From a virus: DNA of 64,000 bases. A program made the position numbers and the translations under genes. The notes under the pieces are model-generated. The model was given only the letters and a program-made list of their open reading frames with translations, was not told where the DNA came from and did no database searches. The first letter of the stretch is position 1; the number at the start of each line of letters is the position of its first letter. The DNA is taken from the IMG/VR virus record IMGVR_UViG_3300023296_001674; one strand, written 5' to 3'. Shown piece by piece: positions 1 through 64,000 of the stretch.

Positions 1-12
1 TCCGTTTTAATG

Positions 13-20
13 TATAAATA
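13..20 (+). promoter_or_regulatory. T4-type late promoter TATAAATA
   Basis: Exact TATAAATA upstream of vWA gene; (G/T)ATAAATA recurs before genes at 2844, 5264, 18240, 18364, 20870, 27456, 42236, 55103 and on minus strand at 2786, 11752. Confidence 0.6.
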
Positions 21-112
21 AAAGTATGGTGTCAATAACGACACTTATAAGTTAGGCAGATAAGCCTTGACATGATGGTCAAGCAGTTAAGTCCTACAAC
101 GGAGAAGAAAAA

Positions 113-949
113 ATGGCTTTACAAATAGAAGACGCTATACCTGCGTCGAAAAAATCTAAAAAAACGAAAAAATCCACCAAATCATTATCAACTATTCGTC
201 TGCATTTCATATTGGATGAATCTGGCAGTATGGATGAATGCCGCCAATCGACTATTGATGGATTTAACGAATATATCAATGGTTTACGGAAAGATACGAA
301 CAAATATTATGTTTCCTTGACTAAGTTTGAGGGTGGCAATATCAAAACTGTATTTGGTGATGTCAATCTTAAAAATGTTCGCAATATAACCAATGACGAT
401 TTTATTCCTGATGGAATGACTAATCTTAACGATGCAATTGGTGAAACAATCACAAAAATGCAAAATTCAAATATAAAAACACCACATAGTACATTGATTG
501 TTATTTTGACTGATGGTAAAGAAAATGATTCGCGCAAATGGACGCGTGATGGTGTGGCAGAGTTGATTAAAATCACTGAAAAAGATGGTTGGACTGTCAC
601 CTTTCTTGGTGCTAATATTGACACTCAGGCAGTGAGTCGTGGATATGCTATTAGTGCGGATAATGCACGATCATATACAACGAAAGGTATGCGTAACACT
701 ATGAGAAATCTCAGTGAAGCAACTGTGATGTATGCAGCCAGTGCATCTAGAGGTATATCTACAATGGATATGTTTAGTGCGGAAAATACTGGTATGTCTG
801 AAGCGGATTGGATGGAAGAAGATGCAGCATCTATAGATAAATTGGCTGCGACTATTGATTCAAATGGACATAATATTGATGGTTCATTGAAACCAGAATT
901 GAAAGATATTATTATTGGTGCAAATCAAGGAGACACTAAAAATGTCTGA
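113..949 (+). CDS. von Willebrand factor A domain protein
   Basis: MIDAS motif FILDESGSM, T-x-L-x-DAIG, ILTDG; GGAG RBS. Confidence 0.85.
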   Translation: MALQIEDAIPASKKSKKTKKSTKSLSTIRLHFILDESGSMDECRQSTIDGFNEYINGLRKDTNKYYVSLTKFEGGNIKTVFGDVNLKNVRNITNDDFIPDGMTNLNDAIGETITKMQNSNIKTPHSTLIVILTDGKENDSRKWTRDGVAELIKITEKDGWTVTFLGANIDTQAVSRGYAISADNARSYTTKGMRNTMRNLSEATVMYAASASRGISTMDMFSAENTGMSEADWMEEDAASIDKLAATIDSNGHNIDGSLKPELKDIIIGANQGDTKNV

Positions 950-1859
950 TTATCAAGTAGAAGTATTGGTTCGTGGTCGTCCTGTAAAAGTTTTTAAACA
1001 TAAAGGCGATCAATTCATAGAAGGTAGAAACGGTTCATCGTTTGAACTTCGCTTAACTAACAACACATGGCACCAAGTTGAAATGGTTGCCAGTGTTGAT
1101 GGGTTAAGTGTTACAGATGGTGAAGAATGTGGTTCTGAATCGATTGGTTATATTGTCCCTCCAAAAGAATCTGTTACGATTCCGGGATGGAAGTTGCCAA
1201 ATAATAAAGCTGCTGAATTTGTATTTGAAGACAAGAGAAATAGTTATTCAAACCAAGTTGGCAAAGGCACGCAAAATGTTGGTGTTATTGGATTTATGGT
1301 ATTTGCTGAAAAACCGCCAGCACCACCGACGCCACCGCCTACTAGAAGCGTTAGAGGTGGCTTTCCAAATCCTTACCAGCCAACTACGCCGTGGAAACCA
1401 TTCCAACCAATGTGGGCGAGTAATCAAACGAAGGGTATGTCTAATAGTGCGGAAACACTTGAACTTAAAGGTGGAACCACGCGTGGCATGCAGGACACAA
1501 CACCATTGGGTGCTACAAATAATGTTATGGATTCGATGCAACATAGCGCTGTTAATATAAGTGCATCATGCTCGCCGTGCGATATAATATTTGAATCTGA
1601 TGAAGAAGGAACTGATAAGTTTGAAATCGGAACAGGTTGGGGTGATGAAATTGATCATAAGGTTGTTGTTATCGAGTTTGAACGAACTGATAAGTATAAT
1701 CCTGACACTATCATTACATTGTTCTATGATTCGAAAAAGGGATTAATTTCGAGGGGGATTGAAATCACAAAGACTAAAAAACGAAAAAATCCTAAACTAC
1801 CTAATGCATTTCCAACATATAATAATACTGGTTGTACGCCTCCACCGGGTTGGAAATAG
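942..1859 (+). CDS. hypothetical protein (vWA-associated, Pro-rich linker)
   Basis: Long ORF, AGGAG RBS before ATG 942 overlapping upstream stop. Confidence 0.7.
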   Translation: MSDYQVEVLVRGRPVKVFKHKGDQFIEGRNGSSFELRLTNNTWHQVEMVASVDGLSVTDGEECGSESIGYIVPPKESVTIPGWKLPNNKAAEFVFEDKRNSYSNQVGKGTQNVGVIGFMVFAEKPPAPPTPPPTRSVRGGFPNPYQPTTPWKPFQPMWASNQTKGMSNSAETLELKGGTTRGMQDTTPLGATNNVMDSMQHSAVNISASCSPCDIIFESDEEGTDKFEIGTGWGDEIDHKVVVIEFERTDKYNPDTIITLFYDSKKGLISRGIEITKTKKRKNPKLPNAFPTYNNTGCTPPPGWK

Positions 1860-1863
1860 TATA

Positions 1864-1897
1864 AAAAAAGAGCACCTAATCGGTGCTCTTTTTCTTT
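1864..1897. terminator. bidirectional intrinsic terminator
   Basis: aaaaagagcacc-taatc-ggtgctcttttt between convergent genes. Confidence 0.75.
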
Positions 1898-2754
1898 TTA
1901 ACATGATTTTTTCTTTGCTCGGGCGTTAATGAAGCCCAATATTTTTTAACACCATCGCCTGATTTTTTTCGTCGTTCTTTTTTTTCTTGATTTGATAGAT
2001 TTTTATAATGATCGGAATATTTTTTTGCTGATTTCTTTTTTCTATTTGTTATTTCTTCTTTTGTTAGCAAATCTAAAGATTTTTGCTGACCTTTTTGTAT
2101 ATTTTTACCAACTTGAATTTTTTCTTTTTTTGTATAAGATGCCCATCTTTTTATATTTTCTTCTGTTCTTTGTGTAGAGTCTATATTATCGCTAATTTTT
2201 TTACCTTGTTCTTTTTTTCCTTCATCGGATAGAGAAACCCACCATTTGATATAACCATTTTTAAATTTTTCGATATGTTGATTGTGTTTTTCTTCGGTTA
2301 GACCATCCCAATATTTTTTATTACCTTTTTGTAGCCTATCGATTATGATTTTTTGTTCTTTATTTGATAATTTACCCCAATATTCATTACATTTTTGTCT
2401 TATTTTTTCATTTCTACTTTCTTTTTGTTCATCCGATAAAAATTTATAAGTATGACCACCTTTGCCACCGGGATTCATGTTATATCCATTTATACCAAAT
2501 GATTCGTGATGATGAATCCAAAATATTTCAAGATCGTTAAGTATATTTACATCGTCGCATTCATCTATGATTTCATATGTAAATTCGACGAACCCGTATT
2601 TTATTAGAGCATGATGAAATGCAAGTTCAGGGAGGTATTCACCAGTTCCGCGACGTTTATGGTATTTATATCTACGATTTTCTGATATAGGATGTATATC
2701 TTTCCCTATATATGATTTATTATTATTGTTATTAGTAAATTTATAAATGAACAT
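1876..2754 (-). CDS. GIY-YIG homing endonuclease
   Basis: MFIYKFTN..KSYIGK, E..WI, GYNM..GG; K-rich repetitive C-terminus; late promoter and GAGG RBS upstream. Confidence 0.85.
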   Translation of the reverse strand: MFIYKFTNNNNNKSYIGKDIHPISENRRYKYHKRRGTGEYLPELAFHHALIKYGFVEFTYEIIDECDDVNILNDLEIFWIHHHESFGINGYNMNPGGKGGHTYKFLSDEQKESRNEKIRQKCNEYWGKLSNKEQKIIIDRLQKGNKKYWDGLTEEKHNQHIEKFKNGYIKWWVSLSDEGKKEQGKKISDNIDSTQRTEENIKRWASYTKKEKIQVGKNIQKGQQKSLDLLTKEEITNRKKKSAKKYSDHYKNLSNQEKKERRKKSGDGVKKYWASLTPEQRKNHVKKKKSTD

Positions 2755-2878
2755 TTTAATATACCTCTTATTTCTATTCCTGCTGTATTTATCAAAAGGG
2801 GTGAAATATGGTGGTATTAGAAACAGTGCATTAATCATATTGTGATAAATATTAATATATGTTATAAGAAGGAATGTC

Positions 2879-3451
2879 ATGAAAATATATGAGTTATTTG
2901 AGACTAGTCAAAATACCGGATTTAAACTTTTCGTTGACCTTGATGGAGTCTTGGTCGACTTCGAAAAAGGTGTTTCTGCGTTTATGGCGGATGACATGTC
3001 GGATAAGGGTTATAAAAATTTACCGGTTATCCAAGGATATGCTATGGGCAATAATAAACAGAGTCGCGCATTCTGGAAGAAAGTTGAGATGATCGAAGAA
3101 TCGGATGCTATTGCATTATGGACAAATTTAGGATGGATGTCAGATGGTAAAAAACTTTGGGGTTATATCAATGGTTACAATCCAGTAATATTGAGTTCAC
3201 CGGGAACATCATCGAGACATATTATTGAAGCTGGTAAAAAAATATGGATTGATAGACATTTATCACCCAAGCCATCATATATATTTGAACCTGATAAGTT
3301 TAAGCACGCAAAAGGTAAACCCGGTATACAGCATATACTTATTGATGACAGTAAGAAGAAATTAGACCCATGGGAAGCTGCGGGTGGCATTGGTATATTT
3401 CATACATCTGCCTCTGATACTATAAAACAACTAAAAAATTGGGGTTTTTAA
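2879..3451 (+). CDS. HAD-family 5'(3')-deoxyribonucleotidase with MKIYELFE leader
   Basis: DLDGVLVDF, ILSS, LIDD..W.AAGGIGI motifs. Confidence 0.8.
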   Translation: MKIYELFETSQNTGFKLFVDLDGVLVDFEKGVSAFMADDMSDKGYKNLPVIQGYAMGNNKQSRAFWKKVEMIEESDAIALWTNLGWMSDGKKLWGYINGYNPVILSSPGTSSRHIIEAGKKIWIDRHLSPKPSYIFEPDKFKHAKGKPGIQHILIDDSKKKLDPWEAAGGIGIFHTSASDTIKQLKNWGF

Positions 3452-3452
3452 T

Positions 3453-4502
3453 ATGAGAGCATGGGAATTATATGAAAATCAAATAATAAATGAATTAAAT
3501 GTTGAATATCGCGGTGATACAGTCAATGATGAATCTTTTGATATTATTGTTCATCGTGGTAAAATATGGATGTATGATTCAAGTGATGATAATAATAATG
3601 AAGCACTTAAAAAGAGTATTATTGATAATTTAAAAATAAACATTGAAAGGCCAGAAGATTTAGACATTGAAGATTTGATGGCGCATGTTATGGAAGATCG
3701 ACCTGATATTATACATGGTCAAATTGTTGATGGTGATGATTTGTATTTAAGTAATCATGCCACTATCTCAAAAAGCCCACGTTCATCAAAAGCAATAAAA
3801 GATATAGTAAAACATTTCGATTTAAGCCGTGTTATGAAATCTGATACCACTGGAGAAAAAGAGGATGTTATACATCGCAGTGAAATGCAAGGAAAAGTGC
3901 CTGATATAGCATTTCACGGAACAAGTTCTGATAATATACGAAATATACTCAATAAAGGAATTATGCCTGTTGAACATGGTAATTTTGAAGATATAAAATT
4001 TCCCGATTTGGTTTTTGTTGCAACTGATCGAAATTTTGTTGATTATCATGCAACCAGTCAAGCGAAAGCAAAAGAGGCCACGCCAATTGTATTGAAATTA
4101 AAAATACCAGATAAAAATAAACTTGTATTAGATTTTGATGTAGCAGTGAGAATGTACGGAAGTGAGCATCCTGAATTAATTGATGCGGGTTATGATAATA
4201 TAGATAGTTCAGTATTTAATAACGAAGAAATGGCGAAGCATATACAGGCGGTTAATAAGGGAACAGATTTAAATACCGAGGTTGGTGTTTTTGGATATAA
4301 AGGACGTATTCCAGCAAATCATATATTAGAAATATATATAGCAGCCGATGCTGATTGGACAGTTGCACCAGATAGCGTAGAATGGATGGAAATGGATGAC
4401 AAATCGGAGTTGTGGAAAGCTCTTGATATGATAGATGCAATCGGATATTATGATCAACATGAACAAATCGAATGGGAAGATGATGAGGATGAAAACTTAT
4501 GA
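3453..4502 (+). CDS. MRAWELYE-tagged protein with ADP-ribosyltransferase/Tpt1-like C-terminal domain
   Basis: FHGTS..NI..IL.KGI.P, VFVA, VLKLKIP, GRIP..HI pattern. Confidence 0.6.
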   Translation: MRAWELYENQIINELNVEYRGDTVNDESFDIIVHRGKIWMYDSSDDNNNEALKKSIIDNLKINIERPEDLDIEDLMAHVMEDRPDIIHGQIVDGDDLYLSNHATISKSPRSSKAIKDIVKHFDLSRVMKSDTTGEKEDVIHRSEMQGKVPDIAFHGTSSDNIRNILNKGIMPVEHGNFEDIKFPDLVFVATDRNFVDYHATSQAKAKEATPIVLKLKIPDKNKLVLDFDVAVRMYGSEHPELIDAGYDNIDSSVFNNEEMAKHIQAVNKGTDLNTEVGVFGYKGRIPANHILEIYIAADADWTVAPDSVEWMEMDDKSELWKALDMIDAIGYYDQHEQIEWEDDEDENL

Positions 4503-4831
4503 GAGCATGGGAATTATATGAAGGTAAAAAACATGTTGGATATAAAGTTATGCGATATGAAAACGGCAATTTAATTGCTGGTGCGGACTCGCGTCAAATA
4601 TTTCCATCAAAAATAGGGTCTTCTATTCAAATGAAGGGTAATGGTATATATCTTGGAACCAATAAACAATATGTATTGGATTATTATTCTGGATTGGCGG
4701 ACGATGAACGATTGTTGACATTTGAATTTGATGAAGATGATATAACTACTGGAAACCTAACCGACCAACAGGTTGAAGTTAGTGTTTCTAATGCTATATT
4801 AAAGAATATAGAAGAGTTTGACCAACAGTAA
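4499..4831 (+). CDS. MRAWELYE-tagged hypothetical protein
   Basis: ORF with shared leader; stop is in frame with next ORF. Confidence 0.7.
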   Translation: MRAWELYEGKKHVGYKVMRYENGNLIAGADSRQIFPSKIGSSIQMKGNGIYLGTNKQYVLDYYSGLADDERLLTFEFDEDDITTGNLTDQQVEVSVSNAILKNIEEFDQQ

Positions 4832-5272
4832 TTGAGTGAATATAAAATGCACGACACTGACCAAGGCAAGGTGTTTCAAAATCCAACTTCATCGGGCATT
4901 GCTGGATTGTTGAATACGCATGGTATACTTAGGGGTATATTTTCAAATAACACATCTTGGGTCTGGAATGCATACAACTCGACGCATGATTATATGGGTG
5001 ATGAGCTAACTAATAGTGGATTTGATATAGCGCGGTTTGAAAATGATAGATTTGATTTTGTGATATCAAATAAGCCACAAGTTGACAATTTGGAAGAATG
5101 GGATAATATGCGTGAAGTGTCGGATGGTGTATGGTCACAAGTATATGGGGAAGATTTAAACGACGCGATGAAGAAAAAGCGTTTTTCTAAAATGTTTCCA
5201 AAACCAGTCGACGAAAATGAAAAAGTCGACCTTCCTGATATTGAAGTCGGTGATGAATTAAAAGATAAATAG
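4832..5272 (+). CDS. hypothetical protein (possibly 3' half of 4499 gene)
   Basis: Same frame directly after TAA; no clear RBS. Confidence 0.5.
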   Translation: MSEYKMHDTDQGKVFQNPTSSGIAGLLNTHGILRGIFSNNTSWVWNAYNSTHDYMGDELTNSGFDIARFENDRFDFVISNKPQVDNLEEWDNMREVSDGVWSQVYGEDLNDAMKKKRFSKMFPKPVDENEKVDLPDIEVGDELKDK

Positions 5273-5290
5273 TATTGGAGGTATGATGCT

Positions 5291-6112
5291 ATGAGATATT
5301 TAATATATGCACTTTTGAACCCAACAACTGACATGCCATTTTATATTGGATGGACTGACACTAAACAAAAAGGTATTAAACGACCATTTGAGCACTTTAA
5401 TGAAGAACGACGTCAGGGTGAAAAAATAACATCGGGAAATAGATTGAAGCTGAATACTATACGCAAAATGCGTAAAAATGACATAGAGCCGAGTGTTGAA
5501 GAGATATATTACACCGATGATTTTGATCATTCTTTAGATATAGAAAAAATGTTTATATCACATTGGGGCAGACGGGATAAAAACGAAGGAATATTAACCA
5601 ATCTAACCGATGGTGGGCAAGGAACGGTGGGTGTAAAAGATTCGTTGGAAACACGGCGAAAAAAATCTATCGGTAGAATAGGAAAAAAGCATACTGAATA
5701 CTCCAAGCAGTTAATCAAAGAAAAAAGAAAACTTCAATCGCCGACAATATATTCGGATGAAACTAGAAAACAAATGAGCAAGAATGCTTGGATGCGCAAT
5801 AATAAAGGAAAAACATATGAAGAGATGTATGGCATAAATAAAGCAAACGAAAAGAAAAAAAATCAATCTGATTATCTTCGTTTATATAGAGCGAATGAAG
5901 AAAATGAAGAAAAGCGTAAACTTGCTCATAGGTTGACATGGATTAAAAAAATGAAAAATGTTTATATTGATATATTTAGGTTATTAGACGATGGTATTAA
6001 ACAGTATATTATTGTTGATATGTTAAATGTAAGCGTTGATACTGTTCGTAAGGCGAGATTGAATCGCGCTGATATTGAGCATGATATTAATATTATAACA
6101 ATCGAGGGTTAA
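5291..6112 (+). CDS. GIY-YIG homing endonuclease with NUMOD3-like repeats
   Basis: YLIYAL..PFYIG, GILTNLTDGGQG, HTEYSKQLI; GATAAATA and GGAGG upstream. Confidence 0.85.
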   Translation: MRYLIYALLNPTTDMPFYIGWTDTKQKGIKRPFEHFNEERRQGEKITSGNRLKLNTIRKMRKNDIEPSVEEIYYTDDFDHSLDIEKMFISHWGRRDKNEGILTNLTDGGQGTVGVKDSLETRRKKSIGRIGKKHTEYSKQLIKEKRKLQSPTIYSDETRKQMSKNAWMRNNKGKTYEEMYGINKANEKKKNQSDYLRLYRANEENEEKRKLAHRLTWIKKMKNVYIDIFRLLDDGIKQYIIVDMLNVSVDTVRKARLNRADIEHDINIITIEG

Positions 6113-6118
6113 ATAACT

Positions 6119-6829
6119 ATGCGTGCATGGGAAATATTAGAGAATGATGATGTATTAAATTTAAATCCGATAAAAACTGGTGATACCGTTTATGTTGGAA
6201 AATTTAAAAATCGCAAAGCTGAAGTAAAGGGGTTTGAAACGGATGATCATGGTCAGCCCGTACTCAATACAACCAAAGGAAAGCATAAATTATTTAAACC
6301 AAGAATTGATAAACTTAAACCTAAAAACTTGGACGAAGGTAGCCACGAAGACGACGCTGAAGCCTATGCCGCACAACATGGATTAGAGATCGCTGGATGG
6401 GAAGGAAGTGGTGATATGGGTGAGGCTTATGTCACTAATAAGAATACCATTATTAAAGTAACTACTGACAAAACTGAAATGGCAATGGCAGCAAAGTTGG
6501 TTGGTCAAACATTGTCCAATGTTGCTGATGTATACGATGTTCAAGACCATATTATACATATGGAATACTTGGACACCACGGGCGTAGATGATGTATATGG
6601 TGAAGTATCACAATATGATAACGGTGATGGCGTAGAATACATCGATGCCGATGAACATGAAGGTATAAGCGAAGAAGCCATAAAAATGATACAAGACCTT
6701 AGTTATGGAATACATGAACTTGGTAGGAATGGCATTCAAAATCTTGATATCAAGGATGATAATATCGGCAAGAAACCAAATGGTGATTATGCGATGTTTG
6801 ATATGTCGGATGCTAAAAGAGGTGCATGA
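6119..6829 (+). CDS. MRAWEILE-tagged protein kinase-like protein
   Basis: GSGDMGEAY, IIKVT, MEYL, DIKDDNI, FD motifs after a small N-terminal GKFKN domain. Confidence 0.65.
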   Translation: MRAWEILENDDVLNLNPIKTGDTVYVGKFKNRKAEVKGFETDDHGQPVLNTTKGKHKLFKPRIDKLKPKNLDEGSHEDDAEAYAAQHGLEIAGWEGSGDMGEAYVTNKNTIIKVTTDKTEMAMAAKLVGQTLSNVADVYDVQDHIIHMEYLDTTGVDDVYGEVSQYDNGDGVEYIDADEHEGISEEAIKMIQDLSYGIHELGRNGIQNLDIKDDNIGKKPNGDYAMFDMSDAKRGA

Positions 6830-6831
6830 TA

Positions 6832-7752
6832 ATGAGAGCATGGGAACTTTTTGAAAATGAAATAAACGTGAAAGTTAAAGATGCGTCAGATACATTTGGT
6901 AGAGATGGTGCAGAGCAAGTGTTTTATACTGATACTGCGACAAAATCGCGTATAATAATCGCACGTAATCATAGACCTGATGGTTATGCATCAGTTGTGG
7001 AATTATTAGTTCCAGAAGAATTTAGAGGGACGGGCATTGGTAAAAAATTATTAGATAGAGCGATGCAAGATAATCCAAAGATTATGGGTCAAGTGTCATC
7101 AAAAGCGGCGGCAGTTAATGCTTATAAGGCTGGACGTCGACCATATGAGCAACCAGACGCATCATTAGATGATGTATTTAAATCGATAGATCAAGATTCG
7201 TCGGTTAATCTAATGACTAATGAATCCGCCGCACATTATAATGATTATTTTGATGCTAACGCATTAAAAGACCCATCAAAGACAAAATATGGCTCGAATG
7301 AAAAACTTATTACGATGACGCCTGATGAATTTTTAAGTATGGCTGAACATATACCGGCTGGTGCTTCTACTGATAAAGCAGAAAAAGTTAAGGGGTTGAT
7401 AGATTCTGGTACGAAATTTGATTCTGTGCCACATATAGGCTTTACACATGATGGTAACGGTGTAGCCACCGCAGTAGGACACGAAGGTCGTCATAGAGTG
7501 ATGGCACTTAAATCTTTAGGAATAAATGAAATACCAGTATTGTTAACATCTATAGGTGGCGGAGGTGGCAAAATACGATGGGATCAACAATCAGAAAAGA
7601 CTCGCGATACAATAGAAGGTGTTTGGCCTACGGTACTTAAAGGCGAAAGTGGTGGTTCTATAAACTTTCCAATACCAGATATGAGACAGGCGAATGAATC
7701 ATTGACAGTTTTGTCGCCACATGATAAATTAACGAACAATAGATACAGTTAA
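6832..7752 (+). CDS. MRAWELFE-tagged GNAT acetyltransferase / ParB-like fusion
   Basis: VPEEFRGTGIGKKLL (GNAT motif A); HEGRHRVMAL (ParB/Srx-like). Confidence 0.65.
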   Translation: MRAWELFENEINVKVKDASDTFGRDGAEQVFYTDTATKSRIIIARNHRPDGYASVVELLVPEEFRGTGIGKKLLDRAMQDNPKIMGQVSSKAAAVNAYKAGRRPYEQPDASLDDVFKSIDQDSSVNLMTNESAAHYNDYFDANALKDPSKTKYGSNEKLITMTPDEFLSMAEHIPAGASTDKAEKVKGLIDSGTKFDSVPHIGFTHDGNGVATAVGHEGRHRVMALKSLGINEIPVLLTSIGGGGGKIRWDQQSEKTRDTIEGVWPTVLKGESGGSINFPIPDMRQANESLTVLSPHDKLTNNRYS

Positions 7753-7763
7753 AGGATAGTGAT

Positions 7764-9026
7764 ATGAGAGCATGGGAATTATATGAAAATGCAGGCGGCG
7801 ATGCATTGCCATCAGAACAGATGGATTTGTTTCAGTCGTTGCTGACTAAACCCGTAACGGATATTGGCGCGTTGTATAAGAATGCAGGGCATGATTTCCG
7901 TTTTGTTGGTGGTAGCGTTCGTGATTTATTTTTAGGTAAAACACCAAAAGATAAAGATTTTTCCACGACTGCTACACCACAAGAAAGTAGCAAGTTGCTG
8001 CGCGATGCAGGATACACCACTATCGAAAACGAAAATCAATTGGCGCATGGAACTATCATTGTTAAAATCAAAGGCGAAGATGATTTTGAAATCACCACTT
8101 TGCGTGCTGATGAAGAAACTGATGGTCGTCATGCGACTGTAAAGTTTGTAACTGATTGGAAAACCGATGCAGCAAGACGTGATTTGTCTTATAATGCAAT
8201 GAGTCTGGATTTGGAAGGCAATCTTTATGATTATTTTCATGGTGTAGATGATTTGAAAAAAGGAACATCTAATTTTGTTGGCGATTCTGATCAAGATTCT
8301 GAGCAACGCGCTACGCGCCGTATTGAAGAAGACTATCTTCGTACACTGCGCTATTTTAGATTCCAAGGTAGATTGCCAAAACCGCAGTTTGATGAAGGTA
8401 TTTTAAAAGCAATTAAGAACACTGCGTATGGTTTGAACCAATTGTCTGGTGAGCGCGTTTGGGATGAAATGCAAAAAATCTTAAGTGGTGATCATACTCG
8501 TAAAATCTTGGATATGATGCATAAAACAACGGTTGATGAGAATATCGGTTTGCCTCTTAGATATATTGATAATATTGATGTTGTAAAAAAGCATACCAAT
8601 AACTCTGCCACAATTTTGGCATCATTGATTAAGGATGAAGATCAGTTGAGAGAAATCGCTTCTACTGATGGATGGGCACTGTCTAATACTGCTGAAAACA
8701 TCATCTTGTTTATTATCAATCATCGTAAAAATGATATGTCTTATACAGATGTGAAAAATATGTGGTTCAATCCAAAAGTTGATAATATGTATATCAGCGA
8801 GTTGATGAAATATATGGGAAAAGATGGAATACTTAATAAATTACATCAAGAGAAGGTTGAAAAGTTTCCAGTTGCGGGTAAAGATTTAATTGCAGCAGGA
8901 TTGACACCAGGTCCACAAATGGGCGCATTGTTAAATGATCTTAATAAAGAATGGGTAAAATCTGGACACACTAAAACTTGGACTGATGATGAAATATTGG
9001 ATATTGTGAGGAAGGCACAAAAATGA
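7764..9026 (+). CDS. cca: CCA-adding tRNA nucleotidyltransferase (class II), MRAWELYE-tagged
   Basis: VGGSVRD..PKDKDF, EITTLR, DAARRDLSYNAM, EDYLRTLRYFRF, SGERVWDE. Confidence 0.92.
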   Translation: MRAWELYENAGGDALPSEQMDLFQSLLTKPVTDIGALYKNAGHDFRFVGGSVRDLFLGKTPKDKDFSTTATPQESSKLLRDAGYTTIENENQLAHGTIIVKIKGEDDFEITTLRADEETDGRHATVKFVTDWKTDAARRDLSYNAMSLDLEGNLYDYFHGVDDLKKGTSNFVGDSDQDSEQRATRRIEEDYLRTLRYFRFQGRLPKPQFDEGILKAIKNTAYGLNQLSGERVWDEMQKILSGDHTRKILDMMHKTTVDENIGLPLRYIDNIDVVKKHTNNSATILASLIKDEDQLREIASTDGWALSNTAENIILFIINHRKNDMSYTDVKNMWFNPKVDNMYISELMKYMGKDGILNKLHQEKVEKFPVAGKDLIAAGLTPGPQMGALLNDLNKEWVKSGHTKTWTDDEILDIVRKAQK

Positions 9027-10105
9027 GAGCATGGGAATTATATGAAAATAGTGATTACGATGGTGGTGGATGGTTAAATGTGAAATCTAAAACATTTATC
9101 CCCACCAAAGGGTGTTATCACGTTCTTGCTATATTTCATAACATGGAAAAATTTGGGTTAACTCCAGAAAAAATGAAATCTATTCCAGCCTTTTCCAAAT
9201 GGTTTGAATTGGACTGGGCAAATATAACTGGTAACAACGATCCAGAAGATTTGAAGTCGTGGTGGATGGATTTAGACCCACATGGCAAGATTCCAACTTT
9301 AAGTGGAAATGGGGTAGAACATAATGCGGATGGTAATGAATATTTACTCGACGGTGATATGGAAATTATTGAATGGATGAATAATCAAGGATGGGTTAGA
9401 ACAATACGCCATAAAGATATGGGTAAAATGGAAACATCTATTCAAGGTAAAGATTTGAAACAAATTCAACGTGCGGCAAATTTTTTTGATAAAGAATATG
9501 GAATTGAAACATTATATTATGATACTAATAATTTAAGAGACGGAAAAGAATTAAATGGATATGAATTAAACCATTTTTTGAAATATGGAAATATTAATTT
9601 TAGAAAAATGGATGAAGGTGATATAGTATTATCAAATGCTGAAAAGCAATGGATTAATCCATCTTCCAAAAATTTGGTGGTTGTTTCATCGACTATGCAT
9701 CACACACAAATGGCACATGCATCACCTGAAAAGTTCGGACTTTCTGGAAATCTATTTAAAGATTATGAATATCCAATAGACGACAATGGAAAACCGGCGC
9801 AATTCGATGTTAATGTAGCAACAAAAATGTTTGATGCTGGTTGGGTAAGAACAAGAACATCTGCCGCTGGGTTTGGTATGGGGGCAGATGTTCATTGCAT
9901 TGAATTAAACGTCGCCGCTATGGCATTGCGCATGCTTAAAGAAAAATTCAATCATTTATCTGTAGCCACCATAGAGTTAGGATATGACACCACTCCTACA
10001 AATACAACACATGAACTTAGAAACGATGAAAATGGTCGTGGGCCACTTAAGACATTTATGAAAACTGGTAAAATCGTAAAGCCGTCTAGGATGAATAATT
10101 TTTAA
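9023..10105 (+). CDS. MRAWELYE-tagged hypothetical protein with two GWVR repeats
   Basis: W.N..S/K...H...P/EKFGL...GWVR occurs twice. Confidence 0.7.
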   Translation: MRAWELYENSDYDGGGWLNVKSKTFIPTKGCYHVLAIFHNMEKFGLTPEKMKSIPAFSKWFELDWANITGNNDPEDLKSWWMDLDPHGKIPTLSGNGVEHNADGNEYLLDGDMEIIEWMNNQGWVRTIRHKDMGKMETSIQGKDLKQIQRAANFFDKEYGIETLYYDTNNLRDGKELNGYELNHFLKYGNINFRKMDEGDIVLSNAEKQWINPSSKNLVVVSSTMHHTQMAHASPEKFGLSGNLFKDYEYPIDDNGKPAQFDVNVATKMFDAGWVRTRTSAAGFGMGADVHCIELNVAAMALRMLKEKFNHLSVATIELGYDTTPTNTTHELRNDENGRGPLKTFMKTGKIVKPSRMNNF

Positions 10106-10122
10106 AATAAAAGGATAATAAT

Positions 10123-10839
10123 ATGTTATTAATGGCTAATGGGTGTAGCAATACACACGGTATGGATTCATATAACGGCGAGGTGTGCGACGAGAATAGG
10201 AATCTTGCATTTCCTAAGCATATTGCCGATCATTTTGATATGGATTATCTTAATATAGCACATCCATGTGTTAGTAATGAATATATTGCACATACCACTA
10301 TTGATTGGATCGAAAATTGGATTGAAGACGGTGGCACATGTGAAGAATTGTTTATAGTAATTGGTTTGACCGCTAGCGTTAGAAAGACGTTAGTTAGTGA
10401 TGAATATGGAATATATACATGGAATACTGGTGTAAAAAATGGCGGAATTAGTGCATTTACTGCTGAACAATTTGATATTGTAGAAGATTATTTTAAATTG
10501 TGGTTAGAGTGTGATACAAGTTCTGATTATCACAACTCAACAAGTTACCATCACGTTAATTATTTGCATTTATATTTGAAAGAAAAAAATATAAAACATT
10601 TCATGATCAACACTTGTAATATGTTCACTGATTATTTACCAGAAAATAGACAATATATGAAAAAATTAGCTACGTATGTAGAATGTGCATCTTATAACGA
10701 TAGAGGATGTAATATGTATCCATATTACAAAAATTATAAACCCGCCCCTAGAGGACATATAACGGGTGAGACACATGGTTTATTAGGTCAAAAATGCATT
10801 GAATATATTACAAATCATGAATTATTGATTGACAAATAA
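10123..10839 (+). CDS. SGNH-hydrolase-like protein (DUF6071-like)
   Basis: ANGCS.T.G, N.A....SN, GH...TH; paralog at 48472. Confidence 0.6.
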   Translation: MLLMANGCSNTHGMDSYNGEVCDENRNLAFPKHIADHFDMDYLNIAHPCVSNEYIAHTTIDWIENWIEDGGTCEELFIVIGLTASVRKTLVSDEYGIYTWNTGVKNGGISAFTAEQFDIVEDYFKLWLECDTSSDYHNSTSYHHVNYLHLYLKEKNIKHFMINTCNMFTDYLPENRQYMKKLATYVECASYNDRGCNMYPYYKNYKPAPRGHITGETHGLLGQKCIEYITNHELLIDK

Positions 10840-10879
10840 CACCAGCATGATATAATCTATTTTTGATGAAGGATTAATA

Positions 10880-11689
10880 TCATGGGCGATTTTTACAGTT
10901 CTCATTGTGCCATCGATTTAGATTCCCCAAATTCGCCTCTTTATCACAATATTTACATTTTATCTTGATATGTTTTTTGCCATAAAAGCCATTTTTTTCG
11001 CCTTTGGTTGCTTCGCTTAACTTTTTTCTTGTTTCTTCAGAAGCATGTTTGCCTTTTTTTGCTTCACTCATTTTTTTAAGAATTTCATCAGAATAAACAT
11101 CGGTTCTTCCTTTATTCCATGGTATACAATTCTTATGTGCGTCGCTTTGTTTTTTACGAGTTTCTGTTGATGTCGATTTGCCATAATTGGGATTTTTCAC
11201 ACCTTTGGTTGCTTTACTTATTTTTTGTTTAGTTTTCTCAGAATGATAGTTGCCTTTCGATGCTTCACGCATTCTTTTAATAGATTTTTTTGTGTGCTTT
11301 CTACCCTTGAGTGCTTTGCTTATTTTTTTACAAGTTTCGTTTGAATGTGATTTTCCTTTTTGTGATTCGTTTAGATTTTTTCTATTTACTTCATATAATT
11401 TTGCATTAATATATCTTTTATGTTTATTTTTATTTGACACGCCCATCATATTAAACGCAAATATCATTTTACGCTTATTATTCCCTTCGGTGAATTTTGT
11501 TAATAGACAATGACAAATGAAATGCTCACGGGCAGTCAGGATGGCGATGTTGATTTTATCATTATTTCCACCTAAAGATTTTGGTATAATGTGATGTTTT
11601 TCGGTATAGATATTTTCTGATAATGTTCTTGACTTAGCACTATTGATTATATTATAATACCACTTGGTATATTTATTTTGTAAATACAT
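10880..11689 (-). CDS. HNH homing endonuclease with NUMOD3 repeats
   Basis: EKHHIIPKSLGG..N...LTAREHFICH; repeated HSEETKxKIS-type motifs. Confidence 0.9.
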   Translation of the reverse strand: MYLQNKYTKWYYNIINSAKSRTLSENIYTEKHHIIPKSLGGNNDKINIAILTAREHFICHCLLTKFTEGNNKRKMIFAFNMMGVSNKNKHKRYINAKLYEVNRKNLNESQKGKSHSNETCKKISKALKGRKHTKKSIKRMREASKGNYHSEKTKQKISKATKGVKNPNYGKSTSTETRKKQSDAHKNCIPWNKGRTDVYSDEILKKMSEAKKGKHASEETRKKLSEATKGEKNGFYGKKHIKIKCKYCDKEANLGNLNRWHNENCKNRP

Positions 11690-11828
11690 ATGCTGTAACT
11701 CCGTTTAGTTATAGTGTAGTTGGATGTTGGAAGCATCGTGAACTACATTAGTATTTATCATAATTCCTTGACAAATTTGCTTCACTGGGGTATTATTAGT
11801 CAGTATTTTTTATTGAAGGATATTTGTT

Positions 11829-12728
11829 ATGGGTGGAAATGCATTTAAATCATTAGAGTTATCAAGAATCAATCGCGATGATGTTGCGGCTACGGTGGAG
11901 TATATTGTCAAAATTTTGGATATTGATGGTTTCACTAAAGAATATGCAATGTCATCATTAATGGGAAGTACCGGAAAATCTAAAAATAGCGGCGATATAG
12001 ATTTTTGTATGAATACGCATGAAGCACAGTTCATCGATGATGATGTGCGTCCGATATTTGACAAGCACGCAATGTTAAAGCGGTTGCGCGAAGTATTACC
12101 AGTGGAACGAGTTAATACGCAGACTTTAAAAATGGGAAATATTATGACTGTTTTTCCGATTGCAAGCAACGAAGCTAATGGGCTTATTCAGGTCGATTTT
12201 GTATTTGGTCATTTTGACCTATTGCAGTTTACCCATTATAGCCCAGGTGAGGAATCAGAGTTCCGGGGTGTGTTTATTAGTCAATCTTTCGGAATTTTAG
12301 CAAAGATGCTTCATAAATATTACGATGCAACTGACCCTGAAACTGGCGAACGAACAGGTCGTGTAGGATTGCATCTAAATCTTGAACAAGGATTGTATTG
12401 TCGTTGGGAATCGCGCCGTAAACCAGGAATGGGCTGTAGTGTAACTACGGCAGACGAATTTGAAACAAGATTTGATTGTCCTAGATATCCACGACTTGGA
12501 TATATTACAAATCCTGATGTAATTGTTTCAATTATTCTCGGCGATGATGTGACACACAGCCAAGTGAATACATTTGAGAAAATTGTCGAATATGTTCGGG
12601 TGAATTTACCTGATCGGTATGAAGAATATTATGAACGGTTCATGATGTCTGCTGGTGGTTCAAGTATCGCCAAGCAAAACGGTTATGATCCAGATGATAT
12701 CGCAAATCATCCAATTTGGAAAAGATAA
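11829..12728 (+). CDS. Pol-beta-like nucleotidyltransferase fold protein
   Basis: MGGNAF, GSTGK...GDID, QVDF motifs. Confidence 0.6.
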   Translation: MGGNAFKSLELSRINRDDVAATVEYIVKILDIDGFTKEYAMSSLMGSTGKSKNSGDIDFCMNTHEAQFIDDDVRPIFDKHAMLKRLREVLPVERVNTQTLKMGNIMTVFPIASNEANGLIQVDFVFGHFDLLQFTHYSPGEESEFRGVFISQSFGILAKMLHKYYDATDPETGERTGRVGLHLNLEQGLYCRWESRRKPGMGCSVTTADEFETRFDCPRYPRLGYITNPDVIVSIILGDDVTHSQVNTFEKIVEYVRVNLPDRYEEYYERFMMSAGGSSIAKQNGYDPDDIANHPIWKR

Positions 12729-12752
12729 AGGGTGGCAAACGTGCCACCCTTT
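12727..12752. terminator. bidirectional terminator
   Basis: aaagggtggca-aacg-tgccacccttt between convergent genes. Confidence 0.75.
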
Positions 12753-12763
12753 GTTAATTAAAT

Positions 12764-12988
12764 TTACTTACAACTGGTGCAAGTGCATGGATTGCATGTG
12801 CAATCTGGACATTCGCATAATCCTTCAGATACAAACAAATTAAGTTTGTTGGCTTCTGACATTATTTCTTCCATTGATGGTTCATAATTTGCAGGTTGTA
12901 TGCCGATGCCGATAACTATTCTATTACTTAATGTAGTAGCGACAAGTTGTAATAATTCTAGACGGATTTCGTAGGGAGTTTTACTCAT
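12764..12988 (-). CDS. small phage protein with Cys-rich (metallothionein-like) tail
   Basis: MSKTPYEIRLELL start with GAGG RBS; C-terminus CECPDCTCNPCTCTSCK. Confidence 0.7.
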   Translation of the reverse strand: MSKTPYEIRLELLQLVATTLSNRIVIGIGIQPANYEPSMEEIMSEANKLNLFVSEGLCECPDCTCNPCTCTSCK

Positions 12989-13045
12989 AATATATTTCCT
13001 CATTGTGTGTTTGTGTGTATGAATGTCTAATGCATTCATTACTAT

Positions 13046-13915
13046 TTAGTCGGGAAATATACTATCGGCTATTGATTTTGCTTCCATTTTCTCAGATACA
13101 TGCTTCAACCTTTCTTCGGCTAATAAAACATATTCTGGATTGAGTTCAAAACCAATGAAATTTCTACCCATTTCTTTGGCTACTGCTGCGGTTGTGCCGC
13201 TACCCATAAACGGATCAAGAACTATGCCATCTTTTGGACAGCCAGCATCTATTGGATCATGTAAAAGTTCAGGTGGAAAAACTGCGGTATGTGATCCTGC
13301 ATATTGACCTGTGTTGATACTCCATACAGTGCGTTTGTTTCTTGTATTACCATCAGCACCAATTTCTAATTGCTGCTTGAATGCATATTTTTTATTTTTT
13401 ACAAAAAAGAAGATGGGTTCGTAATCACGTGTAAATCTATCTTTAACTGTTTCAGGTTTTACATTTGGCTTATGCCATATTATTTGATTTCGCAAAGTCC
13501 AATTTTGACTTTTTATCATTTCAATAGCGAATCGTTCTGGAATCATCATTAATGATTTTGCATTAACATCTTCATCTATGTCAGGTTTCTTATCAAAGGT
13601 AAAACTTTCTTTAGACTTATCTGTCTCTTCCGTTCTGCCACCCCAAGCCCCTTTTCCACTACCTGCGTATGTGTCACCAATGTTAACCCAACACGTTCCA
13701 GTAGGCTTTAAAACGCGATGTATTTTATCAAATAAAACCATGAGTTTTTCAACAAATAGATCGGCAGTTTTTTCTAATCCGATTTGTGTATCAGTTCCAT
13801 AGTCGCGCAAAGCCCAATATGGAGGAGACGTGATAACGCAATCAATGGATTCATCATCTAATAAATCTAACCCATCAAAGCAATCTATATTATGTATTTT
13901 GTTTATTTCAATCAT
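13046..13915 (-). CDS. DNA methyltransferase (N4-C/N6-A, beta class)
   Basis: TSPPY catalytic motif precedes DPFMGSGTT. Confidence 0.92.
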   Translation of the reverse strand: MIEINKIHNIDCFDGLDLLDDESIDCVITSPPYWALRDYGTDTQIGLEKTADLFVEKLMVLFDKIHRVLKPTGTCWVNIGDTYAGSGKGAWGGRTEETDKSKESFTFDKKPDIDEDVNAKSLMMIPERFAIEMIKSQNWTLRNQIIWHKPNVKPETVKDRFTRDYEPIFFFVKNKKYAFKQQLEIGADGNTRNKRTVWSINTGQYAGSHTAVFPPELLHDPIDAGCPKDGIVLDPFMGSGTTAAVAKEMGRNFIGFELNPEYVLLAEERLKHVSEKMEAKSIADSIFPD

Positions 13916-13951
13916 GGCGCAATTATACTATGGCGCAGACGGTAAGTCAAA

Positions 13952-14401
13952 TTACTTTAGATTTACATAAAGTGCGCCACTGCCACCATGATGTGGTGCA
14001 GCGATAGACCAAGAACGTGCTATATTTGATACTTCCAACCATAGAGGTACTTTTCGTTTCAATATTCCTGCCCCATCGCCACCTTTTCCATGACCCTTGC
14101 CAGTTATAACAAGAACACGATTAGAACCACGCATTTTTTCCGTGCATAAGAACGTTTCTAATGCTTTGTGTGCCTCGTTTCTTGTCATACCATGGAGATC
14201 AAGTTTAGCATCGTAACTATTACGGGACTTTTTGATCTTTTTGCGTTCAGAGATTTTAACAGTGTTATCGATATAATCATTTATATCAATTATTGGTGGA
14301 CTTTTATATCCAGGAGACGCAGGACTGCCTACTGGAGATATGTTCTTTACATACTCTTTCCACAGTTTCAAGTCGGCTCTTGTTATTTTTTTATCCATCA
14401 T
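13952..14401 (-). CDS. Smr domain endonuclease
   Basis: LDLHGMT, VITGKG, HGGSGALYV. Confidence 0.9.
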   Translation of the reverse strand: MMDKKITRADLKLWKEYVKNISPVGSPASPGYKSPPIIDINDYIDNTVKISERKKIKKSRNSYDAKLDLHGMTRNEAHKALETFLCTEKMRGSNRVLVITGKGHGKGGDGAGILKRKVPLWLEVSNIARSWSIAAPHHGGSGALYVNLK

Positions 14402-14499
14402 GGTTATATTTATTACATTATATTATCATTTTGTCAAGAAAAACCTTGACGATTGTGCTATTTTGATATAATATATGCATAATTATAAAGGAGTGTAAT

Positions 14500-16221
14500 A
14501 TGTATATGTTTAAAGAAGTCCACGATTCTATCATTACTGCGCTATATGCAACGTTCGCTATTGATGAGAGTAAAACGAATGTTCATAAAATCACAGTAGA
14601 TATGTCGCGCAAAGCCAATAGTGGCGATCTTGCGACCAATGTTGCTATGGTGATAGCCAAAACATATGATATGGAACCAATGGCGTTTGCTGAACGATTA
14701 CTTCCGAGAATAAAAACAATTCATGGTGTTGAATCATGTGTAATTGCACAACCAGGTTTTATTAACCTTACAATGGAACCAATGTGGTGGCTTAAAAATT
14801 TGATGAATATTATGAAAAACGAATCAAATTGTGGAACACGTTCTAAATATAATTCCGCGCATTTTGAATATGTTTCAGCCAATCCAACAGGGCCACTTCA
14901 TGTTGGTCATGCTCGTGGTGCAATCATTGGTGACGTTCTTGCATCTATTTATGATAAATGTGGATATCACGTAACGCGTGAATATTACGTTAATGATGCT
15001 GGAGGTCAGATCGATGTATTGGTTAATTCTGTATATCATGAATATTTAAAATTGAATAACGTAACTGATATCATCATACCACAAGTATACAAAGGTGAAG
15101 TTATTGAATTCCTAGCAAAAGCGTGGAATATGTTTATTAAAGATGAATATATCAACCAAATGCGTGACAACTGGCAAGAGCCATTGCGCGAGTTTGTGTT
15201 GCCGTTAGTTATGGATCGAATCAAAAGTGATCTGAATATGATGGGCGTTAAACATGATGTATTTACACATGAAAGCGAAATTGTGGATAATGGAGGTGTC
15301 GTCGAAGCACTTCATATATTACGTGCACAAGATTTGACATATAAAGGAGTTCTTCCACCACCAAAAGGTAAAGAAGATGCAGCCTATGACAGCCGTAAAC
15401 AACTTTTGTTTAAGTCTACCGAATTCGGCGACGACGTTGATCGTCCATTAAAGAAAGCAGACGGATCGTGGACTTACTTTGCAACAGATATTGCATATCA
15501 TGCTGATAAATTTAAGCGTGGACATAAAAATATGATTAACATCATGGGTGCCGATCATGCCGGTTATACATCACGTATATCCGCCGCAGTTCGTGCAGTT
15601 AGCCATAAGCAAGCCAGAGTTGATACAGTTCTTTGCCAAATGGTCAATCTTGTTGATAATGGCGAAAAAGTAAAACAATCCAAACGTGATGGCACATATG
15701 TCACCGTCGAAGATGTTGTTAATAAAGTGGGTAAAGATGCATTGCGTTTCACAATGATGACTCGTAAAGCAGATGCACATCTGGATTTTGACTATCAAAA
15801 AGTGGTCGAAGAAACTAAAGATAATATGGTATATTATGTTCAGTATGCACACGCACGTGCTCATTCTGTTTTAAATAAAGCAGTCGAACGACCCGAATTT
15901 GAAGATATTTGCGTGGAAACACTATCTCGTTTAAATAATGAAAACGAAATGTCCATTGTGAAACACTTATCAACATGGGGTGATATCTTGCAAAAAGCAG
16001 CAGATAAAAAAGAACCACATCATATTACATATTATCTATATGAACTTGCTGGATTGTTTCATTCATTACACAGTAAAGGCAATAACGATAAACAATTACG
16101 TTTCTTGATTGAAAATGACGATGAACTACAAATGGCGCGATTAATACTTGTGCAAAGTGTAGCACATGTGTTAAAATCAGGACTTGACGTATTGGGTGTA
16201 TCAGCACCAACAAAAATGTAA
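14500..16221 (+). CDS. argS: arginyl-tRNA synthetase
   Basis: EYVSANPTGPLHVGHARG, REYYVNDAG, GADH.GY, YVQYAHAR; TTGACG..TATAAT promoter upstream. Confidence 0.97.
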   Translation: MYMFKEVHDSIITALYATFAIDESKTNVHKITVDMSRKANSGDLATNVAMVIAKTYDMEPMAFAERLLPRIKTIHGVESCVIAQPGFINLTMEPMWWLKNLMNIMKNESNCGTRSKYNSAHFEYVSANPTGPLHVGHARGAIIGDVLASIYDKCGYHVTREYYVNDAGGQIDVLVNSVYHEYLKLNNVTDIIIPQVYKGEVIEFLAKAWNMFIKDEYINQMRDNWQEPLREFVLPLVMDRIKSDLNMMGVKHDVFTHESEIVDNGGVVEALHILRAQDLTYKGVLPPPKGKEDAAYDSRKQLLFKSTEFGDDVDRPLKKADGSWTYFATDIAYHADKFKRGHKNMINIMGADHAGYTSRISAAVRAVSHKQARVDTVLCQMVNLVDNGEKVKQSKRDGTYVTVEDVVNKVGKDALRFTMMTRKADAHLDFDYQKVVEETKDNMVYYVQYAHARAHSVLNKAVERPEFEDICVETLSRLNNENEMSIVKHLSTWGDILQKAADKKEPHHITYYLYELAGLFHSLHSKGNNDKQLRFLIENDDELQMARLILVQSVAHVLKSGLDVLGVSAPTKM

Positions 16222-16233
16222 GAGGAGAAATAA

Positions 16234-16740
16234 GTGTCTTATACCGCGATTTATAAATTAGGCGACGACGAACAAGAACTGGCGAATTTAAAAAATTCAC
16301 ACCGTGGTGCTATGTATATATGGAACGATTTTGCCATTCGATACTTTGGGTTAGACCGATTTCCAATGTTCGATATGGATGAAGCTAATGAAATATGGAA
16401 TGCACAGTCTATTAAAGATATTCCAGAACATGAAGCAATCGTTATGCGAACAACTATGGATAAAGCAACCGTCGACAGTCAAGGCGTGGGCGCAGTTATC
16501 GCCGCACTAAAACAATATGGCGAAGAACATCCAACCAGTAATTTTTCAGAACAAGCACAGATCATCGAAGATGCTGCCATTAGTGGAGACAGTTATATTG
16601 CATGGCATCAAACATCAACATCAGAGTTTTGGGGCGAAGGGTCTGTATACGACGACGATGAAGACGATTATGTATACACATTATATAATCCAAATACCGA
16701 TGAAGGCAATCATTTCGACGTTATAAAGAATGAAGATTAA
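16234..16740 (+). CDS. hypothetical protein
   Basis: GAGGAG RBS, GTG start. Confidence 0.7.
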   Translation: MSYTAIYKLGDDEQELANLKNSHRGAMYIWNDFAIRYFGLDRFPMFDMDEANEIWNAQSIKDIPEHEAIVMRTTMDKATVDSQGVGAVIAALKQYGEEHPTSNFSEQAQIIEDAAISGDSYIAWHQTSTSEFWGEGSVYDDDEDDYVYTLYNPNTDEGNHFDVIKNED

Positions 16741-16758
16741 AATTTAAAAGGATTTACA

Positions 16759-17175
16759 ATGGGATTATTTGAGAAACAACGAAACAGTACGTTTAACTCG
16801 CTAACAGAAGATTTATCAAAAAAAGACGCTGATTATTATTATGATATTTTCGAATATTTTAGTAATGTTAATAGTAGCGGATTGACGCTTGTAGAGTCGT
16901 TGCCTGCGTTACATGTTATTTCACGTTCTGGTGTTTCTATTCACGCTAATAAACTTATAAAATATACAATTGAAGCATTTAAGAATATGGATGCTAATAT
17001 GAAATATACAATAAAGTCCGACGATCAACAAGCTAATGCAATGTCATTGATGACTCGTGATATACTAATTATGTGCGGCGACAATGTTGCTGCACAATTA
17101 ATACAAGTCGAAGTGGATAAAGAACTCCAGAAAATTGAAGATTTTAAGTCGACATTTGACGATATAAGCATTTAA
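16759..17175 (+). CDS. hypothetical protein
   Basis: AAGGA RBS; ORF. Confidence 0.7.
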   Translation: MGLFEKQRNSTFNSLTEDLSKKDADYYYDIFEYFSNVNSSGLTLVESLPALHVISRSGVSIHANKLIKYTIEAFKNMDANMKYTIKSDDQQANAMSLMTRDILIMCGDNVAAQLIQVEVDKELQKIEDFKSTFDDISI

Positions 17176-17579
17176 TGTCACAATTATCATTATCAAATGA
17201 ACCAGGATTCATAATGTCATATGCTGATTTATTAGACGATGAACAATATACAGATAAATTCATTGATATCGCCAACGAAGTCGATGATATAAATTTAATA
17301 GGAATAGCCGTTGATATTATAAATGATATCGGTGATGATAAATCTAATGAAGATATAGTGCATGCTATTTTTACTGTATGCCATTCCGAAGAAGTATATA
17401 GCGAATTCGCTAACGATGGACTCATCGATGATAAAATAATGCAACTGTGTGATATATTAATTAATATATATACAATGCTAGATTTACCATTGTTATGCAA
17501 TGATTATCGCGAATTAAAAAAAGATTTAATAGAAGAAATTAACAACACAAAATCGTTTTTTGACGATATAAGCACTTAG
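17175..17579 (+). CDS. hypothetical acidic protein
   Basis: Translationally coupled ORF. Confidence 0.7.
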   Translation: MSQLSLSNEPGFIMSYADLLDDEQYTDKFIDIANEVDDINLIGIAVDIINDIGDDKSNEDIVHAIFTVCHSEEVYSEFANDGLIDDKIMQLCDILINIYTMLDLPLLCNDYRELKKDLIEEINNTKSFFDDIST

Positions 17580-17589
17580 GAGAAATATT

Positions 17590-18201
17590 ATGACAACAGT
17601 GGCACAATTATTAAGACATGTATTTAAAGAAAAAAATTATGATATAGAAGTCATTGAATGTACCGGCGATGACGTTGATCCTATGAATTTCGAGCCTCTA
17701 TATGGAAAATTGAAATTTAAATGCGGTGAAAAAATGTTAAACGGTATAGGAACTAATGCTGATGATAAAAATCCTCATGATCATGATCGTAATGACGTAG
17801 CGGAGATTGCTGCGGCGTTATTACAAGAAATAGAATATACATTGGTGGATGAATTTTTGAAAGAAAATAAACCAGTAAAGACGCCGCGATTAGCAAAACC
17901 AAACAACGTGATGCAATTGATAGAAGATAGGTTTTATGATCGCGGTTATAGTGATATCAATGTGAATATAGAACGCACCGACGACGATGTTAATATATTG
18001 AAGTTTAGTATAGGCACTTATGTGTTTGATGTGACCGCTAAGAATTTCGCTCTTGATATTATCACACCATATTATAAAGGTCGTGACATCTCCAATAAAA
18101 AAATTTGGAACACAATGGTAGTAGAAGTTGCAGCAGCAGCCGTGGAAGAATTGGAATATGAAATGAGACATAACTTTTTAAACAAAAATAAAAAAGTTTA
18201 A
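17590..18201 (+). CDS. hypothetical protein with internal duplication
   Basis: QL....F....YxDI and E.AAA...E.EY.....FL each occur twice. Confidence 0.7.
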   Translation: MTTVAQLLRHVFKEKNYDIEVIECTGDDVDPMNFEPLYGKLKFKCGEKMLNGIGTNADDKNPHDHDRNDVAEIAAALLQEIEYTLVDEFLKENKPVKTPRLAKPNNVMQLIEDRFYDRGYSDINVNIERTDDDVNILKFSIGTYVFDVTAKNFALDIITPYYKGRDISNKKIWNTMVVEVAAAAVEELEYEMRHNFLNKNKKV

Positions 18202-18439
18202 GTTTTTATTTGACAATCGAATATCATTATGTTATAAATGATAAATACAATTGATGAAGTGATGAACACACTTCGCTAAAACGTTGAAAATCAGCGGTTT
18301 TTTAAAAAAGTTCGATAAAATCGAAAAAAAGAGTTGACAAAAAACCAATTTTAGAGTAGATTTTATAAATAGATATTACAAAACAAAGTCATCACATGGT
18401 GTGATCGGCGGCAATTTATAGGAAGAAGTGAGTTCAAAA

Positions 18440-18562
18440 ATGTATACTTATTTACTATCATTATTACCACAGCCTAGTAGCGCATTGGAGCAATCCAGTG
18501 AACGTCTCTATGCGGCGGAATATGCCCCGAGACAAGCCGGTGATGGAGGTTTAGCAATCTGA
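18440..18562 (+). CDS. 40-aa leader peptide (putative attenuator)
   Basis: MYTYLLSLLPQPSSALEQSSERLYAAEYAPRQAGDGGLAI; covers the antiterminator arm. Confidence 0.5.
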   Translation: MYTYLLSLLPQPSSALEQSSERLYAAEYAPRQAGDGGLAI

Positions 18563-18606
18563 ATATATTGCAAACCACATAAAAATCTAAAAGGATTTTT
18601 TTACCC

Positions 18607-18641
18607 ACCGGCTACCTAAATATAGGTTAGCCGGTTTTTTT
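18607..18641 (+). terminator. intrinsic terminator with competing antiterminator
   Basis: accggcta-ccta-aata-tagg-t-tagccggt followed by T run; 5' arm also complementary to 18535-18542. Confidence 0.8.
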
Positions 18642-18765
18642 GTATCTTTTTTTAGATACGCAACGTTAAAAGGAGTGAAAACGAACTAAAATGTTAAACG
18701 ACGACATGCAATAGGCGGTTGAAGTTTGATGAAGCATCAATCGCCGTAATAAAGAGGATGATGCT

Positions 18766-19029
18766 ATGGTTAGTTATAGAGTGGAAGAATTTTCGGCATA
18801 TCACGGTTTAAGAAAAATTGTTTTTAATAGTGATAAACCAGACGAAGTAAAAAAAGTAGCAGAACGAGTTTTAAATGATAAAATCTTATTTAAACAATTC
18901 GTTCAAAACAAAGTTGATAAAAAAATCGCCATCCAAGAAAAAAAAGTTTTGGAAAATGCAAAAAAAGACTTGACAGGATGGAAAAAGTGGTTTAAAATGA
19001 TTTTGCCCCGTAGTTTAATTATAGGGTAA
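18766..19029 (+). CDS. hypothetical protein
   Basis: GAGGA upstream; ORF. Confidence 0.5.
   Translation: MVSYRVEEFSAYHGLRKIVFNSDKPDEVKKVAERVLNDKILFKQFVQNKVDKKIAIQEKKVLENAKKDLTGWKKWFKMILPRSLIIG
18970..18998 (+). promoter_or_regulatory. sigma70-like promoter
   Basis: TTGACA-17nt-TAAAAT upstream of ncRNA/tRNA array. Confidence 0.7.
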
Positions 19030-19256
19030 GATCGAAACAGGAGACCAATCTGTTTAGTGCAAAACGCGGAACGAGGCTGCGGGTAAAGCACTTAAAAAAA
19101 CACCCAAACGGGCGCGTCGTGGATGGATTTCCTTTTGTGGAATGAAAAAAACGAAGGTAGGAAGCAATGCGACCTACTAGGGAAAGCGACATATGCTTTC
19201 CTGATTGTCAATAGTTTTGTAGTGGGGTGATTTCGGTTGCCCCACTATAAAACAAC
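19030..19256 (+). ncRNA. structured RNA of unknown family
   Basis: Series of hairpins: gtagg/cctac, ggaaagc/gctttcc, gttttgtagtgggg/ccccactataaaac. Confidence 0.45.
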
Positions 19257-19261
19257 TTTAT

Positions 19262-19332
19262 GGGGCAGCTTGTGGGCTGGACGAAACATTTGCAATGTTT
19301 TAGGCGGGGTTCGATTCCCCGTTGCTCCACCA
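19262..19332 (+). tRNA. tRNA-Ala(UGC), short D arm
   Basis: G3:U70, aaaca-TT TGC AA-tgttt, GTTCGATTC, ACCA. Confidence 0.75.
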
Positions 19333-19340
19333 ATACTAAT

Positions 19341-19509
19341 TAAGTGTCCCTACATGCCGGAATTGGTATACGGGGGTGTGGCTAAGTCAATATGGATAGG
19401 AAAGCAAATACTAATAACTTTCTTTGTGCCCACGGCGTTAACCACCTTACTATGACGAGCACAACCGAACATAGTTATGCAGGATCATACCCTGCTGTGG
19501 AGACACTTA
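19341..19509 (+). ncRNA. tRNA-like RNA with ~100-nt insert replacing anticodon arm
   Basis: D-arm ccggaattggtatacgg, T-like arm gcagg-atcatac-cctgc, closing stem taagtgt/acactta. Confidence 0.55.
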
Positions 19510-19516
19510 ATAATAT

Positions 19517-19596
19517 GGGGGATTAGCTCAGTCTGGGAGAGCGCCTGCCTTGCACGTAGGGTCATTGCATCAGTTCAAATCTGATATTCTCCACCA
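19517..19596 (+). tRNA. tRNA-Ala(UGC)
   Basis: Cloverleaf, G3:U70, CT TGC AC loop, CCA. Confidence 0.9.
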
Positions 19597-19614
19597 ATTT
19601 ATAATAACAACGAT

Positions 19615-19689
19615 GTCCGTCTAGTCCAACTGGCAGGAGACACGAGACTTAAAATCTCGACAGTGTGGGTTCGAATCCCACGGCGGATA
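19615..19689 (+). tRNA. tRNA-Leu(UAA), short variable loop, no encoded CCA
   Basis: cgaga-CT TAA AA-tctcg; GTTCGAATC. Confidence 0.9.
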
Positions 19690-19694
19690 CGAAT

Positions 19695-19772
19695 GCCTGT
19701 GTAGTCCAACTGGAAGGAGACACTAGATTTAGATTCTAGACAGTATCGGTTCGAATCCGATTACAGGTACCA
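19695..19772 (+). tRNA. tRNA-Leu(UAG)
   Basis: ctaga-TT TAG AT-tctag; CCA. Confidence 0.9.
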
Positions 19773-19783
19773 ATTAACTATAT

Positions 19784-19862
19784 GCCCGTTTACGCCAATC
19801 AAGGTAGAGCGATGATATTTAAAATTTCATGGATGTCGGTTCGAATCCGATGACGGGTACCA
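19784..19862 (+). tRNA. tRNA-Leu(UAA)
   Basis: TT TAA AA loop; one stem mismatch; CCA. Confidence 0.8.
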
Positions 19863-19918
19863 ATTAGTGTCCGCAAGGGAATTAAATTACGGGTAGCGTA
19901 AGCTAATTTTACATCAAT

Positions 19919-19996
19919 GTCAGCGTAGTCCAACCGGAAGGAGACACTTGTTTCAAAAGCAAGACAGTGTGGGTTCGAATCCCACCGCTGACACCA
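19919..19996 (+). tRNA. tRNA-Leu(CAA)
   Basis: cttgt-TT CAA AA-gcaag; CCA. Confidence 0.9.
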
Positions 19997-20008
19997 ATAA
20001 TATTTCAT

Positions 20009-20096
20009 GTGGATATGGTGGAATGGTAGACACGCAAGGTTTTGTAATGTTGTGGGAGATATCCCGACGCAGGTTCGATTCCTGTTATCCACACCA
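20009..20096 (+). tRNA. Leu-type tRNA body with irregular anticodon loop (undetermined)
   Basis: Acceptor gtggata/tatccac, long variable arm, A73-CCA, 8-nt loop ttttgtaa. Confidence 0.6.
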
Positions 20097-20100
20097 ATAA

Positions 20101-20247
20101 GAATTGAAGTTCCATCAATAGACTGCCAAGCTGAAAATGCTACGGGTGAGGTGAGTTCTTTATGCGGTTTTCCAGTATCCGCGTCAAACTGGAAAGAAGT
20201 ACGGTGCAGAGCGTGAGAAATCACGCAAGGACGGGTCTCTTCTTTAA
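20101..20247 (+). ncRNA. pseudoknot-containing structured RNA
   Basis: atgcgg/ccgcgt crossed with tttccagt/actggaaa; gcgtga-gaaa-tcacgc. Confidence 0.45.
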
Positions 20248-20263
20248 TAAAAGGTCCGGTTTT

Positions 20264-20351
20264 GGAAGGTAAAGCAGCCAGGGCGCTGCGGGGGGTTGCT
20301 AACCCTTTCGTACTCTAGTAGTGTTCGGTTCGAGTCCGATGCCTTCCTCCA
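20264..20351 (+). tRNA. tRNA-Ser(GCU), extended D stem
   Basis: TT GCT AA loop, long variable arm, CCA. Confidence 0.8.
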
Positions 20352-20353
20352 AT

Positions 20354-20447
20354 GGAAGATTAACCTCGCAGGGTCGGGGGACCGTTTTGAAAGCGGATCG
20401 CACGTGTTAGTAGCATGTGTAGATTTCGAGTATCTAATCTTCCGCCA
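20354..20447 (+). tRNA. tRNA-Ser(UGA), extended D stem
   Basis: ggaagat/atcttcc, TT TGA AA, long variable arm, G73-CCA. Confidence 0.8.
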
Positions 20448-20457
20448 ATTTTAAGAA

Positions 20458-20617
20458 TTAACTGAAGTGCAAAAGCGGACACCAATATTAACGTTTGCGG
20501 TGAATGTGACAGCATAGACTCCGTGGAGGAGTTCCGAAGGGTAAGATAGTGCTAGTTAGATTAATTACCTAACTTACACATTCAAGTGTTGGTGGTAATG
20601 TCCAGCCGGTTATACCA
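20458..20617 (+). ncRNA. structured RNA ending in ACCA
   Basis: taactg/cggtta closing stem, ggacaccaatatt/agtgttggt..gtcc, 3' tatACCA. Confidence 0.4.
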
Positions 20618-20622
20618 AATAT

Positions 20623-20696
20623 TGCGGGTTGCTACAGGTGTGGCACCATGGCGTTGAACCATGGGATGGTGGGATCGTTACCTACACCCGCAGCCA
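20623..20696 (+). tRNA. tRNA-Gln(UUG), atypical (G33, altered T loop)
   Basis: tgcgggt/acccgca G CCA; catgg-CG TTG AA-ccatg. Confidence 0.65.
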
Positions 20697-20703
20697 ATTT
20701 TAA

Positions 20704-20777
20704 CGGAGTATAGTAGAGTGGCACTACCCCTGACTCGGACTCAGGTAACGGGGATTCGATTTCTCCTACTCCGACCA
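20704..20777 (+). tRNA. tRNA-Pro(CGG)
   Basis: cctga-CT CGG AC-tcagg; C1:G72 A73 CCA. Confidence 0.85.
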
Positions 20778-20784
20778 ATAATAT

Positions 20785-20859
20785 AGCGGGTTCGTCTAAT
20801 GGCTAAGACGGGTGTTTTTGGTACACCAAATCAGGGTTCGACTCCTTGACCTGCTGCCA
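20785..20859 (+). tRNA. tRNA-Gln(UUG)
   Basis: ggtgt-TT TTG GT-acacc; G73 CCA. Confidence 0.88.
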
Positions 20860-20906
20860 ACAATATAATGATAAATACTTTCAACCGTTAATAGGAGTTG
20901 AAAGCC

Positions 20907-21329
20907 ATGAAAATATGCAGTATGTGTGAAAAAAACAAAAAACTAACAGATTTTAATATCAATAAAACAAAATCCAGTGGATATCAATCAATGTGTAGTG
21001 ATTGTAATAAAGAATATCAAAAAAAACATTATTTAGAAAATAGAGATGCGTATATAAAACGAAAAATAGATAGAAGACTAGCAATACGTGAATGGTTTTC
21101 AGAATTTAAATCTGTATTGAAATGTGAAATTTGTGGTGAAGATCATCCATCGACATTTGATTTTCATCATATCGATCCTTCGATTAAAGAAATGACTGTA
21201 TCAAAAGCAGTGTATGAAGGATATAGTATATCAAAAATAAAAAAAGAAATCGAAAAATGTCAAGTTTTTTGCGCTAATTGCCATCGAAAACATCATTGGG
21301 AAGAGCGGAATATATTAAAAGACATATAG
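20907..21329 (+). CDS. HNH endonuclease
   Basis: CxxC motifs, FDFHHIDP..K, EIEKC..CANCHR.HH; late promoter at 20870. Confidence 0.85.
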   Translation: MKICSMCEKNKKLTDFNINKTKSSGYQSMCSDCNKEYQKKHYLENRDAYIKRKIDRRLAIREWFSEFKSVLKCEICGEDHPSTFDFHHIDPSIKEMTVSKAVYEGYSISKIKKEIEKCQVFCANCHRKHHWEERNILKDI

Positions 21330-21345
21330 TATATTATTTAATTAT

Positions 21346-21420
21346 AGTGGATTCGTATAGTGGTTATTACCCAACACTCTGAATGTTGCGACGAAAGTTC
21401 GATTCTTTCATCCGCTGCCA
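21346..21420 (+). tRNA. tRNA-Gln(CUG)
   Basis: caaca-CT CTG AA-tgttg; G73 CCA. Confidence 0.88.
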
Positions 21421-21431
21421 ATTGATCATAA

Positions 21432-21509
21432 CAGAGTGTGGGAAAGTCTAGTAAATCCGCCGGTTTTGGAAACCGGAGAACGTTGGAGCGAAGCCAACCA
21501 TTCTGACCA
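21432..21509 (+). tRNA. tRNA-Pro(UGG), altered T loop
   Basis: ccggt-TT TGG AA-accgg; T loop AGCGAAG; ACCA. Confidence 0.8.
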
Positions 21510-21556
21510 ATTAATAATATTGACACCATACATTGATTAATGTATATTACAGTTAA

Positions 21557-21652
21557 CGAGCGATGGCGAAAATAGTAGACGCGGCATCCATATGGGATGT
21601 CGGTGGATAAATCAACACCACCGTGCAGGCGCAAATCCTGCTCACTCGACCA
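21557..21652 (+). tRNA. tRNA-like gene, Pro-type acceptor, long variable arm, aberrant anticodon loop
   Basis: cgagcga/tcactcg A CCA; self-complementary loop ccatatgg. Confidence 0.6.
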
Positions 21653-21672
21653 ATTTTTAAGTGGAATACAAA

Positions 21673-22023
21673 ATGAAAGATATAATATTACATCAATATC
21701 CAACTAATATAAAATTGCCTGAATTTGGATTTTGGGATACATTAAAAGGTAAAAAACATCCAATAGATTATTTCGCACCAGACGATACTATGTGTCTTTA
21801 TATACAAAAACAGTTTGTAGTAGAACTTGAGATGGAAATATTGGATATAAAAGAACGTTTTGGTGATTGTATTGTTGATAAAATAGTTTCAACATCTGAA
21901 GACGAATTGATTGATTTTGTAACTACGTATTATTTACGCTTTGATGATGAAGGGGTATATGATGCATATGTAAGATATTATGGTGAATGTATTTTTGATC
22001 GATATAGCGATGAGAAAGAATAA
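21673..22023 (+). CDS. hypothetical protein
   Basis: ORF between tRNAs. Confidence 0.65.
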   Translation: MKDIILHQYPTNIKLPEFGFWDTLKGKKHPIDYFAPDDTMCLYIQKQFVVELEMEILDIKERFGDCIVDKIVSTSEDELIDFVTTYYLRFDDEGVYDAYVRYYGECIFDRYSDEKE

Positions 22024-22196
22024 TGACATTTAATAGAGAAGCTAAAAGACGTGAAGAGGTTTCTAAACCAAAAGATATTGTAAAACGTTTGCGATTTACT
22101 GATTGTAAAGTGCGCAACGATGCTGCATTAGAAATTGAACGGTTAAGAGATATATTATTACAGCATGATATTGTTGTGGATGGTATAATAAAATAA
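22023..22196 (+). CDS. small phage protein (DIVKRLR..AALEIERLR)
   Basis: Coupled ATG at 22023; 57 codons. Confidence 0.55.
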   Translation: MTFNREAKRREEVSKPKDIVKRLRFTDCKVRNDAALEIERLRDILLQHDIVVDGIIK

Positions 22197-22206
22197 ATAA
22201 AGTTAA

Positions 22207-22284
22207 CGGGGTGTAGCTCAGTCTGGTCAGAGCGCCGCGTTTGGGACGCGGAAGTCGTATGTTCGAATCCTATCACCCCGACCA
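22207..22284 (+). tRNA. tRNA-Pro(UGG)
   Basis: Canonical cloverleaf, TT TGG GA, CCA. Confidence 0.92.
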
Positions 22285-22289
22285 ATTAA

Positions 22290-22382
22290 CAAGCGATGGC
22301 GGAAACAGTAGACGCAGGTCCATTACGGGACTGGGTGGGTTAATTGCCCATCGTGGAGGTGCAAATCCTTCTTGCTTGACCA
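22290..22382 (+). tRNA. tRNA-like gene paralogous to 21557, aberrant anticodon loop
   Basis: caagcga/ttgcttg A CCA; ggtcc-attacg-ggact; long variable arm. Confidence 0.6.
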
Positions 22383-22500
22383 AATTAAATCATTAATAAT
22401 GATTGACACTAGTGTGCAGATGATGTATACTTGAAAAATAAGAAGACCTAAGTGTTTCTACAGTTGTTGTTGATATTTACAACAAAGAAGGAGAAATATT

Positions 22501-22815
22501 ATGGATCATTTACACGGTAAACGGTTTGGTTTTTATGGCGTTGACGGCAATTGTTTCAAGTTAGGCAGAGATGTTTACGAGGCAATTGAAGATGAGGACG
22601 ACGGCTACCGTTCTTATTTGAATAGCATTGAGAAGGTTGATTTCGACGGGATTTTTTTCAAGCAACCCTTGGGAACTATTGAGGTGAAAATGACTGACGA
22701 TTGGTATTATTTAGAAGACGTTAAGGATGGACACATCTGGTTGAGAGTAGGCACAGATGATACGGATGATTATTATCCATATTTCGTATTTGATTATCAA
22801 CCGAAAAAAATGTAA
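22501..22815 (+). CDS. hypothetical protein
   Basis: AAGGAG RBS, TTGACA..TATACT promoter. Confidence 0.75.
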   Translation: MDHLHGKRFGFYGVDGNCFKLGRDVYEAIEDEDDGYRSYLNSIEKVDFDGIFFKQPLGTIEVKMTDDWYYLEDVKDGHIWLRVGTDDTDDYYPYFVFDYQPKKM

Positions 22816-22819
22816 TTTA

Positions 22820-22848
22820 AAGTGTCCCGGATAATGGGGCACTTTTTT
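22820..22848 (+). terminator. intrinsic terminator
   Basis: aaagtgtccc/ggggcacttt plus T run. Confidence 0.6.
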
Positions 22849-22851
22849 AAT

Positions 22852-22934
22852 GGGGAAGGAAAGCCAGTGGCTCTGGCACCGAGTCTGTAAAACTCGTCTT
22901 CACGGGAGTGGATCGAAACCACACTTCCCCACCA
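22852..22934 (+). tRNA. tRNA-Tyr(GUA), atypical D/T arms
   Basis: cgagt-CT GTA AA-actcg; T loop ATCGAAA; ACCA. Confidence 0.8.
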
Positions 22935-22950
22935 ATTTTCATACAATAAT

Positions 22951-23033
22951 GGGAGAGGAAAGTCAGTGGCTCTGACATCGCGTCTGTAAAACGCGTCCTA
23001 ACGGGAGTGGATCGAAACCACACTCTCCCACCA
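22951..23033 (+). tRNA. tRNA-Tyr(GUA), second copy
   Basis: cgcgt-CT GTA AA-acgcg; compensatory changes relative to first copy. Confidence 0.8.
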
Positions 23034-23034
23034 A

Positions 23035-23083
23035 TTTATACGGATTAGCGCATAAAATCATTTTATACGGATTAGCGCATAAA
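23035..23083 (+). repeat. 22-nt direct repeat x2
   Basis: tttatacggattagcgcataaa at 23035 and 23062. Confidence 0.85.
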
Positions 23084-23110
23084 CCAACGTTATCTTTGGA
23101 GGATAATCAA

Positions 23111-23448
23111 ATGACGATGCAGGTAGCAAGAAGCGGCTAAAGAAAACGCCGCTACATATAACTGCGACCACACCTGATAACAAGTGTGTAGTTGCTGGAT
23201 TTTTTAAATTAGTAGATGGTGAAGGTATACCATTAACGATTGTATTGGGTTATTTAAATGATAAAAATTTATTACCTGATTGGATTGATTTTTTAGAAAG
23301 TTCAGTTCATCGAAAATGGAATTTAAAATCCACGATAGTAAAGATTGATCAGGCTTGTTTTGAAGTTTACGGTCCTGAACATCGTGATAATGTAATAATA
23401 AGAATTAAGCAATGGGTCATTAAGCAGTGGCCTACTTATGGGATATAA
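23111..23448 (+). pseudogene. frameshifted gene with AlaRS-helix-like motif
   Basis: GGAGG+ATG at 23111 stops after 9 codons; an alternative frame reads ...GFFKLVDGEGIPLTIV...PDWIDF to 23448. Confidence 0.45.
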
Positions 23449-23514
23449 TGTAAGGATTAGCATCAGAGTCTTGGATACTCTTCGACATGGGTTTGAGTCC
23501 CAGTTTCCCGACCA
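23439..23514 (+). tRNA. tRNA-Pro(UGG), degenerate
   Basis: agagt-CT TGG AT-actct; stem mismatches; ACCA. Confidence 0.6.
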
Positions 23515-23625
23515 ACATAGAGCTTCAGAGTTGTCGATCAGTGCGAACGTGGCATTGAATGTGGACAATAGCCCAATAGGGTTGGATTATCTTTAAGATG
23601 AATCGTATGCTGTGGACGAATTTAT

Positions 23626-23736
23626 ATGAAAGTGGACTTAATGGTAGGTCGCTGTACGGAAGAATCGGCTATGATATGGGAAACCTATTAGTCGTAAGCA
23701 TACGCAGAAGTGTTGGTTCGAGTCCAGCCTTTCATA
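23626..23736 (+). ncRNA. tRNA-like RNA with ~40-nt insert in anticodon arm
   Basis: atgaaag/ctttcat, D arm gactt/aggtc, T arm gttgg-TTCGAGT-ccagc. Confidence 0.65.
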
Positions 23737-23743
23737 CTAATAA

Positions 23744-23827
23744 CGGGCATGACCGACTACTGGGATGGTCGCTAGGCTTTCAACCTAGTCCTTTAGGTGA
23801 AGGGTTCGATTCCCTCATGCCCGACCA
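23744..23827 (+). tRNA. tRNA with UUC (Glu) anticodon, long D stem and variable arm, C1:G72/A73
   Basis: cgggcat/atgcccg A CCA; ctagg-CT TTC AA-cctag. Confidence 0.7.
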
Positions 23828-23833
23828 ATTTAT

Positions 23834-23930
23834 CTTGTAGAGTTGGGAAATTCGATGACTTCATAATGGTGTGGGGGTGCCCGGTCAACATTATGAAATA
23901 GAATTAGCGAGTTCGACTCTCGTCTGCAAG
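23834..23930 (+). ncRNA. tRNA-like RNA (acceptor and T arm, long internal hairpin)
   Basis: cttgtag/ctgcaag, gcgag-TTCGACT-ctcgt, ttcataatg/cattatgaa. Confidence 0.55.
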
Positions 23931-23990
23931 CCTATTTTATTGACAAACGGTAGTGTTTTGTATATTATGGTTCTTTGAGGAGAGAAGAAA

Positions 23991-24254
23991 ATGTATATAG
24001 ACAATTTTACAAAAAACAAAGATTTAATAAATGTGTATCAATACACAATGCATTTAAAAGATGGTATGAAAGTATATTCTATCCATCATGATAAACGGAC
24101 CATTGTGATTCAATTAGATACGCAATTGCCATCAACGCACACATTTTCTAAAAAAGTTTTTACTGATGTATTAAGTACGCATCATTATGAAGGCGATTTA
24201 GAAGTTGCTGCTACAATGGTTTTTGAAAAATTAATAGATGGAGATATGATATAA
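23991..24254 (+). CDS. hypothetical protein (paralog of next gene)
   Basis: MYxDxFTK, HHD, YxGxLExAATxVFE shared. Confidence 0.75.
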   Translation: MYIDNFTKNKDLINVYQYTMHLKDGMKVYSIHHDKRTIVIQLDTQLPSTHTFSKKVFTDVLSTHHYEGDLEVAATMVFEKLIDGDMI

Positions 24255-24508
24255 TGTATATGGATTATTTTACTAAAGTTTCAGAAACTGAAGAAATATA
24301 TGGATTTAAAGCGCATCAAATAGCGGGAATTCGTTCATATATAATACATCATGATAATCACAGGATTGTGGTTCAATCAGAAGATGAAGTTTTGGAAACA
24401 CATACATATGACGGAAATTTAGAAGATGCTGCGACATTTGTATTTGAAGAATTATTAGATGAGACACCAGCAGGGACTGTTTTGCTTCCGATAAAAAGTA
24501 ATGAATAA
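24254..24508 (+). CDS. hypothetical protein (tandem paralog)
   Basis: As above. Confidence 0.75.
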   Translation: MYMDYFTKVSETEEIYGFKAHQIAGIRSYIIHHDNHRIVVQSEDEVLETHTYDGNLEDAATFVFEELLDETPAGTVLLPIKSNE

Positions 24509-24777
24509 TGTTTTTAAATGATGAAGTAATAGATTGGTTGTATATGGCATCATGTGTAGCATTGCCATTATTATATATGCCATCAATGTATTTCTCATCA
24601 ATGTTTTTGATAGGAATGGGCATTGCAACACTTATAAAAATGTTTTTTCCATCGCATCGATTAGTGATATTGAGATGGATAAGATGTTTAATAGATTATG
24701 GCGGAGTGATGGTAAGTTTATCATTGCTATATAAAAGGATAAAAATATGGACTACGATTTATCAGCGCAGCAAGTAG
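24508..24777 (+). CDS. small membrane protein
   Basis: Hydrophobic coupled ORF. Confidence 0.5.
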   Translation: MFLNDEVIDWLYMASCVALPLLYMPSMYFSSMFLIGMGIATLIKMFFPSHRLVILRWIRCLIDYGGVMVSLSLLYKRIKIWTTIYQRSK

Positions 24778-25907
24778 AAGCAAAGGATGAGATACTTAAA
24801 TGGTGGAATGACGAATATTCTGACCAAGTGTTTTACCTTGCAGGATATGCTGGTTCTGGAAAGACGACATTAATTAAGTATCTATTGCCATATATGGATT
24901 TAGATATTTCAAATGAATATGATGTCACATTTGGTGCATATACGAATAAAGCATCTATTGTTATGCGTAGAACTGGTATATTAACAGCCAATACGATACA
25001 TAGTATGATTTATCATCCAGAAGAACAGGATGATGGAACAGTTTTATTCAAAAAGAATCGTGATAGCATCGCAAAAGACACAAGTTTGATTGTATTAGAT
25101 GAGTGTTCTATGATTGACGATGACATGGCGAATGACTTGGACAGTTACGGCACAAAAATTTTAGTTTTAGGTGATCCGGGTCAACTTCCACCAATTAAAG
25201 GTGAAGGGCATTATACAAAACGCAAGCCTGATTACTTTTTGACTGAAATTCATAGACAGGCGGAAGGAAATCCGATTATTCAGTTATCCATGTTAGCACG
25301 CCAAGGTCAATTTTTGAAATTGGGTGAATATGGTGATGGTGTTCGGGTTGTTGATTCTGACGATATGGAATTTGAAGATTTTTTAAAGGCAGATCAAGTT
25401 TTGTCTGGTAAAAATGTCACAAGACAGTTTTTGAATAAAAACATGAAAGAAGAATATGGTTTCAATGATGTTTTACCAATGGATAAGGGCATCAAGTTGA
25501 TTTGTTTAAAAAACCAAAAGAAAATTGGTTTATACAATGGAATGATGTTTGAATCTATGTTTGATAGAAGCCATGTTCATCTTGGTCGTGGTAATAAGTT
25601 TTTCACACAATCAGTAATGAATGACGAAGGATTTGTTTACGACACGCTTGACATATCGGCTGGACCATTTAACGATTATAAATCTCAGCGCGATGCTGCA
25701 ACGATTCAATTGGATCGTAAGAACAATAGAAACCATAGCGAATTTGATTATGGTTATGCTATTACAGTTCACAAATCGCAGGGTAGTCAATGGGAAAATA
25801 TTATTATTTATGATGATGATTTTGGAATGTGGGACAAACTTCTTCGTGCAAGATGGCTTTATACAGGCATCACACGCGCCCAAACGGGTATGATAATAAT
25901 ACGATAA
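24747..25907 (+). CDS. SF1B helicase (Dda/RecD2-like)
   Basis: GYAGSGKTT, DECSM, GDPGQLPP, YAITVHKSQGS, YTGITRA. Confidence 0.92.
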   Translation: MDYDLSAQQVEAKDEILKWWNDEYSDQVFYLAGYAGSGKTTLIKYLLPYMDLDISNEYDVTFGAYTNKASIVMRRTGILTANTIHSMIYHPEEQDDGTVLFKKNRDSIAKDTSLIVLDECSMIDDDMANDLDSYGTKILVLGDPGQLPPIKGEGHYTKRKPDYFLTEIHRQAEGNPIIQLSMLARQGQFLKLGEYGDGVRVVDSDDMEFEDFLKADQVLSGKNVTRQFLNKNMKEEYGFNDVLPMDKGIKLICLKNQKKIGLYNGMMFESMFDRSHVHLGRGNKFFTQSVMNDEGFVYDTLDISAGPFNDYKSQRDAATIQLDRKNNRNHSEFDYGYAITVHKSQGSQWENIIIYDDDFGMWDKLLRARWLYTGITRAQTGMIIIR

Positions 25908-25999
25908 GAATAGTGAAGGCTGCACTTCTCGAGAAGATGCAGGAAGTAGCAGTATGATATTATTACTGTGAAGTAGGTGAAATCCCTACCCAAATTCTT
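25906..25999 (+). ncRNA. small multi-hairpin RNA
   Basis: aagaat/attctt closing three hairpins. Confidence 0.4.
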
Positions 26000-26002
26000 T
26001 AT

Positions 26003-26078
26003 GCCCCGGTCTTCTAATGGTTCAGGAAACTGGTTTTTCATTCCAGCAATCGGTGTTCGATTCACCGTCGGGGTACCA
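26003..26078 (+). tRNA. tRNA-Glu(UUC)
   Basis: gccccgg/tcggggt, TT TTC AT loop, CCA. Confidence 0.85.
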
Positions 26079-26154
26079 AATTAGAACTTAAGAGTTGTTA
26101 TTGACAATTTTTCATAATGTGTTAATATAATATTTTATCATAAAGGAGTATGTT

Positions 26155-26397
26155 ATGACTAAAGTAAATGACACGACGATGTTTGCACATAAAATACGAT
26201 CCGCATTGATTGTTCAAGCAGAAATTGATTTATTGACCGAAGGGTTGGAGCAGTTATTTGACGACCTAGCAAAAAACGGTGATCGAAGCCGCGATGTTTA
26301 TGTGGATGCATTTAAATCAATATACGAAAAATCGAAAAAGGATAAAATCGCAGACGTTTCAGTGTTATCAGTTGAGGGTATTCTCAACATGATGTAA
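26155..26397 (+). CDS. hypothetical protein
   Basis: Promoter and AAGGAG RBS. Confidence 0.7.
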   Translation: MTKVNDTTMFAHKIRSALIVQAEIDLLTEGLEQLFDDLAKNGDRSRDVYVDAFKSIYEKSKKDKIADVSVLSVEGILNMM

Positions 26398-26422
26398 ATT
26401 TAGAATAGAAAGGATTAGTAAC

Positions 26423-26977
26423 ATGATAAACGATATATACGGAGTACCAGTAGTGTACGTTCCTGATTATTGTGACTATGATGTTGACAAATTATGGGAT
26501 GAATTGCCTTTTGATAGAAGGGAATCAACCCCAAGAACGGAATGTTGGATGAATGACTATGGAGACCCATATACGTATGGTGTTGGCAGAGGTGAAAGAA
26601 CTTATATTCCCGATGCTTGGAATGTCGTAGTTGATGGAATTAGAAATTGTTTAAATGAAGATTATAATGCATCATTTGATTGTTGCTTTTGCAATGGTTA
26701 TTTGGATGCAAATGATCAGTTAGGTTGGCACGCGGATGACAGTCCAGAAATGGATATGGATCACCCAATCGTGTCAATTTCGTTTGGTGCTGAAAGAGAT
26801 ATATGGTTTAGAAAGACCGGCGTTAAGGGTATGGCTACAAAAGGTGTTACCATGGGCGATGGATCAATGACCATGATGAATGCTGCTATGCAGGCAACGT
26901 GGGAACACAGGATACCTAAACACAGCGCACCATGCGGTAAAAGAGTTAGTTTGACTTATAGGAAATTAGTCAAATGA
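26423..26977 (+). CDS. alkB: AlkB-family 2OG-Fe(II) dioxygenase
   Basis: N.Y...D.LGWHADD, SISFGAER, H.IPK, RVSLTYR. Confidence 0.9.
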   Translation: MINDIYGVPVVYVPDYCDYDVDKLWDELPFDRRESTPRTECWMNDYGDPYTYGVGRGERTYIPDAWNVVVDGIRNCLNEDYNASFDCCFCNGYLDANDQLGWHADDSPEMDMDHPIVSISFGAERDIWFRKTGVKGMATKGVTMGDGSMTMMNAAMQATWEHRIPKHSAPCGKRVSLTYRKLVK

Positions 26978-27294
26978 ATAATAATAGTACACCATGGTAT
27001 AATATAGAATCAAGAGAAGACCGTCTTTTGAGGCAACAAGCTAAACAAATTAGAAATTTAGAATATGCTAGTCGCCATAATTGTACTTCGGATATAGCTG
27101 ATTTGATTCTCAATCATGGACGAATTGATTTGGAGCGGAAACTTGATATTGCGCGTTGGAATGAAAGGTTTGCCGAAGGTGAAAAAATCGCCCTTGAAAA
27201 TCGCCAAAAATCTGAAAAAATCGCAAAAAATGCACCAAAATCAATGACTGTAAATGAAAAAATGCAACAATTATTATCTATGGTCAGAAAGTAA
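26974..27294 (+). CDS. hypothetical protein
   Basis: Coupled ORF. Confidence 0.6.
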   Translation: MNNNSTPWYNIESREDRLLRQQAKQIRNLEYASRHNCTSDIADLILNHGRIDLERKLDIARWNERFAEGEKIALENRQKSEKIAKNAPKSMTVNEKMQQLLSMVRK

Positions 27295-27301
27295 ATAAAA
27301 T

Positions 27302-27373
27302 GGGCTTATAGTGTTAATGTCGCACGCCCCTATTGGGGGGTAGTCGAGGGTTCGTTACCCCGTGAGTCCACCT
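27302..27373 (+). pseudogene. pseudo-tRNA with G3:U70 acceptor and shortened anticodon arm
   Basis: gggctta/tgagtcc, D arm, GGTTCG T arm, ends ACCT. Confidence 0.5.
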
Positions 27374-27512
27374 ATTTTTATGTTGCATTGCGAAGGTATG
27401 CGTTTTATGCAACCCTCTAATGCGTTAAAAACATTGGATTTTATGGTCTAAGTATGATAAATATATATGATGTTGCATTGCAGCATTTTATAACATACAA
27501 GGAGACTTAAAA

Positions 27513-27776
27513 ATGAACAACGAAATAGACTTTGACTTAGCAGTACGAAACGCACACCGTGAACAAGCAGTAGTAATGGGTGCAGCAATTCTTTCATTGC
27601 TTAAAATGATTGGTAATGCTTTGGGTGCTGTATTTGGTTCTATTGCATCTGCAATTGAATTTAAACGTGCATTCAACGAACTTGATGCTTTGACAGATAC
27701 GCAGTTGCGTGATATCGGTGTAAACCGTGGTGAAATCGCACACTTGATTATGAACCGCCATACACTTGCTGAATAA
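27513..27776 (+). CDS. DUF1127 (YjiS-like) protein
   Basis: ELDALTDTQLRDIGVNRGEI. Confidence 0.85.
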   Translation: MNNEIDFDLAVRNAHREQAVVMGAAILSLLKMIGNALGAVFGSIASAIEFKRAFNELDALTDTQLRDIGVNRGEIAHLIMNRHTLAE

Positions 27777-27777
27777 A

Positions 27778-27851
27778 ATGCTCCCGAACGGGATCATTTA
27801 AACGAAAATTACAGAATAAAGATAATATGCTCCCGAACGGGAGCATTTTTA
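27778..27851 (+). terminator. duplicated hairpin; second copy is a terminator
   Basis: atgctcccgaacggga twice; second followed by gcattttt. Confidence 0.65.
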
Positions 27852-27890
27852 TTGACATGGTGTGAAAATCATGTATAATACAAATATTAT

Positions 27891-27966
27891 TGCGGGGTGG
27901 AGAAGTCCGGTCATCTCATCGGCCTCATAAGTCGAAATTCGCAGGTTCAAATCCTTGCTCCCGCAA
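27891..27966 (+). tRNA. tRNA-Met(CAU), initiator-like body
   Basis: tcggc-CT CAT AA-gtcga; no CCA; sigma70 promoter upstream. Confidence 0.8.
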
Positions 27967-28070
27967 CTTATACTACGAAATTAGTTTTTGGAGTGTGAAG
28001 GCAACCAAGAACATTTGGCGGCGATGGCTGTTCAGAGGGATGAAAGTTCCCACCAAACTATAAATATTAA

Positions 28071-28146
28071 TGCGGGATAGAGAAGTGGTCATCTCACAAG
28101 TCTCATAATCTTGTAATCGGAGGTTCGAATCCTTCTCCCGCATCCA
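28071..28146 (+). tRNA. tRNA-Met(CAU)
   Basis: CT CAT AA loop; CCA. Confidence 0.85.
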
Positions 28147-28182
28147 ATATTGGAAGAAAAAGAAAAACATTGAATAATTTAT

Positions 28183-28267
28183 CGCGGGGACAAGCACCGG
28201 GCGCTGATGAGGCTCATAACCTTATGTCTTACGACAAAGTTGGTTCGATTCCAACCCACCGCAACCA
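28183..28267 (+). tRNA. tRNA-Met(CAU) with C1:A72 mismatch and long variable arm
   Basis: tgagg-CT CAT AA-cctta; tgtc-ttac-gaca arm; ACCA. Confidence 0.7.
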
Positions 28268-28314
28268 ATTCATTTATTGACAATTCCATCTAAAATCTAT
28301 ATTATATGATATAT

Positions 28315-28390
28315 GCCCCGGTCTTCTAACGGTTCAGGAAACTGGTTTTTCACATCAGCAATCGGAGTTCGATTCTCCGTCGGGGTACCA
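28315..28390 (+). tRNA. tRNA-Glu(UUC)
   Basis: Near-duplicate of 26003; TT TTC AC; CCA. Confidence 0.88.
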
Positions 28391-28409
28391 ATTATTATGC
28401 GAGGATATT

Positions 28410-28733
28410 ATGTCTACAGAGAATGAAGATACGCTGCTAAGAATACAAATTGGTGAATTTTTCGATTATTATTCTGGTGGTGGCGAAGAAATTATAGAAA
28501 AACTCGCAAAAGATACTGGTGTTACAGTAGAGGCTTATCGTTATAATATGTTTATGGATCATATACATGGCGGGTTGGTTGAAACATCAAGAAATCTTTA
28601 TGAAGAAATGATGATAGACCTTGAAAATGATTTTGATGATTTATGTGACGATGATATGGATTTGGTATTTACATCAGATGAAGATGAAGATGAATATGTT
28701 CCATGGTACAAGAAATTTTTAGGATTAAAATAA
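28410..28733 (+). CDS. hypothetical acidic protein
   Basis: GAGGA RBS. Confidence 0.7.
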   Translation: MSTENEDTLLRIQIGEFFDYYSGGGEEIIEKLAKDTGVTVEAYRYNMFMDHIHGGLVETSRNLYEEMMIDLENDFDDLCDDDMDLVFTSDEDEDEYVPWYKKFLGLK

Positions 28734-29341
28734 TGAACAACATACCATTTCACATGATTAAGAATGTAAAAACCGCCTATCAAGTGGCAGAGCCAGTAAT
28801 GTTAGACACTGATATTAATGCGACATTATTATCAGAAACAGTGTTAAAATTATTAAAACTTCAACCGTTAGAAACCAACAGTAATCAGTTATGCTTAACG
28901 CACAAAAAGGGATCAGCCGATGTATGGCATGAAGGTTCTGGATCGTTGGCTTACGTAGGTGATGCTGGCGAAGATGAAAAGAACGGACATAAATCACAAG
29001 TTGGATTTTTTAATGCTGAAAGTGCATATACCGAATTGAATGATGAAGTCAAAGGCACTGAAATAGAACATGTTTATAATGAAATGACTAAACATTATTC
29101 TATTGGAAGATTTAGAGTGATGGGTTTACTACCGAATACATGTTTGGCATGGCATAGAGACACCAGCCCAAGAATACATGTGGCAGTTAAAACATCAGAA
29201 GCATGCAAGTTTGCAATACAAAACAGTTTATTTCACATTCCCGCTGATGGGCATGCGTATTATGTTGACACCACAAAAGATCATTCGGTTTTTAACGGCA
29301 GCAATGAATTACGATTGCATATAGTTGGAACAATAATATAA
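28733..29341 (+). CDS. Asp/Asn beta-hydroxylase-like 2OG-Fe(II) oxygenase
   Basis: WHRD..RIH, H.VFN...RLHIV. Confidence 0.75.
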   Translation: MNNIPFHMIKNVKTAYQVAEPVMLDTDINATLLSETVLKLLKLQPLETNSNQLCLTHKKGSADVWHEGSGSLAYVGDAGEDEKNGHKSQVGFFNAESAYTELNDEVKGTEIEHVYNEMTKHYSIGRFRVMGLLPNTCLAWHRDTSPRIHVAVKTSEACKFAIQNSLFHIPADGHAYYVDTTKDHSVFNGSNELRLHIVGTII

Positions 29342-29350
29342 AGGATAACA

Positions 29351-29704
29351 ATGTCAGAAGATACTTTTTCAAATTGTGTAGCGATAAAACTACAAGAAGG
29401 CACGAAAGTTAATATAATATGTGAGCGATTATATGATTATTTAGATGCATCAAATAACACAAAAGATTATAGCGTGCAATCCGGCAATGACTTTATTGCA
29501 TTTTATAGCAAAAACGAAGATCATTACGGTATTACACGTGTTGGCGATCCAAATTACGAATTCATAAATATTTGGAGAAGTTTGATGGATATATGCTATG
29601 AATTAAAAATTCCTGTTAATACATATGTTCCTAAATATTATACTGATTTTTGGTATAATGGCAGCGATTGTAATTCAGAGGGAATGGATTGGAAGGATTT
29701 ATAA
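29351..29704 (+). CDS. hypothetical protein
   Basis: AAGGA RBS. Confidence 0.65.
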   Translation: MSEDTFSNCVAIKLQEGTKVNIICERLYDYLDASNNTKDYSVQSGNDFIAFYSKNEDHYGITRVGDPNYEFINIWRSLMDICYELKIPVNTYVPKYYTDFWYNGSDCNSEGMDWKDL

Positions 29705-30147
29705 TGGAAAAACTTACAGACACGTGCTATTATTATGAAGACAAAGGTGTGGCGATAGTAATGCCAGAGCATTCTAATATATGGATTGTTATTTCAAAAG
29801 CGGGTAAATATTTATTTTCAGCAAAAGATTACGACATGTGTGAAAATTTTGTAAAGGATATAAAAATGAAAAAGCACGCAACTTCAATAACTGGATTTGA
29901 TACGTTGAATGATGCAGCCCAAGAGATTGGAAAGTTGCGCTATGATGCACTATCTAAGTTTTTAGAATGTCTAGCAGAAGAAATGTCAAGACAACAAGTT
30001 AAAGACCGCAATGCCGGAAAGAGAAAATTAGCCGGTCATGCAGGGATGATGATTTCTGAATTATATCGCGCACGCACCGCTACTAAAATGTTGTTCGACA
30101 AATATAAGTGTTTCATGAAGGAAGAATTGGATGCCGAAAAAAGTTAA
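29704..30147 (+). CDS. hypothetical protein
   Basis: ORF. Confidence 0.6.
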   Translation: MEKLTDTCYYYEDKGVAIVMPEHSNIWIVISKAGKYLFSAKDYDMCENFVKDIKMKKHATSITGFDTLNDAAQEIGKLRYDALSKFLECLAEEMSRQQVKDRNAGKRKLAGHAGMMISELYRARTATKMLFDKYKCFMKEELDAEKS

Positions 30148-30778
30148 AAAAGTTTTAGCAGTTGGTGCACATCCTGATGATATAGAATTAGGTTGCGCTG
30201 GAACTTTGTCTAAATTGCATAATGAAGGATGGGAGATAACATGTTTAATCATGATTCCACCATCTACATTAGATATTGCACGACCTAAAGACGTTGTATA
30301 TTCAGAATTTTTTGATTCATTTGAAGTGTTGGATATTGAAAATTATAATATAGTGAATTATACACCACTCCATACGAGATATAATTTAAATAATGATTGC
30401 ACTACTATTACAGAGTTTGAAAAAATCGCAAATTGGTATAGCACAGAGTGGGATTTAGTTATTACACATAGCGACGGAGATAGCCATCAAGACCATGTCA
30501 ATACATTTAATATTGTTTATAGTTTTTGTAGAAAAAACGTAAAAGAGTTGTGGTGCATGGAGTCTGGATTGTATTTTAATCGAAACCGAAACTTTAAGCC
30601 AAACGTATTTGTTGGTATCGATGATCATTTTCAAAAAAAGATGGAATCATTGGGGTGTTATAGTTCATATATGAATGACGAAAGATTGAGTTTGGTTAAA
30701 TCGTTGGCTATTATGCGTGGTGGAATGACTACACATAAATACGCAGAGGCATTTCAACAAATGCATAGAATAATATGA
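30131..30778 (+). CDS. PIG-L/LmbE family deacetylase
   Basis: GAHPDDIELG, TH..D.HQDH, YAEAF. Confidence 0.88.
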   Translation: MPKKVKKVLAVGAHPDDIELGCAGTLSKLHNEGWEITCLIMIPPSTLDIARPKDVVYSEFFDSFEVLDIENYNIVNYTPLHTRYNLNNDCTTITEFEKIANWYSTEWDLVITHSDGDSHQDHVNTFNIVYSFCRKNVKELWCMESGLYFNRNRNFKPNVFVGIDDHFQKKMESLGCYSSYMNDERLSLVKSLAIMRGGMTTHKYAEAFQQMHRII

Positions 30779-31677
30779 AAATAGTGTTGGCGGGATGTGG
30801 ACTTATTGGTCATAACGTAGTTAGTAAATTACTTGAAATATATGACGACGTTTATATCATAAATCAATCAAAAATATTTCCAGAACGTTATGCAATGTTC
30901 TCTAAATCGCCCACACAAGTGTTTATAAGAAGGACTGAAGTGTTTGATTATGTAATTGATGATGTTGATGCTTTATTTTATTTTGCATCCATCACTGATG
31001 CCAAATTAGGGCCAAAACATATGGATATTATCTCAAATGATATGTTAGTTGGAACAAAAAATTTAATAGAACGAATAAAACCAAAGCATTTCATTTATGC
31101 GAGTTCAAGTATGGCGTATGGTGAATTTAACGGAAAATCACCAAGTGAAATAACATTAAAAAGTCCAATTGAACCTTATGGCATGTTAAAAAGCATTAGC
31201 GAAGAAACTGTTAAATTTTACTGCCAACAAAATGATATAAATTATACTATTGTTCGCCCATCTGCGGTTTATGGACCAAGGGCAACATATAAAAATGTAA
31301 TAGATCACTTTATAATCAATGCGATGAATGATAAACCATTAATTTTACATGGTGATCACACATTAGATTTTACACATGCTGAAGATGTGGCAGATGGCGT
31401 TATAAGTATGTTGAATAATGAAAAAGCAATCAACCAAACATTTAATATGACTGCTGGACGGGCTAGATCATTGACCGAAGCAGCAAATATAGTTATAGAT
31501 GTTGTAGGCAAGGGTGAATATATATTGGAAGATCATAATGAGTTTTATCCCAAACGCGGTGCATTGGATATATCCAAAGCAAAGTTGTTATTGGGGTATG
31601 AACCAGCATATGATTTAGAAACTGGAATATTTAAATATGTTGAATATCTTAAAAGTAAGAATATAACAAAATGGTGA
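30775..31677 (+). CDS. NAD-dependent epimerase/dehydratase
   Basis: G.GLIG, ASSS..YG, YGMLK, VYGP, DFTHAEDVA. Confidence 0.88.
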   Translation: MKIVLAGCGLIGHNVVSKLLEIYDDVYIINQSKIFPERYAMFSKSPTQVFIRRTEVFDYVIDDVDALFYFASITDAKLGPKHMDIISNDMLVGTKNLIERIKPKHFIYASSSMAYGEFNGKSPSEITLKSPIEPYGMLKSISEETVKFYCQQNDINYTIVRPSAVYGPRATYKNVIDHFIINAMNDKPLILHGDHTLDFTHAEDVADGVISMLNNEKAINQTFNMTAGRARSLTEAANIVIDVVGKGEYILEDHNEFYPKRGALDISKAKLLLGYEPAYDLETGIFKYVEYLKSKNITKW

Positions 31678-31928
31678 CAACTGTTGTTCACTGCAAAAAG
31701 CGACCATACGATGTTTATATAGGTCGCCCTGAAAAATGGGGAAACCCATTCACTATAGGCAAAGATGGAAATCGTGGCGATGTTATTGAAAAATATATTG
31801 ATTGGTTGATGAACCAACCCGTGTTATTAAACGATGTTCATGAGTTGAAAGATAAAATATTAGGTTGTTGGTGCCATCCAAAATCATGCCATGGCGATAT
31901 ATTAGCGGAGATAGCAAATAAATTATGA
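31671..31928 (+). CDS. DUF4326 protein
   Basis: YIGRP.KWGNPF, LGCWCHP..CHGD. Confidence 0.85.
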   Translation: MVTTVVHCKKRPYDVYIGRPEKWGNPFTIGKDGNRGDVIEKYIDWLMNQPVLLNDVHELKDKILGCWCHPKSCHGDILAEIANKL

Positions 31929-32188
31929 AAGATATGTACGACCAAAACCCAAATGACGTCAAAAAAGTATCATATGAAGATTTTTTATTGATGTTTGGAT
32001 TATATGGCACTTATTATATGACATGCGATGAACGACATTCTATAGTCGGGTTGCGGCACAAAGCATTAACTGCAATGCTAGGATATGAAATGGCAATGAG
32101 CATTATTGGTGTTCAGCCAATGGCTGGACCAGTTGGGCAAATTTTTACATTAAAAACAAAATATGGTGGTTCGATCAATAAGAATTGA
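31925..32188 (+). CDS. small protein carrying T4-like major capsid (gp23) motif
   Basis: IIGVQPMAGPVGQIFTLK. Confidence 0.65.
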   Translation: MKDMYDQNPNDVKKVSYEDFLLMFGLYGTYYMTCDERHSIVGLRHKALTAMLGYEMAMSIIGVQPMAGPVGQIFTLKTKYGGSINKN

Positions 32189-32757
32189 TCCATTCGTTTA
32201 TTCTACTGAACGCTATTTCGTTTCCTTGTTTTGTGAAATGATTTACATCGCCACGATGTTGTTGAAAGATATCAAATAATCCTATATATGGTGTAAAATT
32301 ATATATGTTGGAATAATCAAATCCAGAAACATGTAGAATGTTTTTACTTGAAGTAATATCATCTATTTCTTTGCATAATAATTGATGCATATGTAAATAA
32401 TATTCTTCATCGAATATATATGTTGGAATAATCCACAGCGACCTGTGCTATTTTTGATTCACGGCGCATGTTGGATACATCTGTAAATATTAAGTCAGAA
32501 TTTGCATATTCATCGTCGTGTATTTTACCGTTAAAATAAACACGATTGGGTGATGTATGACCGATTATGATTTTATCATAATCTTCGATATTCACTGATT
32601 GTAATTGCTTCAATATTTTATACTCGGAACATCCACGTTGTGCAATATTCGTTATGTTGTATATTTTATCATCGAATAATCGATTCCAACTTTTATTGTT
32701 GTGTGCATCGAATTCTGCGACGAAACTATCACCAATTAATAGTATGTTTATTGACAT
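32175..32757 (-). pseudogene. frameshifted SGNH-like gene
   Basis: GDSF..N.AQ.GCSEYKI in first ORF, NHF..GN in second; frame break near 32420. Confidence 0.6.
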
Positions 32758-32860
32758 ATATAATCTCTTATGTTACATTATTTACACTTATTTAGTACAA
32801 AATAATTAGTCGAGTATTCTCCATTTATCAACAAAACACCAATTAGCGCTAAATATATGT

Positions 32861-33439
32861 ATGGATATTAAACAAGAAATACTGCATTGGATTAAATCAT
32901 TTGTGGAAACACCACACCCTATGTGGGGTGATTTACCACCGTGTCCGTATGCTAGATCGGCAAGAATTAATGGCGAACTTGATATACAAGTGCAAGATGA
33001 TTCTTCATATTATGATTTTTTAGATCAACAAATTGAAACTTTTTATGAAACTGAGTTTGATACGAGGTTGGTTGTTGCTAAAAATAAAGATGATATTGAT
33101 ATAGAAACGTATCGCAACTATATACATGAAAAAAATAAACACGTGATTGAGTTTAATTTAATATTGTTAACTGATCATCCTGATGTTTCGGAATATAATC
33201 ATGGCGTAAATGTCCAACAAGGATCATATGTGATTACGTTCATTCAACGAACAAATAAATTGTTAGATGCTTCAAAAAAATTGCACATTAATACTGATTA
33301 TTATAATGGATGGGATGAGAATATTTATAAGACGGTTGTTCTTGATCGTTTTGATAAAACTGAAACTTATATAAATGGTTTAATAGACGGACCAATCATA
33401 ATTCACGATAAACCAACATGGATGAAACAAAAGAAGTAA
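32861..33439 (+). CDS. hypothetical protein (PPCPYA motif)
   Basis: ORF after CTAAATA. Confidence 0.7.
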   Translation: MDIKQEILHWIKSFVETPHPMWGDLPPCPYARSARINGELDIQVQDDSSYYDFLDQQIETFYETEFDTRLVVAKNKDDIDIETYRNYIHEKNKHVIEFNLILLTDHPDVSEYNHGVNVQQGSYVITFIQRTNKLLDASKKLHINTDYYNGWDENIYKTVVLDRFDKTETYINGLIDGPIIIHDKPTWMKQKK

Positions 33440-33444
33440 TTTAG

Positions 33445-33547
33445 GGATGGTTTACTTTCCGTTGTAAGAGCGCCATGGCAGTACTTACAGCGTCAGCACA
33501 AACGGAAGGTAGTCTGACATGGCGAGTGACGCCCCAATCATCCACCA
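33445..33547 (+). ncRNA. CCA-ended pseudoknotted RNA
   Basis: ggatggtt/aatcatcc A CCA; tactttccgtt/aacggaaggta; loop cgccatggcag pairs with ctgacatggcg. Confidence 0.6.
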
Positions 33548-33549
33548 AC

Positions 33550-33837
33550 TTAACCTAGCGATGGATCATCAGACCAACGGATCATAGCAAATGTTACTTC
33601 TAATATAGCATCTTCTGGCGTTAGATCAAACCACTCACCCGACACTTTTTTGCGTGCATTAGCGTGGTGTATCTTTTTTTCAAGCAATCGAACATGTTCT
33701 TTTCGAACTTCTTGTTTGTGATGAATTTTTAATTTTTGTGGATTACCAGTTTGAATGGAAGACAGTCGTTTTTCGACATCTTGGCTAAATCCAATTTTTT
33801 GTGACCCTGATTCGGGTCCGATTACATATATAAACAT
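33550..33837 (-). CDS. T5orf172/GIY-YIG domain protein
   Basis: FIYVI..KIGFS..KRL..IQTGNP, GEWF. Confidence 0.85.
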   Translation of the reverse strand: MFIYVIGPESGSQKIGFSQDVEKRLSSIQTGNPQKLKIHHKQEVRKEHVRLLEKKIHHANARKKVSGEWFDLTPEDAILEVTFAMIRWSDDPSLG

Positions 33838-33920
33838 AATGTATTTAGTATGTAAAAATCATGAATTATAAACCGACAAAAGTCAGGCGGAAATCATGAA
33901 AAAACGATTGTATTATGAGT

Positions 33921-34001
33921 TGTACTGTGGAGGAAGCGGAATACTCATTGGTTTGCAAAACCGACGCCGAAAGGATTGCAGGTTCGAGTCCTGCCGAGAA
34001 G
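33921..34001 (+). pseudogene. pseudo-tRNA, GCA (Cys) anticodon, unpaired acceptor
   Basis: ttggt-TT GCA AA-accga and gcagg-TTCGAGT-cctgc intact; acceptor not paired. Confidence 0.55.
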
Positions 34002-34031
34002 GAATAATACCCTAGAACATAATACAACCAC

Positions 34032-34108
34032 GCGCTTGTGGGCAAATGGCAAAGTCGCTGCATTAAGACCGCAGAGTTATGGAGGTTCGAGTCCTCTCAG
34101 GCGCACCA
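34032..34108 (+). tRNA. tRNA-Leu(AAG)
   Basis: gcgcttg/caggcgc A CCA; TT AAG AC loop. Confidence 0.8.
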
Positions 34109-34120
34109 ATTATAAATTAT

Positions 34121-34192
34121 ATGGCTGTAGCGTAGAGTTTAGTTACTTCGTATTAGGAACGACTGGGACAGGTTCGAATCCTGTGCATCGCA
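34121..34192 (+). pseudogene. degenerate tRNA
   Basis: acagg-TTCGAAT-cctgt T arm, tcgt/acga stem; acceptor broken. Confidence 0.4.
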
Positions 34193-34341
34193 TGCGCGGT
34201 GTTAGTGTAGGGGTAGCACAGTAAAATCTCTAAATTCGATATTTTCTCAGCCTGTAATAAATCGTAATATATGTTGACTTTACAATACCTTAATATAATG
34301 TTAAATTGCGTGCAATGCAGCATAAATACTGGAGTATGAAA

Positions 34342-35169
34342 ATGAAACAACGAACAATACAAAATCAAATTGAAATAAGTGGTCGAGGATTGCATGGCGG
34401 CTTAGATAACACTATGGTATTGAAACCATCTGGTGTTAATAGTGGTATTGTGTTTGTTTTGAATGGTTTTAGAGTGCCAGCATTATATACGAATGTTCGT
34501 AACACTATGTTATCGACTGGTATTAACACTAATGATGCTGCTATTAACACAATTGAACATATGATGGCTACTTTGTCAGCATTTGGTGTAGATAACGTTG
34601 ATATAACGTTAGAAAATTCCGAAGTTCCGATTCTTGATGGATCGGCTATGGATTTAGTGAATATATTGACGAAATGTGGTATAAAAGTGCAATCAGCCGA
34701 CAAGCGATGTTATCGTTTTGATTATAATGAATTTAAATCAGAGCATAAATCAATTGTTGTGCATCCATCCGATGAATTAACGATTGAAATGAATATAGAT
34801 TTTGATGGTTTCATCGGCAAACAATCTCGCACTTATAAACATACATTGAATAATTTTATAACTGAACTTGCACCCGCAAAAACGTTTTGTCGTGAAGTAG
34901 ACATTGATAATATGCGTGACGCAGGGTTGATAAAGGGTGGTTCTGTTGATAATGCCGTTATTTACGGTGATAATGGCGCACTTAATGATGTTCGGTTCGT
35001 TGATGAGCCTGTTCGCCATAAGATACTTGATTTTGTTGGTGATTTGTATACAATGGGTTGTATGTCGTTAGGTCATTTTGTCATTCATTCAACGGGTCAT
35101 GAATATACCAATAAATTTTTACGATATGTATTAGACGCCAAACCTTTTGTGTTGCATCCACTTATATAA
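34342..35169 (+). CDS. lpxC: UDP-3-O-acyl-GlcNAc deacetylase
   Basis: QRTI..G.GLHGG, TIEHMMA, EVPILDGSA, RF.DEPVRHKILDFVGDL, GH. Confidence 0.93.
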   Translation: MKQRTIQNQIEISGRGLHGGLDNTMVLKPSGVNSGIVFVLNGFRVPALYTNVRNTMLSTGINTNDAAINTIEHMMATLSAFGVDNVDITLENSEVPILDGSAMDLVNILTKCGIKVQSADKRCYRFDYNEFKSEHKSIVVHPSDELTIEMNIDFDGFIGKQSRTYKHTLNNFITELAPAKTFCREVDIDNMRDAGLIKGGSVDNAVIYGDNGALNDVRFVDEPVRHKILDFVGDLYTMGCMSLGHFVIHSTGHEYTNKFLRYVLDAKPFVLHPLI

Positions 35170-35208
35170 TAAATATATCTATGAACTATTCACGATAAGG
35201 TTGGTTAA

Positions 35209-35613
35209 ATGAAAATTTTTATTATAGACGACGACAGTTTAATAACAATCATGTTAAAATCTATATTAGAAAAAATCGATCCATTAGTTGAGATTGAATT
35301 TCGTGATTTCGATGTAAATGTAATAGATCAATTTATGTTATTTCTACCGGATGTTGTGTTTTGCGACATATTCATGCCACATAAAGATGGTTTTGATATA
35401 ATGAGTGATATATCAAGACACTTAGAAGGTAATAATGCATATCCTAACGGCGTTAGATTTATTATCATGTCAGGGCAAAATCCAAAATATTTAAAATATT
35501 CAGAACAGTTGTCAAAGATTTTGAATGTAAATGTAGTCCAAACAATGGAAAAACCATTGGATTACAATGTTATCAACAAAATAATGAAGCCATTATTAAA
35601 ATTAATTATGTAA
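35209..35613 (+). CDS. single-domain response regulator (CheY-like)
   Basis: IIDDD, DIFMP.KDG, MSG, KP. Confidence 0.85.
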   Translation: MKIFIIDDDSLITIMLKSILEKIDPLVEIEFRDFDVNVIDQFMLFLPDVVFCDIFMPHKDGFDIMSDISRHLEGNNAYPNGVRFIIMSGQNPKYLKYSEQLSKILNVNVVQTMEKPLDYNVINKIMKPLLKLIM

Positions 35614-35618
35614 AATGA

Positions 35619-35646
35619 GTCCCGGTCGTCTATCGGTTTAGGATAT
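35619..35646 (+). pseudogene. truncated 5' fragment of a tRNA-Glu-like gene
   Basis: gtcccgg-tc-gtct-atcggttt-agga, then abuts next tRNA. Confidence 0.55.
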
Positions 35647-35722
35647 TACCCTATCGTCTAAAGGTAAGGACGCAAGATTCTCAATCTTGAAATGCTCGGT
35701 TCAAGTCCGGCTAGGGTTGCCA
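35647..35722 (+). tRNA. tRNA-Glu(CUC)
   Basis: caaga-TT CTC AA-tcttg; GCCA. Confidence 0.82.
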
Positions 35723-35724
35723 AG

Positions 35725-36417
35725 TTATAGATGTTTTTCATACAGCTCGAATATTTTATTTTGATTTTTGTTATAAGATTTTTTGATATAATCAAATATG
35801 GGTAACATTTCTTTGCGTTGTAAAACTTTTACAGATGGATTTTGATCACTCTTGGCTTTGGATACAACGTCCATATAACCTTTTATCTCCACTAACTCGT
35901 TATTAGTTATAAAATCTGGATAATATTTGCGGATTGTATTAGTGTTAGGATTGATATATAATAATGGTGTAGTATTTCGTTTTATCGAAATATTATGATC
36001 TAAACAATATATAACATAAGCCAACTCCCAAGAGGAATCGCATAATATAGAGTTGTATATACCTTTTTTTCCATGGCGATAACTCTCAGCTCTTAGACCG
36101 CCGCTCTTGACGCATGATGTTGAACAATGAACACGAGGTGAAGATTTAAGTGTAGAAAATATAGATTTACAGGTTGGGCAGACCGATTTTTTATACTTTG
36201 ATGGATCACCAGAAAAACTTAATGATCTGTCTTTATTAAATCCTGTTGGGTTTTTATGAGCATATTCTCTATTTTCTTGTTTTCGTTGTTCAGACATAGA
36301 ACCACGGCTATTGGCACACGAACGCGAACAGTATTTGGGTGTATATCCCCATTTTATTTTTTTAGTGAATGATTTTTGACATTTGGGACAAGTCCCTGTA
36401 TAAATACTATTAGACAT
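35725..36417 (-). CDS. putative homing endonuclease (Zn fingers and PD-(D/E)xK, TnsA-like)
   Basis: CPKC..YCSRSC, DSSWE, YYPDF..VEIKG. Confidence 0.75.
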   Translation of the reverse strand: MSNSIYTGTCPKCQKSFTKKIKWGYTPKYCSRSCANSRGSMSEQRKQENREYAHKNPTGFNKDRSLSFSGDPSKYKKSVCPTCKSIFSTLKSSPRVHCSTSCVKSGGLRAESYRHGKKGIYNSILCDSSWELAYVIYCLDHNISIKRNTTPLLYINPNTNTIRKYYPDFITNNELVEIKGYMDVVSKAKSDQNPSVKVLQRKEMLPIFDYIKKSYNKNQNKIFELYEKHL

Positions 36418-36680
36418 TATTGATACTCCCATATCTGTATTGTTTAGAAACCGCTTATGTGTTGATGCACATGGCGGTTTTGTTATATATATTTATTATT
36501 TTTATTGATTTTTTGGATTATTTCATATATACTAAATATTAATAGAAGTCAATTTGAGTGTGTAAACCACCCCGAGACTATGATCTCAATCGATTGAGTT
36601 AGTTTGAACAACAGGGGACGAGATTTAATTATTTCTTTAGGGAACTTCCATTTTGATCAACATAACAAGGAGTGTATATT

Positions 36681-36779
36681 ATGATTAAAGAAACACAAGG
36701 TATAACGAAAACACCCGGCGGTGGCGGTGGTGCGATTGATCTTCGCGAAGGATTAATTGAAGGAACGCATACACCATGA
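36681..36779 (+). CDS. 32-aa microprotein (GGGGGAI)
   Basis: AAGGAG RBS. Confidence 0.55.
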   Translation: MIKETQGITKTPGGGGGAIDLREGLIEGTHTP

Positions 36780-36862
36780 TTGATTTAATGATTTCAGCAA
36801 ACGGCATTCGTGGACCCTTTATTGGTGGCGCAGATGGTGCTATATCGGACGAAAAACCATGA
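36776..36862 (+). CDS. 28-aa microprotein (IGGADGAI)
   Basis: ATGA overlap, GAAGGA RBS. Confidence 0.5.
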   Translation: MIDLMISANGIRGPFIGGADGAISDEKP

Positions 36863-36881
36863 TTTTAAAAAGGATAATATT

Positions 36882-37049
36882 ATGAAAACATCTACAGAAA
36901 CAATGATTGGTGGATTAGGTGATGTAATGGAAGACCCTATAGACACGGTTCATATTGAAGACCCATTGGGTCGCATTGGTGGACAAGATGGCGCAATCGG
37001 CGCGGATCAATATATAGATGCTAAAAAGCCACACGATCAAGATTTATAA
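36882..37049 (+). CDS. 55-aa microprotein (IGGQDGAI)
   Basis: AAGGA RBS. Confidence 0.6.
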   Translation: MKTSTETMIGGLGDVMEDPIDTVHIEDPLGRIGGQDGAIGADQYIDAKKPHDQDL

Positions 37050-37056
37050 AAAATAT

Positions 37057-37143
37057 GGAGGGTAAAATGAGCAGGGACTCGTTGCCGCATGGAACGCGGT
37101 TGGTACCATAGAGTATTCGTTTCGATTCCAATTCTTTCCGCCA
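37057..37143 (+). tRNA. tRNA-Ser(GGA), degenerate T arm
   Basis: ccgc-AT GGA AC-gcgg; long D stem; GCCA. Confidence 0.55.
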
Positions 37144-37287
37144 TATTAAGTGAAGACCACTATTTTGACCCAGTGGTCTATAAAGATGAAGCCGCTATCA
37201 TTAAGTTGAATAGTGAGTGAGGTCGCAGTGTCCGTTTATCGAGGAATCATGGATTTGAAATATCGGTTGTTAGAAACTGCCTAACAT

Positions 37288-37374
37288 GGAAGATTAACCA
37301 GTCAGGGTACTGGGACCGTTTCGAAAGCGGATCGCACCTCACGGTGTAGATTTCGAGTATCTAATCTTCCGCCA
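37288..37374 (+). tRNA. tRNA-Ser(CGA)
   Basis: Paralog of 20354; TT CGA AA; GCCA. Confidence 0.8.
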
Positions 37375-37448
37375 ATATAAGTGCTTGACAATCATCCAAA
37401 TATCTATTATTATCAGCCATAGTGAAACTTTTTGAAGGAGTTAATATT

Positions 37449-38042
37449 ATGGCTGATTTTTTGATTTGGGGTTTAGTATTTTTTGTGTTGGTATTTTTGC
37501 TTTGGCGGGTATTTAAAGCACCTACTGAAAAAACGACTCCTGATATGGAAACGTTGCGTTCCAAGCGACCTGTTCCTACCACTACCCTTATTCGACCCAA
37601 ACGTGGCCCAATGCGCAGACAGCGAAACCGCAGCAATGGTGGTGGTTATTATCCGGCTGATTATGATGGACCGTATGATGAAAACGAACTATTGGTTGAT
37701 TATTTAGTTTGGAGTATAGTTGTTGCTGAAATGACTGACGATGAACGTGATCGTTATGGCGAAACATACGATGAAACATATGATGAGTCACCCATGGACG
37801 ACGTAGAACAAGAACAAGATGTATATGTCGATGAGTTAGAAAGCGATGAACCGGAACCAGTTTCGGTTGGACCATCCTCGGAAACTTCTTTTGTTCCAGC
37901 ACCGGAGCCTGAACCCGAACCGTATGTAGAACCAGAGTCTACTTCGTTTGAACCGGAGCCTGAGCCAGAACCTAGACCAGCACCTGCGCCGGAGCCAGAA
38001 CCAGAACCTGAACCGGAGCCAGAACCAGATAACGACGATTAA
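37449..38042 (+). CDS. membrane-anchored protein with Pro-Glu repeats
   Basis: N-terminal TM, (PE)n tail; AAGGAG RBS. Confidence 0.75.
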   Translation: MADFLIWGLVFFVLVFLLWRVFKAPTEKTTPDMETLRSKRPVPTTTLIRPKRGPMRRQRNRSNGGGYYPADYDGPYDENELLVDYLVWSIVVAEMTDDERDRYGETYDETYDESPMDDVEQEQDVYVDELESDEPEPVSVGPSSETSFVPAPEPEPEPYVEPESTSFEPEPEPEPRPAPAPEPEPEPEPEPEPDNDD

Positions 38043-38045
38043 TTT

Positions 38046-38333
38046 ATGGAAAAATTTAATTTAATCTTACCGGATGATTTATCCGAAATATTAGCAGACG
38101 TAGAACCAATTATTGTGCCAAATTGCACCAATAGGGACGACAATGGAAAACTTTATGCCCCTAAAAATTGGATTAAGTATGCCAATGTGTTGGTTAATGA
38201 AAATACGACTGATATAACCATTGAAGATTTGGCTAACATTATATCAATGGCGAAAGTTGGAAAAATAACAGGTTTGCCGCACTATTTAAAATACGCGGTG
38301 AACTTAAAGGACGTGTTGTGTAGTAACAACTAG
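38046..38333 (+). CDS. hypothetical protein
   Basis: ORF. Confidence 0.55.
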   Translation: MEKFNLILPDDLSEILADVEPIIVPNCTNRDDNGKLYAPKNWIKYANVLVNENTTDITIEDLANIISMAKVGKITGLPHYLKYAVNLKDVLCSNN

Positions 38334-38526
38334 TTGGTGTGATGCCACCAATGATGAGAAGCGAGGTTACAGTCGCAAAAAACCATTCAAATAATGATGC
38401 TCATAATTTATTTGTATACGATGAGTCGTAGATTGGACTGCGTTAGTTGTAGAGGGTGGAGAGTTTTACTCGGTGAAGCCGTTATGCGACATTCAATGTT
38501 TTTTAATATACGATAAGGTGTGCCAT

Positions 38527-39870
38527 ATGTATGAAATAACACTAGTTACTATTTTATTTCTTTTATTTGGTGTAGCAGTAGGAACATTTTCTGGATTGCT
38601 TCCGGGTATAGGAGCAACAGTATCGCTTCTTTCTTTATATCCATTCCTTATCCACGTCGAACCAATGAATATTATTATTTTTTATATCGCTCTACTGAGT
38701 ACCAGTCAATATATGGGTTCAGTTAGTTCCACGGTGTTGGCTATTCCTGGTGAACTGAGTAGCCTACCTGCCGTCACAGAAGGGCATAACTTATATTTGC
38801 AAGGGAAAGGTGCATACGCTATATCGGGAACTGCCATTGGCTCTTGGGTGGGTTCATTTTTCTCTGTTATATTCGTGTTGTTTATTAGTTCATATTTGGT
38901 GAATTTTGTATTTTTTTATAGCACAATTTTTCAAAGTGTGTTGTTGTTATCGGTTTGTGCATTGTTTATAGTTACTGGACATAATAGGTGGTACATTAAT
39001 GCATTGTTATGCGCTGTTGGGTATTTTCTTGGTGCTATAGGAACGCACTCGATAACACAACAATCGTTTTTGGTTTTTGGAATACCGGAACTTATTCAAG
39101 GATTGCCGTTATTTCCTATATTGATAACATTATATATAATACCAGAAATCGTAAAAGGTTTTAATAAACAACATTATAATAATGTCGATTTTTCATATCA
39201 AAGCCAACCAATGATGAGTCATATTAAAGTTGCTCTGAATAATTTTGGTTCTATTTTAAGAGGATCATTTATAGGTTTTTTTGCAGGATTGATACCATAT
39301 TTAACTACGATTGTCGCTTCTAATTTGAGTTATTCTATAGAAGTGTGGTTGGAGAAAAGAAAAAACACATATTCGGTTGGTAATTTACCGTCTTTGATTT
39401 CCTCTGAAACTGCCAATAATGCAGCAGCATTGAGTAGTTTATTGCCATTGTTGTTATTGGGCCTACCAATAACTTCGTCTGAAGCAATACTTTCTAATAT
39501 ATTGTCATATTCTGGACATTTTTTTATGTTAGAAAGTTTTACAGGATTGTTTATTTCTATCGCGATTTGTTTGGTGATTATAAACAGTTTGGCATTAATT
39601 TTATCGTGGCCCATTGTTAAATATTTTCGATTTTTTTATAAAATAGATATGAAAAGTTTATATACATTCATTATTGCGTTGTTGTTTTCATTGATGATAT
39701 ATAATGGGTTATATAACGAACGAGTAATTTATTATATATTGATAACAGTGACGATGGCACCATTGAGTTTTATATTACGTAAAACAAACACGATGCCATT
39801 GATTTTCGTTTTCATGATGCAAAATGAAATAGAATCAAATTTATTTAGACTGCCATATTTGCTGTTTTGA
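38527..39870 (+). CDS. tctA: tripartite tricarboxylate transporter TctA-like permease
   Basis: GLLPGIG, QY.GS...IPGE, ETANNAAA..PLL.LG.P; many TMs. Confidence 0.85.
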   Translation: MYEITLVTILFLLFGVAVGTFSGLLPGIGATVSLLSLYPFLIHVEPMNIIIFYIALLSTSQYMGSVSSTVLAIPGELSSLPAVTEGHNLYLQGKGAYAISGTAIGSWVGSFFSVIFVLFISSYLVNFVFFYSTIFQSVLLLSVCALFIVTGHNRWYINALLCAVGYFLGAIGTHSITQQSFLVFGIPELIQGLPLFPILITLYIIPEIVKGFNKQHYNNVDFSYQSQPMMSHIKVALNNFGSILRGSFIGFFAGLIPYLTTIVASNLSYSIEVWLEKRKNTYSVGNLPSLISSETANNAAALSSLLPLLLLGLPITSSEAILSNILSYSGHFFMLESFTGLFISIAICLVIINSLALILSWPIVKYFRFFYKIDMKSLYTFIIALLFSLMIYNGLYNERVIYYILITVTMAPLSFILRKTNTMPLIFVFMMQNEIESNLFRLPYLLF

Positions 39871-39935
39871 TATTGACCATTAGTTCAAATGTGTGGTATA
39901 AATAATGCACTTATTATAATTGAAGGAATATATTA

Positions 39936-40817
39936 ATGAAAAATATTATACTCACTATGGCAGTCGTATTGCTTTCTATGAACGTCGCACAAGCAAAGGA
40001 TTCATTGCAATTTATTGTTCCAGGAGATGGAACCGGATCATTTAAACCACGGATACAAGAATTAAAGCAACAATTATCAGAATCTTATGGTGCAGATGTA
40101 GATGTTAGATGGGTTGGCAATTGCGCAAAAGCAAAGCAAATCATACAATCAACCGTGCATCCTACTATAACTATTTGGGATGCTGGTTGGAATACCACAA
40201 CTGAATGCAAATTTGATGTTTCAACTTCTAACATTATCGCAGTTGAAACAAATTACATGCGTTTTTGTGCAAGTAATGTTGCAGTGAATACTAGTGGTGC
40301 ACTTATTGCCATTTCTGGTGGGTTTAAAGTTGGTCACAGCACGCCACACACAGCCTATTCCAAATGGTTTGATAAGTTCAACCATGCAGCAAAGACAAAC
40401 CTATCACCTGTTCCTTATGGATCAAGCGGAAGGGCACGTCGTGGCATGTTGGCTGGTGATGTAGATTATATTTTTGTTAGTCCGTCCAACGCTAACAAGG
40501 TAATGAAAAATGGCGGCAAATGCGATTACAGCACTGCGCCAAATGGTGAACCAAAATACAATCTTGCTGCATTGCGCACAGTTGTCGACTTTCCAGAAGC
40601 GACTATTAATCAAGCATATTTTTATAGTTCTAAAAATGTTTCAGAAGCAGATTTGTTTGCATTGCGTGATTTATTCAGTTTCATTGCTGATGATAAAACA
40701 AGCAATTATAATGTGTGGGCAGACACCAAAGATATTTCGTTGTCTGGAATAAGTAAACTCGATACTGATGAAATGTTAACATTGGTGGAAACCACTGTTG
40801 AACTTTGGTCAAATTGA
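39936..40817 (+). CDS. periplasmic substrate-binding protein (TctC-like)
   Basis: Signal peptide; VPYG.SG...MLAGDVD; adjacent to tctA. Confidence 0.65.
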   Translation: MKNIILTMAVVLLSMNVAQAKDSLQFIVPGDGTGSFKPRIQELKQQLSESYGADVDVRWVGNCAKAKQIIQSTVHPTITIWDAGWNTTTECKFDVSTSNIIAVETNYMRFCASNVAVNTSGALIAISGGFKVGHSTPHTAYSKWFDKFNHAAKTNLSPVPYGSSGRARRGMLAGDVDYIFVSPSNANKVMKNGGKCDYSTAPNGEPKYNLAALRTVVDFPEATINQAYFYSSKNVSEADLFALRDLFSFIADDKTSNYNVWADTKDISLSGISKLDTDEMLTLVETTVELWSN

Positions 40818-40820
40818 TTG

Positions 40821-41816
40821 ATGGAACCACAGACGCCGAATAAAGATATATATTGGTTATCAAATGGAAAAAAGTTTTATCATAAATTGGATGCGTGGGA
40901 TCATACTGATTGTTTAATTGAACCAACGTTTTATCATTTCGATAAAGAATATGATGCTTATGATTGGAACATAGAACCATCTGAATCATTCAATACATTA
41001 TGTAAATATCGTGCTGAACAGTTGCGCGATCAATATGATTATTTGAGATTTTGGTATAGCGGTGGGTCTGATTCACACACTGCATTATTGGCTTTTGTTG
41101 AAAACAATGTACATATTGATGAAATAGTGGTATGGAGAATGAGTCCGTCCGACAATTTCGAAGGTGGTGGCAATGCAGAATCTAACGAGATTGCATTACC
41201 ATATATAAAACAATTAGATTTATCAAAAACAAAAATAACGATACTTGATTTGGGTGAAGCGTATTATCAATGGTTTTACAATCATGAAAATTGGACTCGT
41301 TTAACCACCAATTATGAATTTAGACCAAATAATCTTAATACCATTTATGAATGGAATAATGATTTGTTTAGAGATGATACATTTTGTGATATAATTGGTG
41401 GTGAAAAACCTAAAATAAACATCGATGAAAATTCCACTATGTTTTGGGATAGTAACAGAGATTATCAATTGGGTTCATATTTTGTCGAAGATTTTTTCAT
41501 AACCCCCAATTTAATAGATTTGCACTGTAAGCAATCACATTTGGCATTGCAAGCATTGCAGCAATATGACGCAAAAAGTAAAAAATATTTTGGTTCATTT
41601 AGAACATTATACAAACAAAATGAATCGTTGGGTAAATCTTGGGATATCTATACACCTAAATGCGTGTTTGCGATAGAAGAAGCGACGGTTAAATTGTTAG
41701 ATAAATATTTTTCTGGTCTTGAAATCGAAGGTCGTTATAATAAACATCGTTTCAATAAAGAAGATATTAAACATAAAATTAGAGGTACTTCCACTAAGTT
41801 ATATAGAATGAAATAA
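40821..41816 (+). CDS. PP-loop-like (SGGSDS) protein
   Basis: YSGGSDS. Confidence 0.6.
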   Translation: MEPQTPNKDIYWLSNGKKFYHKLDAWDHTDCLIEPTFYHFDKEYDAYDWNIEPSESFNTLCKYRAEQLRDQYDYLRFWYSGGSDSHTALLAFVENNVHIDEIVVWRMSPSDNFEGGGNAESNEIALPYIKQLDLSKTKITILDLGEAYYQWFYNHENWTRLTTNYEFRPNNLNTIYEWNNDLFRDDTFCDIIGGEKPKINIDENSTMFWDSNRDYQLGSYFVEDFFITPNLIDLHCKQSHLALQALQQYDAKSKKYFGSFRTLYKQNESLGKSWDIYTPKCVFAIEEATVKLLDKYFSGLEIEGRYNKHRFNKEDIKHKIRGTSTKLYRMK

Positions 41817-41865
41817 TATAGTTAAAACGCTTGACACATCTATATATATGTAGTATAAATACAGT

Positions 41866-42186
41866 ATGGAAATAGAAAAGAAAGTGAAAATTATAGAGGA
41901 ATTTTATGGCAGTTGTGCGGAAATCCTCGGTACAGAGCATGAATTTAGAGATCATGTTCCAAGGCCAAGAATGAGTAGAACCGGTGAAATATATACACCA
42001 GATACATCACATACAAGATGGAATAGACCGCTTGGAAATGGAAGATTTCCGGGTTATGGTTCAATTAGATTATTTTGGCCTGATACGGTTATATTTTCAT
42101 TAACGAAACCAAAAACGGTTACAAAGACGATCAATGGTAGAGAAAAAGCATTGGAGTTTTTGCGTGAGGTGGTGAAAAATGGTTAA
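41866..42186 (+). CDS. hypothetical protein
   Basis: TTGACA..TATAAA promoter; ORF. Confidence 0.7.
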   Translation: MEIEKKVKIIEEFYGSCAEILGTEHEFRDHVPRPRMSRTGEIYTPDTSHTRWNRPLGNGRFPGYGSIRLFWPDTVIFSLTKPKTVTKTINGREKALEFLREVVKNG

Positions 42187-42223
42187 TACATGGTTTACAA
42201 GCGACATGCACTTAGGTCATTAA
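42179..42223 (+). pseudogene. orphan 5' remnant of metallophosphoesterase
   Basis: MVNTWFTSDMHLGH* with GAGG RBS, truncated by endonuclease cassette. Confidence 0.8.
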
Positions 42224-42272
42224 ATCGCCGATTTTGATAAATACTATATATAATGATTATATAGGATTGAAT

Positions 42273-43154
42273 ATGACAAAAATAGAGTTAATATGCCCAA
42301 ACTGCAAATCCGTTTTTAATAGATATAAATCTACGATTAGAAAAAATCAAAAATATGTTTATTGTAGTAAAAAATGCAAAGGTGAATATGAAAAATCTAA
42401 TAAATTGTTGCATGGGGAAAATAACCCCAACTATGGTAAAACATGGTCAACACAACAACGCAAGTTAGCATCCAATAAAATGGTGGGTAACAATAAAGGT
42501 AAATCATATGAGGATTTATACGGTAAATGTCGTTCCGATGACTTGAAAAATCAACGTAGTGTATCAATGAAAGAACATCGATCAAAGAACCCGATATCTG
42601 GAATTGATAATCCTTTTTTTGGTAAAACACATGATGAAAAAACAAAACGTATAATAGGTGAAAAATCGAAAGATAAATTCACTGATGATTATATGACAAA
42701 ATATAGAACAGTGATGGAGAATGCTGGTCATTGGATTCCGTTAAAGGATAAATCTGATTATGAAATATATTTTAAACAGGCGGAATGGTGTGAAAAAATG
42801 TTTGATCGCGCATCCGATGTTGAAATATTATTATTGCGTGAATATGGTGTTTTCAACAATAAAACAAACACGAAGGGTGTAGTAAGAGATCATATATATT
42901 CAAGAAAGAGTGGGTTTGAGAATGGGGTGTTTCCTATATTATTAAGACATCCAGCTAATTGTGGCATTATTACTCATTCTGATAATGTTAAAAAGAAAAC
43001 ATCGAGGTATATCGATAAAGATGGTCATACTATTGATGAGTTGTTTTTACGCATAGAAACCTATAAAAATAAATGGATTGAACATGATGATTGTTTAATG
43101 TTAATAGATGATTATATTAATGGAAAACGATGGAAACGAGAGGAGGAATTATAA
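42273..43154 (+). CDS. homing endonuclease (NUMOD3 and HNH-like)
   Basis: CPNC..YCS..C, NPFFGKTH, RDHIYSR..HPANC; late promoter 42236. Confidence 0.8.
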   Translation: MTKIELICPNCKSVFNRYKSTIRKNQKYVYCSKKCKGEYEKSNKLLHGENNPNYGKTWSTQQRKLASNKMVGNNKGKSYEDLYGKCRSDDLKNQRSVSMKEHRSKNPISGIDNPFFGKTHDEKTKRIIGEKSKDKFTDDYMTKYRTVMENAGHWIPLKDKSDYEIYFKQAEWCEKMFDRASDVEILLLREYGVFNNKTNTKGVVRDHIYSRKSGFENGVFPILLRHPANCGIITHSDNVKKKTSRYIDKDGHTIDELFLRIETYKNKWIEHDDCLMLIDDYINGKRWKREEEL

Positions 43155-43155
43155 A

Positions 43156-43715
43156 ATGAAACAGAATGTATACTTTACATCTGATCTTCATTTAGGTTAG
43201 CCTTCGGGCTAATTTATGAAGGACATACTAATATTATTAAATATTGCAATAGACCATATGTGGATGCCGACGAAATGGATGCCGCACTTATAAACAACTG
43301 GAACTCCGTGGTACAACCGGACGACATTGTTTATAACTTGGGCGATTTTACTTTTTCAAGAAATGCTGAAAAATACCTAGCACGATTGAATGGAGTGAAG
43401 CACTTAATCAAAGGCAATCACGACAAACAACCTAGCCCAAGTCAGGGATGGGCAAGCGTCAATGATTACCGTGAAGTGCGTGTAGAAGGACAATTCATTG
43501 TTCTTATGCATTATTCTATGAAAGTTTGGAATAAATCACACGGCGGCGCTTGGCAATTGTTTGGTCATTCGCATAATACCCTCCCTGATGATCCAAATGC
43601 ATTATCTATCGATGTAGGCGTAGATGCTCATGGTTACTTTCCGATTTCTTTTAGAGATGTGAAAAGAATTATGGCAAAGAAAAACTACAAACCGGTTGAT
43701 CATCATGGAAGATAA
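43156..43715 (+). CDS. calcineurin-like metallophosphoesterase interrupted by a 26-nt coding gap (43198-43223)
   Basis: TSDLHLG | HTNII..RP, LGDF, GNHD, H, GHSH, DVGVD; AGGAGG RBS. Confidence 0.85.
43193..43223 (+). other. candidate translational bypass element (T4 gene 60-like)
   Basis: GGT-TAG-CCTTCGGGCTA hairpin ... GGA landing codon. Confidence 0.7.
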
Positions 43716-44048
43716 ATGTTAAATTTTTTAAAACGTATATTCGAAATAAAGAAAGAACCAATGGGATTGATTCATGAAGTTATTGTTGATAATGGCACAC
43801 TTATTATAAGAAAATCTATTATTCCAATAAGTAAAGTATTGGGGTTGAGTATACGCCATTCACGTCCAGGAGCGATTGATAATGTTTTGCGCGTTGATTT
43901 GACGATTGAGAAACCAGAATCGCAACGCACACCATATGGATTAGGAAGTTATCGGTTATATATTGGAAGTACGAATGCATCAGATAAAAAAGTAAACGAC
44001 ATGGAAAATGTATTTCGTGGTATAGGTATTAGGGTATCACACATTTAA
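43716..44048 (+). CDS. hypothetical protein
   Basis: ORF. Confidence 0.6.
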   Translation: MLNFLKRIFEIKKEPMGLIHEVIVDNGTLIIRKSIIPISKVLGLSIRHSRPGAIDNVLRVDLTIEKPESQRTPYGLGSYRLYIGSTNASDKKVNDMENVFRGIGIRVSHI

Positions 44049-44062
44049 AAGGAGTATATAAT

Positions 44063-44311
44063 ATGAAATTGTTTGATTATATAAAGAATTTTTTTAACTA
44101 TAAATATTTTGTCATTGAAAAACATGGTGGTTATATGGTGTATTTAAAAAAAGGATTTTTTATCATTAAACATCAACATTATTGGACCGAGTTATATGCA
44201 TGTGAAAATGGTAACAGGTGGATAAAAGAATATACATTAATAGATTTTTTAAAAAGGGAGAAATATAAAATGAAAACGTATAGGCACGCTCAGGAGGGCG
44301 GAACCTCCTAA
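44063..44311 (+). CDS. hypothetical protein
   Basis: AAGGAG RBS. Confidence 0.55.
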   Translation: MKLFDYIKNFFNYKYFVIEKHGGYMVYLKKGFFIIKHQHYWTELYACENGNRWIKEYTLIDFLKREKYKMKTYRHAQEGGTS

Positions 44312-44347
44312 CTGTAAATATTGAAACAGATAAGGAGAACTTTTGTT

Positions 44348-44533
44348 ATGAGTGTTCGTGATAAAAGGGACGGGCATCTTAGTAGACGCTTTAAGGCTAT
44401 CAAAAATATGCATGGCATTATGCTTGATAGACAGATTCGTGAAGAACGAAGAATGCTTAAGAAGGCAATGAGTAAAAGAAGTCGAAAACATGACCGTCGT
44501 GAACTAAAAGAATCTATGGATGACATAGAATAA
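44348..44533 (+). CDS. small basic protein
   Basis: AAGGAG RBS; R/K rich. Confidence 0.55.
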   Translation: MSVRDKRDGHLSRRFKAIKNMHGIMLDRQIREERRMLKKAMSKRSRKHDRRELKESMDDIE

Positions 44534-44536
44534 AAG

Positions 44537-44569
44537 AAAGGGATGAAGAGCAATCTTCATCCCTTTTTT
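44537..44569 (+). terminator. intrinsic terminator
   Basis: aaagggatgaaga-gcaa-tcttcatcccttt plus T run. Confidence 0.85.
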
Positions 44570-44628
44570 ATTGACTTGTTGTAGACTTTTGTTCATACTG
44601 ATAGAATGGATTAACAGAAAGGTGATAT

Positions 44629-45561
44629 ATGAAACAAAAAACATTTGATGATATTAGAACTCTTACTAAAAGCGATTTTAAATCGTTAACACAAAAAGCA
44701 TTAAAATCTTGTGAAGAAGTAGGCGAGTTAGCAAAAGTTGTTTTGCCGTTTGAAAATGCGTATGCTACAACGCATCGATTTGTCGACAAAGATAAAATAC
44801 TTGAAGAAGTTTGTGATGTTGTACTCACGACTCTTTCTGTTGCATATGAACTTGAATTCAATGATGATGATATAGATGCTATGTTAAATCGAAAAATAAA
44901 AAAATGGGCAGAAATGCAACATCGTGAAACAAAGGCTGACTATCCAGTCCCATATGAAATACACATTACTGTTACAACTGATGACATTCCAAAATTTAAA
45001 AATATATGCGATGATATTGGCGTAAAGCCGATTGTGATAGATTTACAAAACCGTAGTGGCGTTTCGATAATGGATGATGTTATGACTTCATCGACGCATG
45101 TGGGCAATAATAATAGCGTATATATTGAGATGAAACGCATATCTGATGCAATGGTTGAATATGGTTTGACCGTACTTCGCGAGAAGATAGAAACTGTTCC
45201 ATGGCATCCTGCTGCCCCATCGAATGACCATGCGGATAAAACTATGCCAAAAGATTGTTATTTTGAAGCACATTTTGGTGTATTATGCACAAATGAAACA
45301 TTACCGAAGTTGGGCAAATTAGCCAAAAATACGGGTTCTCATTTATCAAGAAATGCATTTAAGAAACATGATGATGGTCGTGTTACGATGATGATCACTC
45401 ATCGCCGAAAGGATTGCACTTCTGAAACCTTCGCAAACGCTGTTGAAGCCATAAAACAAACGCTGGCTGAAGAATTTGAAGTTAAAAAAGTTATTGTAGA
45501 GTTTTCAGTATTTGATACAAAGGTGAATCATGATGCAACTTGGATAACGAATAATACATAG
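44629..45561 (+). CDS. MazG-like nucleotide pyrophosphohydrolase fused to unknown domain
   Basis: K..EEVGEL...EEVCDV; C-terminal EIHIT/YFEAH repeats. Confidence 0.75.
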   Translation: MKQKTFDDIRTLTKSDFKSLTQKALKSCEEVGELAKVVLPFENAYATTHRFVDKDKILEEVCDVVLTTLSVAYELEFNDDDIDAMLNRKIKKWAEMQHRETKADYPVPYEIHITVTTDDIPKFKNICDDIGVKPIVIDLQNRSGVSIMDDVMTSSTHVGNNNSVYIEMKRISDAMVEYGLTVLREKIETVPWHPAAPSNDHADKTMPKDCYFEAHFGVLCTNETLPKLGKLAKNTGSHLSRNAFKKHDDGRVTMMITHRRKDCTSETFANAVEAIKQTLAEEFEVKKVIVEFSVFDTKVNHDATWITNNT

Positions 45562-45571
45562 GAGAGTAAAA

Positions 45572-46219
45572 ATGACTGACGTAAAAACAGAAGAATTGCT
45601 GTTCTCAGAAACATTGTTTAACTATAAAAAACGTCGTTCTGCGATGCGTTATTATTTACAGGGTCGTGGATATTTTATCGCATTAAAAGCGATGAACTTT
45701 GCTGATGCTCATCATAAAGGAACTAGAAAAGATTTAATCACACCGGCTTTTGACCATCAAATACGCATTGCGCATTTTGTTCGAACGCTACCAGATTTAT
45801 TATATCAAGAGGAAACGATTGCTACAGTGTTGTTACATGATACGCCTGAAGATTATGACGTTGGTCATGATGAAATAGAACTCAAATTTGGTTCCATTGT
45901 TTCAGTTGCAACAGAACTTGTCACCAAAGTGCATCGCGGTGATAAAAAACACATGCCGACATACTTTGATCAAATAGCAACCGATCCGATTGCAAGTATT
46001 GTTAAGGGTGCTGATCGTGTTCATAACCTACAGTCGATGGTTGGTGTATTTGATGAGAAAAAACAACTTCAATATATGGATGAAGTGCGTCGATTTTTCT
46101 TACCGATGTTAAAGAAGGCAAGACGAAATTTTCCAGAGCAAGAAGCAGCATATGAAAATATAAAACATATGTTGGTGTCACAATTGGAATTGTTGGAAGT
46201 TATTAATGGGAGCAAATAA
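45572..46219 (+). CDS. HD-domain (p)ppGpp hydrolase (small alarmone hydrolase-like)
   Basis: H.G.RK, LLHDTPED, VTK, VK.ADRVHNL. Confidence 0.85.
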   Translation: MTDVKTEELLFSETLFNYKKRRSAMRYYLQGRGYFIALKAMNFADAHHKGTRKDLITPAFDHQIRIAHFVRTLPDLLYQEETIATVLLHDTPEDYDVGHDEIELKFGSIVSVATELVTKVHRGDKKHMPTYFDQIATDPIASIVKGADRVHNLQSMVGVFDEKKQLQYMDEVRRFFLPMLKKARRNFPEQEAAYENIKHMLVSQLELLEVINGSK

Positions 46220-46722
46220 TGATAAAAAAAACACATAGTCAAATAGAAAAAATGAATGAAGACATAGATCGAATCTACCGACTTGGAAAAATGTTGGATA
46301 AAAAAACGCGAGAATTAAAAGACCAAAAGAAAAGAAAAATTGAAGAAACTAAAAAATTGGTTGATTGGGCATTGGTTACTGATAATGAAAATGTAAAAGA
46401 CCTGCGTGAACAGTGGTTGATGGCTGCTACACTTATATATGATAAAAACGAAGCAAAACAAGAACTAGAATCAAAAGAATTCAACATATCCGACACGCTT
46501 GGTCCTACACAGGTCTTAAGTCAAGACGATATTGATGGTTTGTTGGGTTTTGACGATGAAGTGGTCGATGATGATGAGGAAGATGGTGATTTAGCCGCCG
46601 AATGGGAAATCATGATGGGTGGTGATATAGACGAGAATGATGATTATCTTAATCCTAATATATCAGACTCACTTGAGATGACCGTGGAATCTATTCGTCG
46701 AACGCTACAACGAAATCACTAA
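46219..46722 (+). CDS. hypothetical protein with FliM-N-like motif
   Basis: VLSQDDIDGLLGFD, LAAEW. Confidence 0.65.
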   Translation: MIKKTHSQIEKMNEDIDRIYRLGKMLDKKTRELKDQKKRKIEETKKLVDWALVTDNENVKDLREQWLMAATLIYDKNEAKQELESKEFNISDTLGPTQVLSQDDIDGLLGFDDEVVDDDEEDGDLAAEWEIMMGGDIDENDDYLNPNISDSLEMTVESIRRTLQRNH

Positions 46723-46792
46723 CGATGAGATAATGATTGACTGATATTAATAAACAAAGTATAATAAGGATTAAATTAAAGAGGAGTATGTT

Positions 46793-47572
46793 ATGATAGG
46801 TGCAGTTATTGGTGATATTATTGGTTCTGTTTATGAAATGCATAATCATTTTTCAAAAGATTTTCCATTATTCAATGGTGGAAATTCAATGACCGACGAT
46901 ACAGTTTGCACAGTTGCTATTGCGGATTGTTTGATGAACGGAAACGATGATTTCGATGTATATCTTCGTAAATACTGTTTAGAGAACATCCATGCTGGTT
47001 ATGGTGGAATGTTTATCAAATGGCTTAAGGATGATTCCATTGGCGCATATGATAGTTGGGGTAATGGTGGCGCAATGCGTGTTAGTTCAGTGGCTTATGT
47101 TGCCACTACGTTAGAAGAAGCAATGGATATGGCAAAGCGTACATGTATGGTGACACATAGCCATCCAGAGGGCATAAAAGGCGCACAAGCATTGATATCT
47201 GCAATGTGGTTCGTTAAGGAAGGTCATAACGCTGAAAATATCGAATTAATGATAGAAAATGAATTTGGATATGATTTAAATCAAACAATGGAAGATTTGT
47301 GGAAGACATATGGCGAGTTTGATGTATCTGCTGCTGGCAGTGTGCCGCAAGCTATTATTTGCGCACTACGTTCGACTAGTTATGAAGATGCCATAAGAAA
47401 CGCGGTTTCTATTGGTGGTGATTCTGATACCATTGCGTGTATGGCTGGAGCAATTGCTGAGTTGATGTATGATGGCGTTCCAGATGAGATAAAAGATAAA
47501 GCATTTAGGGCATTGCCGCCTAAATACATTGCAGTTATTGATCAATTTACAAAAAAGTATAATAATGTATAA
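46793..47572 (+). CDS. ADP-ribosylglycohydrolase (DraG/ARH family)
   Basis: GDIIGS, TDDT, GNGGAMR, TH.HPEG, GGDSDT. Confidence 0.93.
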   Translation: MIGAVIGDIIGSVYEMHNHFSKDFPLFNGGNSMTDDTVCTVAIADCLMNGNDDFDVYLRKYCLENIHAGYGGMFIKWLKDDSIGAYDSWGNGGAMRVSSVAYVATTLEEAMDMAKRTCMVTHSHPEGIKGAQALISAMWFVKEGHNAENIELMIENEFGYDLNQTMEDLWKTYGEFDVSAAGSVPQAIICALRSTSYEDAIRNAVSIGGDSDTIACMAGAIAELMYDGVPDEIKDKAFRALPPKYIAVIDQFTKKYNNV

Positions 47573-47738
47573 CGTTATAAAAAATACACCAGTATCTATA
47601 TTTGTGATATTGCTTTTATGGTATATGGCATTGAATTCTGTTATTGTGTTAATGCCATTCGCTATAATTAGTGTTATAATGGCGACGTTTATTATGAAAA
47701 CTGAAATACAAAAAGAAATAGCAATTATAAGGGCATGA
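47565..47738 (+). CDS. small membrane protein
   Basis: Hydrophobic ORF. Confidence 0.5.
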   Translation: MYNVIKNTPVSIFVILLLWYMALNSVIVLMPFAIISVIMATFIMKTEIQKEIAIIRA

Positions 47739-47744
47739 TTATAA

Positions 47745-48485
47745 ATGAGTGACTTAGAAAAGATGCGTGCTGCTGGAAAATTGGCAGCACAAACGTTAGA
47801 TTATCTTAAACATCGTGTTGTTGACGGTATAACCACAAATGAAATTAATAAAGTAGTTCATGACTTCACAATTGACCACGGTGCGATTCCTGCACCTTTG
47901 AATTATAAAGGATTTCCAAAATCTGTATGCACATCAGTTAATCATGTAGTATGTCATGGCATTCCAAGTGATAAGGTGTTGCACGATGGCGATATAGTAA
48001 ACATTGATGTTACAACAATATTAGATGGGTGGCATGGTGATACCAGTAGAACATTTTTGGTGGGAAAACCATCAATTAAAGCAAAGAAATTAGTTGAAAC
48101 AACACGCGAAGCCATGATGCGTGGTATTGAAGTGATAAAACCCGGTGCTACCACTGGCGACATTGGTCATGCAATAGAAAGTTTCGTAAATGGAAAATAT
48201 GGAATAGTTAAAGATTATTGTGGTCATGGTATTGGTGAGGAATTTCACACCAATCCACAAATATTTCATCACGGACAATCAGGAACAGGAACTACTTTGA
48301 TAGAAGGTATGTTTATAACTGTAGAGCCAATGCTTAATATAGGTAAAGACGCAGTAAAAGAGTTATCGGATGGTTGGACGGTTGTTACGCGTGATCGCAG
48401 TTTAAGTGCGCAATTTGAGCATACTATAGCAGTTGTTGCTGATGGTTATGAAATATTAACACTGTCCGACAATGACCGCATTTAA
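47745..48485 (+). CDS. map: methionine aminopeptidase type I
   Basis: CTSVN.VVCHGIP, DVT..GWHGDTS, GHGIG, EPM, SAQFEHT. Confidence 0.96.
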   Translation: MSDLEKMRAAGKLAAQTLDYLKHRVVDGITTNEINKVVHDFTIDHGAIPAPLNYKGFPKSVCTSVNHVVCHGIPSDKVLHDGDIVNIDVTTILDGWHGDTSRTFLVGKPSIKAKKLVETTREAMMRGIEVIKPGATTGDIGHAIESFVNGKYGIVKDYCGHGIGEEFHTNPQIFHHGQSGTGTTLIEGMFITVEPMLNIGKDAVKELSDGWTVVTRDRSLSAQFEHTIAVVADGYEILTLSDNDRI

Positions 48486-49215
48486 AATATTACTTGCAAA
48501 TGGCTGTAGTGTAGCACATGGAACTGAAATGGTTGATTGTCCAATAATAGACGAATATATTGACGGTAATCCCAGTAAATTTGCATGGCCTCAGTTGTTA
48601 GGTGACGAATTATTATTAGAAACCAAAAATATATCCAAACCTGGTGGTAGTAATGAGCGAATATCACGAACTACTATTGAACATGTGTTGACATTGTTAA
48701 AACAATATAAAAATGATGAAATATTGGTTGGTATCATGTTTTCACATATGAATAGATTTGAATATCCCGACGACGGATCGAATTTTTGGAATACTTATGG
48801 TCATTGGTATATTGATAATAAAATCGACGAAAAATTTGTAGAACGTATAATATTAAACGATTATTATATGATTTATAAAACATTGCAGTCAATTCATGCG
48901 TTGCAGATGTTTTTGCATAACCACAATATATGTTATTTTATGAGTTTTATTAAATCGAGTGTTACGCATGGCGAAAACAATCACATGAGTTTTATGTCTG
49001 AATTAGATTTTGAATATTTATTCGATGATATAGATTGGGATAAATTTTTTTATGTAGTGGGTAAAAATAATAAAAATATTTCTATTATGAATTTAGGTAG
49101 TGATAATAAAATGAAAAGAGGCCCATATAATCATTTTCTTGAAGACACGCACAAATTATACACCGATCATCTTATTCCTTGGGTTAAAAATAGATTTATT
49201 GACAAAATCACTTGA
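48472..49215 (+). CDS. SGNH-like protein (DUF6071-like)
   Basis: ANGCS, GGSNERISR, H...TH. Confidence 0.65.
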   Translation: MTAFKILLANGCSVAHGTEMVDCPIIDEYIDGNPSKFAWPQLLGDELLLETKNISKPGGSNERISRTTIEHVLTLLKQYKNDEILVGIMFSHMNRFEYPDDGSNFWNTYGHWYIDNKIDEKFVERIILNDYYMIYKTLQSIHALQMFLHNHNICYFMSFIKSSVTHGENNHMSFMSELDFEYLFDDIDWDKFFYVVGKNNKNISIMNLGSDNKMKRGPYNHFLEDTHKLYTDHLIPWVKNRFIDKIT

Positions 49216-49248
49216 CAAATAACTGTAATATGGTATAAATATCTATAA

Positions 49249-49362
49249 GATTGATTTGAATGGGTTCCGGCGTAACGGATAACTGCCCTAAAGGATACTT
49301 TGTTGTGCACGATAAAGAGTGTTTAAGTTCCGACTATAGCAGAGGTAGACTTCAAGTTAATT
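49249..49362 (+). ncRNA. structured RNA candidate
   Basis: gattgatttgaa/ttcaagttaatt closing stem; downstream of a TTGACA promoter. Confidence 0.35.
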
Positions 49363-49369
49363 TTACTAT

Positions 49370-49473
49370 GTGACCGTGGTGGAAAGTTGGTATACACGGC
49401 CCTTCAAGATTAATTACGTCTTGAAAGAGTCCCTGAGTATTCAGGTTTGAAGGTTCGATGCCTTTCGGTTACA
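49370..49473 (+). ncRNA. tRNA-like RNA with elongated anticodon stem
   Basis: gtgaccg/cggttac, D arm, ttcaaga/tcttgaa extension, variable arm cctga/tcagg, T arm. Confidence 0.65.
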
Positions 49474-49518
49474 CATATTTAACCCGTTGTTGAAAATTAC
49501 AGAAAGTGTTAATGAAAT

Positions 49519-50067
49519 ATGGCAAAATTTATAAAGATAGACCAGATTGACGTTCTGGAAGCAGCAGAGTTTGTCGCACCGTTATATGTAATGGTAGCTG
49601 GCGGCATGGGTGCAGGAAAATCGTTCATTATGGAAAAACACGTCAAATCATTAACTATGGTCGACATTGATGAAGTTATGGTTAAATTAGGATTCACCGA
49701 ATATACCCCGGCTCAATTTGCGATTGCCATGAAAACAGTTTCTGAACAAATGTATAGGCATATGAAAAAATTCACTAGCGTTATAGCGATGGGAACAGCC
49801 AGTAAACTACCAACCGCAATCAACCGCTTATATGATGCAAAGAATAAAGGATATGAAACTGTATTAGTTCATGTTGACACACCAATTGATCAAGCAGTCA
49901 TGCAAAATAGAACTAGACTTGTATATGGCACACATGGTGTTTCCGATGAAAATGAATATAAGATTAGACAAACCGCAATCGGTGCTGCTAACACAGTAGC
50001 AACGTTACGCGAAACAAATTTGGTTGATTATTTTGTGTTTTACGATAATACTAGAAAGGATTTTTAA
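49519..50067 (+). CDS. P-loop kinase (zeta-toxin/AAA_33-like)
   Basis: AGGMGAGKS, D.DE, A..QN.R. Confidence 0.7.
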   Translation: MAKFIKIDQIDVLEAAEFVAPLYVMVAGGMGAGKSFIMEKHVKSLTMVDIDEVMVKLGFTEYTPAQFAIAMKTVSEQMYRHMKKFTSVIAMGTASKLPTAINRLYDAKNKGYETVLVHVDTPIDQAVMQNRTRLVYGTHGVSDENEYKIRQTAIGAANTVATLRETNLVDYFVFYDNTRKDF

Positions 50068-50069
50068 TA

Positions 50070-51281
50070 ATGAATGAGTTATGGGTATTATTTTTACAAG
50101 TATTTGATATGACGTTTTTTGGCATGACCACTTCGCATATATTGGGTGGTTCCATTGTGTTGTTATTGTTTATTGTTTTGCGAAAATTGTTCGCGAAAAC
50201 AGTTGTTGCATATTTGACTAAAATGGCTAAAAAAACTAAAAATGAATATGATGATCAAGTCCTAGAAGCGATAACTGAACCCATTAAATTGGTTCCTATT
50301 GTCTTTGGTATATTCTTTTTAACGCAATGGTTCGCGCTTCCGGTTGATATCGTAACGATGTTGCTCAATTTGACAAAATCTATGATTGCATTTGCGTTAT
50401 TTTGGGCGGTATATAATTTATTGGAACCATTCACTGTGTTATTGGAGAGTGTTTTGACTAAAATAACCGCAGACAACGAAACATTATATGCAGAAGAATT
50501 TACAGGATTGATTGTCAAAGGATTGCGCATCACTGTAGTGGGTGTTGGTGGCATCATCGTCCTATCACAATGGGGCGTGGATGTTATGCCTGTATTGGGC
50601 GGATTGGGTATTATGGGCATGGCTTTTGCTTTTGGTGCACAAGATTCTATTGCTAATATTTTTGGCGGTGTAAAGATTTTGCTGGATGGTCAATTTAAAC
50701 GGGGAGATTGGATTAAAACGCCAGATATTGAAGGAACTGTAATGGAGATTGGTATCGCAACCACAAAAGTTCGTGAGTTCGACAAAGCGGTTACATCTAT
50801 TCCTAATAAGCAGTTATCTGATGCGACAATCAAAAATTATAGTAAAATGACCAATCGTCGAGTTAAGATGACATTGGGTCTTGAATATAGTTCTACTGCA
50901 AATCAATTAGAGAATGTAGTTGACCGTATTAAAGAATATTTGCAAAACAATCCCACGGTAGCCCAACCTGGCATCGATAAGGTTGTTCAGATGGTGCATT
51001 TGGTGAACTTTGCTGGTTCCTCTATTGATATTAGTTTGTATTACTTTACCAAAACGATAAAATGGACTGAATGGCGTGAAAACGTTCAAGATGATATGTT
51101 GGCATTCAAGCGAATCGTTGAAAAAGAGGGTGCAGCCTTTGCCTTTCCTAGCCAAAGTATGTATCTTGAATCAACGCCAACCAAACCTAAATCGGTTGAA
51201 GACGTTCCACGATTGGCGTATGTTGGTAAGAAAAATGTGGCACAGGCGGGTGATGATGAAGAAGGTGACGGAGATGGCTAA
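50070..51281 (+). CDS. mscS: small-conductance mechanosensitive channel
   Basis: AFGAQD.IAN.FGG, GDWI, EG.V.EIG..TT, IPN, FAFPSQ. Confidence 0.92.
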   Translation: MNELWVLFLQVFDMTFFGMTTSHILGGSIVLLLFIVLRKLFAKTVVAYLTKMAKKTKNEYDDQVLEAITEPIKLVPIVFGIFFLTQWFALPVDIVTMLLNLTKSMIAFALFWAVYNLLEPFTVLLESVLTKITADNETLYAEEFTGLIVKGLRITVVGVGGIIVLSQWGVDVMPVLGGLGIMGMAFAFGAQDSIANIFGGVKILLDGQFKRGDWIKTPDIEGTVMEIGIATTKVREFDKAVTSIPNKQLSDATIKNYSKMTNRRVKMTLGLEYSSTANQLENVVDRIKEYLQNNPTVAQPGIDKVVQMVHLVNFAGSSIDISLYYFTKTIKWTEWRENVQDDMLAFKRIVEKEGAAFAFPSQSMYLESTPTKPKSVEDVPRLAYVGKKNVAQAGDDEEGDGDG

Positions 51282-51320
51282 TAAATATAATTGTAAATTT
51301 AATTGGAGTGTCAATACTAA

Positions 51321-52481
51321 ATGGAAGACGAATCTATAAACAAATATAATTCATGGTGTAAATGGCATCCTCTTAAGACGGTTATGTTGGGAAGATCATA
51401 TTATCCTGAATATTATCGTGATATAAAAAATGCAAAAATCAAAGATTGTCTTGTTCGCATCGCAGAAGAAACAGAAGAAGATTTTTTGAATTATAAAAAA
51501 GTGCTTGAGGATTTCGGCTGTGATGTTATTAGGCCAGATTTGAATATATCCGATTCCATTATGGATGATATGGATAATGGTAAAATACAAACACTTCAAC
51601 GACCTCCAGCGCAAGTTCGAGACGCACAGTTGGTAATTGGCAATGAACTTGTTTATACATCAAGAGATCATCCTGCGATTCGTGAAAAATTGCAAGAATA
51701 TAATAATTCCGACGTTAATGATTGTTATGAAAAATTCAAATTTATTAGACGAGACAGTTATCATTCAAAAATGACGAACGAATGGCCTTCTTATGATGAT
51801 TACATGGCTGATAATTTTGGCACAATTGACGACAGTGCATTAAAAGAAATTAACGAATTCATTCGTGATATAAATCGTAGATATAATTTTTCTGGACCAC
51901 ATATGACATGTGTTGGAAATCGAATATATTTAGACACCAAAGAAGTTCACAAAGAAGTATGGGACACGTTAATCGCTGATTATCCAGATCATGAATTTGT
52001 ACAAGTTAAGATTGGCGGTCATAATGATGCGTGTTTTCATACATTGAAAGAAGGTGCCATATTATCACTACATCGGTATGAAGATTATTCAGAGACATTT
52101 CCTGGTTGGGACGTATGCTATCTACCGAACCAATCATGGGATTTGGTTAAACCATTTCGTGATTTAAAACGACAAAATTCTGGAAAATGGTGGCTACCAG
52201 GTGAAGAAAAAAACGATGATTTTACTAATTTTGTTGAGGCTTGGCTACAAGAATGGGTTGGATATTGTGAAGAAACCGTTTTTGATGTTAATGTATTGAT
52301 GCTTGATGATAAGCATGTATGTGTCAATAATTATAATAAAACAGTATTTGATTATCTAAAAAAACATAATATAGAACCCATTATTTCTCCATTTAGGCAT
52401 AGATTTTTTTGGGACGGTGGGTTGCATTGTATCACGTTGGATTTATTTCGTGAAGGATCGATGGAAAATTACTTTAAATGA
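51321..52481 (+). CDS. amidinotransferase-family protein
   Basis: W.PL..V.LG, GGH.D, F.DGGLHCIT. Confidence 0.75.
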   Translation: MEDESINKYNSWCKWHPLKTVMLGRSYYPEYYRDIKNAKIKDCLVRIAEETEEDFLNYKKVLEDFGCDVIRPDLNISDSIMDDMDNGKIQTLQRPPAQVRDAQLVIGNELVYTSRDHPAIREKLQEYNNSDVNDCYEKFKFIRRDSYHSKMTNEWPSYDDYMADNFGTIDDSALKEINEFIRDINRRYNFSGPHMTCVGNRIYLDTKEVHKEVWDTLIADYPDHEFVQVKIGGHNDACFHTLKEGAILSLHRYEDYSETFPGWDVCYLPNQSWDLVKPFRDLKRQNSGKWWLPGEEKNDDFTNFVEAWLQEWVGYCEETVFDVNVLMLDDKHVCVNNYNKTVFDYLKKHNIEPIISPFRHRFFWDGGLHCITLDLFREGSMENYFK

Positions 52482-53713
52482 AATCAAATTTTTGTATACT
52501 TCCATGGATACATTCTTACACCGATAATTCAGGAAACAGGCGGCTATGTTGCAAGAGTAATGCCAATATCGGAACGGTTGATACACCGCTAAAAGAGTTT
52601 TGGCATGGTGATGAAATGAAAGATATACGAACGCGTATTCTAAACAATGAGCGCATAGATGAATGTAAAAGTTGTTGGATATCTGAAGACAAAGGTTTGA
52701 TATCTATGCGTCAGGTTCAAACCAATGAGTGGGCTACAGAAGTTTCATTAAAACCAGAAGCAGCGTTAATAACACCCATTGAAGATATTGAAGTTATAAC
52801 ACCACAAATGCCGTTTGTGTTTTTAATCGGTGCAGGATCGTTATGCAATTTAAAATGCAGAATGTGTGGTCCCAATAATAGCAATCTCATAGAAAAGGAA
52901 ATGAAAATACATTTCCCAACAGAACAGTATTTCAATAAAACGGGCAAAGAAGAATGGTTTAACGATCAAGACACCAGAGATGAAATGCTCGATATAATGT
53001 CAAACAATACCTATAATTTTATAGAATTGGTCGGCGGAGAGCCATTATTGAATCCGTTGATAATAGATTTTTTGAATTCATGTGTTAAAACTAGAATATC
53101 CGAAAAGACCGTTATCAAAATTGTTACAAATGGTACAATTGTATCAACGGAATTATTGAATATATGTGAAAAATTTTATAGATGTAAAGTGTCTTTTAGT
53201 ATAGATGGCGTCGAAGCAGAACAAGAATATATAAGATTCCCATCAAGATGGAGTAAGGTATCTACAAATTTAATAACAGTTATGAAATATTTTAAAGACA
53301 AACCTCATTGTTCAATGAAAATCGGATGTACCGTTCAATTGTTTAACATTTTAAATTTGGATAAATTTTTATTATGGTTAGAAGTTTTGAAAAAAGATCA
53401 TGATTTAGAGGCAACAATAGGACTTAGTATATTACAGTTTCCCGAAATGTATAGATTGGAAATGCTGCCGATAGAAACAAGAAAAATGATAGCCGATAGA
53501 TTACAGCCGTTTGTGAATAGTGAATATTTAATACAGCAACATTCAAGACCTCTATCTGATTTGGTCGATTGGCTCAGAACACACGATAAGTGCATATATG
53601 ATGAAAACAAAGATCGTTTTTGGTTCAAATCGAATACAATGGACAGAGTAAGAAAGCAAGATATTAAAACGGCATTACCAGAACTATATAATATATTAAA
53701 AAATCAAGATTGA
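52478..53713 (+). CDS. radical SAM protein with twitch/SPASM domain
   Basis: FC.LPW, CC, CNLKCRMC, GGEP, TNGT, SIDG. Confidence 0.88.
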   Translation: MKSNFCILPWIHSYTDNSGNRRLCCKSNANIGTVDTPLKEFWHGDEMKDIRTRILNNERIDECKSCWISEDKGLISMRQVQTNEWATEVSLKPEAALITPIEDIEVITPQMPFVFLIGAGSLCNLKCRMCGPNNSNLIEKEMKIHFPTEQYFNKTGKEEWFNDQDTRDEMLDIMSNNTYNFIELVGGEPLLNPLIIDFLNSCVKTRISEKTVIKIVTNGTIVSTELLNICEKFYRCKVSFSIDGVEAEQEYIRFPSRWSKVSTNLITVMKYFKDKPHCSMKIGCTVQLFNILNLDKFLLWLEVLKKDHDLEATIGLSILQFPEMYRLEMLPIETRKMIADRLQPFVNSEYLIQQHSRPLSDLVDWLRTHDKCIYDENKDRFWFKSNTMDRVRKQDIKTALPELYNILKNQD

Positions 53714-55035
53714 TTCATCTCTTTCATTTCTGGGCATAGTTCAAAATAATTTTGATTTCGTTCTTTATCTAGCATGTTTGTATACGAGTTGAATTGCTCG
53801 ATCATTTTTTGATCTTTGGATACATTGTTGTGAAGATATTCAATCGTTGCTTTGATGTTTTGTATATTTTGATTGTAAACATGGGTATATTCTTCGGTTA
53901 CATCGTATTGTGTTTGTAGAATAATTTCCAAACGTTCGATAGCCTTTTGGCGCAAGTTGTCTGTTAATATATTCACGCATAGATATGGCGGATTCATTAA
54001 TAAATTTAGATTTATACGCATTTTATTTTTTATGATAAAATCGAGGAATTTATCAAGATATAAAACAGTGTACATATTTACAGTGCATACCACCGTAAAT
54101 CCGAATTTAGATGTTCCGTGTTTTTCCTCGAGATTTGCATATGTCAACATGTGCTTTTTTATAGTATCCCAATTGCTTGGATATCTTGAATATTCTTGAA
54201 TATCACCATAACCATCAACTGATCCACACGCCCATACCGCTTTAAATTGTTGTATTAAATCTAAAAATGATGGTTTGATGTTTGTAAGGTTTGATACAAA
54301 CACGAATTCGAGATTGTCAGCATAACCTTTGTCGACACACGACTGCAATAAATCGTGCAATGGTTTAATCAAACTTGGTTCACCACCAGTTGCTTCTAAT
54401 CTACGGATATTGGGTAAATGTTCGTGTATTTCTTCCCATACCCTTGGATTTTCAACCCATGAATTTATTTCTTCATTTTGACCTTCATATATTTTATTAG
54501 ATGACAATAACGGCATGGATTCGGTTAAAGTTGGATATTTTTTTTGTAACGTCAGTGTTTCTTTTAGTATTTCACTACTAGATATGCCGTCGCATATTCT
54601 ACATTTTAAGTTACATAAATTACCGAGTTTCAAGTCGAATTGTATTGGCAGTTTATCGGTGTGTCCAGTTTCGGATGTTTGTTCCACTAATGTGTTTATT
54701 TCGTCGTCGGTATAACGATCATTGCTTCTGTTTCGTGCACTATATTTACCAGATTCTTCTTCGGTGTAACATCTTTTACACCAATCCAGTTTTTCACCTG
54801 AAAGCATTTTTAATCTTGCTTCCTTCATTGCATCTGCATTCCAATATTCTTTTAAGGTATGTGTGTTCCAGTTGAACGCTTTAGTGTGTTTTGTTATTGG
54901 TTCTATGTTTTCTGGCATTCCACCTTCTGCAATAGTTCCTTCGTTGCTATGACAGCACAATCTAAAGTTTCCATTAGGGCGATGTGTGGTATAAACCCAC
55001 GGTACGGTACAGAATGTTTTATTTGAATCGTCCAT
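53704..55035 (-). CDS. radical SAM protein with twitch/SPASM domain
   Basis: FC.VPW, CNLKCRIC, GGEP, SVDG..EY.RYPS.W. Confidence 0.88.
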   Translation of the reverse strand: MDDSNKTFCTVPWVYTTHRPNGNFRLCCHSNEGTIAEGGMPENIEPITKHTKAFNWNTHTLKEYWNADAMKEARLKMLSGEKLDWCKRCYTEEESGKYSARNRSNDRYTDDEINTLVEQTSETGHTDKLPIQFDLKLGNLCNLKCRICDGISSSEILKETLTLQKKYPTLTESMPLLSSNKIYEGQNEEINSWVENPRVWEEIHEHLPNIRRLEATGGEPSLIKPLHDLLQSCVDKGYADNLEFVFVSNLTNIKPSFLDLIQQFKAVWACGSVDGYGDIQEYSRYPSNWDTIKKHMLTYANLEEKHGTSKFGFTVVCTVNMYTVLYLDKFLDFIIKNKMRINLNLLMNPPYLCVNILTDNLRQKAIERLEIILQTQYDVTEEYTHVYNQNIQNIKATIEYLHNNVSKDQKMIEQFNSYTNMLDKERNQNYFELCPEMKEMNQS

Positions 55036-55115
55036 TTTTATCTCGTTATTAATAGTTTAAATGTATGTGTAATTATATCATATATTTGTCATTATAGTCA
55101 ATGATAAATATATTT

Positions 55116-55916
55116 ATGGATATGGATAATGATGCTGATTTTTTAATAACTGAACACAACTGGATGTATAATGATGGCATACCTCATGGTCAAATGGGGG
55201 GTGCAAAAATTCGTAAATGGTCTGGTCCTGATTCTGAAAAAAACTTTAATAAAAACAAACCAGCCGGTTGGACTAAAGATAGTATAACATACGAATATAA
55301 TCAACATGGTTATAGATCAATTGATTTTGTGGAAAACGATAATTTCACAGTTGCTAGTTATGGGTGCAGTTATGTGGTTGGTGTAGGAATAAAACAAGAA
55401 GACACTTGGGCGCAAAAATTATGTAACAAAATTGAACACCATGATGATATACCAGTAAATAATTTTAATTTTGGAATTGGTGCATCTAGTATGGATATGA
55501 TATGTAGAACTATGTATAAATCATTACCTATCATAAAACCTGATTTAGTAACAATATTGTTTACTACGCCATATAGATTTGAATTACATGATGACGATGG
55601 TTACGCGAGACAACTATCTTCGGGTGGAACAAGGAAAAAAATATTTGAAATAATTGGCAATTATAATTCATGTCAAAATAATTTCGATAAGAATTTTATC
55701 GCTATTGATGCATTAATGCATAATTTAAACATTCCATGGATGTTTTCGATTTGGGGTTCTAAAAAACCAGCATTGGAAAGTCATATAAATTTTGTAGAGT
55801 ATTTTGATAAGCATTACGATGGAGATGATATGGCACGCGATTTACAGCATCCCGGAGTATTGCGAAATGATAGAATGGCAGAAAATTTCTTCCAAAAATA
55901 TAAGCAAAGAGATTGA
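55116..55916 (+). CDS. SGNH-like protein
   Basis: N..GYRS, GCS...G.G, ARDL.HPG. Confidence 0.7.
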   Translation: MDMDNDADFLITEHNWMYNDGIPHGQMGGAKIRKWSGPDSEKNFNKNKPAGWTKDSITYEYNQHGYRSIDFVENDNFTVASYGCSYVVGVGIKQEDTWAQKLCNKIEHHDDIPVNNFNFGIGASSMDMICRTMYKSLPIIKPDLVTILFTTPYRFELHDDDGYARQLSSGGTRKKIFEIIGNYNSCQNNFDKNFIAIDALMHNLNIPWMFSIWGSKKPALESHINFVEYFDKHYDGDDMARDLQHPGVLRNDRMAENFFQKYKQRD

Positions 55917-55919
55917 GAT

Positions 55920-56948
55920 ATGAATGATGATTATTCTAAAGGGCATTATTGGGCACTCAACGAAGTGCCACAAACTAAATTTGCTGGATTAAACGACCAA
56001 CAATGGTTGTCGACTGATTCCGAGTCCGCGTTTGATAAAAATAAACCAAATGGTTGGTCCAAAGATAGTATAACATATAATTTGAATAAACATGGTTATA
56101 GATCAGATGAATTTATCGATGATGAACGATTTACTATTGTGAATTATGGGTGTAGCAGCACACTGGGCGTAGGCGTGAAGCACGAAGATGTATGGACGCA
56201 TAAACTATCAACTAAAATTCAATCACGGAACGGGGTGGATGTTAAAACTTATAATTTGGGTGTTGGTGGTGCCAGTATGGATATGATATGTAGAACTATA
56301 TATCAAACACTGCCTATCTTAAAACCAGATTTAATTTTTGTGTTATTTACAAATCCATATAGATTTGAATTTCAAGACGATGATGGATTTGTTGCTCAAA
56401 TAATAGCACCCGATAAAGATACCGAAAAATTATACGAAACCGTCGCAAATCAATATTCATGTGAAAATAATTTTTATAAGAATTTTTACATAATGGAAGC
56501 AATGTTTGCGAGATATAATAAACCGTGGTTGTTTTCATCAACTATTGAGCAATCAGATATATTGAGCACACATGATAATTTTGCAGGATATTTCGATGAT
56601 CATTATAAAACTAATGACTATGCCAGAGATTTACGTCATGCTGGTATAAAAACCCATGACAATATGGCAGAAAATTTCTTTAATACATATAAACAATTTG
56701 ATAAAATGGATAATGCAAAAAAAATAATTGATTTTTTGACGAATTATATCGGAGAAGAATGGTTAAAACACAACAATATAACGATATCAAAAGAAACAAC
56801 ATTTTCTGAGTTGAATTTTGATTTATTTGACGAATCTGCTACAATAAGGTTTTTGCGAACCGGTGATTATTGTATGTATTATGAAAATAATGAATGGTTT
56901 CATGCGGTGAGCGATTTGATAGATTATGTTATAGGAAATAAATCATGA
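55920..56948 (+). CDS. SGNH-like protein with C-terminal ACP-like domain
   Basis: Tandem paralog of 55116; tail ETTFSELNFDLFD..VSDLIDYV. Confidence 0.65.
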   Translation: MNDDYSKGHYWALNEVPQTKFAGLNDQQWLSTDSESAFDKNKPNGWSKDSITYNLNKHGYRSDEFIDDERFTIVNYGCSSTLGVGVKHEDVWTHKLSTKIQSRNGVDVKTYNLGVGGASMDMICRTIYQTLPILKPDLIFVLFTNPYRFEFQDDDGFVAQIIAPDKDTEKLYETVANQYSCENNFYKNFYIMEAMFARYNKPWLFSSTIEQSDILSTHDNFAGYFDDHYKTNDYARDLRHAGIKTHDNMAENFFNTYKQFDKMDNAKKIIDFLTNYIGEEWLKHNNITISKETTFSELNFDLFDESATIRFLRTGDYCMYYENNEWFHAVSDLIDYVIGNKS

Positions 56949-57790
56949 ATGCTGATATTGTGTTAAATTATGACAAATTTGTTTTTGTATTATATCAAGA
57001 TGCGTGTTGTGGGCAACTGATTAGTCGATTGTTGATGCTATCAGATGATGTATTAAAGCCAAATGATGAGAACTATGACCCATATGTGTTTACGGTGGAT
57101 GAAACAAGGTTGGAAAACAATTTCATAGCAGATTTAGATTTAATTCAAGATAAAGGAATAGATTCGCATTATGAAGAAGGCTTTTTTTATAATACATCCG
57201 GTATAAATGGAAAATATGAAAAATTATTTGTTTGTAAGGTCAATAAAACCCGATTTACCAAATCAGAGCACATTGAAGATGATAAAAACTATGTATTTGA
57301 ACACACGTTAAAAAATCCCACAAAATGGGTGCTAAATGCTATACAAGACAATAAAACCATCGCAACACGCGGTCATAACGCATTTGGTGCATTCATGATG
57401 CCAAAATTGAAGACATTGGAAATTGATATCACCGGAATCGAAGAAAAAATATCCAGATGGCACTTTCAAAAAATGCCAGCACCAGAGAATATCAATAGAT
57501 ATAGCCAAAACAGGAATGACGCAAGAAAGTTTTTTGCTGGAAAAATACAACTATACGAAGATCAACATTTTCACTTTAAACACCATGCAGGATATGATGT
57601 TCCGCAAACAAGATATAAAATATTATTAAAAGAAATATTAGAAGGTAATTACGTATACTATTGTGAAATTTGTGATATACTTAATATAAATCACTGTAAG
57701 AGAGAAAATTTCGATTTATTGATTAATACATATATGTCATACGAGTGGAAACGCCCGAATATTATACACGAAAGGATACGCAATGGATAA
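56945..57790 (+). CDS. hypothetical protein
   Basis: Coupled ORF. Confidence 0.65.
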   Translation: MNADIVLNYDKFVFVLYQDACCGQLISRLLMLSDDVLKPNDENYDPYVFTVDETRLENNFIADLDLIQDKGIDSHYEEGFFYNTSGINGKYEKLFVCKVNKTRFTKSEHIEDDKNYVFEHTLKNPTKWVLNAIQDNKTIATRGHNAFGAFMMPKLKTLEIDITGIEEKISRWHFQKMPAPENINRYSQNRNDARKFFAGKIQLYEDQHFHFKHHAGYDVPQTRYKILLKEILEGNYVYYCEICDILNINHCKRENFDLLINTYMSYEWKRPNIIHERIRNG

Positions 57791-58697
57791 AAGAGTACCA
57801 TTAGAAAAATTTAACATCAAAACATCGTTTTCTCCTATGGAAGATATGGGGTTTTTTGTTAATCATGAACATCATCCATTTGATGCATTTGAGGATAAAT
57901 TTTCTGCCACGAATGCGTGGTGGATGGCTGATCATTCGCGCTTGGCGTATGTTAAAGATCAAGAACATGTTATTCTTGAACTGGCTGACGCTGGTTTTGA
58001 AGATGTGGAATTTATTTGGGATAAAAAATCTGGAACAAAGGTGTATGTAACATGGAATAACGTGTATACAGTTATTTCATTCACCGGAACAGAACCAGAA
58101 AACGGAGCCAGTGACTATTTAACTGATTTAAATTTAATACCAAAAAAATCAGGACAGGGCGGCGTTGTTCATTCTGGATTTAAAAAAGCATTTGAAACTG
58201 TGTGGGATAAAGTCAATGATATATTACACCGTCCCGATGTACCATCAACCGTTTGGATAACAGGGCATAGTTTGGGCGGCGCATTAGCTACGCTAGCAGC
58301 AAGCCGTATCGCAGCTAGAGGGTGTTACACTTTCGGTTCACCGCGTGTGGGCAGCAAGTCATTTAATAAAACAATAGAAACATCGATATATAGAGTAGCA
58401 AAGAATAATGATATAGTTACCCGTGTACCAACTCCACCCGTTTATATCCATAATGGTGATATGTATTTTGTAACCGATGACCAACGCGTGTTGGAAAACC
58501 CACGATGGATTACTATGTTCAGAGAACGTCTTGGTGGAAATGAATTGGCTATGCTTTTGTTATTGATTAAAATAGTTGTATTAAGATCACCAATAGATTT
58601 TATATTAAGTTATTTTCATGGTCATAGCCCATATAATTATTCCGTGTTCATGTGGAATAATATAGAAAAATTTATTGTAAGAACTAGAAAAACCTGA
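57783..58697 (+). CDS. class 3 lipase
   Basis: VHSGF, TGHSLGGALA, TFGSPRVG, DIVTRVP. Confidence 0.9.
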   Translation: MDKRVPLEKFNIKTSFSPMEDMGFFVNHEHHPFDAFEDKFSATNAWWMADHSRLAYVKDQEHVILELADAGFEDVEFIWDKKSGTKVYVTWNNVYTVISFTGTEPENGASDYLTDLNLIPKKSGQGGVVHSGFKKAFETVWDKVNDILHRPDVPSTVWITGHSLGGALATLAASRIAARGCYTFGSPRVGSKSFNKTIETSIYRVAKNNDIVTRVPTPPVYIHNGDMYFVTDDQRVLENPRWITMFRERLGGNELAMLLLLIKIVVLRSPIDFILSYFHGHSPYNYSVFMWNNIEKFIVRTRKT

Positions 58698-58813
58698 TAT
58701 TATAATATATTGGTCACAGAAGCGATGCTATGCAAAAAATGCGGCGTATTGGGTATGACACCATATGGTTATGTGAAAGTCTGTGATACACTTAACTTTT
58801 AAAAAGGATTAAA

Positions 58814-59050
58814 ATGAATCTATTTACTAAACATCCAACATCCGTGGGTGAAACATATTTTGAACATATGATTACTGCATCAATTTTTTCTTTAATATTT
58901 TTATACGCTGGCGCTATTAGTTTGATACACGCCATCTTCCCTTTCTTGTTTACAAAGACTGGAAGTTCTGTTATAATAAAACTTCATAATAAAATGGTCG
59001 ATAATAGATCAAATAAGGAAAAACCGCCAATATGGTTTTATGATATTTAA
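58814..59050 (+). CDS. small membrane protein (DUF6356-like)
   Basis: HP.SVGETYFEH, IHAIFPFLF. Confidence 0.7.
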   Translation: MNLFTKHPTSVGETYFEHMITASIFSLIFLYAGAISLIHAIFPFLFTKTGSSVIIKLHNKMVDNRSNKEKPPIWFYDI

Positions 59051-59433
59051 TGAGGTATATGATGAAAACACTTATATTATTGTTTGCGCTTTTGATTGTA
59101 GGAATTTCTCCGTCTTATGCAGCAACCGATATACCAAATTATATGTTGAAATGTTTTGGCTGTCATACGTTCTATGAAGGCGAAAAAAATAAAATTGGCC
59201 CCAATCTTTTTGGCGTAATGAATAGAAAAGCCGGTTCGGTGAGAAGTTATACAAAATACCGTGCAATGAAAGATGTCGGATTTACATGGACTGATGGTTC
59301 AATGAATTTATGGCTAAAAGATTCAAGAAAATTTGCTTCTAGCGTTCTAGGATCAAGATCACAAATGATTATTAAAATTAAAGACGTAAATAAAAGAAAA
59401 CAAATAATCGATTTTCTTAATACACTAAAATAA
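59050..59433 (+). CDS. class I cytochrome c (c2-like)
   Basis: Signal peptide, CFGCH, IGPNLFGV..RKAG, distal M. Confidence 0.88.
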   Translation: MRYMMKTLILLFALLIVGISPSYAATDIPNYMLKCFGCHTFYEGEKNKIGPNLFGVMNRKAGSVRSYTKYRAMKDVGFTWTDGSMNLWLKDSRKFASSVLGSRSQMIIKIKDVNKRKQIIDFLNTLK

Positions 59434-59443
59434 GGAGAATGAT

Positions 59444-60136
59444 ATGAATTATTCAAATAGTACATCTAGAATCGCAACACGAGGTGACGAAACAGTTAAT
59501 GAATACATGACTCGTGTATACAATTATATGACAATAGGTTTATTGATATCAGGATTGACCGCGTGGTTTGTTTCTGTTACACCCGCTTTGATGAGCGTTG
59601 TCTTCAGTGCGCCGTTGATATGGATTATTATGTTTGCGCCACTAGTAATGATTTTCTTTTTTAGTAATACGCTAAATAACGCATCACCAGCAGGTGCTCA
59701 ACTTTGGTTTTGGATATTTGCGTTTTTGGAAGGATTGATGCTTTCATCTATCGCATTGCATTATACAGGTGAATCAATTATCACAGTATTTTTCATTACA
59801 TCTGCTATGTTTGCTAGTTTAAGCCTATATGGATTAACCACTAAAAAAGACATGAGTGGATGGGGTAAGTTTTTGTTTATGGCACTAATCGGACTAATAA
59901 TCGTTATGGTAATTAATATTTTCGTTGCCAACGCAATGATGCAAATATTGATTTCTATTGCAGGTGTGTTGTTATTTTCCGCACTTATCGCATATGATAC
60001 ACAGCGCATCAAAGATGAATTTATTTCATATGGTGATATTAATAATTCCGCAGTTCAAGGTGCATTGAGTTTGTATTTAAATTTCTTGAATATGTTCTTA
60101 TTTTTGTTGCAATTATTCGGCTATAAGAACGATTGA
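59444..60136 (+). CDS. Bax inhibitor-1/YccA family membrane protein
   Basis: VYNYM..GL, YG.TTKKD, AYDTQRIK, ALSLYL.F.N.F. Confidence 0.9.
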   Translation: MNYSNSTSRIATRGDETVNEYMTRVYNYMTIGLLISGLTAWFVSVTPALMSVVFSAPLIWIIMFAPLVMIFFFSNTLNNASPAGAQLWFWIFAFLEGLMLSSIALHYTGESIITVFFITSAMFASLSLYGLTTKKDMSGWGKFLFMALIGLIIVMVINIFVANAMMQILISIAGVLLFSALIAYDTQRIKDEFISYGDINNSAVQGALSLYLNFLNMFLFLLQLFGYKND

Positions 60137-60140
60137 TCAT

Positions 60141-60575
60141 ATGAATATTGTATTAGAAAAATTCGCAAGAGATACATTGAAGTCTGACCTTTTGATGCTA
60201 CCAGATGCGTGGCAATTAACGTTCAAGCGTATGTATGCCGGTGGCGACTTGGATAAATATATCACCGATGTCGTCGATGAAATGCATTATACTAAATTAG
60301 ATGCAGCAATGTTTCAAGTCCAGAACTCATTAACTAAAGTTAATGTCACAGGATGGCAACCCATAGCTACTGCACCCAAAGACGGAACTAAAATCCTTTT
60401 ATGTGTTCCATCTTTTCGTGATGATCACGACGATGAAATTATGTTATGTTGGTGGAATGACCACGGTACACCACAGCAAGACTATTCAGCATGGGAATGG
60501 GGCAATGATTATATCAATATCCAACCAGAAGACCCTACGCATTGGATGCCACTACCAATGTTACCAAAAAAATGA
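60141..60575 (+). CDS. DUF551-like protein
   Basis: WQPIATAPKDGT...PTHWMPLP. Confidence 0.75.
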   Translation: MNIVLEKFARDTLKSDLLMLPDAWQLTFKRMYAGGDLDKYITDVVDEMHYTKLDAAMFQVQNSLTKVNVTGWQPIATAPKDGTKILLCVPSFRDDHDDEIMLCWWNDHGTPQQDYSAWEWGNDYINIQPEDPTHWMPLPMLPKK

Positions 60576-60739
60576 GAATAGAAGAGCATATAATTGATGG
60601 TTGGCAAAAAACATGGGATTGGTGTAATAATAATCTTACAGCCGATCAATGGGACATGATATATAAGCAAGAAACAGATGTCGTGTTTTCCGTGGACGAA
60701 ACCGTGTATATGGATTTTTATGATCGCAATGCGTTATGA
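60572..60739 (+). CDS. hypothetical protein
   Basis: Coupled ORF. Confidence 0.5.
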   Translation: MRIEEHIIDGWQKTWDWCNNNLTADQWDMIYKQETDVVFSVDETVYMDFYDRNAL

Positions 60740-60863
60740 GCAAAGAAGAAGTATTAACACGATTTATATATGAAATAGGACGATGTAATACATCCACTGT
60801 TGATGCATACTTAGCATTATACGCGATGCATTTGTATTTGAAAAATGAAAAAGGAGAATAATT

Positions 60864-61235
60864 ATGAGCTATATTGCATTCGAATTGGATAAAAAATCAA
60901 GAAATATTCTTAAACAGCAATTCCCGCCAAAATATGCTGATTTTATTGGTCATCATATCACTTATAATCCTGGTGCTAAAAAAACTGATAAAATTCCACA
61001 TGAACCAAAGTCCGTGGTTGTTGTAGGATACGCAGACGATGGCGAAAGCATTGAAGCATTGGTCGTTGAAGTTAACGGTAAAGCATTGCGTCCAGATGGA
61101 AAAGCATATCATATAACATGGTCAATTGACCGTAGTAAAGGTCGTAAACCAGCCCATTCAAATGCATTGGTTGCTCAAGGATTCGAAACAGTAGCACCAA
61201 TCGGAATTAAAGCTAAACCAGATATATTTAAATGA
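60864..61235 (+). CDS. 2H phosphoesterase-like protein
   Basis: Two HxT motifs (HHITY, YHITW). Confidence 0.65.
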   Translation: MSYIAFELDKKSRNILKQQFPPKYADFIGHHITYNPGAKKTDKIPHEPKSVVVVGYADDGESIEALVVEVNGKALRPDGKAYHITWSIDRSKGRKPAHSNALVAQGFETVAPIGIKAKPDIFK

Positions 61236-61579
61236 TACACTTGGATAACGAAGCCAAAATATTATTAGATTTATCCGAAGAAATACACGACGAAATGGAC
61301 GATGAATACGGATTGGATTATTTGATATATCGATTCTATGATACGCTGAGTGATGTGCAAAATATTAAAGAGTCGTGGTTTCATAGAACGTTTAATATTG
61401 ACCCTACATTAACAATGCTCAATGGAAATAAAATGGAAACTTTAACCAAAACTGAACTTATAGAACGCCACGAACATAGCGCAGAACGCCTAAGAAAATA
61501 CGTCGAACGACACGACGTCGATAGCATAGATGTAACCGAAATGACACGCGAAGAACGCAGAAATTTACTAATATCATAA
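61232..61579 (+). CDS. hypothetical protein
   Basis: Coupled ORF. Confidence 0.6.
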   Translation: MIHLDNEAKILLDLSEEIHDEMDDEYGLDYLIYRFYDTLSDVQNIKESWFHRTFNIDPTLTMLNGNKMETLTKTELIERHEHSAERLRKYVERHDVDSIDVTEMTREERRNLLIS

Positions 61580-61590
61580 GGATAACAATA

Positions 61591-62004
61591 ATGTCAGAAC
61601 TACCAGAATTAAAAATAGGCGACTTGATATATCTATATCACGAAGATGTTAGAGAACATCCCCCAATAGCATGGTATGATTTTTGGAGTGAATCATTAAA
61701 TGAATCATTTGAACTACGACTTCGTGTAGTCAGTGTTTCCGACGATGGTGAAAATATTGAATGTTCTGGCATCGCTTTTAATCATGAAGGTGAAAGCGGA
61801 CCAATCGTCCGTTCTCTTAAATTCTGGTATAAAAAACATTTGAGTATTTGGTGTTTGGGTGATGTAGGCAATCGTATGATAATAGGGCGTTCCGGTAAAG
61901 AATTATACAACGAAACATATCAGACACAAGAACAATATAAAGACATGAAATTATTTAAATATTTACACGGTATGACTTCAGAATTACCAGAAGGTTGTTC
62001 TTGA
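61591..62004 (+). CDS. hypothetical protein
   Basis: AAGGA RBS. Confidence 0.6.
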   Translation: MSELPELKIGDLIYLYHEDVREHPPIAWYDFWSESLNESFELRLRVVSVSDDGENIECSGIAFNHEGESGPIVRSLKFWYKKHLSIWCLGDVGNRMIIGRSGKELYNETYQTQEQYKDMKLFKYLHGMTSELPEGCS

Positions 62005-62068
62005 TAACCGCTACCCGAGTTTACTAAATAACCCTAGACGCGTTTTAACTATTTCATAGGGTGATCAA

Positions 62069-62317
62069 ATGAGTTATATGATAATGTCAAAAGAATTTCT
62101 AGAAGATGTTATGTTTTTAGATTATAAAGGTTCACGAGTTCGCATAACCGACGTTAAAATGATCGAGTATGATGGCGAACAACACGTGTATATGGAAGTG
62201 TCAGGCGACGACCTACCAGATGAAAAATTAAGAATAAGAAAAACAAGAGAGGCTGTTGAATCAACACATAAATTTGTGACCGAAACTGAAATATTAACAT
62301 ATCCTCCAGTTGCTTAA
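62069..62317 (+). CDS. hypothetical protein
   Basis: ORF. Confidence 0.55.
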   Translation: MSYMIMSKEFLEDVMFLDYKGSRVRITDVKMIEYDGEQHVYMEVSGDDLPDEKLRIRKTREAVESTHKFVTETEILTYPPVA

Positions 62318-62326
62318 TCACATACA

Positions 62327-62527
62327 GTGCCAAATAAATGTAAATCCTGCGATGGAGATACGATAGTTCGCAATTTCTTGGTCTACACCAAAACAGATGA
62401 TGGTGAATATATCAATAAAGGTGCCTGCCAAGGCCCATTTTGTAGTGATTGCTATTATCAACTACAAGATATTATTTTCGGCAAACCAGACCAATTAATA
62501 CAAGAACACACAAAATTAAATAAATAA
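62327..62527 (+). CDS. small Zn-finger protein
   Basis: CKSC..CSDC. Confidence 0.45.
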   Translation: MPNKCKSCDGDTIVRNFLVYTKTDDGEYINKGACQGPFCSDCYYQLQDIIFGKPDQLIQEHTKLNK

Positions 62528-62634
62528 CTTATAAGCGGTGTTAAAGAATGCTCGACACATTCGATAACGCGATGACAACGAGAGTGATCATCTGCCGCGT
62601 GAAGTATTTATAACACTTAAACGAGAAAAGTCAA

Positions 62635-63420
62635 ATGAAAAATTATCATCTATATATTATCACCAATAAGGTGAACGATAAGAAATACGTCGGGATAACC
62701 AAGAAAGGGTATCAATATAGATTTAACTGGCATCTTGATGATGCACGACGGCATTCTCCAAAGCAAAATAATATAGTATTATATCATGCTATTAGAAAAC
62801 ATGGATCAGAAAATTTTGTAGTAGCATTATTAGAAGAAGGTGATTCATGGAAACATTTATGTGACTTGGAACGTGCTGCTATTATAAAACATAATACATT
62901 TATGGGTGTCAAAAAATCGCATGGGTATAATATGACTAAAGGTGGTGATGGCGTTAGTGGCATGACTTGGAAATGGTCAGAAGAACAAAAATTAGATTTT
63001 AAGAACCGCGTTGTTAATACTAAAGAATACAGACAAAAAATCAGCGATAATAACGCTAGATATTGGTTTGGAAAAACGGTAAGCGATGAAAAGAAAGCAC
63101 AAATATCTAAAAAGCTGAAAGGTGTTTGTGGTAAAAAATGTATAATTGATGGCGTAATATATGATTCGGCATTAACTGCGTCTAAAGCATTATCATTGCA
63201 TGTTGAAACGGTACGCAAGCGATGTCGACAAAAATATAAAGATTATAGATTTGTTGCGGGATATAATGACACATGTGGCACACCGCGACCATGTATAATA
63301 GATGATAAGCGGTATGAATCAATAACCGCCGCATCTAAAGGATTAAATTTGAAGACCGCTACTATACGAAAGCGGTTGAATGATGAGGAATTGGTTGATT
63401 ACAATTATGTTATTGACTAA
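62635..63420 (+). CDS. GIY-YIG homing endonuclease with NUMOD1-like tails
   Basis: LYIITN..KKYVGIT, HAIRKHG, GYNMTKGG, IIDG..Y.S...AS repeats. Confidence 0.88.
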   Translation: MKNYHLYIITNKVNDKKYVGITKKGYQYRFNWHLDDARRHSPKQNNIVLYHAIRKHGSENFVVALLEEGDSWKHLCDLERAAIIKHNTFMGVKKSHGYNMTKGGDGVSGMTWKWSEEQKLDFKNRVVNTKEYRQKISDNNARYWFGKTVSDEKKAQISKKLKGVCGKKCIIDGVIYDSALTASKALSLHVETVRKRCRQKYKDYRFVAGYNDTCGTPRPCIIDDKRYESITAASKGLNLKTATIRKRLNDEELVDYNYVID

Positions 63421-63475
63421 TAGGCAATCTTGAGGTAAGATTGTTTTTTAATTACTAAAAAAGGAGACCATTATT

Positions 63476-63985
63476 ATGGCTAAAGAAGAATTTTCGCGTG
63501 ACAAGCCACACGTTAACATTGGTACAATCGGTCAACTGGCTGCGTAATCTAGTAATAGATTAATGAAAACACCTTTAATTGCTGGAACCTCTAAACAAGT
63601 AATGTTGTAGACAATCAGCAGCCAAGCCCATACATGGGAAGGTTCAACGACTAGTCGAAAGACGTAGGCTCAAATGAGTCGAAACGGGGTGCATCTTACA
63701 GAGATGAAGATATAGTCTGATCTATATGGAAACATATAGCAGGGTTAAGACCCGGATTAGAAATTAATGAATCTGATCGAACATCAAATGCACGTTGACC
63801 ACGGTAAGACAACTCTTACCGCCGCAATTACCAAAGTTATGGCTGAGAACGGTGGAGGTGAATTTACAGATTTCGCCGATATCGATAATGCTAAAGAAGA
63901 AAGAGACCGTGGAATTACTATTTCAACGTCGCACGTTGAATATGAAACTGAGAAGTCTCATTTTGCGCACATAGATTGCCCGGGT
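63476..63985 (+). CDS. tuf: elongation factor Tu, exons 1 (63476-63532) and 2 (63791-63985); continues past window
   Basis: [19 protein letters not shown]|[36 protein letters not shown]. Confidence 0.95.
63533..63790 (+). mobile_element. group I intron (258 nt, no ORF) in tuf
   Basis: 5' exon ends U, intron ends G; core aattgctggaa, aatcagcag, gttcaacgactag, aagatatagtct; splicing restores GHVDHGKT. Confidence 0.92.
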
Positions 63986-64000
63986 CAAATGGCTCCGTAA
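63986..64000 (+). mobile_element. probable 5' end of second group I intron in tuf
   Basis: DCPG|caaatggctccgtaa resembles first intron start caactggctgcgtaa; expected His absent, in-frame stop. Confidence 0.7.

What the first reader, a model, noticed from the sequence alone, without database searches (positions are those of the whole stretch)
42179..43715. Candidate new programmed ribosomal bypass (T4 gene 60-type hop) in a metallophosphoesterase, beside a homing endonuclease
Seen: the gene starts with a strong RBS at 43156, reads MKQNVYFTSDLHLG and stops at TAG. It resumes 26 nt later in another frame with HTNIIKYCNRP, so the DxHxGH metal-binding motif is split at G|H. The gap reads GGT TAG CCTTCG GGCTA ATTTATGAA GGA: a Gly take-off codon, a stop codon, a 10-bp UUCG hairpin (43193-43216) and a Gly landing codon. 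Established: T4 gene 60 bypassing uses GGA UAG CCUUCG GGCUA, so 14 nt are identical, with a 50-nt gap, and that insertion protects against the neighbouring MobA endonuclease. Here an endonuclease gene lies immediately upstream, and before it is an orphan remnant of an uninterrupted allele (MVNTWFTSDMHLGH*, 42179-42223). Inference: an endonuclease plus hop-protected allele invaded as one cassette. Differences from gene 60: a shorter gap, GGU/GGA unmatched at the wobble base, and only 14 upstream codons, so no long nascent-peptide signal.
Basis: partly seen in the sequence, partly recalled or inferred. Interest (0 to 1): 0.95.

Follow-up and report, generated by a model that had tools for sequence, protein, structure and literature searches.

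The report
Ribosome hop in phage phosphoesterase gene
A jumbo-phage enzyme gene is cut inside its metal-binding motif by 26 extra bases (a stop codon plus an RNA hairpin) that arrived with a selfish nuclease gene; relatives indicate that ribosomes hop over the insert as in phage T4 gene 60, but in a different gene and without T4's long peptide signal.

Summary
Observation confirmed. The 26-nt gap (43198-43223) is real: an independent 570-kb assembly is identical over 4,882 nt. Removing it gives a 177-aa phosphoesterase, 90% identical without gaps to an uninterrupted relative. The same stop-plus-hairpin core sits at the same G|H site in about 14 alleles from 4 host-gene lineages, with gaps of 22, 23, 25 or 26 nt resuming in either frame. 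Ten of 12 22-nt alleles carry a stop in the resumed frame just before the landing Gly, which excludes a plain frameshift there. A subclade that lost the nuclease keeps an unchanged gap (dS 0.7-2.4, dN/dS 0.08-0.18). Of 39 loci found through the nuclease, 29 have this motif interrupted (1-26 nt); all 19 inserts of 4 nt or more start with an in-frame stop. An empty-site relative fixes the element's left end at the remnant. Best reading: gene 60-like translational bypass protecting against the adjacent HNH-type nuclease (about 0.78); no protein or RNA data. It is not the MobA/topoisomerase element. Published cassettes are topoisomerase-only. This scan has already noted such gaps on other DNA, including a 22-nt version in this gene family.

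The parts
42179..42223 (+). Orphan 5' remnant of the resident phosphoesterase gene (14 codons, ending G-H-stop); the element's left end begins at the TAA (42221)
   Evidence: Resembles the N-terminus of intact relative P0122. The same H-then-TAAATC junction occurs in L036, L037, L271 and L273. Empty site L326 matches filled L037 up to this H.
42273..43154 (+). 293-aa free-standing HNH-type endonuclease candidate (N-terminal Cys pairs, NUMOD3, C-terminal RDH...HP.N...N)
   Evidence: Pfam NUMOD3 4.8e-8; invariant D206, H207, H226, N229, N238 in 62 homologs; best structural matches are HNH domains but weak (Foldseek E 0.29-1.7; 4h9d Z 4.0, rmsd 4.2, 72 aligned).
43140..43147 (+). Ribosome-binding site of the replacement 5' end, inside the nuclease's last codons
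   Evidence: Sequence
43156..43197 (+). Element-borne replacement ORF1, 14 codons, ending in take-off codon GGT (43195-43197)
43198..43223 (+). 26-nt coding gap: TAG, core hairpin 43198-43211 with UUCG loop, AU-rich tail, landing codon GGA 43221-43223
   Evidence: identical in L264
43185..43222 (+). Extended take-off stem-loop (16 bp): the gap's tail pairs with codons 11-14 of ORF1
   Evidence: z -4.95; tail complementarity p=0.03 against random tails, and swapping tails between lineages costs 3-8 kcal/mol for this allele
43224..43715 (+). ORF2: resident part of the calcineurin-like phosphoesterase (163 codons) with GD, GNHD, HY and GHxH motifs intact
   Evidence: family phrog_547 and PDB 1xm7 (aq_1665) via P0122

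Best explanation
A homing cassette (HNH-type nuclease + new RBS + a recoded copy of the first 14 codons + the gap) inserted after the DxHxxH codons of a phage phosphoesterase gene, leaving the old 5' end as a remnant. The 26-nt insert breaks the nuclease's presumed target in the new allele. The protein is still made because the ribosome pauses with peptidyl-tRNA-Gly on GGU and UAG in the A site, the top of the hairpin folds, and the tRNA detaches, slides 26 nt, re-pairs at GGA and resumes at His15. The product is 177 aa (20.3 kDa). Shown: anatomy, mobility pattern, selection on protein and gap. Inferred: cleavage site, immunity, and the hop itself and its efficiency.
For: (1) Precise removal gives 90% identity with no gaps to intact P0122 over 175 aa. 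(2) 15 distinct hairpin alleles at the same G|H site have gaps of 22/23/25/26 nt, resume in +1 or +2, and end in a Gly codon in 14 of 15. Four were found through the nuclease rather than by pattern (L264, L265, L273, L280). (3) In 10 of 12 22-nt alleles a TAA in the resumed frame directly precedes the landing GGT, so no single frameshift can restore the frame. (4) Tails differ between lineages yet each pairs with its own upstream codons (p 0.004-0.05). (5) The all-gapped, nuclease-less subclade L034/L038/L044/L046 (SH-aLRT 99) has dS 0.73-2.40, dN/dS 0.08-0.18 and 0 differences in the gap; the segment between landing and the next Met is also constrained. (6) Of 39 nuclease-ascertained loci, 10 are intact (most lack the motif Gly), 10 have +1 nt at UUU-Y and 19 have 4-26 nt inserts. 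All 19 start with an in-frame stop and 15 land on a synonymous, often non-identical codon. This reading-frame logic points to the ribosome. (7) Gapped and intact alleles interleave on trees; the window's allele is sister to intact P0122 (100/98). (8) Precedent: in T4, GGA-charged tRNA lands on GGU or GGC when the normal site is removed; the bypass insert protects against MobA.
Against: Take-off and landing are GGU/GGA, outside the same-tRNA rule of all published cassettes, and no tRNA-Gly was found in the 194 kb held (record about 51% complete). The nascent chain is only 14 aa, whereas T4 needs contacts at residues 16-44. There is no clear mini-SD 5-7 nt before landing. In this allele the resumed frame is open through the gap. 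L040 lands on GAC, and 4 short inserts are unmatched. The parser used codon match and stop as tie-breakers, which inflates those counts somewhat. Most hairpin alleles were found by pattern. dN/dS over the whole 22-nt set partly predates invasion.
Confidence: 0.78

Rival explanations
1. Frameshift or short hop into the open +2 frame (for example a -1 shift near codons 12-14, or landing on the GGG at gap positions 9-11), giving a protein with 5-9 extra residues in the motif.
For: The +2 frame is open from 43185 through the gap in this allele and in L043; L265, L042 and L040 have an open +1 frame. GGG 9-11 is a used fallback landing site in T4 mutants.
Against: Impossible in 10 of 12 22-nt alleles (stop before landing). 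It needs opposite shift directions in different alleles. There is no slippery heptamer, and the hairpin overlaps the site instead of lying downstream. DxHxxH spacing is fixed in 103/103 intact homologs.
Confidence: 0.07
2. The gene is dead or nearly so: the insert only blocks self-cleavage and the phosphoesterase is a dispensable passenger.
For: This allele is a recent invasion (sister 90% identical), so its intact ORF2 says little. L040 has a broken nuclease and a GAC landing.
Against: Purifying selection and an invariant gap in a nuclease-less subclade. Element-borne first codons are protein-conserved (pS 0.21 vs pN 0.03). All complete alleles keep the catalytic motifs. Stop-first and synonymous-landing design in 19 inserts.
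Confidence: 0.06
3. Split gene: a 14-aa peptide plus re-initiation at a downstream Met/Val (43260 or 43275), with or without assembly in trans.
For: MobA- and MobE-split phage genes work as two chains; gene callers start ORF2 there.
Against: The 16-17 codons between landing and that Met are under the same constraint as the rest (dN/dS 0.15) and contain the invariant His. No RBS or start lies before that His in the 22-nt alleles.
Confidence: 0.05
4. The 26 nt are removed from the RNA (micro-intron, cut-and-ligate, or polymerase skipping) before translation.
For: A compact hairpin brings both ends close; RNA-ligase- and Thg1-like genes lie near some homologs.
Against: Too small for a self-splicing intron, and no Rfam match. 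The predicted fold lacks bulge-helix-bulge geometry. It would not explain in-frame stops and synonymous flanking codons, nor the 1-nt UUU-Y alleles.
Confidence: 0.04

Closest known systems
Phage T4 gene 60 50-nt translational bypass and its homologs in the MobA element (Manning & Atkins, bioRxiv 10.1101/2022.08.31.505936; PMC5462505; PMC11194080)
   Same: Gly take-off, UAG next, identical 14-nt top of the take-off stem with CC-UUCG-GG, AU-rich 3' gap, Gly landing, insertion in a metal-binding motif, adjacent HNH nuclease, element-borne recoded copy of host sequence, retention after nuclease loss.
   Different: Host gene is a phosphoesterase, whereas all published cassettes are in the topoisomerase II large subunit. 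Gap is 22-26 nt, against 50 (shortest published 20). Take-off is at codon 11-14, against 45-46, so there is no KKYK-type signal. The landing codon lies at the base of the stem. No clear mini-SD. GGU/GGA are unmatched. The nuclease has no similarity to MobA, and the displaced 5' part is an orphan remnant rather than a functional split subunit.
Magnusiomyces mitochondrial byps (27-55 nt), Streptomyces-phage candidate bypasses, and synthetic E. coli stop-hops (as reviewed in PMC5009743)
   Same: Short gap, slow A-site codon, matched or near-matched codons, little or no nascent-peptide requirement known.
   Different: Here the insert is in a bacteriophage gene, uses a stop codon and a T4-type hairpin, and is tied to a homing endonuclease. 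PMC5009743 states no natural in-frame stop-hop was known, while the 6-nt alleles of this family look like such cases (inference).
Free-standing 'intronless homing' endonucleases of T-even phages (PMC2988022)
   Same: Nuclease beside the conserved target gene, with a resistant allele co-inherited; several nuclease-linked alleles simply change the motif Gly.
   Different: Most alleles here gain resistance by an insertion that has to be skipped in decoding.

Membership tests
Gene 60-type bypass cassette | Take-off codon followed by stop or hungry codon | tested here: met
   GGT TAG in the window and in 15/15 hairpin alleles
Gene 60-type bypass cassette | Take-off stem-loop with stable tetraloop, take-off codon in the 5' arm | tested here: met
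Gene 60-type bypass cassette | Take-off and landing read by the same tRNA | tested here: inconclusive
   GGT/GGT in 11 alleles, GGT/GGA in the window, L043 and L265, GGT/GAC in L040; host tRNA set unknown; no phage tRNA-Gly in the part held
Gene 60-type bypass cassette | Mini-SD 5-7 nt before the landing codon | tested here: not met
   That position holds AU-rich tail or the hairpin's 3' arm
Gene 60-type bypass cassette | Long nascent-peptide signal (Y16, R24, Y33 etc. in about 46 aa) | tested here: not met
   ORF1 is 14 codons (11-14 in relatives). Only positional equivalents of T40 (-6) and H44 (-2) exist, and these are enzyme-motif residues also present in intact homologs
Gene 60-type bypass cassette | One polypeptide made from unspliced mRNA across the gap | not testable with these tools
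MobA/Topo2L mobile element | Insertion in the topoisomerase II large subunit with CTE/NTE | tested here: not met
   Host is a phosphoesterase
MobA/Topo2L mobile element | MobA (or GIY-YIG/VSR) endonuclease | tested here: not met
   No tblastn match at E<10 to the 276-aa ORF upstream of the topoisomerase cassette in L077; no T4-like MobA carrier among phage hits
HNH homing endonuclease | Beta-beta-alpha-metal catalytic motif and fold | tested here: inconclusive
   Invariant DH...N...N pattern; top structural hits are HNH domains but below significance
HNH homing endonuclease | Mobility: filled and empty sites, site-specific cleavage | tested here: inconclusive
   Filled/empty pair and patchy distribution shown; cleavage not testable
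Calcineurin-like phosphoesterase (aq_1665 / phrog_547) | DxH, GD, GNH, H and GHxH motifs | tested here: met
   All present in the joined product; E 1.5e-55 to phrog_547 and 4e-12 to 1xm7 via P0122
Group I/II or BHB intron | Ribozyme core or bulge-helix-bulge at both junctions | tested here: not met
   26 nt; no Rfam match; fold lacks BHB geometry

The most novel reading that the evidence does not exclude
Programmed bypassing is a general immunity strategy of phage homing endonucleases. A minimal module (Gly codon, stop, cUUCGg hairpin, short AU tail, Gly codon) works efficiently with no long nascent-peptide signal, even with wobble-unmatched codons. It has arisen or spread in many unrelated genes (phosphoesterase here; GT9, RNase HII and PurA candidates seen in passing), and within this one family it grades into natural stop-hops and +1 shifts.
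Probability: 0.55. Interest if true: 0.92.

Novelty: new variant of a known kind. Interest (0 to 1): 0.8.

Why it matters
T4 gene 60 has long been the main phage example of programmed bypassing, and every published homolog lies in the same topoisomerase site with a long peptide signal. A natural series at one codon position, from 1 to 26 nt and sharing the T4 hairpin top without that peptide, would let the minimal requirements and the origin of bypassing be tested directly with short reporters. It also means that many phage genes annotated as truncated or pseudogenes next to homing endonucleases may be functional.

Tried and rejected
Assembly error: rejected. Suppressor readthrough or an alternative code: cannot fix a 26-nt offset, and TAG is used as a stop in this genome. 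Intrinsic terminator: not called by the scan. Rfam: no match. A single-sequence nuclease search of viral contigs found nothing; the alignment search worked. The cassette was not recognised as a gene interruption in 11 GTDB pattern hits. Cultured-phage relatives of the nuclease sit among tRNA genes, not at this gene, so no cultured carrier was found. DNA of the closest intact relatives P0122 and P0123 was unavailable, so the window element's right end is not mapped. The one-clade test did not finish; I claim patchiness, not a count of origins. Fold searches gave no significant match. No paper on phosphoesterase bypassing was found in the held library; the 2011 PNAS MobA paper was not held and is cited through Manning & Atkins. 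A strong downstream barrier hairpin was not found.

Full report
Context. The window is the last 64 kb of a 194-kb virus record. The same region lies on 570-kb contigs from independent assemblies, so this is a jumbo phage. L264 is identical to the window over 4,882 nt including the gap.

Observation. After a 106-aa ORF comes a 14-codon remnant ending G-H-stop (42179-42223), a 293-aa ORF (42273-43154), an RBS, a 14-codon ORF1 (43156-43197) ending in GGT, then TAG, a UUCG hairpin, an AU-rich tail, GGA (43221-43223) and a 163-codon ORF2 in frame +2. The region folds into a 16-bp stem (z -4.95). Joining ORF1 to ORF2 gives 177 aa, 90% identical without gaps to the uninterrupted P0122, with all metal-binding motifs present. 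The family is the aq_1665/phrog_547 calcineurin-like phosphoesterase. The His that follows the gap is invariant in 103 of 103 intact homologs.

Homologs separate them. Pattern scans and nuclease-based look-ups gave 15 distinct alleles with the same hairpin core at the same G|H site. Gaps are 22 nt (+1), 23 nt (+2), 25 nt (+1) and 26 nt (+2). Fourteen of 15 end in a Gly codon. Ten of the 12 22-nt alleles have TAA in the resumed frame immediately before the landing GGT, so the only in-frame entry point is the landing codon. The tails are unrelated in sequence, but each pairs with its own upstream codons (p 0.004-0.05); the window's tail fits the window's L-H-L-G codons and fits the other lineages poorly.

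Selection. Across the 22-nt alleles dN/dS is 0.14. Intact alleles are interleaved among them, so part of that divergence predates invasion. The cleaner test is the subclade L034/L038/L044/L046, which is all gapped, has lost the nuclease except for a relic of its last bases, and has SH-aLRT 99. There dS is 0.73-2.40, dN/dS is 0.08-0.18, and the 22-nt gap shows no difference. The segment from the landing His to the next Met is equally constrained, which argues against re-initiation.

The element. The nuclease has about 115 close homologs, NUMOD3 motifs and an invariant DH...N...N pattern. Its best structural matches are HNH domains, though weak. It shows no similarity to the ORF beside a topoisomerase cassette. 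The remnant resembles the start of P0122 more than the replacement does, and empty-site L326 matches filled L037 up to the His codon, after which the element begins with TAAATC, as in the window. The window's ORF2 is sister to intact P0122, and L265's is sister to intact P0143; the hairpin label needs at least 3 changes on the host-gene tree and at least 2 on the nuclease tree. Among 39 loci found through the nuclease (two pairs are near-duplicates), 10 downstream genes are intact, mostly without the motif Gly. Ten have one extra base at UUU-Y, and 19 have 4-26 nt inserts; all 19 start with an in-frame stop and 15 end in a synonymous codon (the parser's tie-breaks favour such placements). By contrast, the 25 readable loci of 33 found through the phosphoesterase alone are uninterrupted. 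Inference: the nuclease recognises the DxHxGH codons, and the cassette's allele escapes either by substitution or by an insert that decoding skips.

Mechanism (inferred). As in gene 60, UAG is decoded slowly, the hairpin top folds in the A site, and peptidyl-tRNA-Gly detaches and re-pairs downstream. Open problems are the 14-aa nascent chain, the missing mini-SD and the GGU/GGA mismatch. The mismatch recurs in three lineages, and T4 mutants show landing on wobble-unmatched Gly codons. T4's contacts T40 and H44 (positions -6 and -2) have positional equivalents T8 and H12 here, but these are enzyme-motif residues, so this is at most pre-adaptation.

Comparison. Manning and Atkins (bioRxiv 10.1101/2022.08.31.505936) found all cassettes in the topoisomerase gene, with same-tRNA codons, a mini-SD and a conserved peptide; the shortest gap was 20 nt. 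This element works like those but fails membership of the MobA/Topo2L family. The 14-nt identity may be convergent: the same core forms intergenic hairpins in many marine phages, and a TGA/TCA compensatory version interrupts topoisomerase and PurA genes. I found no paper on this gene. Earlier notes of this scan describe 11-, 12- and 22-nt gaps in phage phosphoesterases and similar gaps in other genes. I treat these as leads, not support; one says part of a similar claim fell on checking, without detail.

Verdict. A real, selected, mobile recoding cassette; translational bypass about 0.78; new variant of a known kind; interest 0.8, limited by the lack of expression data.

Noticed in passing
L086:10233-10254 (+): GT9-type glycosyltransferase broken after Gly15 by the same 14-nt core; 21-nt in-frame gap with two stops, GGT to GGC; no nuclease nearby.
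   Followed up: partly
L051:11805-11843 (-): RNase HII of a 388-kb phage broken after DEVG by the same core; 36-nt in-frame gap, apparent landing on AGT (mismatched); a PHROG homing-endonuclease gene overlaps upstream.
   Followed up: partly
L371 (- strand, match 2449-2465) and L346 (+, 6721-6737): TGA/TCA compensatory version of the hairpin: 32-nt gap in a PurA-like gene (GGT to GGT) and 45-nt gap in a topoisomerase (GGT to GGC).
   Followed up: partly
L270, L283, L285, L287, L291, L293, L295, L299, L309, L310: Ten nuclease-linked phosphoesterase alleles have one extra base at a UUU-U/C site in the motif: candidate natural +1 Phe frameshifts serving the same purpose.
   Followed up: partly
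L271, L275, L284, L296, L303: 6-nt in-frame inserts (codon, stop, synonymous codon), with TAG/TGA exchanged between close relatives: candidate natural stop-hops.
   Followed up: partly
L298, L301, L281, L302, L040: Inserts whose landing triplet does not match the take-off codon; unexplained.
   Followed up: no
L048, L049, L054 and about 40 similar loci: The same hairpin core is a conserved intergenic stem after an ssDNA-binding-protein-like gene in marine T4-like phages; a possible source of the motif.
   Followed up: no
window 19262-37374: Array of 23 tRNA genes without tRNA-Gly; includes tRNA-Leu(AAG), unusual for bacteria.
   Followed up: no
window 38473-40817: TctA tripartite tricarboxylate transporter gene followed by a putative periplasmic binding protein in a phage.
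   Followed up: no
window 10969-11220 (-): Weak second match to the nuclease profile (NUMOD3 region only, E 2.8e-4).
   Followed up: no
window 44629-48485: MazG-like, HD-domain, ADP-ribosylglycohydrolase and methionine aminopeptidase genes downstream; L043 also has the hydrolase downstream of its gapped gene.
   Followed up: no

Follow-up and report, generated by a model that had tools for sequence, protein, structure and literature searches.

The 64,000-nt stretch of DNA analysed here (the window) is the terminal part of a 194,073-bp IMG/VR record that is labelled 'provirus' and has a CheckV completeness of 51%. The last 1.4 kb of the window contain a GIY-YIG nuclease gene, the first exon of a tuf gene (encoding EF-Tu), a group I intron and the second tuf exon, followed by what are probably the first nucleotides of another intron. 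The initial annotation had given 62635-64000 for the EF-Tu gene and its nuclease neighbour; the first part of this span is the nuclease gene, and tuf opens with the ATG at 63476. The features are:

62635..63420, + strand: free-standing GIY-YIG homing-endonuclease gene, 261 aa (PF01541; phrog_314)
63425..63449, + strand: possible weak terminator in the gap that separates the nuclease gene from tuf, an AT-rich hairpin (CAATCTT-GAGGT-AAGATTG) followed by T6 (read from the sequence)
63462..63466, + strand: Shine-Dalgarno sequence AGGAG, 9 nt 5' of the tuf ATG (read from the sequence)
63476..63532, + strand: tuf exon 1, 19 codons, ending in GGU (translation; tblastn against full-length EF-Tu)
63533..63790, + strand: group I intron 1, 258 nt, ORF-less, IA-like (RF00028, 99.2 bits, E 5.5e-26)
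63791..63985, + strand: tuf exon 2, 65 codons, HVDHGKTT...RGITI...DCPG, ending in GGU (PF00009, 70.8 bits; phrog_6880 'translation elongation factor')
63986..64000, + strand: probable sister group I intron, first 15 nt (CAAATGGCTCCGTAA), 13/15 identical to the start of intron 1; the record ends here

The hairpin at 63425-63449 was not called by a consensus terminator scan, its stem having too few G-C pairs.

The tuf exons and intron 1

The tuf gene is among the most conserved genes in biology. Joined end to end, exons 1 and 2 give an uninterrupted 84-aa EF-Tu N-terminus (aligned against 118 EF-Tu N-termini), and the frame runs through both exons without frameshift or stop. The GTPase motifs are intact after joining, i.e. 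G1 (GHVDHGKT), switch I (RGITI) and G3 (DCPG), and intron 1 splits the P-loop between the codons for Gly18 and His19. The GGT|CA sequence, previously noted at both Gly-His junctions, is present at each of them. The motif NAKEE (Lys54) is common to 5 of the 118 EF-Tus, all on large viral contigs, while two positions that are invariant in the 118 others are altered here, Arg to Ser at position 75 and Tyr to Phe at position 77; judged from the sequence, these two changes could mean that the gene is decaying. In a tree computed from 73 columns of the N-terminus the tuf branch has a length of 0.42 (median 0.075), and the tree neither resolved its placement nor grouped it with the jumbo-phage EF-Tu clade.

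An intron-bearing tuf had been described as unusual, and our comparisons bear this out. No identity above 81% was seen between the fragment and any of approximately 230 tuf loci (76 from IMG/VR, 80 from metagenomes and 80 from GTDB, the latter being the best 80 from 185,579 species genomes and compared for identity only), and none of the 156 loci for which the gene structure was checked (the 76 IMG/VR and 80 metagenome loci) has tuf split at these sites. In a search of 5.8 billion proteins the split form was represented by the window's own ORF alone. Moreover, no group I intron was detected in 11 tuf-bearing IMG/VR and metagenome loci, 7 of which have an interrupted or truncated tuf frame, and the G|H split was absent from approximately 20 tuf genes on jumbo contigs, including four that were scanned with Rfam and gave no group I intron. 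A literature search for group I introns in bacterial or phage tuf/EF-Tu returned nothing relevant.

The presence of a 258-nt ORF-less intron in the EF-Tu P-loop, as first annotated, is borne out by the RF00028 match and by inspection of helices P1 to P9.2. The match spans model positions 1-253 of 253 (the gathering score is 50), and RF00028 was matched nowhere else in the 194-kb record. The protein frame determines where the intron begins and ends, in combination with the rules that a 5' exon has U as its last base and a group I intron has G. Specifically, U63532 pairs with G63539 (the U-G wobble at the splice site) in a 4-bp P1 formed between exon CGGU (63529-63532) and GCUG (63539-63542), while G63790 is the last intron base. 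P10 is formed by UG plus CAAC of the P1 loop with CA plus GUUG of exon 2. A scripted base-by-base check showed all positions paired in P2 (6/6), P3 (6/6), P4 (6/6), P5 (4/4), P7 (5/5; GACUA with UAGUC), P8 (5/5) and P9 (7/7), and P5a, P6, P6a, P9.1 and P9.2 are also present, as are a GUAA loop on P2 and a GAAA loop on P9. The folding z-score is -3.7. Judged from its sequence, intron 1 carries every structural hallmark of a self-splicing ribozyme.

The automatic Rfam register for P1 left the splice-site U unpaired and was rejected; P1 was re-registered by hand. That P1 comprises just 4 bp was counted against our best explanation of the locus.

Intron 1 further has the hairpins P7.1 (GUC-GAAA-GAC, 63654-63663) and P7.2 (GGCUC-AAAU-GAGUC, 63667-63680). 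Such P7.1 and P7.2 hairpins between the 5' strand of P7 and the 3' strand of P3 are said, after Michel and Westhof in 1990, to mark subgroup IA, and we assign intron 1 as IA-like on the basis of its sequence. The sequences most similar to it come from introns in Twort-like Staphylococcus phages (≈74% over ≈205 nt). Read in the frame of exon 1, the intron has a TAA at its fifth codon.

The second Gly-His junction

Following DCPG at the end of exon 2, the frame reads QMAP-stop in place of the invariant HADY. The 15 nt visible at this second site (CAAATGGCTCCGTAA) are identical to the 5' end of intron 1 (CAACTGGCTGCGTAA) at 13 of 15 positions, and the 18-mer GGTCAACTGGCTGCGTAA, which comprises GGT plus the 15 nt, occurs with up to 3 mismatches at just two sites in the 64-kb window (0.02 expected). 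The combination of intron nt 10 and exon position -4 is G/C at intron 1 and C/G at the second site; these changes compensate each other and P1 is therefore paired 4/4 at both sites, with GGGU and GCUC forming the second-site helix. We estimate the chance of such an exact P1 compensation at ≈4% for two random substitutions in 15 nt. The in-frame TAA is in the same place as in intron 1. An identical ...DCPGQMAP end was found in a protein (P0001) on a separate 562-nt ENA contig, and the junction is therefore not peculiar to one assembly. A search of IMG/VR with the 5' intron motif gave six matches, none of which was an intron.

The initial annotation had proposed a second, related intron at DCPG|H. 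The 15-nt start that precedes the record end at 64000 makes this credible through its similarity to intron 1, the uniqueness of the motif and the P1 compensation. On the basis of these 15 nt we consider it likely that a second, sister intron starts at DCPG|H. Alternatively, tuf might be a decaying or truncated remnant and the 15 nt a leftover partial intron copy or a recombination scar, in which case a functional EF-Tu would be absent. The two substitutions at otherwise invariant positions and the long branch would fit such a remnant, as would the facts that the visible sequence stops at 64000 and that the same gene was found in none of the relatives in IMG/VR and metagenomes. Against this, neither the frame nor the Shine-Dalgarno sequence is damaged, the P-loop, RGITI and DCPG are preserved and every helix of intron 1 has been kept, while the guide base at the second site exactly complements the exon change, which argues for selection on splicing. 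We regard decay as unlikely.

A ribosome hop of the T4 gene-60 type at DCPG was also considered and rejected: the stop is positioned five codons past the Gly and the sequence copies the intron 5' end. At the hop site at 43198, to which the junctions had originally been compared, GGT TAG is indeed present, with a hairpin after it.

The nuclease gene and the ownership of tuf

As originally reported, a free-standing GIY-YIG nuclease gene is located next to tuf. Its product matches Pfam PF01541 with 34.5 bits (E 2.6e-08; cut-off 22.6) and phrog_314 'homing endonuclease' with 2.8e-40. Its layout is that of an N-terminal catalytic domain followed by two putative I-TevI/NUMOD-like DNA-binding repeats, the latter suggested by matches below the Pfam cut-offs (PF20987, 23.7 bits; NUMOD1, 17.9 bits). 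The similarity to the I-TevI catalytic domain (1MK0) is weak (phmmer E 0.007), with Y..YVG, the Arg of RFNWH and the Glu of LERAAI kept, and the match to the I-TevI DNA-binding domain (1I3J) is likewise weak (E 0.05). The nearest homologue is the protein P0123 (52%), and the best relatives from isolated phages are Seg-like genes of T4-like phages with at most 32% identity; no relatives were found in IMG/VR, and a search for paralogues on the 570,750-bp contig described below returned the gene itself alone. The stop codon of the nuclease gene is 55 nt upstream of the tuf ATG and 112 nt upstream of insertion site 1.

How the ends of the record are read bears on whether tuf belongs to the phage. 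The left end is a cut gene and is therefore a true contig end. The right end (64000), on the other hand, coincides exactly with the stop of the exon-2 ORF and is therefore a trimming boundary. By an exact-sequence look-up the 77-aa exon-2 ORF and the nuclease were placed on a 570,750-bp parent contig, and with the right end being a trimming boundary it follows that the pipeline classed the 376.7 kb beyond tuf exon 2 as non-viral. An exact 51-nt junction query gave no match in metagenome contigs or genome contigs, two collections from which the record itself and near-identical ones may have been withheld, and with full-length EF-Tu as query tblastn revealed no further pieces of tuf elsewhere in the 194-kb record. 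The remainder of tuf (the catalytic His84 and what follows it, including G4 NKxD as well as domains II and III) and the intron 2 core would lie beyond the record end.

The initial annotation had referred to a phage tuf. The evidence favours ownership by the phage, with the reservation that the record is a 'provirus' trimmed at tuf. The same record encodes a T4-type TerL, a major head protein, a portal and a gp41 helicase, and the viral part of the window holds ArgRS, a CCA-adding enzyme and other host-like genes. No family B DNA polymerase was found in the 194-kb record, and part of the phage therefore lies elsewhere; with the Phosso DNA polymerase as query, the 570,750-bp contig was not among the best 120 of 8000 matches. 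Compared by TerL, two jumbo phages come nearest among isolates, both at ≈49%: Phosso (469 kb) and PA5oct (287 kb). The TerL relatives in IMG/VR (≈50%) are whole viral genomes of 518,643 bp (with terminal repeats), 607,744 bp and 561,116 bp. Given these sizes of 519-608 kb, the 570,750-bp parent contig fits a complete phage. The TerL relatives examined have neither tuf nor group I introns, and both are therefore lineage-specific additions.

The main alternative with respect to ownership is that tuf is a host gene and that the nuclease gene is the last gene of a prophage. This would agree with the trimming of the record, out of a 570,750-bp contig, exactly at the stop of the exon-2 ORF, and with the composition of the gene: the GC3 of tuf is 0.357 compared to 0.256 +/- 0.043 for the phage ORFs, i.e. 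2.3 SD above and exceeding 98.7% of them, a value compatible with a recent capture and also with a host gene. Also, the N-terminus is of the bacterial type, whereas other jumbo-phage EF-Tus have a shortened one, and the nearest sequences (77-83%) are from marine Gamma- and Alphaproteobacteria. However, the features of an integrated provirus (an integrase, an att site or tRNA at the boundary) were not found in the record: a search of the 194 kb for tyrosine and serine integrases (PF00589, PF00239) gave no match, neither a tRNA nor an att-like feature was seen near the record end and no tRNA was present in 40000-64000, the last 24 kb of the window. Upstream of tuf there are 60 kb of co-oriented phage ORFs, free of fusA or tRNA context; in the bacterial tuf loci compared, fusA is upstream of tuf. 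Furthermore, just 55 nt separate the nuclease stop from the tuf ATG, and the TerL kin are large lytic-type jumbo phages with complete genomes. An identity of 81% was exceeded by no GTDB species in what is the most conserved tuf segment, and Ser75 and Phe77 occur in none of the 118 other tufs. A homing nuclease adjoining an intron-bearing gene would on this alternative be a coincidence, and group I introns are rare in bacterial protein-coding genes (PMC3984707). Taken together, we consider it very probable that tuf is phage-encoded and unlikely that it is a host gene, and it was most likely acquired fairly recently, from a marine proteobacterium. Hence automated provirus trimming can sever a giant phage genome at a host-like gene.

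Predicted splicing, proposed homing and related systems

The reading that we prefer, and hold to be probable, is that of a T4-superfamily jumbo phage having its own intron-bearing tuf, a putative sister intron and an upstream nuclease, with splicing predicted and homing proposed by analogy. In such a phage tuf would belong to a translation-gene set together with a tRNA array, ArgRS and the CCA-adding enzyme. Its primary transcript would self-splice with guanosine as the cofactor, P1 (exon CGGU with intron GCUG) picking the 5' splice site and P10 (UG plus CAAC with exon CA plus GUUG) positioning exon 2, and splicing would rebuild GTIG|HVDHGKT. The in-frame TAA five codons into the intron would halt ribosomes such that the ribozyme can fold; an in-frame stop is common at the 5' ends of bacterial and phage introns and stalls ribosomes while the ribozyme folds (PMC3984707). 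As suggested by its 15 nt, the sister intron would be situated just 5' of the catalytic His84 with a guide sequence adapted to its exon, and splicing at this second site would rebuild the Gly83-His84 junction of switch II.

By analogy, the nuclease would in a mixed infection cut tuf alleles that lack the insertions, and repair from the phage genome would co-convert the nuclease gene and the nearby introns, the latter destroying the nuclease sites in the phage's own tuf. The route could be collaborative (trans) homing, which has been documented (PMC3984707, PMC2790892) and is plausible here by analogy, or plain Seg-type marker exclusion; we consider the two about equally likely. No relatives with an intron-less or nuclease-less tuf allele were found, and homing is therefore without comparative support.

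It is also possible, at a probability clearly below even, that nuclease and introns are unconnected. The nuclease would then be Seg-like and target a flanking gene of related phages, with the introns spreading on their own and the second site being reached by reverse splicing. Free-standing GIY-YIG genes are scattered through T4-like genomes, and two weak paralogues as well as several further nuclease cassettes in the same genome agree with such a role. So does the sequence at the insertion sites, which have just xGGU|CA in common: this corresponds to the length of the guide sequence and not to a nuclease site. What speaks against it is that a nuclease gene adjoins an ORF-less intron, as in the documented cases of collaborative or trans homing cited above. 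The shared xGGU|CA together with the co-varying guide base gives a hint, from the 15 nt, that one of the introns derives from the other through reverse splicing. In a more elaborate account, which we find improbable, the sister introns arose through reverse splicing into xGGU|CA, the nuclease cuts any intron-less tuf including that of the host and the introns provide immunity. Such immunity would serve a phage replacement EF-Tu during host shut-off.

The phage tuf had further been suggested to replace host EF-Tu destroyed by Lit-like defences. The sequence RGITI, which we take to be the Lit cleavage context of EF-Tu, is unchanged in the phage copy, and Lit resistance was rejected for this reason; the replacement idea finds no support in the sequence.

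Several elements of this locus are already known, namely phage EF-Tu, multiple ORF-less introns in one phage gene and intron-rich jumbo phages with nucleases, while the host gene, tuf, and the insertion sites are new. EF-Tu is encoded by huge phages (Al-Shayeb et al. 2020, PMC7162821), and the present locus is similar to the huge-phage EF-Tu loci in that a phage tuf is found among tRNA and translation genes (PMC7162821; loci L011-L040). Jumbo phages have been reported to carry approximately 18 small ORF-less group I introns along with stand-alone nucleases (PMC12880540); the split genes in the Jug phages are terL, nrdD and the DNA polymerase gene (PMC12880540), whereas here it is tuf. The range of phage genes with such elements, made up of structural genes and those of DNA metabolism, thereby comes to include the translation apparatus. 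The insertions in the P-loop and at the codon before the catalytic histidine fit the general rule for introns and homing nucleases, which favour the sequences that vary least. If the sister-intron reading is true, the matched change in guide and exon would represent a natural example of intron retargeting.

With respect to the nuclease, the arrangement resembles the S-PM2 psbA intron with F-CphI and the T4 nrdB intron with mobE, where an intron that is ORF-less or has a defunct ORF is located beside a free-standing nuclease gene. The nucleases of these two systems are Endo VII-like and HNH, in contrast to the GIY-YIG type here, and their cleavage at the insertion sites has been shown experimentally, whereas the present nuclease is known from its sequence. 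As in I-TevI of the T4 td intron and in the T4 Seg proteins, there is a GIY-YIG domain with the conserved Tyr, Arg and Glu and a putative C-terminal DNA-binding module of the I-TevI type; I-TevI, however, is intron-encoded, while the nuclease studied here is free-standing and of weak similarity to it.

With respect to the introns, a close parallel is orf142 of Twort and the Twortvirinae, where several short (230-290 nt), related ORF-less introns reside in one phage protein gene, as do intron 1 and the putative second intron in tuf. The Twort-type host gene differs from tuf in encoding a virion protein, the phage belongs to the Herelleviridae and is not a T4-like jumbo phage, and an adjacent GIY-YIG gene, present here, is absent from the stretch of the Twort-type locus that was viewed. 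The Twort orf142 gene bears three or four tandem ORF-less group I introns, and one Twort-like record has four Intron_gpI features in a row within one gene.

Record boundary and host-like genes in the phage region

The 194-kb IMG/VR 'provirus' was excised from a parent contig of 570,750 bp, and the cut (window 64000) coincides exactly with the stop codon that closes the tuf exon-2 ORF. Since an integrase is absent and the genomes of its kin measure 519-608 kb, it looks as though an automatic procedure clipped a giant phage genome where it reaches a host-like gene. Within the phage region of the window, the following host-like genes are present:

7764-9026, CCA-adding enzyme
14500-16221, arginyl-tRNA synthetase, full
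38473-39870, TctA transporter
50070-51281, MscS channel
59444-60136, BI-1/YccA homologue

Relatives of the nuclease and of intron 1

The sole close homologue found for the free-standing GIY-YIG nuclease is P0123, a protein of equal length (261 aa) with 52% identity, encoded on a 29,567-nt Logan contig. Intron 1 of tuf most closely resembles the group I introns of the Staphylococcus phage CIFT_MFB_MRSA28 (locus L286), where four ORF-less group I introns are annotated in tandem (127844-128997) just 3' of the tail sheath gene, with intervening exons of only about 35-70 nt.

Other interrupted, possibly split and divergent tuf genes

One further tuf gene is interrupted, and a second sequence may be. 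In the tuf gene of a jumbo contig (L029:6195-6588), a stop and a GC-rich insert follow directly 3' of HADYIKN; the insert codes for a methyltransferase fragment with a DPPW motif (MT-A70-like), and no group I intron match was detected in this interrupted gene. A mobile element may have inserted here, or the contig may be chimeric. The second, P0084, is an EF-Tu fragment (100-aa protein, 984-nt Logan contig) in which unrelated sequence joins exactly at G|HVDHGKT and then again past DCPGHAD. This may be a further split tuf, with an organellar or eukaryotic intron or some other element at the same P-loop boundary.

The EF-Tu proteins of another set of IMG/VR jumbo contigs (L033-L040, 83-437 kb) form a separate and very divergent clade (branch length 3.95). 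Their tuf genes, located at about 6001-7130 in each locus, are surrounded by dense tRNA arrays, and switch I reads AKGGTVRDxxKTVTI as compared with APEExxRGITI, the RGITI segment being absent.
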